A stretch of 38,174 bases of DNA, taken from the IMG/VR virus record IMGVR_UViG_3300044591_000931, positions 1 through 38,174 of that record. One strand, written 5' to 3'. Source of the DNA: a virus (taxonomy: Duplodnaviria > Caudoviricetes). The notes under the pieces were generated by a model. It was not told the origin of the DNA. It made no database searches and saw only the letters and a list, made by a program, of their open reading frames with translations. The position numbers were made by a program, and so were the translations under genes. Below, one piece after another: positions 1 through 38,174 of this stretch (its first letter is position 1; every line of letters begins with the position of its first letter).

Positions 1-2
1 TC

Positions 3-2702
3 ACTCAGAACAATCGTAATGTTATTTTGAATGTAACAGAAACAGATAAAGACGATTTCTATGCAAACGCTGAGCAAATTTGGGCAAATGGCACAAACTT
101 CTTAGACGCTCGCTTTACTGGTAAGGTTGCAACGCCAAACAATGTTCTTTTCGGCGTTGGTGGTCCTTCTGCTAATACTGGCCAGATTCTAATTTATGAT
201 GTCAAACTTCAAGGTGTTGATAGTGTTGCAACCGCACTCACTGGATCTCAACTTCAAACTAAGAATACTGATAAGGTTTTCATCGTAAACTCGATTGTAA
301 ACGATTCAGTTCCTGCAAACTCACAAAGCCAGCTTGTTCAATGCTTTGACTATGTCACAGAAAACACTGGTGGTATCGCATTGATCTCTGTGATCAATGG
401 CGGTGCAGGATTTAGACAATCACCAAGACTGGGTATTGAGTCTCACTATGACACTCAACTATCTTCTCTCTATAGTTATGAAGATGAGCAAGAACTAAAG
501 AAAACTCACTGGCAAACATTTAGAGATCTCGGCTTGATTTCTCAAATTCGAATTGTTGATGGAGGCAGAGGATACGCGATTGGTGATACAATCTCGTTCA
601 GCGGTCGTGGATATGGCGGCTCTGCTGTAGTTCAGTCTGTAGGTTCTGCTGGAAGAATCACATCAATAACAATTACTGATCGTGGTGAAGGATACGTCGC
701 TAGACCAGAACTTCATGTAACAAGACAGTCACCAAGTTATACAACTCTTAGTGGCACAGCAAATATTCAAGTTGGAAGCAATCTAGTGATTGGTACTGGA
801 ACAACGTTTGCAGGAAGCAGTGCTGCGAATAATCGTCAATTGATTCGAATCAATAATGAAATTCATAAAGTTGTCAGCGTAATCAATAACACTCACCTAT
901 ACGTCAATAGCGCATTCAAGACAACTGCAACAGGTGCTGTCATACAAAGACAAAATGGCGTTGAGCCAGTATTGATTGGATATTTGTTTGGCGATGGTGT
1001 TGAGAATATTGTGAACACCTCTGCTATCGGCAGAATCCGAGACTTGAGACTTATCTACAGAGGGTTTGATTACGTTGCAACTCCAAACGTCTCATTGAAG
1101 GTTTTGGATACAGTAATCAACCCAATCCCAGAAGCAAACGTTTTCACAGAAACTGAGTATGTCTATCAAGGCGCAAGCATTGCTGACTCTTCATTCAGAG
1201 CAAATGTCAAGTCTTACAATAAAGAAACAGGTGTTTTGAGACTTTATAACTACTCTGGTTCATTTAGCAATACAACAGACTTGATTAGCGCCAATGGTGT
1301 TTATTGTAATTCAAATCTTTCAATGAACGTTCCAGCACCTGAGCAATATCCTCCTCAGGTAATTGCAGATGGTCTACCAAATCCAATGCGTTATGGTAAT
1401 GGATTGGCGAAAGGTAAAGCATTTTTTGCTAATGGTTTGATTGAATTCAATGGATTTTATCTAAACTCTGATGGTTTTGTGAGTGCAGATAAAGTTCTTC
1501 AAGACGGAAAGATCTATCACAACTTCTCTTACGTCATTGCGTCAGAGAAGAATTTAGTCGATTACGAAACAACAATTAGAAACATTGCGCATCCTGCAGG
1601 AATGTCAATGATTTCTAAAACACTATCAAGAAATGATATTGAAAGAGCAACTGAGTATTCTTCAAATGTGACTGCTATTCTTTCTAGAAATAGAACTGAG
1701 GGCGCTGCAGCTGCTACTGTTGCGGTTGCAAATTCTAGATCAAACGTTGTAACTGGAACATCCACGACTTGGGTTCCAGATCCAACAAATGTTTCTCTTT
1801 ATGCCAATACGAGAGTCAACGTCGGTGATTTGATGATTATTGACGATGATCCAGATGACATCGTTGTTCCTGAAGTGCTCAGACTTCCAATTACTGGAGT
1901 GATCTCTAAAATCAACAGTAACACAGAACTAGAAGTTTACGGAGACTTTGTTTATAGAGGTCAGGGTCTTGTTTCAAGTAACACAATGTTCCTTCGTATT
2001 CTTGGTGCTTCTAATGTTGACGGCAATCAAGTTATAGCAATGTCTAATTCAAGATACGATGGATTGTATCCAAGTAACTTGGCGCCAAACCCAGAACAAC
2101 CAATCATATCTCAAAACAATATTATTAGAATCGCTGGGCAGGTGAAAGAAGTCGTCTCTGTAACCAATGCCACACATTTTGTTGTCAATAGCAACTTTAT
2201 TATGGCTGAAACAATTCAAGCATTAGAAGTGTTATCAAATACTCGCCTTGTTGTTGCTGGAAATACCAATGCCCTTTCTGAGATTGTCAAGGTTGGGGAT
2301 AATGTTTCGTTCAATATTGCAACAGCAAATGTTTATACTGCACAAACTGGAACAGTTCAAATATTCACAAATAATGGAACGGTCGTCGGAACAAATACTC
2401 TCTTCAATACGCAACTCATGGCTAACGACTATATCATGATCGAAAACCAGGTTAGACAAGTGATAAATATCTCGAATGCTACTGTATTGACTGTAGATTC
2501 TCCATATAGTTATATTGCCTCTGATGTTATTTACTTGAAGAAAGCAACAACTCAAAATGCTAGAGTGAATAATGTTATTTCTAACTATATCGATCTCAAT
2601 CTAGCGTATTATGGTAATACAACGAATGCAGTATATCACGTTGTGCCTAATTTAGTTGGCGGCGGTCTCAAATTCAAAATCGTGACACTTACAGGGAACT
2701 AA
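3..2702 (+). CDS. gp7: Baseplate wedge subunit, T4 gp7-like (5'-truncated; frame is open to the window edge)
   Basis: Frame has no stop from position 3. Carries the gp7-type motif 'DGFVSADKVLQDGKIYHNFSYVIASEK...IAHPAGM' and G-x-G-Y beta repeats. Lies directly upstream of gp8. Confidence 0.8.
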   Translation, partial: TQNNRNVILNVTETDKDDFYANAEQIWANGTNFLDARFTGKVATPNNVLFGVGGPSANTGQILIYDVKLQGVDSVATALTGSQLQTKNTDKVFIVNSIVNDSVPANSQSQLVQCFDYVTENTGGIALISVINGGAGFRQSPRLGIESHYDTQLSSLYSYEDEQELKKTHWQTFRDLGLISQIRIVDGGRGYAIGDTISFSGRGYGGSAVVQSVGSAGRITSITITDRGEGYVARPELHVTRQSPSYTTLSGTANIQVGSNLVIGTGTTFAGSSAANNRQLIRINNEIHKVVSVINNTHLYVNSAFKTTATGAVIQRQNGVEPVLIGYLFGDGVENIVNTSAIGRIRDLRLIYRGFDYVATPNVSLKVLDTVINPIPEANVFTETEYVYQGASIADSSFRANVKSYNKETGVLRLYNYSGSFSNTTDLISANGVYCNSNLSMNVPAPEQYPPQVIADGLPNPMRYGNGLAKGKAFFANGLIEFNGFYLNSDGFVSADKVLQDGKIYHNFSYVIASEKNLVDYETTIRNIAHPAGMSMISKTLSRNDIERATEYSSNVTAILSRNRTEGAAAATVAVANSRSNVVTGTSTTWVPDPTNVSLYANTRVNVGDLMIIDDDPDDIVVPEVLRLPITGVISKINSNTELEVYGDFVYRGQGLVSSNTMFLRILGASNVDGNQVIAMSNSRYDGLYPSNLAPNPEQPIISQNNIIRIAGQVKEVVSVTNATHFVVNSNFIMAETIQALEVLSNTRLVVAGNTNALSEIVKVGDNVSFNIATANVYTAQTGTVQIFTNNGTVVGTNTLFNTQLMANDYIMIENQVRQVINISNATVLTVDSPYSYIASDVIYLKKATTQNARVNNVISNYIDLNLAYYGNTTNAVYHVVPNLVGGGLKFKIVTLTGN

Positions 2703-2709
2703 AGAATAA

Positions 2710-4743
2710 ATGAAATCTCTCATAACTCCACTCTTTAGCAATTTTATAATTGATCGCCTAAAGAAAGATTTGTCCAATACAGAAATTAGTAACACCTATG
2801 TCACGGTTGGTCGATCCCCAGCGTTTACTGGAACAGATGCATCAAATGTCGAGAACGTAATCTACACCACGAACAGCAAGAATGAATTCTACTATAGCAT
2901 GGTTGGTATGAAGAAAGTCTTTGAGTCTGATATGCAGCCAGTTATCTCGAGAGTCGACTGGGCGAGTGGAAGAACGTATGACACATATGAGGATCATATC
3001 GAAATCTTCTCTTATGTCGACTATCATAATCTAGGCACAGCAAACTCAAATGCCAATACTATTTTGAGTGGCACTGTTTCTGTTGCAACAAACTCAAATG
3101 TTATTACTGGAACTAGCACGACGTTCGCAACGTATCTTTTCCCAGGAGATCTGATCTCCGTCAATAATACAACTAAGAGCGTTGTTTCTGTAACGAACAA
3201 CACAGTATTGGTCGTAAATAGCGTTTTCTCAAATACCAATTCCTCTCAATCACTAACTCTACTTGGCAATAGTCTCATTATTGTCGGCAATACTGCAAAC
3301 TTTGTCGGTAACGTCGGAAGAGGGGACGTTGTAGTTGTTGGTGAAGATGCAAGAGAAGTTGTTTCTGTTCGCAGTAACAAAGTCATTTCTCTCAACGCGA
3401 ATGCAGCGTATAGCAATACTAATGTTACAGTTCAAAGACGAGATAATACTTACCCTCAAGTTGCGAATACGTTCTATGTTAGAAACAACAGAGATCAGAT
3501 CTTCAAATGTCTGTTCAACGGAAATAACTCTCCGTCGACGATTGAACCAACGATTGATATCGATGGACAACTTCCAGAAGATCCGTTTATCGTAACTGGC
3601 GATGGATATCGCTGGAAGTATATGTATACGATTCCACCAGGATTGAAGCAAAAGTTTTTCACCTCCGAGTGGATGCCTGTTGTAACAGATAACGCTGTGC
3701 TGGCGGCTGCTGAAGACGGAAGAGTCGATATTGTTCGCGTTTTGTGGGGTGGTTCAGGATATGCTGGTGGTGGTAATACAAACACAGGCAGCTTCTTGTC
3801 AATTACAAATACAGACGGCAGTTCGGCTAAACTTTTAGCAAGAGTATCGAACGGAAACATTACTTCTGTTTCTGTGCAGATCGGCGGTAACAACTATACA
3901 CGTGGCACGATAACCGCAAACAATCAATTAGCCGATAGACTTCCACTATCAGCCACACTTTCTGGTACTGTGAATACAGACGGTTCTACGATTGTTACCG
4001 CAAATACTGCATCGAATGCTAATATATTCTTCGGTAATGTTTATGTGAACGATATTATCACGATCAATGGTATTTCTAGGAACGTTATTTCTATAATCAA
4101 TAACACGAGCCTATCTGTAAATGCACCATTCATCTATGCGGCAAATACTCAAACGATGTATGTTGCACGTTCGAATGCTGTTTTTGATATTCAAGTTGGT
4201 CCTGCTGGCGGTCATGGATCAAATCCAACCAAAGAACTTCGCGCTCATAGTCTAATGATCTGCGTAGAGTTGAATGATGATACAGATGGAACGAAGATTC
4301 CAATTAGCGATTCAACTAACATGTTCAAGTTCAATCAGGTCGGATTGCTCGTAAATCCTCTAATCGCAAATAGTGCTTGGTTCGCAAATCTAACAAATTA
4401 CAGAACCACGACTCGCCTATTTGTAAGCGATCCTGTGACAGCAAACTTTATAAATGGAGAGACTGTTTATATCGGCTCCTCCATAGAAACTGCAAATGCC
4501 GTCGCAAACGTAGCCCACTGGTCTGCAGGGGATAATTTTCTTTACATAAATAATATCACAGGGACGTTTACAGTCTCTTCTCCGATAAAGAGCACGGTTT
4601 CTGGAATATCGACTCCTATTTTGGGAATTTCTAATTCCGAAATCAAGCCTTTCACGGGAGACTTGATTTATATGGAAAATAGAACGAACATTACTCGTGT
4701 AGATAATCAGATTGATCAGATCAAAATTGTACTTTCATTCTAG
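2710..4743 (+). CDS. gp8: Baseplate wedge subunit, T4 gp8-like, with inserted beta modules
   Basis: Motifs 'RVDWASGRTYD', 'FKCLFN', 'DGYRWKYMYTI', 'GGHGSNPTKEL' and C-terminal 'GDLIYMENRTNITR...QIKIVLSF', typical of gp8 in T4-like phages. Confidence 0.9.
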   Translation: MKSLITPLFSNFIIDRLKKDLSNTEISNTYVTVGRSPAFTGTDASNVENVIYTTNSKNEFYYSMVGMKKVFESDMQPVISRVDWASGRTYDTYEDHIEIFSYVDYHNLGTANSNANTILSGTVSVATNSNVITGTSTTFATYLFPGDLISVNNTTKSVVSVTNNTVLVVNSVFSNTNSSQSLTLLGNSLIIVGNTANFVGNVGRGDVVVVGEDAREVVSVRSNKVISLNANAAYSNTNVTVQRRDNTYPQVANTFYVRNNRDQIFKCLFNGNNSPSTIEPTIDIDGQLPEDPFIVTGDGYRWKYMYTIPPGLKQKFFTSEWMPVVTDNAVLAAAEDGRVDIVRVLWGGSGYAGGGNTNTGSFLSITNTDGSSAKLLARVSNGNITSVSVQIGGNNYTRGTITANNQLADRLPLSATLSGTVNTDGSTIVTANTASNANIFFGNVYVNDIITINGISRNVISIINNTSLSVNAPFIYAANTQTMYVARSNAVFDIQVGPAGGHGSNPTKELRAHSLMICVELNDDTDGTKIPISDSTNMFKFNQVGLLVNPLIANSAWFANLTNYRTTTRLFVSDPVTANFINGETVYIGSSIETANAVANVAHWSAGDNFLYINNITGTFTVSSPIKSTVSGISTPILGISNSEIKPFTGDLIYMENRTNITRVDNQIDQIKIVLSF

Positions 4744-4753
4744 GTAGAAGTTC

Positions 4754-7700
4754 ATGGAATTTAATATCGATCCTTATTACGACGATTTCAAAGAGAATGC
4801 ATTAGATAATAACTATATGAAGGTTCTCTTCAAGCCTGGAAGAGCAGTTCAGGCTCGTGAACTTACACAAATTCAGTCTATCCTACAGAATCAAATTAAG
4901 CAATTCGGCGATCATGTATTCCAAGATGGCTCTCCAGTCATCGGCGGTAATATGACACTTGACAATAAGTGCAAGTGGCTAAAACTCGAAAAAACATACA
5001 ATAATATCGATATCGACGTTGCTGATTTTGAGGATCGCGTTATCCGCAATTCTTCTGGAAATGTACAGGCTAAAGTTCTTGCAACTTACTATCCATTTGA
5101 AGGCGAACCAACTCTCATGGTTCGTTATGTCACAGGTAACGAATTTACCAATAGTGATATTATCAAGGTCGCTGGTGAGACGACAGAGGCTCAGGCTAAC
5201 AGTTCAAACTCAAGCGGTCTTGGAACAATCGTTTCTATCAACGAAGGCGTGTTCTATGCAGACGGTTACTTCGTAAAAGTTCTAGACCAAACTGCAGTTG
5301 TTTCTGCATACTCATCTTCAGCAAACGTAAAGATCGGTCTTGAAATCAACGAAGAAATTGTTGATAGCGAAATCGATACAACACTACTTGATCCAGCACA
5401 GTCATCATTCAACTATCAGGCTCCAGGCGCTGATCGTTTTCAATTTAGTCTTGTTCTAACGACTCGCCCACTTGATACTGTGGTTGATGAATCCAAGTTC
5501 TTCGAACTCATGAGAGTCGAGAGTGGACAGATTACCAAACAAGTCAAGTATCCAGTTTATGCTGAACTAGAGAAAACTCTTGCTCGTCGTACATTCGATG
5601 AGTCAGGCGATTATACAGTCAAGCCATTCCGCGCATCTCTAGTTGATGGCATCAATAGCGACGAATATACAATCGTCATCGAGCCAGGAAAGGCATACGT
5701 CAAGGGATTTGAGTTTGAAACAATTGGGTCAATGAAACTCAACGTTGAGAAGCCTCGTAGTGAGGCTGATGTCAAACGTTTGGTTGAAACTGACGTTGAT
5801 ATTTCTTACGGAAATTCAATCTATGTTACTGGATTGCGAGGAAGCAGCAATGGCTTCGTCAATATCGCTGCACTAGAAAGGGTAGATGTTCACTGCGTTG
5901 ATACATCTAAGATTTCTATTGGTTTAGGTACAGGTGCTGACGCAAACACCTATCAAAACACCAAAATTGGTACGGCAAGAGTGAAGAATTTCATTCGCTA
6001 CGCTGCTGATCCATTCAATGCTGACACAGATTCAAACGGCGCATTCAAGTTGTATCTGTCAGATATTGACATGAGACCGATTGTAACGACAGTCGCTGCT
6101 GCTTCTGATAATGCCAAATCAATTACTCTGCCAACCAGTTTCTCAGCTTTGAATGATGCTTACGTCAATGTTGCTGTTACTGTTCTTCCAGTACGCCTCG
6201 ATGCATTATCAAGCATTTCTAGAGCAAATATCAATGTCAATACATTTGAAGTTCATGTTGGTAGCGATCTACTCGATGCTGGTGGTGGTCAAACGAAAGT
6301 CAATGTTGGTGACGTGATCCGTATCAATAATGAAGTTAGAGAAGTTGTAAACGTACCAAACAATAATACGTTCTTGGTCAATACTGAGTTTACAAGCACC
6401 TTCTTGTCTACTTCTACTGCGTTCCCATTGCAAGTATTCAAACAAACTTCATACTCTTCAAATGTTACAAATCAAACACGCCTCATTACCAACTATAATG
6501 GTTCAACTAAAAAGGCTACACTCGATCGTGAGTTTGATGATGGTGCAAAGGTTGGTGGTGCAGTACCAAATTCAACAAGCGTTGTTCAATTCAACTTCAA
6601 ACTAGATCACGCTGAATCATTTATTGCAGGTCCGATTGTCGCAAATAACCAAGCAACGGTATCAAATTCTTCTATGAATGTTTCTGCATATTCCAAGTAT
6701 CTTACTGGAGAAACATCAACTGAAGATACTCTGAAGCAAAGTTTAGTGTTCAGACTGCCAAGAACCTACGCAAAACGTGGTTCAATCAATAATTGTGATT
6801 ATGTTCATAATAAAATTATTACCAATCGCCCACCAACATCACCTGGAAGCGGTATATTCCAAATTGCAGGTGGTCAGGGTCTAACGACTACATTTGAAAC
6901 TCTTCCTTGGGCAGACTCAACATCTGCAATTCAAGATAATCTAATTGTTGTCGTAAGAGATCGAGGCTCCGAAACTGGCGTATCAAATGGTGATATACTT
7001 CAATTAGATGCTGGTGATATTACAAAGACAAACGACTCACTGTCAATTGATACTGGTCTGACTGGATTGAATTCAGTTGATATTGTTGTCTTTGTAAAAC
7101 AAAATGATGCTGAAGATAAGATTCGTCGAAAAGTATTACATAGCAATACAGAATATACACTCACGTCATTCAACTATCCAACTGTTACCACAAACGCCAA
7201 TACAAACATTGAGTTGAGAATTAGCCCATCCGCCAACATTCCTTATGGTAATGTTGACATGGCTAATGGGTTGATCTTTGTTTCAAATACAGAATTTACA
7301 ACAGTTCGTCCAGGCGATTCAATTTCACTATATGTTCCAGACGTAGTTCGTGTTCGTAAGGTCATTGCAGGTAACTCTACAATGTTACCAAACGCAACTG
7401 TCTATACTGACATTACTGATCACTTCTATATCGATTATGGTCAGCGAGATGATCGTTATGAGCATGCTAAATTGATCTTGAAGGACGGCTACGATTCTCC
7501 AAGCGCAAAACTTCTTGTCCATGTTGACTTCTATCAACATATCTACGCAACTGGATCAAACGTTTCTTTCTTCTCTGTTGACTCATATTCTCAAGAAGAA
7601 TATGAAAATGGAACAATTCCAATCTATACATCATCAACAGGGATTGTTTATAATCTAAGAGATTGTCTAGACTTTAGACCAACTCAAATTCTAGGCGATG

Positions 7701-8983
7701 GTGATGAGAAATATACTGTTCCAGCTATATCATCTCCTGATGAAACAACAGAGTTGTCATATGACTATTATCTACCACGTATTGATAAACTTGTGCTGTC
7801 TAAGGATAAAGAATTTAGAGTGATCAAGGGTAAGGCTGCTCCGCAACCACTTCCACCTGCTGATTCTGATGAGGCAATGACACTTTACACACTATATCTC
7901 CCACCATATGTGGCAGATGTTCGTGAAGTTCGTCTAAAATATAACGAGAACAAGCGTTATACGATGAAAGATATCTCTCGAATGGATAAACGTCTTGAGA
8001 GAGTTGAATTCTTCACTTCATTGAATAACGTTGAGAAGTTGGCAATGGCTGACAAGACTCAATATGAAGATGGTACAGAGAAAGAGAAGTATGGTCTAGT
8101 CGGTGAAAACTTCCAAAACTTCAATATTGCAGATTACAAGAGCACAGACTTCAATGTTGCGCTTGAAGGTGGATTTATGATCCCTGCAATGAAGGTCTAT
8201 TCACTTGGCTTGAAGCCAGTCGGTAAGGAAAACACGACTGTAAATAAGAAAACAGTTTGCTTGAGTTATACTGAAGTTCCAGCAATCACTCAAAGTCTTG
8301 CATCTGATAAGGCAGTTTCCGTACAACCATTCTTGTTTGGTCAATTCAACGGCGCAATTACTCTGACACCAGAAACAGATGTTTGGGTATCTGAAACATT
8401 GAAGCCAGAAGTGATCACTGTTCCAGAAAAAATCGTTGAGACTGTAACAGTTATCCGCGAAAAGGTTGTTGAGCCTCCTCCACCTCCAACACTTCCACCA
8501 CCAAGAGCAAATGCTGATGTGGTGATTGCGAAGGATCCAGGTACTGATTTACCACCTGCTACAGATGATGATACTGTTGTCATTGTTCCAGATGGTCCAG
8601 ATCGCCCTATTATCCCAGAGGATCCAGTTCCACCAAATCAGGTACTACCAGATCTGCCATCATTCCCAGAATTCATACTTGAGTATGATCCTTGGTTTAG
8701 AATTTCACCACTCAATTTTGGTGTAAACTTCACGTTTGGCGCAACAGGGTATTCAGCGGGTAATCTATTCAGTAATGGTGGATTGTTCGATGATTCGAAA
8801 TGGGTTCCAGCAGTTACAGAATTTACAGCAGCAGTTGAACCTGACGTTGTATTTGAGTCAACAAATCCAACCAAGACACCACAAATCGTCCTCGCCAATG
8901 GTGGCAGAGGTGCAGAAAGCGGTGGCGGTGGTGCTGGAAGACTTGATAGTGATAGTATAGATTTCAATTATGACAGAGATTAA
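4754..8983 (+). CDS. VrlC/DUF4815-like virion structural protein, N-terminal part
   Basis: N-terminus 'FNIDPYYDDF...KVLFKPGRAVQARELTQIQSILQNQI'; also 'APGADR', 'LARRTFDESGDY', 'YYLPRIDKL', 'RYTMKDI'. Position after gp8. Confidence 0.85.
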   Translation: MEFNIDPYYDDFKENALDNNYMKVLFKPGRAVQARELTQIQSILQNQIKQFGDHVFQDGSPVIGGNMTLDNKCKWLKLEKTYNNIDIDVADFEDRVIRNSSGNVQAKVLATYYPFEGEPTLMVRYVTGNEFTNSDIIKVAGETTEAQANSSNSSGLGTIVSINEGVFYADGYFVKVLDQTAVVSAYSSSANVKIGLEINEEIVDSEIDTTLLDPAQSSFNYQAPGADRFQFSLVLTTRPLDTVVDESKFFELMRVESGQITKQVKYPVYAELEKTLARRTFDESGDYTVKPFRASLVDGINSDEYTIVIEPGKAYVKGFEFETIGSMKLNVEKPRSEADVKRLVETDVDISYGNSIYVTGLRGSSNGFVNIAALERVDVHCVDTSKISIGLGTGADANTYQNTKIGTARVKNFIRYAADPFNADTDSNGAFKLYLSDIDMRPIVTTVAAASDNAKSITLPTSFSALNDAYVNVAVTVLPVRLDALSSISRANINVNTFEVHVGSDLLDAGGGQTKVNVGDVIRINNEVREVVNVPNNNTFLVNTEFTSTFLSTSTAFPLQVFKQTSYSSNVTNQTRLITNYNGSTKKATLDREFDDGAKVGGAVPNSTSVVQFNFKLDHAESFIAGPIVANNQATVSNSSMNVSAYSKYLTGETSTEDTLKQSLVFRLPRTYAKRGSINNCDYVHNKIITNRPPTSPGSGIFQIAGGQGLTTTFETLPWADSTSAIQDNLIVVVRDRGSETGVSNGDILQLDAGDITKTNDSLSIDTGLTGLNSVDIVVFVKQNDAEDKIRRKVLHSNTEYTLTSFNYPTVTTNANTNIELRISPSANIPYGNVDMANGLIFVSNTEFTTVRPGDSISLYVPDVVRVRKVIAGNSTMLPNATVYTDITDHFYIDYGQRDDRYEHAKLILKDGYDSPSAKLLVHVDFYQHIYATGSNVSFFSVDSYSQEEYENGTIPIYTSSTGIVYNLRDCLDFRPTQILGDGDEKYTVPAISSPDETTELSYDYYLPRIDKLVLSKDKEFRVIKGKAAPQPLPPADSDEAMTLYTLYLPPYVADVREVRLKYNENKRYTMKDISRMDKRLERVEFFTSLNNVEKLAMADKTQYEDGTEKEKYGLVGENFQNFNIADYKSTDFNVALEGGFMIPAMKVYSLGLKPVGKENTTVNKKTVCLSYTEVPAITQSLASDKAVSVQPFLFGQFNGAITLTPETDVWVSETLKPEVITVPEKIVETVTVIREKVVEPPPPPTLPPPRANADVVIAKDPGTDLPPATDDDTVVIVPDGPDRPIIPEDPVPPNQVLPDLPSFPEFILEYDPWFRISPLNFGVNFTFGATGYSAGNLFSNGGLFDDSKWVPAVTEFTAAVEPDVVFESTNPTKTPQIVLANGGRGAESGGGGAGRLDSDSIDFNYDRD

Positions 8984-9003
8984 CTTTAGGTAAGAGATAA
9001 AAT

Positions 9004-12000
9004 ATGGCGATCACAACACAAACTGGTAAAGTTGTCGTAGATACAAACCTTGTCCCATATATTCGTGGGCGAGAAATAGAATTTGTGGCTAATAATCTAA
9101 AGCCATATAAAATCTCACGTATCTTTTTTGACGATGTTGCTGTAAATGGTTTCTGTCAGGCTGGCAATAGAGTTCTCATCGACGCTAAAAAGATTGTTGA
9201 AGTAGATCGAAATAATGCAGCACAAGTTTATCCTGGAGATATTCTATGGCAGGGAACTAGTGCAACGGTCAACACATTCAATGGTTTGGTTCAATCTTAT
9301 GACTCAACCAATAGAACTGTGACCATTCGTCAGTTAGACGGTGATCTTGATGAAAATGCTCAGTTATATTTTCAAAATTCAAGAACAACGATTACCTACT
9401 CAAACTCAAACGTTGTTTCAGTAGTTGATTCTGATACTGCAGACAGATACTATGCTGGTGAGGGTGTTATTTCTCCTCAACTCGGTAATGCATATGCCAC
9501 GGTCATTTCAACCTCTGGTCCAAATCTACTTTATCTAAAGCAAAACTATGTGAACGCCAATGTCTTTCCAGTTGGTGTTGCGCTTTCAGTCGTCGCCACC
9601 AAATACAAACCAGGTGATATTGTTTATCAAACATCTGATGGTGCGCAAAGATATGATCTAGCAACATTCCGTGGTATTGTTCGCTATTTCCATGCCACTG
9701 GACAAGGTATGATCGCAATTGAACCTATCCAAGGTTCGTTCACACAAAACTCAAGCAATACAGATCCTTGTAAGATTTGGAATGCTACTTTACCAAGTGC
9801 AGAAGCACTCTATGCTAATAAAGTTCATTCTCTAACTTTCTCATCTGGAAATACGATTCAGAGTATTCAAAATGTTGCAGTAAATATTGCTGTATCATCA
9901 TATATCCATCGCTCTGGCGTGATTGCGAATACTTACGGTGCAACAGATTTTATTCACGTGAATTCAAATAATGGAAACAATCCATCTAACGCCAATCTAA
10001 TTTACTTTGTAAGTGGAACAGGTGTTGGTGAAGTCAAGAGAGTTTCAGGCATCAACGGTGCAAATCTAACTTTGAATAGTGCATTGAGTTTCTCTCCTGA
10101 CAGCACAACGAAATATTCTATCGGCAATCATGACGTAGATACTTACGGAACAGTTGCTGGGCTTTTCCATATCCCATCTTATTCTGGATTCAAATTCAAG
10201 ACTGGCAATCGTCTCTTCACGATTACAGACACAGCTCGATATAATGATCCAGATTACGGAATGCGCGCTTCTGCAACGTATGCTGCTTCTGGTATTCTAC
10301 AAACTACACAGAGAATTCAAACGACACCAGTTCTACCTCCTGTCGCTGAAACAGAAGGCAGTTCACTAGTTGTTCCTGCATCACCATCAGATCGCCCTGC
10401 AGTTGGAACTCCTGTCAAGCCACCAGTATCTGGATCAAGTGCTTCTACTATTCCAAGAATTCCTCTTGGTGATGGTATGGCTCAAACGTTCTTTACTCCA
10501 AAGCCAAATTCAAATAAACAAGATTACGGTATCTACTGCACCTCTATTGATTTGTTCTTCAAGAGCAAGCCATCAGTTGCAACATACTTCAAAAACTCAA
10601 AGACAATCACACGCGGAAGTCTACAGCTTCCAGTTACAGTGAAGATTGCAGAAGTGCAAAATGGATATCCAACAAAGAATTACCTTGCATCAAAGAGCGT
10701 CAGCACTAAAGACGTACACGTCTCTGATATTCCAAATATCAATGATCCAATGACTGCAACGAAGTTTACTTTCGATGATCCAGTATACTTGGAACCAAAT
10801 AGAGAATATGCTATTCTAGTTGGCTCTGATTCGCCAGACTATGAGTTGTTTATTGCTGAACTTGGAACAGATGTTCTTGGATCATCAACCACGACAACGG
10901 TTAGAATCTCAGAACAGCCATATGCTGGTTCATTCTTCCGATCACAAAACTCATCAACCTGGACGCCATATCAAAATCAAGATTTGATGTTTGTTCTCAA
11001 CAAGGCTGTGTTCGATACTTCAGGTGTTGTAACTTTTGCTCTCGACGCTCCACCAATTGCAAACATTGATCTTGATCGTGTTATGTTGACCTCTGCTGAT
11101 CTCAAATTCCCAGCTGGATTAGTTGACTATTCATTGAAGGGTGTCTACTCAGCAACTCTTGCTCAAGAAACGAATGGCATTGATCTGGATCCATTCAAGA
11201 CAGTAGAGTTCGGAACTCTCTCCGATAAGTCATCTAAGAATTCAATCAATCGACGCAGACTTGTTCAAGGTAACGCTAACAGCTTTATCTTGACTGCTGA
11301 AATGTCATCGACTGATGCAGACGTTTCTCCGATTGTCAACATCGAAAGATTGTCGTTGACTGCTGCAACGTTCTTTATCAATAATGCTGGCTTATCAAAT
11401 ACTAAGATTGCAATCACCAATTTCGGCGCCAAGTATATTTGTTCAAATACTACTTCTGCTGATCCTTTAGGTTCGATTAGTGTTCACGGAAGCACGAACA
11501 ACTCAGTAAATACTGCAGCAATCTCATTTAGAAATCGATGCTATCCATATCCAGCATATAATGTTGGTTTATATGCACTGACGATTAGTGGCGGTAATGG
11601 TACTGGTGCTGCTGGTTTTGCTGTCGCAAATACTGACGGAAGCAATACCATCAGTTCAATCGTCCTATCTCATATCGGTAGCGGATATACCACAACACCA
11701 ACGATCGCTATTCAGGCTCCAACTTTTGCTGGTACGACTGGTGGTACAACGGCATCTGCGGTTGCTTCTGGTGAAGATGGTAAATCTGGCGGTAACATCC
11801 TATCTAAGTATATCACACGCGAAATCGTCCTTGAAGATGGCTTTGAGTCTGGTGACTTGCGTGTGTTCATGGATGCAGTTCGTCCAACAGGTACTGATAT
11901 TCTTGTGTATTACAAAGTCCTATCTGGGGACGATCCAGAAAGAATCTCTGATAAGAGCTGGAAATTGATGAGTAAGGTCAAAGACAATTACTCAAGAAAC

Positions 12001-12195
12001 CCAAATACGTTTATTGGGTTTGAGTTCCGTCCATCTCTAGATGAGAATAGAATCAGTTATATCGAAAACGGTATTTCATATCCTATCGGTGGAACATTCA
12101 AAAATTTCCAAATCAAAGTGTGCTTGATTACTAGTGATGAATCATTGATTCCTAGAGTCAAGAACCTTAGAATCAGTGCTATCCCAGAGGGTTGA
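9004..12195 (+). CDS. VrlC/DUF4815-like virion structural protein, C-terminal part
   Basis: Motifs 'VPYIRGREIEF..NLKP', 'AQTFF', 'TSIDLFF', 'TKFTFDDPVYL', 'QPYAGSFFRSQNSSTWTPYQNQDLMF' and terminal 'FQIKV...PRVKNLRISA'. Confidence 0.8.
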   Translation: MAITTQTGKVVVDTNLVPYIRGREIEFVANNLKPYKISRIFFDDVAVNGFCQAGNRVLIDAKKIVEVDRNNAAQVYPGDILWQGTSATVNTFNGLVQSYDSTNRTVTIRQLDGDLDENAQLYFQNSRTTITYSNSNVVSVVDSDTADRYYAGEGVISPQLGNAYATVISTSGPNLLYLKQNYVNANVFPVGVALSVVATKYKPGDIVYQTSDGAQRYDLATFRGIVRYFHATGQGMIAIEPIQGSFTQNSSNTDPCKIWNATLPSAEALYANKVHSLTFSSGNTIQSIQNVAVNIAVSSYIHRSGVIANTYGATDFIHVNSNNGNNPSNANLIYFVSGTGVGEVKRVSGINGANLTLNSALSFSPDSTTKYSIGNHDVDTYGTVAGLFHIPSYSGFKFKTGNRLFTITDTARYNDPDYGMRASATYAASGILQTTQRIQTTPVLPPVAETEGSSLVVPASPSDRPAVGTPVKPPVSGSSASTIPRIPLGDGMAQTFFTPKPNSNKQDYGIYCTSIDLFFKSKPSVATYFKNSKTITRGSLQLPVTVKIAEVQNGYPTKNYLASKSVSTKDVHVSDIPNINDPMTATKFTFDDPVYLEPNREYAILVGSDSPDYELFIAELGTDVLGSSTTTTVRISEQPYAGSFFRSQNSSTWTPYQNQDLMFVLNKAVFDTSGVVTFALDAPPIANIDLDRVMLTSADLKFPAGLVDYSLKGVYSATLAQETNGIDLDPFKTVEFGTLSDKSSKNSINRRRLVQGNANSFILTAEMSSTDADVSPIVNIERLSLTAATFFINNAGLSNTKIAITNFGAKYICSNTTSADPLGSISVHGSTNNSVNTAAISFRNRCYPYPAYNVGLYALTISGGNGTGAAGFAVANTDGSNTISSIVLSHIGSGYTTTPTIAIQAPTFAGTTGGTTASAVASGEDGKSGGNILSKYITREIVLEDGFESGDLRVFMDAVRPTGTDILVYYKVLSGDDPERISDKSWKLMSKVKDNYSRNPNTFIGFEFRPSLDENRISYIENGISYPIGGTFKNFQIKVCLITSDESLIPRVKNLRISAIPEG

Positions 12196-12196
12196 T

Positions 12197-12424
12197 ATGA
12201 CAGAAAAGGCAAAGGTGAGTGACAATCTAAATTATGTCAAGGATTTGAATAATTTTGCTATCTTGAATACAAACAAATCTGCAGTCGCAAAGCATCAGCA
12301 AAAGATGGCTGAGTTGCGAAGAACAAAGATGGTCGAGGAAGAAATAAATAATTTGAAATCAGAAGTCTCTGATATCAAGTCTATGCTCAATCAAATACTA
12401 AAAGCGGTCGGCGGCGAGAAATAA
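12197..12424 (+). CDS. Small coiled-coil protein of the type commonly found after VrlC-like genes
   Basis: ATG at 12197 follows the upstream stop, with GAGG upstream. 'YVKD...AILNTN' followed by heptad 'EINNLKSEVSDIKSMLNQIL'. Confidence 0.7.
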   Translation: MTEKAKVSDNLNYVKDLNNFAILNTNKSAVAKHQQKMAELRRTKMVEEEINNLKSEVSDIKSMLNQILKAVGGEK

Positions 12425-12425
12425 C

Positions 12426-13634
12426 ATGGCAAATACAATAAATGTTTACCTAACAACGGTGTCAAATACGTTCAATCAGTGGCGTATCAACGACAACCTC
12501 ATGGCAAACGACGTGAACGAAATTTGTCGCGGCGACTTCGTCAAGCCTTTTGGCAACGTTGTCATCTCAGAGGGTTACGTTCGCATCGCTAACTCTGCTG
12601 GCGGTGTTATTCTTGACGTCAAAGACGATACGAATATCGATGGAACACTTACTGTCCATAACATAGAAGTAGACAATTCTACAAATCATGTTTATGTTGA
12701 CTGCGGTGATATTGAATTTAGAAGAATGGGCGAAACAGATCTATTCACAGTAAATACAAACACTGCATTCTATGGATCTAACATCACCTTCTCAAACGTT
12801 TCGCATGGTATCATAAACGTCAACGTTGTGAAAGTGTCAATCAATGCTGGTATTGTAAACATTGCAAATACAGAACAGTCCGCAACGCTAAACATTCACC
12901 CAAATACGTTTATCTTTGCAAATGTAAATGTTACTGGAACGTTGAACGTAACAAATAACGTATTTGCATATAATCTAAACGTTGCAAGTAATACATCAAC
13001 AGGTAATCTAATTGTTCGTAATCTTGCGAACATTGCTAATGCAAATATCATCAATGCGTATATTCGCACGTTGACTGTTGAAGACCCTATTCTTGCCCCA
13101 GCAGTGACCGATAGCGACAAATATGTTCTTCGATTCACTTCTTCTTCAGGTGGTGATGGATACTTCCGTGTTCGTCGCGGTCAAAGTGTTGGAACAGCAA
13201 ATGCTGATCTCCACTGGCATGAATCAGATGGTGCTTGGAAAATTGAATACAATAATCTTCCAGCCAACGTTGTCATGGGTAACGTCACTGCAAACTTCAA
13301 GGCAACTAAAGACTTTATCTCTTCAAGCACAGTATCAGGTGCAGTGAGCGTAGACTTGAGTTCATCAAATTGGTTCAAGTATACTCTCAATGGACCAACG
13401 ACGTTTACGTTTACCAATGCACCATCTAACGGTCTTGCAGTGACGTTCTCGCTTATTATCATCCAAGATGGAACTGGCGGAAGAACCTATACCTTTGCCA
13501 ATACTGTTTATTGGTCTGGTGGCGCAATTCCTCCAAAAACTACAGGATCAAGTAGTAAAGATCTTTGGACATTCACATCGTATGACGGCGGCTCAACGTA
13601 TGTTGGTACATTGGCAGTAAAAGACTTCAGATAA
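12426..13634 (+). CDS. Tail fibre / fibre carrier protein with an Asn/Val-rich beta shaft and a C-terminal adaptor domain
   Basis: N-terminal 'NTFNQWRINDN' fibre-anchor-like motif and beta-rich shaft. Its C-terminal ~100 aa are clearly paralogous to the C-terminus of 24226..30306. Confidence 0.7.
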   Translation: MANTINVYLTTVSNTFNQWRINDNLMANDVNEICRGDFVKPFGNVVISEGYVRIANSAGGVILDVKDDTNIDGTLTVHNIEVDNSTNHVYVDCGDIEFRRMGETDLFTVNTNTAFYGSNITFSNVSHGIINVNVVKVSINAGIVNIANTEQSATLNIHPNTFIFANVNVTGTLNVTNNVFAYNLNVASNTSTGNLIVRNLANIANANIINAYIRTLTVEDPILAPAVTDSDKYVLRFTSSSGGDGYFRVRRGQSVGTANADLHWHESDGAWKIEYNNLPANVVMGNVTANFKATKDFISSSTVSGAVSVDLSSSNWFKYTLNGPTTFTFTNAPSNGLAVTFSLIIIQDGTGGRTYTFANTVYWSGGAIPPKTTGSSSKDLWTFTSYDGGSTYVGTLAVKDFR

Positions 13635-13640
13635 GATACA

Positions 13641-15917
13641 ATGCCAAAACGTATTGATGAATTAGAAAAAACATGGACGGCAACTCGTGGGTCGACTGTG
13701 TTCAACACATATGGAAATATGTTTGTTCCATATGGAAGAAATCGTCTTTACGTTTCAGGTCGCGGTGGATCTGGTAACTGTCTAGTTCCTGGTAATATTG
13801 CAACTTATACAGGCAACAGCGCGGCATCATATAACTCTGGTGTTGCTGCAACATACAATCCAGGTTTTACTGCTTCCTATACTGGTAACAATGCCAATTA
13901 CAATTTTGGCAACCCAGCATCGTATACTGGAAATACTGAAATTCCAGCCAGCGGTGGTAATAACGCAATCTATAATCCTTGTGGCACTGGCTTCAATCCT
14001 GCAGTCATTGTGGGGTATAACTCAGGAAGCACAGGCGGCGCACAATACAATGCTGGCAACATCACAGGTTACAACACAACAAACATTGCTGGTTATAATA
14101 CTGGTGTTGGTACAAGTTATAACGCTGCAACTCCTGGCGGTTATAATACAAGAAACATTAGCGGATACAATGCTGGTAGTGCAACATATACCACAGGCAA
14201 CCCAGCAACATATGTTGGTGGCTCGAACAATATCACTGCCTATTCTGGCAATAGCGCAAACTATAATACTGGTAATCCTGCAACCTATAATGCAGGAAAT
14301 GTTGTAACAGTTCCAACTAATATATTTGGTGGAATGTCGCCAGTATATAATCCAGGTGGAATTGCAAACTACAATCCATCAACAGTAAATTGGTATGGTG
14401 TTATCGTTGAAACTTTCTTCGATGAAGGTTACTTTTATTATCAACAAATAGCATTTGAAGGAACAGGAACATCAGTTGGTTGCCCAACTGAATTTACAGC
14501 AGAAGCAGTCACGCCAAGCAACTTCCCAAACTTTCCTGGGTTTGTTGTTGGTGGTGGGCAAATGGTCTACTTCTATAATATATACTATGAGTGTTCTCCA
14601 GCAACGCCTGGAACTGCCAATTATAATCCAGGAACACTAGTTTATAATCCTGGAAACCCAGCATCATATAATGCAACAAATATTTCTGGATATAATCCAG
14701 GCTCAGCAAGTGCTTACAACGTCGGAACACCATCAACTTATAGCGGCAATTTTATCGGTGGATATACTGGTAATAATGCAAACTATAATACAGGTAATCC
14801 TTCAGGATTCACTGCTGGTAATGCAATCACTTATACTGATAATAATGCAAATTATAATCAAGGAAATGCAGTTTACAACGCTGGTAATATAAACAGCTTT
14901 GTTGGCAACTCAGCAGTCTTCACTCCAGGAAATCCATTTACTGATTGTTCGTTTGCAACAATCAATGGTTATAATCCTCCAGGCGCATCAACACCGAATT
15001 ACAATACAGGCAATCCAGCATCATTCACGCCAACTACTATTGGTGGCTTCAATGTGGGTAATGCTGTTTATAATGAGGGGGTTGGTGACTATAACACTGG
15101 AAACCCAGCAAGTTTTACTGGAAACTTCGCAGCAACGTTCAATGCTCCAGGAGAGCAGTTGTATAATACAGGAAATATTGCATCATATACTGGTAACACT
15201 GGAACAGGTGCGTATAATCCAGGTTCAATCGCAAACTATGTTGCAGGAAATATCTCCAGTTATACAGAAGGAAATCCAGCAAGTTATAGCGGAAATAATA
15301 TTTCTGGATATAATGCTGCTAACAATGCTAACTTTAGTCCTGGAGCTGCCACATATAATGCAGGTAATGTGGCAACTTATAATGCAGGATTTGCAGCAAC
15401 ATATAATGAACCAACAATTTCTGGTTATAACGCTCCAGCACCAAGTGGTGGTGGCGGTGGTGGATGTTGCTTCGCTGGTGACACGCTCATTGCAATGGCT
15501 GACGGTTCAACCAAGACCATTGAGACTATTCAAGTTGGAGATGAAATTTTATCTTACAATCCAGAAACAGGTCAGCACGAGACGAATGAAGTTTCAGAAA
15601 TCATTACTCGTGTGAATAGAGTCATGTTTGAGTATATCTTGGAAAATAGCGTTGCAATCAGAGCATCTGATGACCACCCATTCTTCGTTATCGGAAAGGG
15701 TTATGCTTCTATGAATCCAAATTTGACAATGCAAGGATATAGATCTTTGGAGGAAGTTGCGCAAGTTCAAGTTGGAGATAGTTTTGTAGACAAGAATGGT
15801 AATGCTATACGCATCAACGCAATTGTCTCAATCAACTATCCATATACAGTCTATACATTCAATAATAAGTATAAGTCTAGCCCAAATTTCTATGCTAATG
15901 GGGTTCTAACTTACTAA
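13641..15917 (+). CDS. YN-repeat fibre protein, N-terminal half, with a C-terminal Hint domain
   Basis: N-cap 'FVPYGRNRLYVSGRGGSGN' shared with 19049..21649; 7-8 aa repeats such as 'NPATYNAG'; ends in a Hint domain. Confidence 0.75.
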   Translation: MPKRIDELEKTWTATRGSTVFNTYGNMFVPYGRNRLYVSGRGGSGNCLVPGNIATYTGNSAASYNSGVAATYNPGFTASYTGNNANYNFGNPASYTGNTEIPASGGNNAIYNPCGTGFNPAVIVGYNSGSTGGAQYNAGNITGYNTTNIAGYNTGVGTSYNAATPGGYNTRNISGYNAGSATYTTGNPATYVGGSNNITAYSGNSANYNTGNPATYNAGNVVTVPTNIFGGMSPVYNPGGIANYNPSTVNWYGVIVETFFDEGYFYYQQIAFEGTGTSVGCPTEFTAEAVTPSNFPNFPGFVVGGGQMVYFYNIYYECSPATPGTANYNPGTLVYNPGNPASYNATNISGYNPGSASAYNVGTPSTYSGNFIGGYTGNNANYNTGNPSGFTAGNAITYTDNNANYNQGNAVYNAGNINSFVGNSAVFTPGNPFTDCSFATINGYNPPGASTPNYNTGNPASFTPTTIGGFNVGNAVYNEGVGDYNTGNPASFTGNFAATFNAPGEQLYNTGNIASYTGNTGTGAYNPGSIANYVAGNISSYTEGNPASYSGNNISGYNAANNANFSPGAATYNAGNVATYNAGFAATYNEPTISGYNAPAPSGGGGGGCCFAGDTLIAMADGSTKTIETIQVGDEILSYNPETGQHETNEVSEIITRVNRVMFEYILENSVAIRASDDHPFFVIGKGYASMNPNLTMQGYRSLEEVAQVQVGDSFVDKNGNAIRINAIVSINYPYTVYTFNNKYKSSPNFYANGVLTY
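15468..15914 (+). other. Hint (intein-like) autoprocessing domain, no endonuclease, lacking the terminal His-Asn
   Basis: Block A 'CFAGDTLIAMADGSTKTIETIQVGDEILSY', block B 'ASDDHPFF', block F/G 'VYTF...NFYANGVLTY*'. Confidence 0.88.
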
Positions 15918-17437
15918 TGTCTACTGAAATCTACTCACCAGGAAATCCTGCAACATACAATCCAAGCACTGGTGGAAACCTTTCAGGCTATAATACAGGT
16001 GTAGCATCATATACTGGCAATTTCATGACATACAATCCACCGTCAGGTGGTGGATTGGTTTATTGGAGCGCAACATTTTTTGTCAATGATAATGGATTTG
16101 CTCAAGTTTTTGAAGAAGATCCTGTTCAAATTGGATTTCAATATTATCCTCAATTATTGACAACGCCAACGCTGCCAAGCCCAACTACTGCTTATGGTAA
16201 TCCAGGAGCAGGTCCACATGCGGCTATTGGACTAAACATTTACATAACATATACCGCATTAGAGGGTGGTCCGCCGACACCAGGTAATTGGACTGGTGAT
16301 TATAATGCAGGATCTCTTGCAGGTTATAACGATAACACAGCAACTTACAATCCAGTATTGTCAGGTGGAAATCCTGCAACGTACAATCCACCAACAATCA
16401 CAGGCTATAATCCACCAGCATTTACACCAGGAAACGCAAACTATACGCCAGGAAACGTTGCGACATTCAATCCAACAAATATCGCAACTTATAATCCAGT
16501 AAATATTTCTGGTTATAACGAGCCAACAATCTCAGGATATAATCCTGCTGGTGGTGGTGTAAGTTGGGTTGGAACAACATACTATTCATTGGACTTGGTG
16601 AGTGGCGGTAACATTGGTTCTGGCTCTTTCACGACCAGCGGAAATAGCGCAAACTGCCCAACACCAACTAGTTTCTATGGTCCAATGCCAGGAACTCCTG
16701 AAGTTATTGAGTACAATATAACAAACTACGATTGCACTCCTCTACCAAGCGGCAGCGCTAATTATAATACTGGTGCTCCAGCAAGTTACATAGGAAACGT
16801 TGCGCTTTATAATCCTCCTTCAGTAGGAAATTATTCTGGTAATAGTGTAAATTACAATCCAGGTGTTGCTTCAACATATACTGGAAACTTCTCTGCAGGA
16901 TTTGCTGCAGGTGGTAACGTTGCATCATACAACACTGGTAATCCTGGAACATATAATCCAACAAATATTGGTGGATATTCTGGAAATACATTGGCTGGAT
17001 ACACAGGTAACAACGCAGGATATAATACAGGAAGCCCAGCATCTTATACTGGTAACAACATTGCTGGATACAACGCTGCACCACCTCCATCATATAATGT
17101 TGGAAATCCAGCGTCTTATACTTCTAACTTCGTTTCTGGTTACAATTCTGGTAATCCAGCAACGTATGTTGGCAACAATATCGCTTCATACTCTGGTAAC
17201 TTTGTCGCAACTTATAATCCTGGAAGCGCAAGCACGTATAACTTCCCAATCCCAGGAACTCCAGGAGAACCTGGATATGCGTTTGGTGTATACTTCCCAG
17301 GTGGTGGCGTTTGTGCTCCAGGCGTTTACGTCAATGAGCAAGAAGTCAGCTACTACTTTGAGAACCAAGAGATTGATTATCGCGATCACCCAATTGAAGT
17401 TCCTGCAGGTGGACAAATAGTTGTAAGAATCGAATAA
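15917..17437 (+). CDS. YN-repeat fibre protein, C-terminal half
   Basis: Start overlaps the upstream stop (TAATG). Same repeats. C-cap 'GVYFPGG...EVPAGGQIVVRIE' shared with 19049..21649. Confidence 0.75.
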   Translation: MSTEIYSPGNPATYNPSTGGNLSGYNTGVASYTGNFMTYNPPSGGGLVYWSATFFVNDNGFAQVFEEDPVQIGFQYYPQLLTTPTLPSPTTAYGNPGAGPHAAIGLNIYITYTALEGGPPTPGNWTGDYNAGSLAGYNDNTATYNPVLSGGNPATYNPPTITGYNPPAFTPGNANYTPGNVATFNPTNIATYNPVNISGYNEPTISGYNPAGGGVSWVGTTYYSLDLVSGGNIGSGSFTTSGNSANCPTPTSFYGPMPGTPEVIEYNITNYDCTPLPSGSANYNTGAPASYIGNVALYNPPSVGNYSGNSVNYNPGVASTYTGNFSAGFAAGGNVASYNTGNPGTYNPTNIGGYSGNTLAGYTGNNAGYNTGSPASYTGNNIAGYNAAPPPSYNVGNPASYTSNFVSGYNSGNPATYVGNNIASYSGNFVATYNPGSASTYNFPIPGTPGEPGYAFGVYFPGGGVCAPGVYVNEQEVSYYFENQEIDYRDHPIEVPAGGQIVVRIE

Positions 17438-17449
17438 ATAGGTTATACT
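17421..17449 (+). promoter_or_regulatory. Sigma70-like promoter TTGTAA-N17-TATACT with a late-promoter-like AATAAATA in the spacer
   Basis: TTGTAA 17421-17426, TATACT 17444-17449, AATAAATA 17433-17440. The same layout recurs at 21633-21661. Confidence 0.55.
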
Positions 17450-17476
17450 AGTTGATCATGTAAAGTGGAGTTCGTT

Positions 17477-18040
17477 ATGCCTCAAGTTATCAAATATAAT
17501 CGTGTTCTATCCAAATTCGCTGTCATATCGGACTTCTTGACACAAGAAGAAGTTGATGCTGTGACTTCTTTAGAAAAGAAACTAATGTTTTCTAAAGACC
17601 AGATAAATGGCAAGAATAAAGCAGACATCGCGATTCTCCCGCCAAATCAAGACACTCAGTGGCTTTTTGATAAGTTTTCTGCGTTGGTTGGTCGAATCAA
17701 TATCGATTTCTTCATGTACGATATTGATGGGTTTGATGCATTCGCATATACCAAATATAAGAAAGGGCAAGAATGTGGTTGGCATTACGATGTCGACTTT
17801 GCATTTCTAAATTGGGAACGTAAAATCTCGGCATCAATTATGCTCACAGACCCAGAAGAATATTTGGGCGGTGAGATTGAGATCATGGGCACGGGTGATC
17901 CTGGAGAAGTGATGCCAATCAAACCAAATTTGGGCAGCATAGTTTTCCATGCTCCATGGATGCCATCACGAATCACAACAGTCACTTCTGGAACGCGCAA
18001 GTCGTTGAACGTGTGGGTGATGGGAAAGAGAGGTTGCTAA
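17477..18040 (+). CDS. 2OG-Fe(II) oxygenase (prolyl-hydroxylase/PKHD-like), distal His replaced by Ser
   Basis: 'WHYD', 'RKISASIMLTDPEEYLGGE', 'MPSRITTVTSGTRKSLNVWVMG'. GGAG precedes ATG 17477. Confidence 0.85.
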   Translation: MPQVIKYNRVLSKFAVISDFLTQEEVDAVTSLEKKLMFSKDQINGKNKADIAILPPNQDTQWLFDKFSALVGRINIDFFMYDIDGFDAFAYTKYKKGQECGWHYDVDFAFLNWERKISASIMLTDPEEYLGGEIEIMGTGDPGEVMPIKPNLGSIVFHAPWMPSRITTVTSGTRKSLNVWVMGKRGC

Positions 18041-19002
18041 TGAAAATTTTTGTCAGTATTGTCTCGTACAGAGACCCACTTCTCCACCAAACTCTACGCA
18101 ATATGATGGAGATGCAATCTCAACTGACAAAAGTGACCTATGGCGTATTTGAACAAACTGACTACCCAGATAGTCTAGAGGCGAAGTATCCAGATCTTGC
18201 TCAAAATAAAAACGTTCGCTATAAAAGAATTGATGCCAAATATTCAGACGGAGTCGGTTGGGCAAGACATCTGAATTCAATTCAACTTGACGATGAAGAG
18301 TTCTATTATCAAGTCGACTCTCATATGCTATTTGATAAGAATTGGGATCGTTATTTGATCAATGATTTCAAACTTGGAATGCAGCAGCATCAAACCGATA
18401 GAATTATCATCGATGCAAATTGCGGCTCATTCAGAATGCAAGACGACGGTACTCCATTTATTGATCGTCATGGAAGCATTACAGTAAAGGCTGGATATTG
18501 GTCTTTCCACGATAACTATATTCTTGGTGCTCACGGCGAGTTTCGAGAGGCGACTAAAGATTTCTTACACCCAACAATTCACCTATTTGCTGGAAACTTT
18601 TTCACACATAGCGATTGGCTAAGAAATGTCGGAATGAATCCTCGCATCTTCTTTGAGGGTGAGGAGCAGTATATGACTCTTGCGTCTATCGCTGCAGGAT
18701 ATAAACTCTGCGCACCTACGCAGATTCATTGCTATCATCTAATCGACACGCATCGATATATCACGAAACAAGATGTAAGCCAAGTTGTTTCTCATGAACA
18801 ATTGCAGAGAAATAAAGAAAAGTCGAAGAAAGAATTTCGTATTTTCTTAGATAGTTTCAGCGATGATTTCTTCGAAGAATATCGAAAATACTCTGGCGTC
18901 GACTACATCAATCGAAAACTTGAGAATAGAGCCATCTCGAGAAGTATTCTTTTGCCTCCAGATGTCGTGAATGACTGGGAAATCCCCGACCGATACGATT
19001 GA
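18040..19002 (+). CDS. GlcNAc-transferase family glycosyltransferase (GT60 / Skp1-hydroxyproline GlcNAc transferase Gnt1-like)
   Basis: 'IFVSIVSYRDP', 'GVGWARH', 'EEFYYQVDSHMLFDKNWD', 'FEGEE'. Start is coupled to the oxygenase stop by TAATG. Confidence 0.8.
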   Translation: MKIFVSIVSYRDPLLHQTLRNMMEMQSQLTKVTYGVFEQTDYPDSLEAKYPDLAQNKNVRYKRIDAKYSDGVGWARHLNSIQLDDEEFYYQVDSHMLFDKNWDRYLINDFKLGMQQHQTDRIIIDANCGSFRMQDDGTPFIDRHGSITVKAGYWSFHDNYILGAHGEFREATKDFLHPTIHLFAGNFFTHSDWLRNVGMNPRIFFEGEEQYMTLASIAAGYKLCAPTQIHCYHLIDTHRYITKQDVSQVVSHEQLQRNKEKSKKEFRIFLDSFSDDFFEEYRKYSGVDYINRKLENRAISRSILLPPDVVNDWEIPDRYD

Positions 19003-19010
19003 TTCCGCAA

Positions 19011-19046
19011 ATACTAAATATCCAAACTAGCAATGGATTTTGGTAT
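19011..19046 (+). promoter_or_regulatory. Late-promoter variant ACTAAATA inside an RNA hairpin that covers the translation initiation region of 19049
   Basis: ACTAAATA 19013-19020. ATACTAAATATCCA (19011-19024) pairs with TGGATTTTGGTAT (19034-19046): 13 bp, one bulge, one G:U. Confidence 0.6.
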
Positions 19047-19048
19047 AG

Positions 19049-21649
19049 ATGCCCTTACACACAGACCTGTTGAAAAGCTGGATCGGTTCGGCATTTCGAA
19101 ACACAACCACTTTCAATAATACATCCAGCATAACGATTCCATATGGTCGTTTCAATGCTTCAGTTTCTGGACGCGCAGGCACAGGTAATAATGCGACTCC
19201 AGGAAACATTGCCACATACACTGGGAACAGTGCATCAACCTACAACTCGGGTAGTCCAGCGACGTATAACGCAGGGACAACGGCTTCCTATTCTGGAAAT
19301 AACGCTGCGACATATAACGCTGGCAATCCTGCGTCTTACAACCCTCCAGTCCCAGCGTCGTATACAGGTAATAGCGCCAACTATAATGCAGGCAATCCAG
19401 CCTCGTATAGTGGAAATAACACCGCATCATATACTGGAAACAACGCGAACTACAACGCAGGAAGTGCGGCTTCGTATAGCGGAAATAATATAGCATCTTA
19501 CAATCCACGCAACGTTTCTGGATATAATACGGGCAATATTGCTTCTTACAATCCAACGAACATTGCTGGCTACTCTGGCAACAGTGCCAACTATAACGCA
19601 GGAACTCCTGCGACATATAATCCAAGAAACGTAGCAGCATATAACTCTGGTAGTGCGACGTACAATACTGGAAGCCCAGCATCATATACTGGTAACAATC
19701 TAGCAGCGTATAATCCTGGTTCTCCCAACTATAATACTGGAAGCCCAGCATCATACACACCTACTAATATTTCTGGATACTCTGGTAACAGTGCGAACTA
19801 TAATGCTGGTAATGCCGCATCATATAATCCAAGAAACGTAGCAGCATATAATCCAGGCTCAGCAAACTATAACGTAGGAACTGCAGCCAGTTATAATCCT
19901 GGAGCGATTGCATCCTATAACCCAAGAAATATCGCAGGATATTCTGGCAATAACGCCAACTATAATCCAGGCACTGTTGCATCATACAATCCAAGAAACA
20001 TCGCTGGTTATTCTGGTAATAACGCAAACTTCACTCCTGGAAATATTGCATCATACAATCCAAGAAACATCGCTGGTTATTCTGGTAATAACGCAAACTT
20101 CACTCCTGGAAATATTGCATCATACAATCCACAAAACATCGCTGGATATTCTGGCAATACACAAAATTTGAATGCTCCAACTGAATCAAATTGGTCAGCT
20201 GGTATGTATTTTAGTAATACTGGATACCTCATGATTGGTGAATATGAGGAAATGTACAACAATGCGAATGGATATGAAGTGTTCCCTTATTTTGGTACTG
20301 GCACAACTTTGGACACTGGAAATCGTGTTTTCAACACCACGGCTGGTCCAGTTAGTGTTACTGGATTTTCTCCAAATTTTGGAGGCGGCACACTAACTGT
20401 TGATTTCACCAATTTCCCAGGATCACCAGGAAATCCAACAGGTGTATACAATCCAGGTTCAGCAAACTACAACTCTGGAAACGCAGCAACGTATAATTCT
20501 CCATCAGTAGCTGGCTATAATCCAGGTTCAGCAAACTACAACTCTGGAAACGCAGCAACGTATAATTCTCCATCAGTAGCTGGCTATAATCCAGGCTCAG
20601 CAAATTATAATGCAGGAAATATTGCATCATACAATCCGCGAAACATCGCAGCCTATAATGCTGGATCTGCGAACTACAATGCTGGCACAGCAGCATCTTA
20701 TTCTGGCAATAATATCGCATCATATAACCCACGAAACATCGCTGGATATTCTGGTAACAGTGCCAACTACAATACAGGTAATATTGCGTCTTACAATCCA
20801 AGAAACGTAGCTGCATATAATCCTGGTTCGGCGAATTACAATACTGGATCACCTGCTTCTTATTCTGGCAATAATATCGCAGCGTACACTGGAAATAATG
20901 CTAATTATAATACAGGTAGCCCAGCAAGTTACACACCAACAAATATTTCTGGTTATGTTGGAAATAATGCAAACTACAATGCTGGAACGCCAGCCACGTA
21001 CAATCCACGAAACGTAGCAGCATACAATCCAGGTTCAGCAAATTACAATGTTGGTTCCGCTGCCACATATACTGGTAATAATGTTGCAGGATATAACGCA
21101 GGAACCGCAGCAACATATAATCCTGGAAGCATTGCTTCGTATTCTGGTAACACTCTTGCTAATTATAACGCTGGTAATCCTGCGACATATAATCCAGGAA
21201 ATCCTGCAACTTATACAGGCAACACCATTGCCAATTATAATGCTGGCAATCCAGCAAGTTATAATCCGCCAGTTCCAGCAACATACACTGGTAATAACGT
21301 AGCATCATACAATGCAGGAAATCCTGCAACATATAATCCAAGAAATCCAGCATCATATACAGGCAATACTGCAGCAACATATAACGTTGGTAATGTTGCG
21401 TCATATAATTCTCCAGTTCTTGGCACTTCTGGCGCACCAACAAATGTTCTTGGTGTATATTTCCCAGGCGGCGATGGAGCAACTGCCAATTATAATGCAG
21501 GACCAGCAAATACAATTTCTGGATATAACGCAGGTCAATTAGCACCATATGTGCCACCAACTGCAATAGACACAAATGTATATCCCGATTCAGCCAACTA
21601 TCCAGTCGTTGTGCCAACAGGTGGTCAAATAGTTGTAAAGATCGACTAA
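19049..21649 (+). CDS. YN-repeat fibre protein, unsplit paralog (N-cap, repeat arm, central domain, repeat arm, C-cap)
   Basis: N-cap 'ITIPYGRFNASVSGRAGTGN', C-cap 'GVYFPGG...VVVPTGGQIVVKID', long YN repeat arms and a unique central segment at ~20170-20440. Confidence 0.75.
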   Translation: MPLHTDLLKSWIGSAFRNTTTFNNTSSITIPYGRFNASVSGRAGTGNNATPGNIATYTGNSASTYNSGSPATYNAGTTASYSGNNAATYNAGNPASYNPPVPASYTGNSANYNAGNPASYSGNNTASYTGNNANYNAGSAASYSGNNIASYNPRNVSGYNTGNIASYNPTNIAGYSGNSANYNAGTPATYNPRNVAAYNSGSATYNTGSPASYTGNNLAAYNPGSPNYNTGSPASYTPTNISGYSGNSANYNAGNAASYNPRNVAAYNPGSANYNVGTAASYNPGAIASYNPRNIAGYSGNNANYNPGTVASYNPRNIAGYSGNNANFTPGNIASYNPRNIAGYSGNNANFTPGNIASYNPQNIAGYSGNTQNLNAPTESNWSAGMYFSNTGYLMIGEYEEMYNNANGYEVFPYFGTGTTLDTGNRVFNTTAGPVSVTGFSPNFGGGTLTVDFTNFPGSPGNPTGVYNPGSANYNSGNAATYNSPSVAGYNPGSANYNSGNAATYNSPSVAGYNPGSANYNAGNIASYNPRNIAAYNAGSANYNAGTAASYSGNNIASYNPRNIAGYSGNSANYNTGNIASYNPRNVAAYNPGSANYNTGSPASYSGNNIAAYTGNNANYNTGSPASYTPTNISGYVGNNANYNAGTPATYNPRNVAAYNPGSANYNVGSAATYTGNNVAGYNAGTAATYNPGSIASYSGNTLANYNAGNPATYNPGNPATYTGNTIANYNAGNPASYNPPVPATYTGNNVASYNAGNPATYNPRNPASYTGNTAATYNVGNVASYNSPVLGTSGAPTNVLGVYFPGGDGATANYNAGPANTISGYNAGQLAPYVPPTAIDTNVYPDSANYPVVVPTGGQIVVKID
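19977..20131 (+). repeat. Exact 69-bp (23-aa) tandem repeat, about 2.2 copies
   Basis: 'atcatacaatcca...' recurs at 19981, 20050 and 20119; unit IASYNPRNIAGYSGNNANFTPGN. Confidence 0.9.
20450..20595 (+). repeat. Exact 69-bp (23-aa) tandem repeat, about 2.1 copies
   Basis: 'aatccagg' recurs at 20450, 20519 and 20588; unit NPGSANYNSGNAATYNSPSVAGY. Confidence 0.9.
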
Positions 21650-21661
21650 ATATAGTATAAT
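21633..21661 (+). promoter_or_regulatory. Sigma70-like promoter TTGTAA-N17-TATAAT with late-like ACTAAATA in the spacer
   Basis: TTGTAA 21633-21638, TATAAT 21656-21661, ACTAAATA 21645-21652. Confidence 0.6.
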
Positions 21662-21690
21662 TTGGTTATTCTGCAAAATGTGGAGTTGTT

Positions 21691-22290
21691 ATGCCATTCA
21701 AAGTGCAAAAATACGCTAAGACATTACAACAGTACTGCGTAGCATCAAACGTTTTTACTGAAGAAGAATGTGACAAGATTGTTGATCTTGAAGACTTGCA
21801 AAAGTTTCAAAGAGGTGCTGTCGGCGGTGGCGCTGGTGGCGCAGTAAACAAAAAAGCTCGCGACAGTGATATCATGTGGATCATGCATGATCAAAACTCA
21901 GATTGGATCTTTCAAAAATTTGGTGCTCTTCTTTCGCAAGTAAATAACGACCATTTCATGTATAACATCGATGGTTTTGATAATTTTCAATACACAGTAT
22001 ACAAAGCAAAGAACAAACAACATTATGATTGGCACATGGATATGGATACCACTAGTGCCAATTATATTCGCAAGATTAGCGCATCAGTTCTGCTCACCGA
22101 TCCAGATGACTATCAAGGTGGTGAATTTCAATTAGTGCCTCATGGTCGAGTTGACAATCCAATTATTATGAAACCCAAACGCGGAGATGTTATCTTCTTT
22201 TCTTCGTTCATGCCACATCGCGTTGCTCCAGTGACTTCTGGTGTTCGTAAATCATTAGTATGTTGGGTCATGGGTGAGAGGACTAATTGA
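21691..22290 (+). CDS. 2OG-Fe(II) oxygenase (prolyl-hydroxylase/PKHD-like), intact HxD...H triad
   Basis: 'WHMD', 'RKISASVLLTDPDDYQGGEF', 'FMPHRVAPVTSGVRKSLVCWVMG'. Confidence 0.9.
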   Translation: MPFKVQKYAKTLQQYCVASNVFTEEECDKIVDLEDLQKFQRGAVGGGAGGAVNKKARDSDIMWIMHDQNSDWIFQKFGALLSQVNNDHFMYNIDGFDNFQYTVYKAKNKQHYDWHMDMDTTSANYIRKISASVLLTDPDDYQGGEFQLVPHGRVDNPIIMKPKRGDVIFFSSFMPHRVAPVTSGVRKSLVCWVMGERTN

Positions 22291-22291
22291 T

Positions 22292-23038
22292 ATGAAAAAT
22301 TGGCTCAAGTTCTGGGGCAATGATGTAATGGAATTCTATTGCCATCCAGATTTCGATGGCGTGATTCCAGAACCTCGCCCTGCTGTGAAGTATCTTCCCA
22401 AATGGTTCAAAGATCTTGCGCCAACATTCGACGCAGGCAAGCGCGACGTTTTCGGCAATCCAACCATGACAGCAAAGAAGTGTTTACCGATGCTTGATGC
22501 TATGTCTCTTGGATTTACAATTCCTCTTGCTGGTGATCTTCATGTAACTACGAATCACAACTGCACTCAAATCGAAATTATAAATCCACCTGGAATTGTT
22601 GTTGCTGAATTCCATGATGCTGGTCAAGTCGGTGGTAAAGCAGCGATGGGCGTCAAGCACGGTAATCCCGTGAAGTTCATCAATCGTTGGGTCATCAAAA
22701 CAAAACCAGGTTGGTCAACGTTGTTTATTCCACCAATGAATCATTTCGATCAGCCATTCCGCTGCCTTGCTGGATATGTTGATACTGATGCATATCCGAA
22801 AGAAGTAAACTTTCCTGCGGCTTGGCTTGTGCCTGATTTCGACGGAAGTCTGCCAGCAGGAACTCCTTTGGTGACTGCAATTCCAGTCAAACGTGGCTCA
22901 TTCAATAATCGTAAACCAAAAGTTCGTTCAATGACTTCGGGTGAGAAGAAGCATATTGAAAAGATTCAAAAGGCTCAGCATACAAGAACTCATCACTATA
23001 CTTGGGAATTGAGAAAGAGAAAACATGAAGATGAATAA
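22292..23038 (+). CDS. Conserved hypothetical phage protein, DUF6065-like (possible dUTPase-like fold)
   Basis: 'PKWFK', 'KKCLPMLDAMSLGFTIP', 'IKTKPGWSTLF', 'GYVDTD', 'GTPLVTAIP'. ATG 22292 directly follows the upstream stop. Confidence 0.65.
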   Translation: MKNWLKFWGNDVMEFYCHPDFDGVIPEPRPAVKYLPKWFKDLAPTFDAGKRDVFGNPTMTAKKCLPMLDAMSLGFTIPLAGDLHVTTNHNCTQIEIINPPGIVVAEFHDAGQVGGKAAMGVKHGNPVKFINRWVIKTKPGWSTLFIPPMNHFDQPFRCLAGYVDTDAYPKEVNFPAAWLVPDFDGSLPAGTPLVTAIPVKRGSFNNRKPKVRSMTSGEKKHIEKIQKAQHTRTHHYTWELRKRKHEDE

Positions 23039-23831
23039 ATTATTCAATTTCTTTTCAAAAGAAACTCCTGATTTAGAATTTGTTGATTCAAGTCGACAGG
23101 TTTACACTCACTATCCAATTCTTCTTGCGAAAGACGTAAAACCGTTCTTCAAAGAGTTTCAGGAAAAAGACCAGGGCAGTTATAACTTTCCAGGATGTCC
23201 TGGAATGCACGATTATTCACGAATGGGTTATTTGATCACTGCATGGGTTGACATTCATGTCAAAGCAAACAAAGCAGGCACTGCAATTCGTTATGGTACA
23301 TCTTTAGCAGATAAGGCAGCAAAGCCAAAGCCTCATCCATTTGAGAATCCAATTCAAATAAATCCACCAGAACTTCCACTGAAAGAACCATTTCCAATGT
23401 CAACAGATGTGACAAATGGTCTGTTTACATTCGGTGATGATATCAAACCAACAGCATTCAATATGCCAGGTCCATGGAAGATCTTCGGAAAGAAAAACGT
23501 TTCTGCGTTATTGCTCCCTGCTTTCTATCATTGTCCATATCTTGAAGATTTATATCTTTATCCTGGGGTTGTGGATTATAGAGAGTTTACGACTGCCAAT
23601 GTAATTTTCTCACCAAAGAGAAGGATAGATCTCACGATCCCTGCAGGAACCCCTCTCCTTCAGGTGATTCCATTCAAGACGACTGATGACTTTTCTGCCT
23701 CATTTGGTCCAGGAACGGTCGAGCAATTAGATTCCCATAAAAGTCCTAAAAAATTCTACGAAGGGAACTGGTATCGTAAGTATTATATGATCAAGAAGAA
23801 GTTCAAACTGGAGAAATATACAGGAGATTGA
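23025..23831 (+). CDS. Conserved hypothetical phage protein, paralog of 22292..23038
   Basis: 'CPGMHDYSRMGYLI', 'PGVVDY', 'IPAGTPLLQVIPF'. An alternative start at 23031 is possible. Confidence 0.65.
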   Translation: MKMNKLFNFFSKETPDLEFVDSSRQVYTHYPILLAKDVKPFFKEFQEKDQGSYNFPGCPGMHDYSRMGYLITAWVDIHVKANKAGTAIRYGTSLADKAAKPKPHPFENPIQINPPELPLKEPFPMSTDVTNGLFTFGDDIKPTAFNMPGPWKIFGKKNVSALLLPAFYHCPYLEDLYLYPGVVDYREFTTANVIFSPKRRIDLTIPAGTPLLQVIPFKTTDDFSASFGPGTVEQLDSHKSPKKFYEGNWYRKYYMIKKKFKLEKYTGD

Positions 23832-23845
23832 ACTTGTAAAAGCGC

Positions 23846-23883
23846 ATTCCTCGTTTTATAAATAAGAAAATAAAATGGGGAAT
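23846..23883 (+). promoter_or_regulatory. Canonical T4 late promoter TATAAATA within a 14-bp hairpin that sequesters the Shine-Dalgarno of 23889
   Basis: TATAAATA 23857-23864. ATTCCTCGTTTTAT (23846-23859) pairs with ATAAAATGGGGAAT (23870-23883), with two G:U pairs. Confidence 0.8.
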
Positions 23884-23888
23884 CCTAA

Positions 23889-24224
23889 ATGGCGCAATTT
23901 GTAGAATTAGATCTTGACCAGGGAACAGATCTCTCCTATAATCTCGATCTGACCCAAGACGACGGAAGCCCTCTAAATATAACAGGCTATATCTTTACGT
24001 CGTCAATTCGTAAATCTTACTATTCCGCAAATGTGACAGCAAATCTTACTGTCACAATAGTAAGCGCAGCGAATGGCAATGTCACTCTTACTATGAACTC
24101 TGCTACAACGTCCAATATAAAGGCTGGTCGTTACCTATTTGATGTGAAACAGAAAGACACTGCGAATCTAACTACAAGAATCGTCGAAGGAATCATTACA
24201 GTTCTCCCTCAGGTAACTCAGTAA
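23889..24224 (+). CDS. Small virion structural protein / fibre attachment adaptor (Ig-like, BppU-N-like)
   Basis: 'LDQGTD', 'PLNITGY', 'SIRKSYYS', 'GRYLFDV', 'RIVEGIITVLPQVT'; a type commonly seen upstream of fibre genes in T4-like phages. Confidence 0.7.
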   Translation: MAQFVELDLDQGTDLSYNLDLTQDDGSPLNITGYIFTSSIRKSYYSANVTANLTVTIVSAANGNVTLTMNSATTSNIKAGRYLFDVKQKDTANLTTRIVEGIITVLPQVTQ

Positions 24225-24225
24225 T

Positions 24226-27200
24226 ATGTCAGCGAATGTCAGCACGGCTATTGGCCAGACAATCAAAGTTTCAACTCAGAAACCAGTTGTAAAAGTTTCA
24301 ACTGGTCGTGGCGCAGGTGGACCAGCAGGTCCACAAGGTCCACAGGGTCCGTCAGGTCCTCAGGGTTCGCTCGGTCCTACAGGTCCTTCTGGCGGTCCAC
24401 AAGGTCCATCTGGTCCTGCGGGTCCTCAAGGTCCGCAGGGCAGTTTAGGACCACAAGGTCCTCAAGGTGTTTCTGGTCCATCAGGTCCTAGTGGTCCTGT
24501 TGGTGCGCGTGGTCCAACTGGTCCAGTTGGTGCTCAGGGTATTGCTGGTCCGTCTGGTCCTTCTGGACCAAGTGGCGTATCTGGTCCGCGTGGTCCTCAA
24601 GGTGTTGCTGGTGCTCAAGGTCCATCTGGTCCTTCAGGTCCGTCTGGTGCTCAAGGTATTCAAGGTCAAGCAGGTCCACAAGGTCCACAAGGTGTTTCTG
24701 GTCCACGTGGTGTTGCTGGTCCTCAAGGTCCATCTGGTGCTCAAGGTATTGCTGGTCCTCAGGGTCCAGAAGGTCCATCAGGCGCACAAGGTCTTCAAGG
24801 TTTTGCTGGACCACAAGGTCCGTCAGGTCCACGTGGTTTAGTTGGCGCAGCAGGTCCGCAAGGTCCAATTGGTCCATCAGGCGCAGTTGGTGACGAAGGT
24901 CCGACAGGTCCTACTGGTCCAAGCGGTGCTCGTGGTCCTCAAGGTCCAGCTGGTGCAACTGGTGCTGTTGGTCCTACTGGTCCAAGCGGTCCTTCAGGTG
25001 CGCAAGGTCTTCAAGGTGATGCTGGTCCTTCTGGCGCAACAGGTCCGCGTGGTGTTGCTGGTCCTCAGGGTCCATCTGGCGTTGCTGGTCCTCAAGGTGC
25101 TCAAGGTGATATTGGTCCGCAAGGTCCATCTGGTCCTCGAGGCTTTGCTGGTCCTCAAGGTCCATCAGGTCCACAAGGTTTAGTTGGTGCTGCTGGTCCA
25201 TCTGGTCCGCAAGGTCCAACAGGTCCGTCAGGTATTCAGGGTGTTGCTGGTCCACGTGGTCCGCAAGGTGTTGCTGGTCCAACTGGTCCTCAAGGCGCAA
25301 GTGGTGCACTACAACACTGGTCAGTTCACTCATTAGATTACACAGCAGTTGATGGTGATCGTATTGTAGCAAATACAACCGTCAATGGTCCATTCACAAT
25401 CACACTACCAAATACGCCAGTTGTTGGTGGATATGTTCAAGTCACTGATGGTGATGATTGGACTGCAAATAATCTTTTTGTTCGCTCATTAGACAATACG
25501 ATTGAAGGTAGCGATCAAATTGTAAGACTTGATCTCAAAGGCGTTACCGTTGAATTCATTTATAATGGTATGACTTGGGAAGTCACTGCTACAACAGGTC
25601 GTCGTGGTCCACAAGGCTCGCGTGGACCAACAGGTCCACAAGGACCACAAGGCGTCAAAGGTGATCGCGGTTTCTCAGGACCACAAGGTCCACAAGGACC
25701 AAGTGGTGCTCAAGGCGCAATTGGTCCGCAAGGTCCATCAGGTCCATCAGGTGCTCAAGGTATTCCTGGTGCTGGCATTCGTCTTGTCGGCACAGTACCA
25801 ACTTATGCAATTCTAATCAATTCAATCACTGACCAAACTGCAGGTGATGCATATATTGTCATCGCAGATGGTCACTTATATGTTTGGGATGATTGTCCAC
25901 ATCCAGCTGTTTGGGTTGATGCTGGTCCATTTATTGGTCCACAGGGTCCACAGGGCGTCACTGGTCCTCAAGGTCCACAAGGACCACAAGGTGTGTTTGG
26001 ACCACAAGGACCACAAGGTCCACAGGGTGTTGCGGGTCCACAAGGACCTCAGGGTCCACAAGGACCACAAGGACCACAGGGTGTTCCTGGTGGTGGCATC
26101 AATGTGCTTGGTACTGTAATCAATGTTGTTGATTTGCCAGGTACAGCAAATGATGCTGACGCTTATGTTGTAACAAGCATTGGACATCTTTATGTCTACA
26201 ATGACGATCTTGTACAATGGGTTGATGCTGGTCTAATTGTTGGACCACAAGGTCCTCAAGGACCACAGGGTCCACAGGGCGTCTTTGGTCCACAAGGTCC
26301 TCAGGGTCCACAAGGACCTCAAGGTGCTCAAGGTGAAACTGGACCACAGGGTCCACAAGGTGTGACTGGTGAAGTTGGTCCACAGGGTCCATCTGGTCCA
26401 CAAGGTGCTATTGGTGCACGCGGTCCACAAGGTCCTCAAGGACCAATGGGTCCATCAGGACCAATTGGCTTACAAGGTGCTTATGGTGGAATTAGTTTTG
26501 CTTATGAATTCAATGATGCAATTACAAGCACTGATCCAGGCGTTGGTAAACTCAAGTTCAATAATTCTATACCAACATTAGCAACAAAAGTTTATATTGA
26601 TAACGTTGATGCTGATGGATCAAACATTCTAACATTCTTGACTGCATTTGATGATAGTACAAGCGCAATCAAAGGCTACTTGAAAGTCTTTGATAAAACA
26701 AATGCTGGAACATTTGAACTTTATAACGTCATTGACCTCACAGATCGTACAGGATATTATGAACTTGATGTAACTCATATCACTGGCTCTACAAGTTCAT
26801 TTGCCAACGACCAAGAGATTTTAGTTTCTTTTGGCAGAACTGGTGATAAAGGTCCACAAGGACCACAAGGTATTGTTGGTCCACAAGGACCAAGCGGCGT
26901 TGAAGGTCCACAAGGTCCATCTGGTGCAGCAGGACCACAAGGACCACAAGGTCCACAAGGCGTTGGGGGTCCACAGGGTCCGCAGGGTGTCGATGGTCCG
27001 ACTGGTCCACAGGGACCACAGGGTCCACAAGGTGAAGCGTCAACAGTTCCTGGTCCTCAAGGTCCACAAGGTGTTGTTGGACCAACTGGTCCACAAGGAC
27101 CGCAAGGTGCTCAAGGACCACAAGGTCCAGCTGGTGCTGCAGGTCCACAAGGTCCACAAGGACCAACTGGACCACAAGGTTCAATTGGCTCAACTGGTGA

Positions 27201-30200
27201 ATTGGGTCCGCAAGGTCCAACTGGTCCTGTTGCTGGTTCTGATAAGCAAATCATCTATAACAGCACTGGTACTGCAGTTGGTTGCACAGATCTAACTTTT
27301 GACTCAACATCAAGACTTCTCAGCACACATAACGTAAACGTCAATAGTTTGAATGTTGCTGCTGGTGATAACGGTGGTATTAGATTCCCTAACGATGCGT
27401 TTGGTGGCGGTAGTGATACTGCAACAATCAAGTTATTGAATCCTCTTGGCGGTGAAGCGACAGAATTGACGATCACTTTGACTAATGATGCTGATGATAG
27501 AGTCAATTTCAATCTTGTCAGCAACAATGGTTTGATGGTCAATCGCAACACTGTATGGCATGCTGGCAATGACGGTTCTCTATCGACTCTTGACGCTGAC
27601 TTACTTGACGGACAACAACTAGCAAACATTGCTCCAGTTGGTCTTGAAGGTCAAGTGTCATTCTTGGCAAACACATCAACCTTTGCAAGAGAAAATGATT
27701 TCACTCTCGTCAAGGGCTACTTTATTGAAACAAATGGTGAATTGAGTGCTGCTCAAAATACATTGACAGATTATTCAACGATCTTCAATACTTGGACAAG
27801 ATTCTCTCACGACGGAACTTCAAATCAGCCAGCCAATGCAGGTGAGTTGAACGCATGGTCGTTTGATGCAAATACGGGCGTTATCACGAGCACCACGAAT
27901 AGTGGTACGTTTATTGGATTTGTTTCACCAGAGTCTTTTGCTAATTATACAATCAAGGCTCAGCTCAAATCAACAAATGCTGATAATGATACAATTGGTA
28001 TTCTTATTGGCTGGTATGTTGATCCAATTACTGGTCGTGAACATACTTTGTCAGCCTTGCGCGACACTGGTGGTACAATCACTGGTTGGGAAATTTGGTA
28101 CAACTATCTCAGATCAGATGCAGTAAAACTAGTTGATGGTTCTGCAACTGTAACATTTACTGGTGGTTGGTCGGATTATCCAGACGGTGTGACTATTCAA
28201 GCAGTTCGCACTGGCAATCAATTTACACTCACCACAACGCAACTTGGTAACACCACTCTTGATAGTGCAACAACGCTATCACTAGATTTGGACAGCAATC
28301 CAATTCTTGATAAGTTCAAGGGTCAAAGCCCATATGGATTTGGTGTATACTCTCAAGCAAGTTCAACATTCACCGTATTGAACTTTACTTCTGATACAAA
28401 TGATATTTTTGACATCAGAAACGGTGACTTGTATACACTAAACAACGGTTCATGGATCATCAGTGGTGATAGAGATATTTGGTCTGAAATTGGCATCGGT
28501 CGTTTCGTTCATAACGAATCAACTGGTAAGACATATTATGTCGCCAATTCATCAGCAGTTATCAAAGTTGCTGTGAACTCTGGTCCAACAGGTCCATCTG
28601 GTCCTCAAGGCGTAACAGGTCCACAGGGTCCACAGGGTCCACAAGGACCACAAGGTCCGCAAGGTGCACAAGGTCCTCAAGGTGTTGTTGGTCCACAAGG
28701 ACCGCAGGGTCCACAGGGCGTAGATGGTCCTCAAGGTCCGCAAGGTCCTCAAGGTGTTGTTGGTCCTCAAGGTCCACAAGGTGTGTTTGGTCCGCAAGGT
28801 CCACAAGGACCAGAGGGTCCACAGGGTCCACAGGGCGTCTTTGGTCCACAAGGACCTCAAGGACCTCAAGGACCTCAAGGTCCACAAGGTGTCGTCGGTC
28901 CACAAGGTCCTCAAGGTCCACAGGGACCGAAGGGTGATACTGGTGACTTTGGTGGTGCAACGTTTGAATATATCTTCAATACCAATACAGCAAATACTGA
29001 TCCAACAGCTGGCTATGTCAAGTTCAATAATACAACATTGCTATCTGCGACTGAGATGTATATTGATAACATCGATCGTTTAAGTGGAAATGTTTTCAAT
29101 TACTTGAATACAATTGATGACTCAACATCAACAATCAAAGGCACGTTCAAGATTGCAAATTCTGCAAATGTTCTAGAATACACATTCTTCAATATTAACG
29201 GTACTCATCTTCATGTTGCTGATTGGTTCGTTGTTCCTGTTGCAGGATTGAACTCAACATTAACTGGCTCGAACTTCTCAAATAGCACAAATGTGATTAT
29301 GACATTTGTTCGCACTGGTGATAAAGGCGACACAGGTCCTCAAGGTCCACAGGGTGTCTTTGGACCACAAGGACCACAAGGACCAAGTGGTGCAAGCGTT
29401 ACTGGTCCACAGGGTCCACAGGGTGTAATTGGTCCACAAGGTCCTCAAGGACCAGAAGGTCCACAGGGTCCGCAGGGTGTGATTGGTCCACAGGGTCCGC
29501 AAGGTCCGCAAGGTCCGCAAGGTCCGCAAGGTGTTGTTGGTCCACAAGGTCCTCAAGGTCCGCAAGGTGTTGTTGGTCCACAAGGTCCTCAAGGACCACA
29601 AGGTGATGCATCAACCGTTCCTGGACCACAAGGACCACAAGGACCAAGTGGTGCAAGCGTTACTGGTCCTCAAGGTCCTCAAGGTGTTGCTGGTCCACAA
29701 GGACCAGAAGGATCAACTGGTCCTCAAGGTCCGCAAGGTGTTACTGGTCCTCAAGGTCCGCAGGGTGTAATTGGTCCACAAGGACCAACTGGACCAATCG
29801 GTGGATCAAATACGCAAGTGTTCTTCAATGATAATGGAAGCACTGCTGGATCAGCAAATCTAACATTCAATCTAAATGGTAATGTATTCAGTGTTGGCTC
29901 GTCAACTCTTGTTGCTAATGTTTCAAATAATTCTGTAACAGTAAGCGGCAATTTGACAGCAACGTTGAAGTCAAGTAAAGACTTCATGGTAGTAAATACA
30001 TCAACGACAACTGCTAACACTGTAGATTTGTCAAATTCAAACTACTTCCGTCATACAATGATAGGCAATACAACGTTTACATTTGTGAATGCTCCAAATT
30101 CTGGAACTGCGCAAATGTTCTCACTACTATTGCTCAATGATGGTGTTGGTGGTCGTTTCCCAACATTTGCGAATACAATTTACTGGGCTGGTGGTGCAAT

Positions 30201-30306
30201 TCCTCCCGCAACAACTGCAGCAAATGCTCGTGACTTATGGACGTTTATCACCTATGATGGTGGTACAACGTACTGGGGAACGTTGACTATGAAGGACGCT
30301 AAATAG
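24226..30306 (+). CDS. Large collagen-like tail fibre / appendage with interspersed globular domains
   Basis: Several long Gly-X-Y tracts (GPQ, GPS, GPT), a gp34-like domain, duplicated internal domains, the 'LDADLLDG' fibre motif, a lectin-like domain and a C-terminal adaptor domain. Confidence 0.85.
30298..30305 (+). promoter_or_regulatory. Possible late-promoter variant GCTAAATA overlapping the fibre stop codon
   Basis: The CTAAATA core also occurs at 19014, 21646 and 33387, each time at a gene boundary. Confidence 0.4.
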
Positions 30307-30333
30307 TATAGATTATTTTTTCGTGAGTATATT

Positions 30334-31335
30334 ATGAAAGTACATGTTCTTGTAAACCCACGCAATCCTACTGGGTTGATGAATCGCGTTGACCCATTTG
30401 CGGTCCACGGCTACAAATACATCAAGCATCTCTCACCACATTTCCAAATGATTCATTATGGAATTCCTGGTGCACAAGTAGATTGCGAGCACGTAGACAT
30501 TCCAACAACACCAACAGAAATTCGCAAGTTCAATGAACTTGCTGGCGATGAAATTCAAAAACGCGCATCTGACGGTGATCTAATTGTTTGTTTCTTTGGT
30601 GTGGACAATCAGCTGGCTTGTGAGAAAAACAAAAATTGTAAGCCAGTAGAACCATCAATTGGGTATCGCGCCAATGGTATCTTTGCTCCTTATAGAGCGT
30701 TCACATCATATGCGAATATGCATATGTTCTATGGCGAGCGTGGGATGTTGATGAGCCCGAGCTGGTTCGATGCAGTGATTCCAAATCCATTTACAATTGA
30801 AGAATTTGAATATGATGATCAGAAGGAGGATTACTATCTCTACTTCGGTCGTGTCTGTGAAGAAAAGGGTCTTCATCTTGCTATTCAAGCAACAGAAAAA
30901 CTTGGCAAGAAACTGATTGTTGCTGGTCCTGGATCATTACAAACATTGGGCTATACTAAGATTCCAGATCACGTTGAAGTCTTTGGTGTTGCGAACGCAG
31001 AACAACGCAAACAGCTGATGAAAAAAGCCAAAGGCTTGTTGGGATTGACATATTATGTTGAGCCGTTTGGCAATATGATCATTGAAGCAAATTTATCTGG
31101 CACTCCTGTGATCACAACTGATTGGGGCGCATTTCCAGAAATCGTAGAAGAGAATGTCACAGGATATCGCATTCGTAGTTTTAGTGAACTCATGGCTGCT
31201 TTGAGAAATATTGAAGCAAATAAGATCAATTCATTCGATTGCCGCGAGCATGGCTTGCAGTTCTCAGATGAAAACGTGCATGAACTTCATCGCAAGTATC
31301 TACTCAAAGTAGCATCAAATAATTTCTATGAATAG
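30334..31335 (+). CDS. Glycosyltransferase, GT4 / group 1 (GT-B fold)
   Basis: 'YLYFGRVCEEKGLHLAI' and the E-x7-E motif 'EPFGNMIIEANLSGTPVITTDWGAFPEIV'. Confidence 0.92.
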   Translation: MKVHVLVNPRNPTGLMNRVDPFAVHGYKYIKHLSPHFQMIHYGIPGAQVDCEHVDIPTTPTEIRKFNELAGDEIQKRASDGDLIVCFFGVDNQLACEKNKNCKPVEPSIGYRANGIFAPYRAFTSYANMHMFYGERGMLMSPSWFDAVIPNPFTIEEFEYDDQKEDYYLYFGRVCEEKGLHLAIQATEKLGKKLIVAGPGSLQTLGYTKIPDHVEVFGVANAEQRKQLMKKAKGLLGLTYYVEPFGNMIIEANLSGTPVITTDWGAFPEIVEENVTGYRIRSFSELMAALRNIEANKINSFDCREHGLQFSDENVHELHRKYLLKVASNNFYE

Positions 31336-32080
31336 TGTTTTTGTCGTAACATCTTCGATTCAGCCAAGAGAAGGTCGCTTCACATATAGCGAGAAGCGAA
31401 CCATTTTTCCAGCTGATGAGAGATTTAGGCAAACTATTTTCACAATCAATTCAATTAGCGCGACGTTTCCGAAATCGAAGATTATTATAATTGATTCTTC
31501 TGATAACTATAAAGAATATATCTCAACGTTTATGCATTTCAGAAACGTAGAGTTTATTCCCCTAAAAGAAATTGCTCCGCAGTGCTTTGAACTTGTAAAC
31601 ACGCATCAGAATAAAAGTCTATGCGAAAGCGTTCTGTTGAACATTATCTACAAGAACTATAAAGATAAACTAAAACAATACGACTTTATTTTCAAAGCAA
31701 CTGGTAGATATTTCTACTATAACTTTACTGATGAATTATTGACTCCAGAAAACAAAGATAAGATTTTCTTCAAGAAACCGCTCAACTTTGAATGGAATGA
31801 TTCTTGGCGATATTCATTCATAGATCGAAGAGCATTACAAAACAATAATCGCCTGCATCAGTACTGTACCGTTCTCTATGGCTTCGGAGCAGAACACCTA
31901 GATAAATTTATAGACATCAACGAGGCTACGATACATTTGGTAAAACAACCGCCGATGTATCACTATGATATCGAGACGCTATCATATTATCTCACAAGAC
32001 AATATCAAGACAAACTCATTGAAGTTGATTGGAAGGTTTCAGGGTGGGATGGAACTTCTGGACGATTTATGTTTTACTAA
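31328..32080 (+). CDS. Hypothetical protein, probably glycosyltransferase-like (GT-A-like N-terminus)
   Basis: 'VFVVTSSI...RFRQTIFTINSI...IIIIDSS' and 'IFKATGRY'; overlaps the GT4 stop. Confidence 0.5.
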   Translation: MNSVFVVTSSIQPREGRFTYSEKRTIFPADERFRQTIFTINSISATFPKSKIIIIDSSDNYKEYISTFMHFRNVEFIPLKEIAPQCFELVNTHQNKSLCESVLLNIIYKNYKDKLKQYDFIFKATGRYFYYNFTDELLTPENKDKIFFKKPLNFEWNDSWRYSFIDRRALQNNNRLHQYCTVLYGFGAEHLDKFIDINEATIHLVKQPPMYHYDIETLSYYLTRQYQDKLIEVDWKVSGWDGTSGRFMFY

Positions 32081-32090
32081 AGGTGCAATC

Positions 32091-32639
32091 ATGAAGATAA
32101 ACACTATTATCATTGACGATTTTTATGGAAATCCTGACACAGTTAGAGATTTTGCGCTGAGTCAGAAGTTTGAGGTCTCTGGAAACTATCCTGGACTTCG
32201 AACAAAACCATTTCTCACTGAAGATACAAAAAAGACCATCGGTGATATTATTCGCTATGCGGGTGGCGATATCACTCATTGGTTTGAGGATTCTGGGTAT
32301 ACTGGCGCATTTCAAATTTGCACCGCTCAAGATAGAACTTGGATCCACGCCGATCAATTCAACACTTGGGCTGGAGTTTGCTATCTAACTCCAGACGCTC
32401 CACTATCCTCAGGAACTGCTCTCTATCGCCATAAAGCAACTGGAAAGTGTAACAGAGAAGATAAAGATTATGAGGGATACGATTACACCAAATGGGAAAT
32501 GACAGATTATATCGCAAACAAGTATAATCGCCTTGTTCTTTATCGCGGTAATTTATTCCACGCTTCTCTTGATTATTTCGGAAGCACGTTACATACTGGT
32601 CGTTTGTTCCAAACTTTCTTCTTCAACACTCAATACTGA
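32091..32639 (+). CDS. 2OG-Fe(II) oxygenase-like protein (DUF6445-like)
   Basis: 'IIIDDFYGNPD.VR', 'YPGLRT', 'WIHAD', 'WAGVCYLTP', 'NRLVLYRGNLFHAS', 'RLFQTFFF'. AGGT precedes ATG 32091. Confidence 0.8.
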   Translation: MKINTIIIDDFYGNPDTVRDFALSQKFEVSGNYPGLRTKPFLTEDTKKTIGDIIRYAGGDITHWFEDSGYTGAFQICTAQDRTWIHADQFNTWAGVCYLTPDAPLSSGTALYRHKATGKCNREDKDYEGYDYTKWEMTDYIANKYNRLVLYRGNLFHASLDYFGSTLHTGRLFQTFFFNTQY

Positions 32640-33385
32640 TGAAAGTCCTGCATGTAATCTTCTCGTGCAATCGATTGCACTATCTCACGAAAAGTCTAGA
32701 ATCATTGCACCTTCTAGACTATTGTGGGCATCAGGTTGATCGATTGATCGTCGATGATTATCCTCGAACTCGAAACGATTACATTTTCGATCTGATCGGA
32801 AAAACGCACGGATTCAAACTCAATTTACATAAAGAAAATCTTGGATTATCAGTCACGTGGACCGAGTTTTTCGACTATCTCAAGACGACTGATTACGATT
32901 ATATCATCCATCAAGAGGACGATGTTGTCCTCAAAGAGCCTGTTCGTCTCGATGATATGATCGAAATCTTAGAGTCAGATCCTAAAATGGCTTCTGTGGT
33001 TCTTCAGAGGCAGGAATGGTATTTCCACGAGAAGCCACCACAGATCGAGGAAACCGATACTCCAATCAAGCAATATTATTACAGCAAGAATACGAAACAG
33101 TTTCCGATTATTTTCTCATTTTATCGCCGCAGTATTATCGATTATCCATTTAGAGAGTACTGGAAATTTACGATAAACGAGGGAATGATCATGGTTTATC
33201 TCGACTTTTTCGAGAAAATGTACTCTGCTATCTTGAAAAACTCTAATGGTAGGAATATTATAGAGCATATCGGAGAAGAATCTACTGGTCGTCGAATCCT
33301 CCCAGGAGAACCAAACTGGGAACAGTTTGCACACATGCATCCAGATAGAGTTTACAGTTCACGAGACGGGACACTTATCGCATAA
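32639..33385 (+). CDS. Glycosyltransferase, GT2-like (GT-A fold)
   Basis: 'IFSCNRLHYLTKSLES', 'LIVDD', 'YIIHQEDD', 'IEHIG'; TGATG coupling to the upstream gene. Confidence 0.8.
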   Translation: MKVLHVIFSCNRLHYLTKSLESLHLLDYCGHQVDRLIVDDYPRTRNDYIFDLIGKTHGFKLNLHKENLGLSVTWTEFFDYLKTTDYDYIIHQEDDVVLKEPVRLDDMIEILESDPKMASVVLQRQEWYFHEKPPQIEETDTPIKQYYYSKNTKQFPIIFSFYRRSIIDYPFREYWKFTINEGMIMVYLDFFEKMYSAILKNSNGRNIIEHIGEESTGRRILPGEPNWEQFAHMHPDRVYSSRDGTLIA

Positions 33386-33393
33386 ACTAAATA
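33386..33393 (+). promoter_or_regulatory. Late-promoter variant ACTAAATA upstream of gp13
   Basis: Intergenic motif ending 23 nt before the gp13 ATG, followed by SD GAGG. Confidence 0.65.
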
Positions 33394-33416
33394 TACAATA
33401 ATTAGCGAGGTTCTAC

Positions 33417-34175
33417 ATGTCTCAGCCATCATCTCGTACTCAACTCAAAGATTATTGCCTTAGAAGACTCGGGTTTCCAGTTATCGATATCAATGTCGAC
33501 GACGATCAATTAGAAGATCGCCTCGATGATGCGCTGTATCTATATAAAAACTACCATTTTGATGGAACAGAACGCTGCTTTTTGTCATATCAGGTGACGG
33601 AAGCAGACATTTCAAACACCTATATTACTCTCGCAGATTCTATTATTGGCGTCACTCGAGTGTTTCCATTTTCTGGAGCAATTCAATCTTCGACGTCTTC
33701 GAGCGGTTTCAATATGTTCGACATCAACTATCAGTTGCGTTTGAACGACTTTTACAATCTAACCGCCTCTTCATATACCTATTATGTGATTGCTCGTGAA
33801 CATCTTGCAATGCTTGATATGATTGTTACGGGATTGCCCCCATTCACTTATAATAAGAAAGTGAATCAGCTGAAAATTTTTATGAATTGGGATAAATTCA
33901 AAGACAATGCATATCTTGCGTTCGAATGTCATAGAATTACCAATCCAGAAGTTTATACTGAAATCTATAATGACGGTTGGATGAGAGACTATACCACAGC
34001 TCTCTTCAAGCAGCAGTGGGGCACAAATCTAAAGAAATATGGTAACTATGTTCTTCCAGGTGGTTTGACAATCAATGGTCAACAAATTTATGATGAGGCA
34101 AGCGCTGAAGTTGAGAAATTAGAAGAAAAACTTCGCGACACTTACGAAGAGCCAACACCCTTCATTGTAGGATAA
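33417..34175 (+). CDS. gp13: Neck protein gp13
   Basis: 'LKDYCLRRLGFPVIDINVDDDQLEDR', 'YHFDG', 'KQQWGTNLKKY', 'LPGGLTINGQQIYDEA'. Confidence 0.95.
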   Translation: MSQPSSRTQLKDYCLRRLGFPVIDINVDDDQLEDRLDDALYLYKNYHFDGTERCFLSYQVTEADISNTYITLADSIIGVTRVFPFSGAIQSSTSSSGFNMFDINYQLRLNDFYNLTASSYTYYVIAREHLAMLDMIVTGLPPFTYNKKVNQLKIFMNWDKFKDNAYLAFECHRITNPEVYTEIYNDGWMRDYTTALFKQQWGTNLKKYGNYVLPGGLTINGQQIYDEASAEVEKLEEKLRDTYEEPTPFIVG

Positions 34176-34177
34176 TA

Positions 34178-35065
34178 ATGCCAACTAGTGTATACTTCAA
34201 TAATCAAAGAGCAACTGTTGAACAGCAGCTGCTCGAAGATTTGATCATCGAGTCTATTCGAAATCACGGAATCGATGTTTATTATCTTCCAAGAGAATCA
34301 CAATCATCAACCGATGAGTTATTCGGCGATGATCCAGTGAAATGCTATCGCCACGCGGTCAAGATTGAGATGTACCTAGAGACTTTTCAAAATTATGAAG
34401 GCAATCAAGAATTCTTCAGTAAGTTTGGATTAGAACTACAAGAAACTGCTCGCCTCTGTATGTCTCGTCGTTCGTTTGAGCGTTTGGTTACAAGACAGTT
34501 TCCGCAATCTCACAATGTGCCTAAAGAAGGTGATCTGGTATATTTGCCAACTCAATTCAAATTGATGGAAATCAAATTTGTTGAGGAAGAAAAAAACTTC
34601 TTTCAATTAGGTAAAGACGCAAAGAATCCATACATGTATGGATTGTCAATGGAAGCGTTCAAATATAACGGTGAATTACTTCAAACTGGTGTTACTGAAA
34701 TTGATAGCATTCCAAACGTACAAGCATATGCACTAGACTTTACACTAGATGCTGGTGGATCAGGAACTTTCACTAATCTAGAATGGGTTTACCAGGGAAC
34801 GTCATTAGAAAATGCTGTGGCAAAAGCAGTCGTTGCTGGTTGGGATAAACCATCCAGAAAACTCAAACTTAGAAATATCAAAGGTGAGTTTGTTGCAGGG
34901 TCTTTGGTCAAAGGAAATAGTAGCGGTGCTCAATGGAATATTGCCGATGAAGCAGACGTAATGCGCAATTCTAATTATGAAAGTGTGGAAGATAACGAAC
35001 GCATTGAGCAAGAAGCAGATAATATTCTTGACTTCAGTGAAGCCAATCCATTTGGTGAAGCATAA
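34178..35065 (+). CDS. gp14: Neck protein gp14
   Basis: 'EDLIIESIRNHGIDVYYLPR', 'SKFGLE', 'PKEGDLVYLP', 'FFQLGK', C-terminal 'DFSEANPFGE'. Confidence 0.95.
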   Translation: MPTSVYFNNQRATVEQQLLEDLIIESIRNHGIDVYYLPRESQSSTDELFGDDPVKCYRHAVKIEMYLETFQNYEGNQEFFSKFGLELQETARLCMSRRSFERLVTRQFPQSHNVPKEGDLVYLPTQFKLMEIKFVEEEKNFFQLGKDAKNPYMYGLSMEAFKYNGELLQTGVTEIDSIPNVQAYALDFTLDAGGSGTFTNLEWVYQGTSLENAVAKAVVAGWDKPSRKLKLRNIKGEFVAGSLVKGNSSGAQWNIADEADVMRNSNYESVEDNERIEQEADNILDFSEANPFGEA

Positions 35066-36132
35066 TGTTATCAGGCGTACACTTTTATCATAGAATCACT
35101 CGTAAAATGGTCGTTGCTTTCGGCACGATGTTCAATAACATCATGCTCAAACGATACAATAAAGCAGGCACGCAAGAAATTGAACGCATCAATGTGCCTT
35201 TGATGTATTCGCAAAAAGAAAAATTCTATCAGCGTATTACACAAGATCCTGAGTTGACAAAAGAAACTATGATGACTTTGCCTCGCATGAGTTTTGAACT
35301 CGCTGGCATTACATACGATCCTTTGCGTAAGCGCAGCAGTTTCACGAATAGTTTTGCTGATGGCAATTCAGTATCAAAAGTAAAAAATGTTCGCGCAACA
35401 CCATACAACTTTGATTTTACATTGAACATCTATGTAAGAAACGTTGAAGATGGCACACAAATCGTTGAGCAAATTCTTCCGTACTTTGCGCCAGATTATA
35501 CTGTAACAATGGATTTAGTCGGTGTTCCAGCTGAGAAGGTGGATGTGCCATTCATTCTCAATTCTGTTTCGCAAGATGTAGATGATGTTGGCGGTCCAGA
35601 TCCTATAAGAATTATAATTTGGACTTTGACATTCACTGCCAAAGGTTATATGTACGGTGCTACAACTGAATCTAAGATTATTCGCAAATCAACAGCAAAT
35701 ACATATGATAGTACATTCAGTCAAATCAACGAACGCGAGATTGTGTTCAGTGCTGGTAATGGCACGTTCAAAGTTGGTGAGTTGGTTTACGAAGGAAGAA
35801 CTCTAGCAGCTGCAAATGCCACTGCATTTGTACACTCTTGGGATTCTACAAGCAACACTATGATTGTGGTTGACACAAATGGACTTTTGAGAGAAGGAAG
35901 ATATATTACTGGTGCAGTCAGTAATGCTTCCTGGAACATTTCAAGTTTCAGCGTTGCAGATCGACAACTTGTAAGACAGATTATCTATCCAAATCCTATG
36001 AACGCAAATGCAGATACTGCATTTGGATTTACAGAAATCTTGCAAGAATACCCATACTTCTTTGATGATAGAGTTGATAGTACACTTATCAGCGTTGACA
36101 GTGGAACTAAAACAGTTGACGATAATTTCTAA
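35065..36132 (+). CDS. gp15: Tail sheath stabilizer / tail terminator gp15
   Basis: '[20 protein letters not shown]', '[11 protein letters not shown]', 'LPRMSFE', '[10 protein letters not shown]', '[13 protein letters not shown]'. Confidence 0.95.
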
Positions 36133-36143
36133 GAGAATAAGAG

Positions 36144-37310
36144 ATGACACAACAAATAATCGATATTGGCGCAGCACCTAATGATGGCACTGGCGATACA
36201 ATTCGTGAAGCGTTTGAGAAAGTAAACGAAAACTTCACAGACTTGTATGCTGGTGCAGGGGCTGATACTGGACCACAAGGTCCACAGGGTCCACAAGGAC
36301 CAACTGGCGCACAGGGTATTGCTGGTAACATCGGTCCTACTGGACCAAGTGGTGTTGCTGGTGAAATTGGACCACAAGGTCCTCAAGGTATTGCTGGTGA
36401 TTTAGGTCCGCAAGGACCTCAAGGACCAAGCGGTCCATCTGTAACTGGTCCTCAAGGTCCTCAGGGTCCACAAGGACCAAAGGGTGAGGTGGGAAATTTT
36501 GGTGGTGCAACCTTTGATTATACATTTGATACCAATACTGGTGGCACTGATCCAGGACCAGGAAAACTAAAACTTGATGCTACAAATTTGACATTAGCTG
36601 ATGCATTGATCATCAATGAACTAGCTGATGGTGGAATTGATATTAGCAATTTTCTACTGACTATTGATGATTCAACATCAGCAATCAAAGGTCACTTTAG
36701 AGTATCAAATAAAACTAATACAGCTGCATTTGTTCTATACACAATCTCATCATTAGTTGATCATGGCGATTATTTTCAAGTAAATTGCGCATATGTTTCA
36801 GGAGATGGTAATCTAACTGGAACATTGTTTGAAAATGGTGAAGATGTCATTATTACATTTGCGCGTACTGGCGATCGTGGTGATACAGGCGCAACAGGTC
36901 CACAAGGACCGACTGGACCATCTGGAGCAGTGGGTGATACTGGTCCACAAGGACCAAGTGGTGTCAATGGAGATACAGGTCCACAAGGACCATCAGGACC
37001 AGTAGGTCCCCAAGGACCTACTGGATTACCAGGTCCTCCAGGACCAAGTGGTGTCAATGGAGATACAGGTCCACAAGGACCATCAGGACCAACAGGACCA
37101 GAAGGTCCACAGGGACCAAGTGGTGTCAACGGAAATGCTGGTCCACAAGGACCATCAGGACCAGAAGGTCCACAGGGACCAAGTGGTGTCAACGGAAATG
37201 CTGGTCCACAAGGACCACAAGGACCAGTCGGTGCTGTTGTATATGATGGCGGAACACCAAGTACAGACTTTAGCGTAGGACTAAATATCAATTGCGGAGG
37301 CGTAACCTAA
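36144..37310 (+). CDS. Collagen-like fibre with a T4 gp9/gp10-type N-terminal domain
   Basis: '[30 protein letters not shown]', Gly-X-Y tracts, the shared internal domain and a C-terminal 'YDGG...NCGG'. Confidence 0.8.
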
Positions 37311-37311
37311 C

Positions 37312-38174
37312 ATGGCATATATTCAACTTCAATTTCGTCGCGGTACTGCTTTAGAGTGGTCTACTGCGAACACAGTTCTTGCGCAAGGCGAATTTGGTCT
37401 TGAGACTGATACAAGTCAGTTCAAAGTTGGTGATGGCACCACGGCATGGAACATATTAGCATATGGTGGTATTGTTGGTCCATCTGGTCCGTCTGGTCCA
37501 GAAGGTCCACAAGGTGTCACTGGTCCACAAGGTCCTCAGGGTCCACAGGGTCCAGAAGGTCCTCAAGGTCCATCAGGTGTTTCAAACGTTCCTGGTCCGC
37601 AAGGTCCACAAGGTGACGTTGGACCACAGGGTCCAGAGGGTCCACAAGGACCAGAAGGTCCGCAGGGTGTAACTGGTCCACAAGGTCCAGAAGGTCCGCA
37701 GGGTCCAGAGGGTCCTCAAGGTCCACAAGGTGTAACTGGTCCGCAAGGTCCAGAAGGTCCACAAGGACCAGAAGGTCCTCAAGGTGTTGTTGGTCCACAA
37801 GGTCCAGAGGGTCCACAAGGACCAGAAGGTCCTCAAGGTCCACAGGGTGTCACAGGAGATACTGGTCCACAGGGTCCACAAGGTCCAACAGGACCAACTG
37901 GCGCACAAGGTAACTTTGGTGGCGCAACATTTGAATATAATTTCCAAACTGATACATCAGATACTGATCCTGGCAATAGTTCATTGAAATTGAACAATGC
38001 GTCAGCAACACTTGCTGATAAACTTTGGATTGATTATGTTGATGAGAGTGGCACAGATATTCAAAATTATCTTGCTACAATCGATGACTCAACATCATTG
38101 ATCAAAGGTCACTTCCGTATCACAAATAAAGCAAACTCATCAGACTTTGCACTCTTCACTATCAGCAATTTGGT
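37312..38174 (+). CDS. Collagen-like fibre with an Mtd_N / hyaluronidase-N-type N-terminal domain (3'-truncated; absent from the ORF track)
   Basis: ATG 37312 reads [51 protein letters not shown], then GPQ/GPE collagen and the shared internal domain. Frame is open to the window end. Confidence 0.85.

Follow-up and report, generated by a model that had tools for sequence, protein, structure and literature searches.

ORF A, the first half of a split fibre-like gene, ends in a Hint domain that carries Cys1 and the block B His and stops at a tyrosine. The window analysed here is the whole stretch of viral DNA, 38,174 nucleotides in length, from an uncultured lake phage. Judged from their sequences, this domain and its relatives, which we call Tyr-stop Hints, form a large, coherent, and widespread group, limited to the half reaction and borne by tail-region proteins of phages. 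By its residues, the domain would be cleavage-only, as an earlier note on this DNA had proposed; that is, the N-terminal half reaction alone would be possible. Our leading reading, held tentatively, is that the Hint undergoes an N–S acyl shift and is then released by water or a thiol. The parts of the locus are listed in Table 1.

Table 1. Features of the ORF A–ORF B locus and its neighbours, in positions of the window.
Feature	Position	Strand	Remarks
Tail fibre gene directly upstream of ORF A	12426..13634	+	PHROG 9017, E 3e-16
ORF A	13641..15917	+	758 aa; N-cap, branch 1 with tip domain, arm 2 outgoing strand, Gly linker, terminal Hint
N-cap (half of split base domain)	13641..13790	+	within ORF A
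Branch 1	13980..14948	+	putative hairpin, closed by Cys114 and Cys436 (putative disulfide)
Branch 1 variable tip domain	about 14388-14615	+	Cys281, Cys318 (putative disulfides)
Arm 2 outgoing strand	14970..15446	+	20 repeat units; final peptide YNEPTISGYN (15402-15431)
Gly linker and Cys at -1	15447..15467	+	Cys609 at 15465
Tyr-stop Hint domain	15468..15914	+	A610-758, 149 residues
TAATG stop/start overlap	15915..15919	+	ORF A/ORF B junction
ORF B	15917..17437	+	506 aa; short outgoing extension, tip domain 2, return strand with domain 3, return strand to base, C-cap
Tip domain 2	16052..16291	+	in ORF B; putative true turn of arm 2
Domain 3	16547..16762	+	Cys247, Cys273; putative side insert in return strand, after YNEPTISGYN (16514-16543)
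C-cap (half of base domain)	17255..17437	+	within ORF B
2OG-Fe(II) oxygenase and PF11397 GlcNAc transferase	17465..19002	+	between ORF B and P
Intact paralog P	19049..21649	+	866 aa; single-chain hairpin, 41 + 42 units flanking one tip domain

The Tyr-Stop Hint Domain and Its Clade

The Hint is entered through PSGGGGGGC-CF and ends NGVLTY-stop with neither His-Asn nor a C-extein, just as had been described. Its landmarks are Cys1 (Cys610, at 15468), Ser B7 (Ser676, 15666), His B10 (His679, 15675), Thr F4 (15855), and a Tyr at G6 (15912); there is no Asn. The proposed check against Hint and PT-HINT profiles gave a divided answer: PT-HINT scores 28.0 bits, marginally above its cut-off of 27.7, whereas Pfam Hint, at 28.2, falls below 29.7. 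TIGR01445 scores 29.8 bits (cut-off 24.5), and PF13403 (Hint_2) reaches 20.5 bits over residues 1–32 only, below its cut-off of 28.4. The nearest solved matches, across the whole length, are the BIL domains 2LWY and BIL2, with E 1.4e-7 for the single sequence and 4e-13 for a profile against BIL2. Foldseek places BIL structures at ranks 1–5 (E 3e-5), with a low-confidence model as the query; the predicted structures of the Hint are poor, with a pLDDT of 37 from single-sequence and 56 from four-sequence input. TIGR01445, the BIL matches, and Foldseek place the domain in the Hint superfamily, which is marked by similarity in blocks A, B, F, and G. A search of the ESM Atlas found Hint-type viral clusters for the domain and no usable match for P. 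The Hint is under purifying selection, to judge by dN/dS ratios of 0.04 (window against L009) and 0.09 (L011 against L012).

The window Hint falls in a clade of 35 clusters, all ending Tyr-stop (SH-aLRT 99). Cys1, His B10, a Ser or Thr at B7, and the terminal Tyr are present in 35 of 35, Cys(-1) in 34, and Cys(-4) in 26; F4 is Thr in 33 instead of the usual Asp, and the C-terminal His-Asn is absent from every member. In an alignment of 39 sequences, Cys1 and His B10 belong to the seven invariant columns, as would be expected of a functional active site. The Hint is always the final domain, on fibre-like or other tail-region proteins, five of the 35 Hint-carrying proteins having Gly_rich_2 domains, and it caps many unrelated phage proteins that have no partner gene. 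The fetched loci contain 20 distinct Hints of this type, and 15 of these lack a repeat-protein partner. In the ORF that follows the Hint, residue 2 is Ala in four, Ser, Tyr, and Glu in three each, Lys and Thr in two each, and Ile and Leu in one each, with none in the last case. Such variety indicates that there is no conserved acceptor in the next ORF. The cultured-phage collection searched holds no Tyr-stop Hint, its best match (31%) being to ordinary inteins; of 77 loci in prokaryote genomes, the best has a Tyr-stop Hint within a phage-like stretch (L168). Our literature search found no description of such phage Hint caps.

A Gene Split in All Nine Relatives

The coordinates and sizes of ORF A, ORF B, and P hold as first given, as does the view that A and B together equal one protein, with the caps divided between them as in intact P. 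The first 50 residues of P match the start of A alone (E 5e-10) and its last 75 match the end of B (E 3e-9), the remaining matches being repeat background; thus, A has only the N-cap and B only the C-cap. Cys47 (13779, in the N-cap) and Cys466 (17312, in the C-cap) are present in split-type copies only, and P has neither Cys nor Hint. ORF B has no match in Pfam, PHROG, or NCBIfam, and nothing useful matched the cap regions in Pfam or among solved structures. From the gene context, the A/B protein is likely a virion tail appendage. The upstream tail fibre is a possible attachment point for the A/B cap, and the oxygenase and GlcNAc transferase are candidate modifiers of the Pro-rich fibre.

The one-base overlap of the two ORFs and the Met-Ser start of B, which resembles a C-extein, could point to an assembly error, to recent mutation of a normal intein, or to two ORFs fused by recoding, a group of explanations whose probability we put close to negligible. 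TAATG-type overlaps occur at four of the 22 gene junctions examined within the window, that between A and B being one. Assembled contigs, as distinct from raw reads, cross the junction unchanged in four of four runs and then in three of four further runs, seven of eight in total; the eighth, RNA run X20, covers only 15400–15481 and stops short of it. Assembly error is rejected on these contigs. Across related genomes, the junction is identical in L001 and L002, and the gene is split in nine of nine relatives and fused in none. The frame offset, -1 in the window and +1 in L121, argues against a conserved frameshift, which is also rejected, and the Tyr-stop ending, being a trait of the whole clade, does not suit a recent mutation.

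In the same slot, five of the nine relatives have a Tyr-stop Hint, three a plain Gly/Pro tail that ends the ORF at the same split, and one (L036) a very divergent domain that has Ser1 and lacks the block B His. Across these sequences the Hint slot is exchangeable. The Hint-likeness of the L036 domain rests solely on a larger profile comparison (hhalign probability 87.5%), for hhalign with small alignments gives 16%, the Hint profile built here gives 10.6 bits against 9.0 for the best shuffle, and Pfam, NCBIfam, and PDB gave no match. Other cassettes vary as well: domain 3 of ORF B is replaced by other sequence in L001, and in L002 a cassette similar to tip domain 2 forms the tip of P, so tip cassettes are exchanged between paralogs.

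The Hint may then be one more exchangeable cassette, like the variable tip domains, retained uncleaved for display or binding. The exchange of tips, the divergent occupant of the L036 slot, and the top Pfam score of the Hint, which is to AXH (48 bits, cut-off 33), a non-catalytic binding domain, all speak for such a role. The invariance of Cys1 and His B10 speaks against it, and we regard it as unlikely.

A Predicted Hairpin of Two Chains

A and B are predicted to zip antiparallel into one branched hairpin made of two chains, with A444–602 probably paired with B about 169–384. The arm lengths, the mirrored irregularities, and a matched four-unit duplication found in both A and B of L002 together indicate this arrangement. 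Arm lengths covary with r 0.97 in seven P-type proteins; two of 11 proteins (L029 and L035), for which the analysis gave no tip gap, were left out of the arm-length set. The repeat units of L002 were counted by eye, and the pairing rule was derived from the same sequences on which it was scored. A complex prediction of the caps, A1–112 with B385–506, lends weak support, scoring 0.40 against 0.00 for the best control, with runs that agree in at least 61% of contacts and a partner pLDDT of at least 50; in the benchmark for this score, values of at most 0.60 were given to 18 of 157 solved complexes and to both of the 2 among 215 mismatches that passed.

The pairing bears on two positions named in the earlier note. 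The Hint had been assigned a "tip" position, and the slot that it occupies is indeed exchangeable and ends an arm, but this slot would lie about five repeat units before the true turn. YNEPTISGYN, the sole 10-mer common to A and B, does precede both the Hint linker and domain 3; the exact peptide is absent before the B domain in L001 and L002. A special meaning for it is rejected, and domain 3, taken before as an ordinary tip, would be a side insert.

By the same geometry, the N-terminus of B is predicted to adjoin the end of the A arm, beside the thioester, so that local aminolysis could occur. The free N-terminal amine of B would attack the thioester and staple A and B into one continuous chain. 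Splicing by type A BILs is proposed to proceed through amine attack on a thioester (PMC4031507), and the residue after Met is small in all five Hint-bearing partners (Ser, Ser, Ala, Ala, and Thr). Yet the same architecture stands without a Hint in three of the nine relatives, most Tyr-stop Hints in the fetched loci have no such partner, and a long Pro-rich leader opens the partner in L121. Ser varies among the partners and is found after Met at four of six Hint-free breaks too; it is rejected as a conserved nucleophile, and ligation to the partner chain through Ser, as had been suggested, does not hold as a general mechanism. We consider stapling highly doubtful.

Proposed Release and Fate of the Thioester

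In the favoured reading, the repeat strands of A and B would zip antiparallel and the caps would join, possibly by a Cys47–Cys466 disulfide. Cys610, aided by Ser B7 and His B10, would turn the Cys609–Cys610 peptide bond into a thioester, which would be discharged by water or a cell thiol; the 149-residue Hint would depart, and the ORF A product would then end Gly6-Cys. A disulfide from the Cys at -1 to Cys1 may serve as a latch on this reaction, or that Cys may tether the cut domain. PMC4031507 assigns residues of the Cys1, B7, and B10 type to the N-terminal splicing step, and PMC7765530 describes thiolysis of the thioester as an established N-terminal cleavage of inteins. With no Asn and no C-extein, splicing would be impossible, hence the proposed discharge by water or thiol. 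Thr at F4 in place of Asp may slow the N-terminal step.

The fibre can hold together without a Hint. The conserved Cys(-1) and terminal Tyr are left unexplained by plain release, and so is the strong selection on a self-removing domain, since much the same product could be had from a stop codon. The host proteins are so diverse that the domain makes a poor candidate for a general chaperone.

In another reading, for which the conservation of Cys(-1), Cys(-4), and the terminal Tyr across the clade speaks, the Hint activates the C-terminus so that a specific acceptor outside the protein can take it. The domain would be retained on the virion, with a disulfide of Cys(-1) or Cys(-4) as its latch, and the fibre end would be passed to a small molecule or to an amine on the host surface as a covalent tether. 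Its constant place as the final domain of tail-region proteins is in keeping with this, and there are precedents: BIL2, the closest solved relative, couples its N-extein to a lysine in a second protein (PMC8616854), Cys1 is known to be trapped by disulfides (PMC7765530), and thioester adhesins bind hosts covalently (PMC4450167). On the other side, no acceptor-recognition region follows the Hint as it does in Hedgehog, and three relatives have no Hint in the slot. The cytoplasm, where phages assemble, is reducing and thiol-rich, so the thioester could discharge early, during assembly. We rate transfer to an outside acceptor as rather unlikely.

Relation to Known Systems

Type A BILs (Clostridium thermocellum BIL, PDB 2LWY; Tetrahymena BUBL1 BIL2, PDB 6TMM and 6Y75) are the closest in kind. 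They share with the window Hint Cys1, the block B His, the absence of an endonuclease (149 residues here), and a setting within a hypervariable stretch of a protein that is not itself conserved, the slot varying among the nine relatives. In contrast, the window Hint lacks His-Asn, the block F His, and a C-extein and has the Tyr-stop, the conserved Cys(-1), and the phage tail-region setting. It is not of type B, given the low PF13403 score and a block G scaffold that aligns to BIL2. The Hedgehog Hog domain performs the N–S acyl shift only (PMC7664689), as the window Hint would by its residues; in the latter, the stop codon comes directly after the Hint, with no sterol-recognition region, and the Pfam Hint score is below cut-off. 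Class 1 mini-inteins and thiol-cleavable tags also have blocks A and B intact (Cys1 or Ser1, Thr or Ser at B7, and His B10), and the window Hint would be a natural counterpart of the tags, which cleave N-terminally when a thiol is added (PMC7765530). Unlike them, the window Hint has no F4 Asp, F13 His, G6 His, G7 Asn, or same-chain +1 Cys, Ser, or Thr, ending instead Thr-Tyr-stop, and it does not lie inside a conserved enzyme. A split, trans-splicing intein is rejected, for B opens with repeats and has no intein match. Pre-toxin HINT domains differ in having a C-terminal cargo; toxin release is rejected, the Hint having no same-chain cargo and B being without matches.

Domains of the Peptidase S74 type are C-terminal self-releasing chaperones of phage fibres. 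The Hint would likewise be a C-terminal domain that removes itself from a tail appendage, but it differs in fold and chemistry, has no S74 match, is optional, and gives no sign of a folding role. Adhesins of the T-even gp38 type (S16 gp38; PMC6851490) also have a gene placed after the fibre gene and hypervariable distal segments, and the Gly_rich_2 domains of some Hint-carrying proteins are a further likeness. However, the A/B protein has for its body a long predicted hairpin of Tyr-Asn repeats rather than a polyglycine sandwich. In such adhesins an attachment domain caps a fibre trimer; an N-cap profile from the A/B family matched no solved structure.

Implications

It is tempting, if speculative and on balance improbable, to see the Tyr-stop Hints as virion-borne, redox-latched thioester warheads, swappable on the branched two-chain appendages of freshwater phages, which bond the host surface covalently or staple chains; they would be the first covalent phage adhesins. 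The repeat-protein architecture is of note as well, for the products of two or three genes seem to join as a single branched hairpin whose tips can be exchanged. If the Hint merely releases itself, it would be a natural thioester tag; if a specific acceptor exists, covalent chemistry would enter phage adsorption or virion maturation.

Integrity and setting of the split protein

The earlier note described one repeat protein divided between two genes, A and its partner B, with an intein-like Hint domain ending A, and an intact paralog, P. Re-reading the sequence confirmed the coordinates of all three, the caps, the linker, the catalytic residues and the shared peptide; the split protein with its terminal Hint is real. 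Contigs span the A/B junction unaltered in 4 of 4 and 3 of 4 runs, and the junction is identical in the relatives L001 (97% DNA identity) and L002 (74–84%). No A/B fusion occurs among nine distinct relatives showing the junction. In the window, 4 of 22 gene junctions examined are one-base stop/start overlaps, which makes the overlap unremarkable in itself.

The window is a T4-like phage region for baseplate, fibre and neck. The runs holding it are lake-water metagenomes, and 19 of the 24 listed contain at least half of its words. A follows a tail-fibre gene, and B is separated from P by oxygenase and glycosyltransferase genes. Family profile searches gave no match for A, B or P outside the Hint, so the label "fibre" or "appendage" rests on context. 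A 2OG-Fe(II) oxygenase gene follows each repeat gene. Beside the oxygenases, in an order conserved among relatives, stand two phrog_7084 genes and one for a PF11397 GlcNAc transferase; the Pro-rich arms could be hydroxylated and glycosylated by these enzymes. A DUF4815/phrog_358 protein is likewise divided between two genes, the first ending in a Gly-rich stretch and an acidic tail that resemble Hint-free breaks. Two fibre genes share a similar domain at the C-terminal end. There are thus as many of them as repeat proteins (A+B and P), and one repeat protein might sit on each fibre.

Locations of features in the window and in related loci
Feature	Location	Remark
A	13641-15917	
B	15917-17437	
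P	19049-21649	
Hint of A	15468-15914	
Tip cassettes	14388-14615, 16052-16291, 16547-16762, 20150-20440	tip 1 (A), tip 2 (B), domain 3 (B), P
Oxygenase, GlcNAc transferase and phrog_7084 genes	17465-19002, 21691-23831	
DUF4815/phrog_358 genes	4754-8983, 9004-12195	
Fibre genes	12426-13634, 24226-30306	
L036-type domain copies	L036:128-550, L036:1338-1766, L246:2977-3411, L247:2977-3405	
Further Tyr-stop Hint caps	L046:3545-4417	
Further Tyr-stop Hint caps		L062, L064, L134

A clade of Hint domains ending in Tyr

Searching 1.8 billion cluster representatives yielded 4979 matches. Among the best 150, 135 proteins contain 211 full domains, of which 144 have His-Asn, 35 stop early and 32 are of other kinds. 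In this best-150 sample, the early-stop domains terminate two residues past block G position 4, all 35 end in Tyr, and they form one clade with the query Hint (SH-aLRT 99, quick tree). Cys1, His B10 and Ser/Thr B7 are present in all 35, Cys at −1 in 34, Thr at F4 in 33 and Cys at −4 in 26. Over the same best 150 matches, Cys at −1 precedes 57 of 67 domains lacking His-Asn, against 34 of 144 having it. Purifying selection acts on the Hint (dN/dS 0.04 and 0.09 in the two unsaturated comparisons having both kinds of change).

Hosts of the clade include Gly_rich_2 proteins, S8 peptidases and short fibre-neighbour proteins. Five of 20 distinct Tyr-stop-type Hints, picked by pattern from fetched loci (a few more fell outside that pattern), have a repeat-protein partner; downstream of the others lie unrelated genes or none. 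In viral contigs, proteins capped by a Tyr-stop Hint further include a probable tail-tip protein and several of S8 subtilase-like type. Many relatives (P0003, P0004, P0009, P0018 and others) carry 2–7 tandem Hint domains joined by His-Asn-Lys, the last often without His-Asn.

Predicted chemistry

The Hint keeps the residue set for the N–S shift and has lost the whole Asn-cyclisation set. Established intein chemistry (PMC4031507, PMC7664689, PMC7765530) has such a set permitting a thioester, not splicing. A thioester would form at Cys1 by N–S shift, and splicing would be absent. Among known domains the type A BILs (2LWY, BIL2) come closest; they are defined by His-Asn, whose absence keeps the Hint out of that class. 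The Hint would work like the first step of Hedgehog, but without the Hedgehog acceptor region. In literature largely outside the subscription journals, searches turned up no account of terminal Hints on phage fibres; PMC3556154 and PMC5259590 concern ordinary inteins.

We tentatively favour water or a cell thiol as the attacker, at somewhat below an even chance, given the lack of a conserved acceptor and a fibre that manages without the Hint. Against such release stand the conserved Cys at −1, the conserved terminal Tyr and the strong selection on the Hint. These features keep two alternatives alive, both of which we consider unlikely: attack by a specific acceptor, and retention of the Hint on the protein.

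Predicted hairpin architecture

The repeat protein is predicted to fold as a hairpin. In seven intact P-type proteins, the arms flanking the central domain differ by 0–2 repeat units, and a longer arm on one side goes with a longer one on the other (r 0.97; 0.94 on adding two more distant proteins; 2 of 11 proteins, without a clear tip, were left out). Read antiparallel, seven-residue units lie opposite eight-residue Ile/Val units, with 24–36 matches versus 16–19 in parallel and 17–20 after shuffling; the pairing p-values are too favourable, since the rule was derived from the very sequences scored. More telling are mirrored extra units, read by eye: six of the seven proteins have one on both arms at equal distance from the tip, and the seventh on neither.

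Under the same rule, A444-602 pairs with B169-384, and L002 has four additional units in A and four complementary ones in B. A cap Cys is present in 12/12 split-type N-caps, 10/10 split-type C-caps and 0/11 complete intact proteins; the pattern, though from one lineage, suggests an interchain disulfide. Complex prediction of the A/B cap regions (0.40, best control 0.00) gives weak support. In the inferred register, the outgoing strand would contain the break and Hint, some five units short of tip domain 2. The return strand would have domain 3 as a side insert, and the end of the A arm would adjoin the B N-terminus. The geometry here permits the Hint to staple A to B, which we regard as improbable, but stapling to a partner cannot be the function of the clade.

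Exchangeable domains at the break and tips

In nine distinct relatives the end of the A arm has three states: the Hint type of the window, no Hint, or a different domain. This Hint type occurs in five (L001, L002 and L121, ending in Thr-Tyr; L011 and L012, ending in Val-Gly). A three-gene split without Hint is found in L010, L124 and L125, with acidic tails rich in Pro/Gly at the ends. P0001 and P0005 are middle pieces without caps, terminating in a Tyr-stop Hint. L036 has the different domain at both breaks; this domain begins with Ser, lacks the block B His and carries a tail after its terminal His-Asn. The product of the middle gene of L036 is almost identical to P0005 as far as the Gly linker, beyond which P0005 has the Tyr-stop Hint. 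The L036-type domain, which matches the Hint in hhalign (probability 87.5%) and weakly in two other comparisons, is probably a divergent Hint. It recurs on two unrelated fibre-neighbour proteins. The family has Ser1, no block B His, two conserved Cys in block F, a His-Asn end and a position after poly-Gly, and was not detected by Pfam or NCBIfam.

The tip cassettes are hypervariable and common to the paralogs: the P tip of L002 resembles B tip 2, that of L036 resembles A tip 1, and L001 has another sequence in place of domain 3. These cassettes are likely host-range modules.

Follow-up and report, generated by a model that had tools for sequence, protein, structure and literature searches.

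We find that the two repeat arms of an 866-residue phage protein almost certainly pair with each other in an antiparallel manner. Because the units of the two arms match in mirror order and are gained and lost jointly among orthologs, the chain very likely runs out from a base and back to it. The case for an apparently undescribed repeat stalk, built on a nested topology that is already known, is well supported. We found no published description of this repeat-stalk family, and as our coverage of the literature was incomplete this is weak evidence of absence. Judging by its gene content, the source of the protein is an uncultured T4-like phage, with the gene in its tail region. The window analysed here, a stretch of 38,174 nucleotides, is a linear virus record (38 kb, about 21% complete) that contains T4-like baseplate wedge, neck and sheath-stabiliser genes together with collagen-like fibres (Pfam, PHROG), and its neck protein has at most 39% identity to cyanophage proteins. 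The open reading frame has no match in Pfam or PHROG, and its relatives gave low-complexity matches only in these two collections. We divide the protein as follows.

19049-21649, plus strand: whole hairpin-fibre gene, 866 residues, an open reading frame with 14 full-length orthologs including its own product.
19049-19219, plus strand: N-cap, residues 1-57, with the LxKSW motif and the first strands of the predicted split base domain, delimited by family-wide conservation.
19220-20149, plus strand: outgoing arm, residues 58-367, 310 residues in 40 Tyr- or Phe-ended units of 7 or 8 residues.
20150-20449, plus strand: closing 7-residue unit and variable tip domain, residues 368-467, 100 residues together.
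20450-21406, plus strand: returning arm, residues 468-786, 319 residues in 41 units, complementary to the outgoing arm.
21407-21649, plus strand: C-cap, residues 787-866 (80 residues), predicted to complete the base beta-sandwich.

The units were defined by cutting the protein after each Tyr or Phe. Read outward from the centre, the lengths of 7 or 8 residues are identical between the arms over 30 consecutive units, a run that includes a shared 8-8-8 break in the 7-8-8 rhythm, and they agree in 38 of 40 pairs of the mirror register. The longest run of matching lengths in the shifted mirror registers is 14; in direct order the best register matches 22 units in a row, with only 22 units overlapping. 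Facing units also complement each other in composition. In 39 of the 40 pairs, Gly occupies position 3 of one partner and not of the other, the single exception being a PPV/PPV pair; among 7-residue partners SGN-type units stand opposite NPG-type units, and among 8-residue partners NxG-type units stand opposite units of the NPRN, SGNN or TPTN type. By the same Gly-3 score the best shifted mirror register reaches 32/38 and the best parallel register 25/35, and shuffling the 7-residue types within the protein gave p = 0.022. The rule extends to 13 orthologs (L017 was left out), where it holds in 102/102 pairs of 7-residue units, 351/363 pairs of 8-residue units and 25/25 mixed pairs, counts that do not represent independent events because the orthologs are related. 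The 12 exceptional 8-8 pairs have Gly-3 on neither side, which matches one PPV/PPV pair per protein.

The mirror order had first been proposed in an earlier note on this DNA, from distinctive motifs that recur around the centre: PPVP at 19343 and 21266, GTPATY at 19601 and 20984, TGSPASY at 19667 and 20912 as well as 19736 and 20843, and GTAASY at 19877 and 20684. All of these positions are exact, and the midpoints of the pairs do fall at 20280-20305. The proposal stands for the register of the units, but only the PPV units are truly opposite each other; the GTPATY, TGSPASY and GTAASY pairs are offset by one or two units from facing, and the TGSPASY triplets, which had been read as mirrored, follow each other in direct order between the arms. 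The offset of these three motifs arises because units opposite each other are complementary without being identical, and we have therefore replaced pairing by identity with complementarity of facing units. An inverted duplication of DNA can be ruled out as the origin of the mirror, as we found no inverted repeat in the DNA (self matches on the minus strand of at most 22 nt, E 0.84), and the symmetry thus exists at the level of the protein.

Homologs with arms of equal length, which the same note had suggested looking for, are indeed found. Fourteen distinct full-length orthologs of 760-884 residues were compared, including the 866-residue protein and not counting the partial L007 and L018, and in 13 of them the arms differ by at most one unit, with unit counts from 34/35 to 43/43. 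L001 and the 866-residue protein differ by one 23-residue triplet in each arm, and paired gains or losses of units are seen near the base, in mid-stalk and near the tip. The 14 orthologs show 11 different patterns. The two arms of one protein are compatible in 10 of these, and exchanging arms from one pattern to another gave no compatible pair in 110 combinations; as the phages are related the pattern counts are not independent, though each pattern required matching changes at two sites. The orthologs bear other tips, of 60-100 residues. It is the mirror register, the Gly-3 rule, the balanced orthologs and the failure of all swapped pairs that support the antiparallel arms put forward in the earlier note.

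These observations also bear on whether the arms pair at all. If they were unpaired, either as a parallel solenoid or as disordered linkers, the symmetry would be a by-product of repeat expansion, and both the long stretch of DNA similarity that the arms share in direct orientation (about 75% over 365 nt) and the lack of a confident stalk from AlphaFold would agree with this. We regard this explanation as very improbable and largely refuted, since the DNA holds no inverted repeat, one DNA event cannot alter both arms and spare the tip, every cross pair fails, and the parallel registers score far lower.

The one unbalanced ortholog, L017, has 31 units in the N-arm and 38 in the C-arm as deposited. 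Its C-arm contains two copies of a 46-residue block (125/138 nt alike), and its N-arm a single copy of the complement. We inspected contigs, not reads, from 8 of the 20 listed runs, and no contig spans the whole gene. In the runs from 2018, contigs stop at L017:3770 in three runs and restart at 3865 in three, and depth goes up there. One contig has 14 letters of the end of the block (3865-3878) ahead of its start (3741), a junction that is likely the signature of a head-to-tail 138-nt duplication in the N-arm. A 53-nt match between the arms of L017 could raise the depth but would not put the break at 3770. In a study from 2025, the N-arm region is crossed with one copy in three of four runs, and the C-arm skips the 138-nt duplicate in two of four. 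The imbalance is thus likely an assembly collapse of the 138-nt duplication, a reading based on the contig breaks and one 14-letter overhang. If it is true, the duplication in 2018 and the single copies in 2025 would leave both populations balanced in that segment.

The earlier note further proposed that the N- and C-caps form one base domain, and here the support comes from a confident model of a short relative and not of the 866-residue protein, for which a full-length AlphaFold model with the 14 orthologs has a pLDDT of 33.7 (about 31 in a helix at residues 5-15). In the relative, P0033 (258 residues, modelled with an 80-sequence alignment), both caps have a pLDDT >90, the equivalent of the N-cap included, and the arms are below 50. 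The confident part, residues ~19 to 258, aligns onto single jelly-roll domains, and because both caps align together onto these domains we suggest that the two ends of the chain make one beta-sandwich. The best fold match of this base has Z 6.1 (rmsd 3.7, 85 aligned), and the matches are generic beta-sandwiches of which none stands out. TNF/C1q-type chains match at Z about 4.1-4.5, the Pam3 fibre gp24 (7YPX) at Z 4.6 (rmsd 2.8, 74 aligned) and the TNF-like/Gly-rich region of ALK (7NX3) at Z 4.1 (rmsd 3.5, 74 aligned). Foldseek returned nothing at E 0.001 on the PDB and viral models, the latter giving many weak 'Gly-rich domain' rows at E 0.3-2.6. A profile match to Gly_rich_2 (PF21722) covers 21 columns only (hhalign, E 0.049, probability 1%), and 0/80 family members match PF21722 at E up to 5. 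Shared ancestry with the TNF-like base of Gly-rich fibre domains would be a weak lead only. A collar-fold or gp38 chain is absent among the structural matches listed, which does not exclude these folds.

The family extends well beyond the orthologs. Searching with a profile built from the short relatives yielded 136 proteins (E 1e-5 or better, 120 of them listed); the low rows of one relative search were unrelated low-complexity proteins, and we excluded them from the family. Both caps are present by pattern in 77 of 201 proteins examined. In 71 of the 77, those with a tip of at least 25 residues and an insert of at least 120 residues, the tip is central, at a median of 0.48 of the insert (quartiles 0.46-0.49, 5-95% 0.44-0.57), and the lengths of the arms correlate (r = 0.68). 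The outliers in tip position include two-tip proteins, and five members of 159-193 residues are tipless. Many tips are flanked in sequence by a Cys pair, which would close a loop. Repeat chemistry varies between subfamilies. The tip of the 866-residue protein matches nine other proteins among 271, three of them on a PIANQP-type stalk, and related tips are also found on further stalk chemistries and among paralogs; tips are shuffled between scaffolds. One short member, searched against 50,697 phage records, matched none of them, a PDB sequence search found no relative of the family, and the ESM Atlas held no usable match. Within one of the orthologs, at L017:4282-4474, the 2018 runs contain two tip alleles, with about 15 differences between them, on nearly invariant arms, which suggests a diversifying pressure on the tip.

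A paralog upstream of the 866-residue gene is split in two.

13641-15917, plus strand: first half of the paralog, with N-cap, repeats, tip, repeats and a C-terminal Hint-like domain.
15917-17437, plus strand: second half, with repeats, two tips and C-cap.

The N-cap is found only in the first gene and the C-cap only in the second. Across the two genes, the Gly-3 rule holds for the first 6 base-proximal units in 8/8 loci and then drifts. In each half-cap there is a Cys with no counterpart in the single-chain form, and we therefore suggest an interchain disulfide. Hint domains usually end in His-Asn, and the Hint-like domain (~15460-15917), which follows a poly-Gly linker, ends without it. Middle genes with a Hint-like domain are P0008, P0009, P0013, P0015, P0016 and P0022; L004 and L009 have three genes with Gly/Pro-rich or acidic tails and no Hint domain. 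Ligation of the halves by the Hint domain through an N-terminal Ser is not required, as L004 and L009 manage without the domain and some partner genes start Met-Ala.

That caps can come from different chains, as the split paralog shows to be possible, raises the question of whether the 866-residue protein could form two straight chains paired head to tail with swapped caps, having a base at each end and the tips mid-rod. Such a dimer would satisfy the same length and Gly-3 rules. We find it improbable, given that the tipless members and the two-tip members exist, that the base is closed by a single chain in the P0033 model, and that the Cys pairs flanking many tips would close a loop.

The earlier note had contrasted the arrangement with the usual parallel trimeric phage fibre, and here the out-and-back topology itself turns out to be known already, from the needle of T4 gp37 and from gp38. 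In the published accounts of gp37, stem segments 882-931 and 960-1009 surround a tip at 932-959, inserted in D10, and the needle is a trimer with seven iron sites that doubles back into the collar domain (PMC6957217; PMC12609058). The likeness to D10/D11 lies in the split base, the out-and-back stem and the small distal tip inserted in the stem, and doubling back with a base from flanking segments is found in our family as well, in the register and in the predicted split base of P0033. On the other hand, the gp37 stem, with ~50 residues in each arm, is trimeric, is described there as non-repetitive, is held by HxH-iron sites and terminates a long fibre chain, whereas the 866-residue protein has ~310 residues per arm with a 7/8-residue complementary repeat, lacks HxH iron-binding motifs along the stem, and is encoded by a stand-alone gene.

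Three hairpins could nevertheless assemble as in gp37 into a six-stranded trimeric needle, with arms possibly pairing between chains. The mirror rule fits any antiparallel pairing, and the base resembles jelly-roll folds that often trimerise, such as the TNF/C1q-type chains and Pam3 gp24. We consider a trimer unlikely: there are no HxH metal sites and only one His in the 866 residues, the ~18 residues before the first base strand are too few for a Pam3-type helical bundle, and branched two-tip forms and split-gene forms would be easier to build from single chains. We thus favor a single chain that pairs with itself.

Two further known systems resemble the protein in part. Gp38 of the Straboviridae (S16, T2 and T6 type) is a monomer with an N-terminal helical attachment domain and a middle domain built from both termini; it is a separate protein at the fibre tip, and its variable distal segments are shuffled (PMC12032242). 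Our protein is likewise encoded separately and belongs to a family with shuffled tips, and it would resemble gp38 also in being attached to a fibre and in having one domain made by its two ends. Gp38 differs in having a beta-helix and a compact polyglycine II sandwich, where the 866-residue protein would have a beta-sandwich base (as modelled on the relative), a long two-armed stalk and a folded tip; the arms have 11.8% Gly and there is one GGG run in the whole protein, so a polyglycine II sandwich is lacking. Pam3 gp24 is described as trimeric, combining a TNF-like base with a Gly-rich lattice (PMC9608196). In it, as in ALK and PF21722, extended segments project to the distal side of a small, discontinuous beta-sandwich, a layout that our family may share, going by the weak structural matches, but these have several short Gly-rich loops in a lattice and our protein one very long Tyr/Asn hairpin; by composition and by the lack of PF21722 matches, a lattice of glycine-rich loops is absent. 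The 866-residue protein would work in a similar manner to these, but since it is without one defining feature each of gp37, gp38 and Pam3 gp24, we do not file it as a member of any of these groups.

The genes around the 866-residue gene suggest where the protein may sit and how it may be modified.

12426-13634, plus strand: 402-residue tail fibre, phrog_9017, with a conserved 112-residue C-terminal domain (13296-13631), the putative docking site.
17465-18040, plus strand: 2OG-Fe(II) oxygenase, first copy (PF13640).
17956-19002, plus strand: GT60-like GlcNAc transferase with DSH and GEE motifs (PF11397, E 7.6e-29).
21691-22290, plus strand: 2OG-Fe(II) oxygenase, second copy, with an intact HxD...H motif (PF13640).
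22274-23831, plus strand: two DUF6065/phrog_7084-like genes (Pfam, PHROG).
24226-30306, plus strand: 2026-residue collagen-like fibre, with a second copy of the docking domain at its end (29968-30303).

Among 27 loci, one per distinct contig set, a fibre with the docking domain lies directly 5' of a family gene in 18, another gene does so in three, and six stop short. The window has two docking fibres and two family proteins (one split), and the two counts are equal in 5/6 records, most of which are partial, with the family genes of the other records counted in retrieved loci; G001 has four family genes vs two strong docking fibres. Behind the 2026-residue fibre there is no family gene and a glycosyltransferase gene follows instead, as is also the case in G003 and G005, and the 866-residue protein is therefore left as the likely partner of this fibre. 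We found the 112-residue domain in 289 phage records. In the six cultured phages that we looked at, the proteins encoded behind it vary and include a Gly-rich tail-fibre-family protein and DUF7483. In a Microcystis phage, the protein after the docking fibre has what we take to be a gp38-like look, and a PDB search gave no match for it; nor did a PDB sequence search find a relative of the docking domain. We suggest that tip adhesins in general may dock on this unnamed domain. One docking fibre in a complete 263-kb phage is followed by four family genes in tandem (L040:3869-8780), which have a different N-terminal motif and differ from each other in their tips; they are possibly alternative adhesins.

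All 27 loci also contain a 2OG oxygenase and at least one DUF6065-like gene, and 24 of the 27 a PF11397 transferase. Near their fibre genes, aquatic phages often carry 2OG oxygenases. In the first oxygenase copy of the window and its clade, P-S/A-R replaces P-H-R in 10 of 11 members (one motif was not read), so that the distal His is lacking; going by this motif the copy is likely inactive or altered, and possibly a pseudo-enzyme or chaperone. For the second copy the best PDB match is PKHD/PiuC (E 8e-6), with prolyl 4-hydroxylases at E about 1e-3. Several orthologs of the transferase begin at a Met matching 18040, and a PDB sequence search found no relative of it. PF11397 is the family of Skp1 Gnt1. 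Gnt1, a GT60 enzyme, is described as adding GlcNAc onto hydroxyproline made by a prolyl hydroxylase (PMC6939170). The oxygenase and the transferase of the window might in the same way hydroxylate and GlcNAc-modify prolines, of which the arms have 51, in the stalk or in the collagen fibre, which could equally be the substrate; we put this forward tentatively, and found no report in the literature of GT60-type hydroxyproline glycosylation on a phage virion. The DUF6065-like genes are possibly assembly or modification helpers. A gene cluster 3' of the collagen-like fibre (30334-33385), with GT1-family, GT2-family and DUF6445 genes, contains further candidates for virion glycosylation.

As the family keeps company with a fibre-tip domain, a 2OG oxygenase and a GT60-like transferase, its members are likely fibre-docked adhesins. 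Alternatively, the fold-back stalk could be an appendage that does not bind a receptor, such as a neck or tail hair, a shield or a sensor. The 866-residue gene itself is separated from both docking fibres, and almost uncharged arms (11 charged residues in 629) that are possibly glycosylated would suit a passive coat. We still rate this as distinctly unlikely, since tips differ and have been exchanged on a stalk and base that stay conserved, and since the slot after the docking domain holds varied proteins in the six cultured phages.

With moderate confidence, we favor, as the whole model, one chain that folds into a hairpin and docks as an adhesin on the tip of a fibre. A two-armed antiparallel stalk would be rooted in a small beta-sandwich formed by both ends of the chain, as predicted for the relative, and the swappable tip at its end would likely bind the host. 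Equal length and exactly one Gly-3 in facing units would set the register, so that selection would retain insertions and deletions only when they come in pairs. The reach of the stalk would be up to about 95 nm at about 3 angstrom per residue, or less if it is kinked. The base would dock in the manner of gp38 on the conserved C-terminal domain of a fibre, probably that of the 2026-residue collagen-like fibre, as gene order and gene counts suggest. It is possible, though on balance doubtful, that the family as a whole is an analogue of RNA secondary structure, in which a pairing code would give tipless hairpins, stem-loops of up to ~95 nm, branched multi-tip forms and stems formed in trans from the products of two or three genes, as in the neighbouring paralog with its Hint-like domain and a Cys in either half-cap, followed by phage-encoded proline hydroxylation and O-GlcNAc transfer.

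Phage fibres normally tune their length by adding parallel trimeric modules. Here, the length of the stalk changes by paired edits in two arms, under a rule that can be read from the sequence, and the register and length of a fibre that has escaped modelling therefore become predictable and testable by design. If the protein is indeed a monomeric rod whose length can be adjusted and whose tip can be plugged in, it would be a useful nanoscale scaffold. For the phages themselves, the swappable tips are candidate determinants of host range in uncultured aquatic phages.
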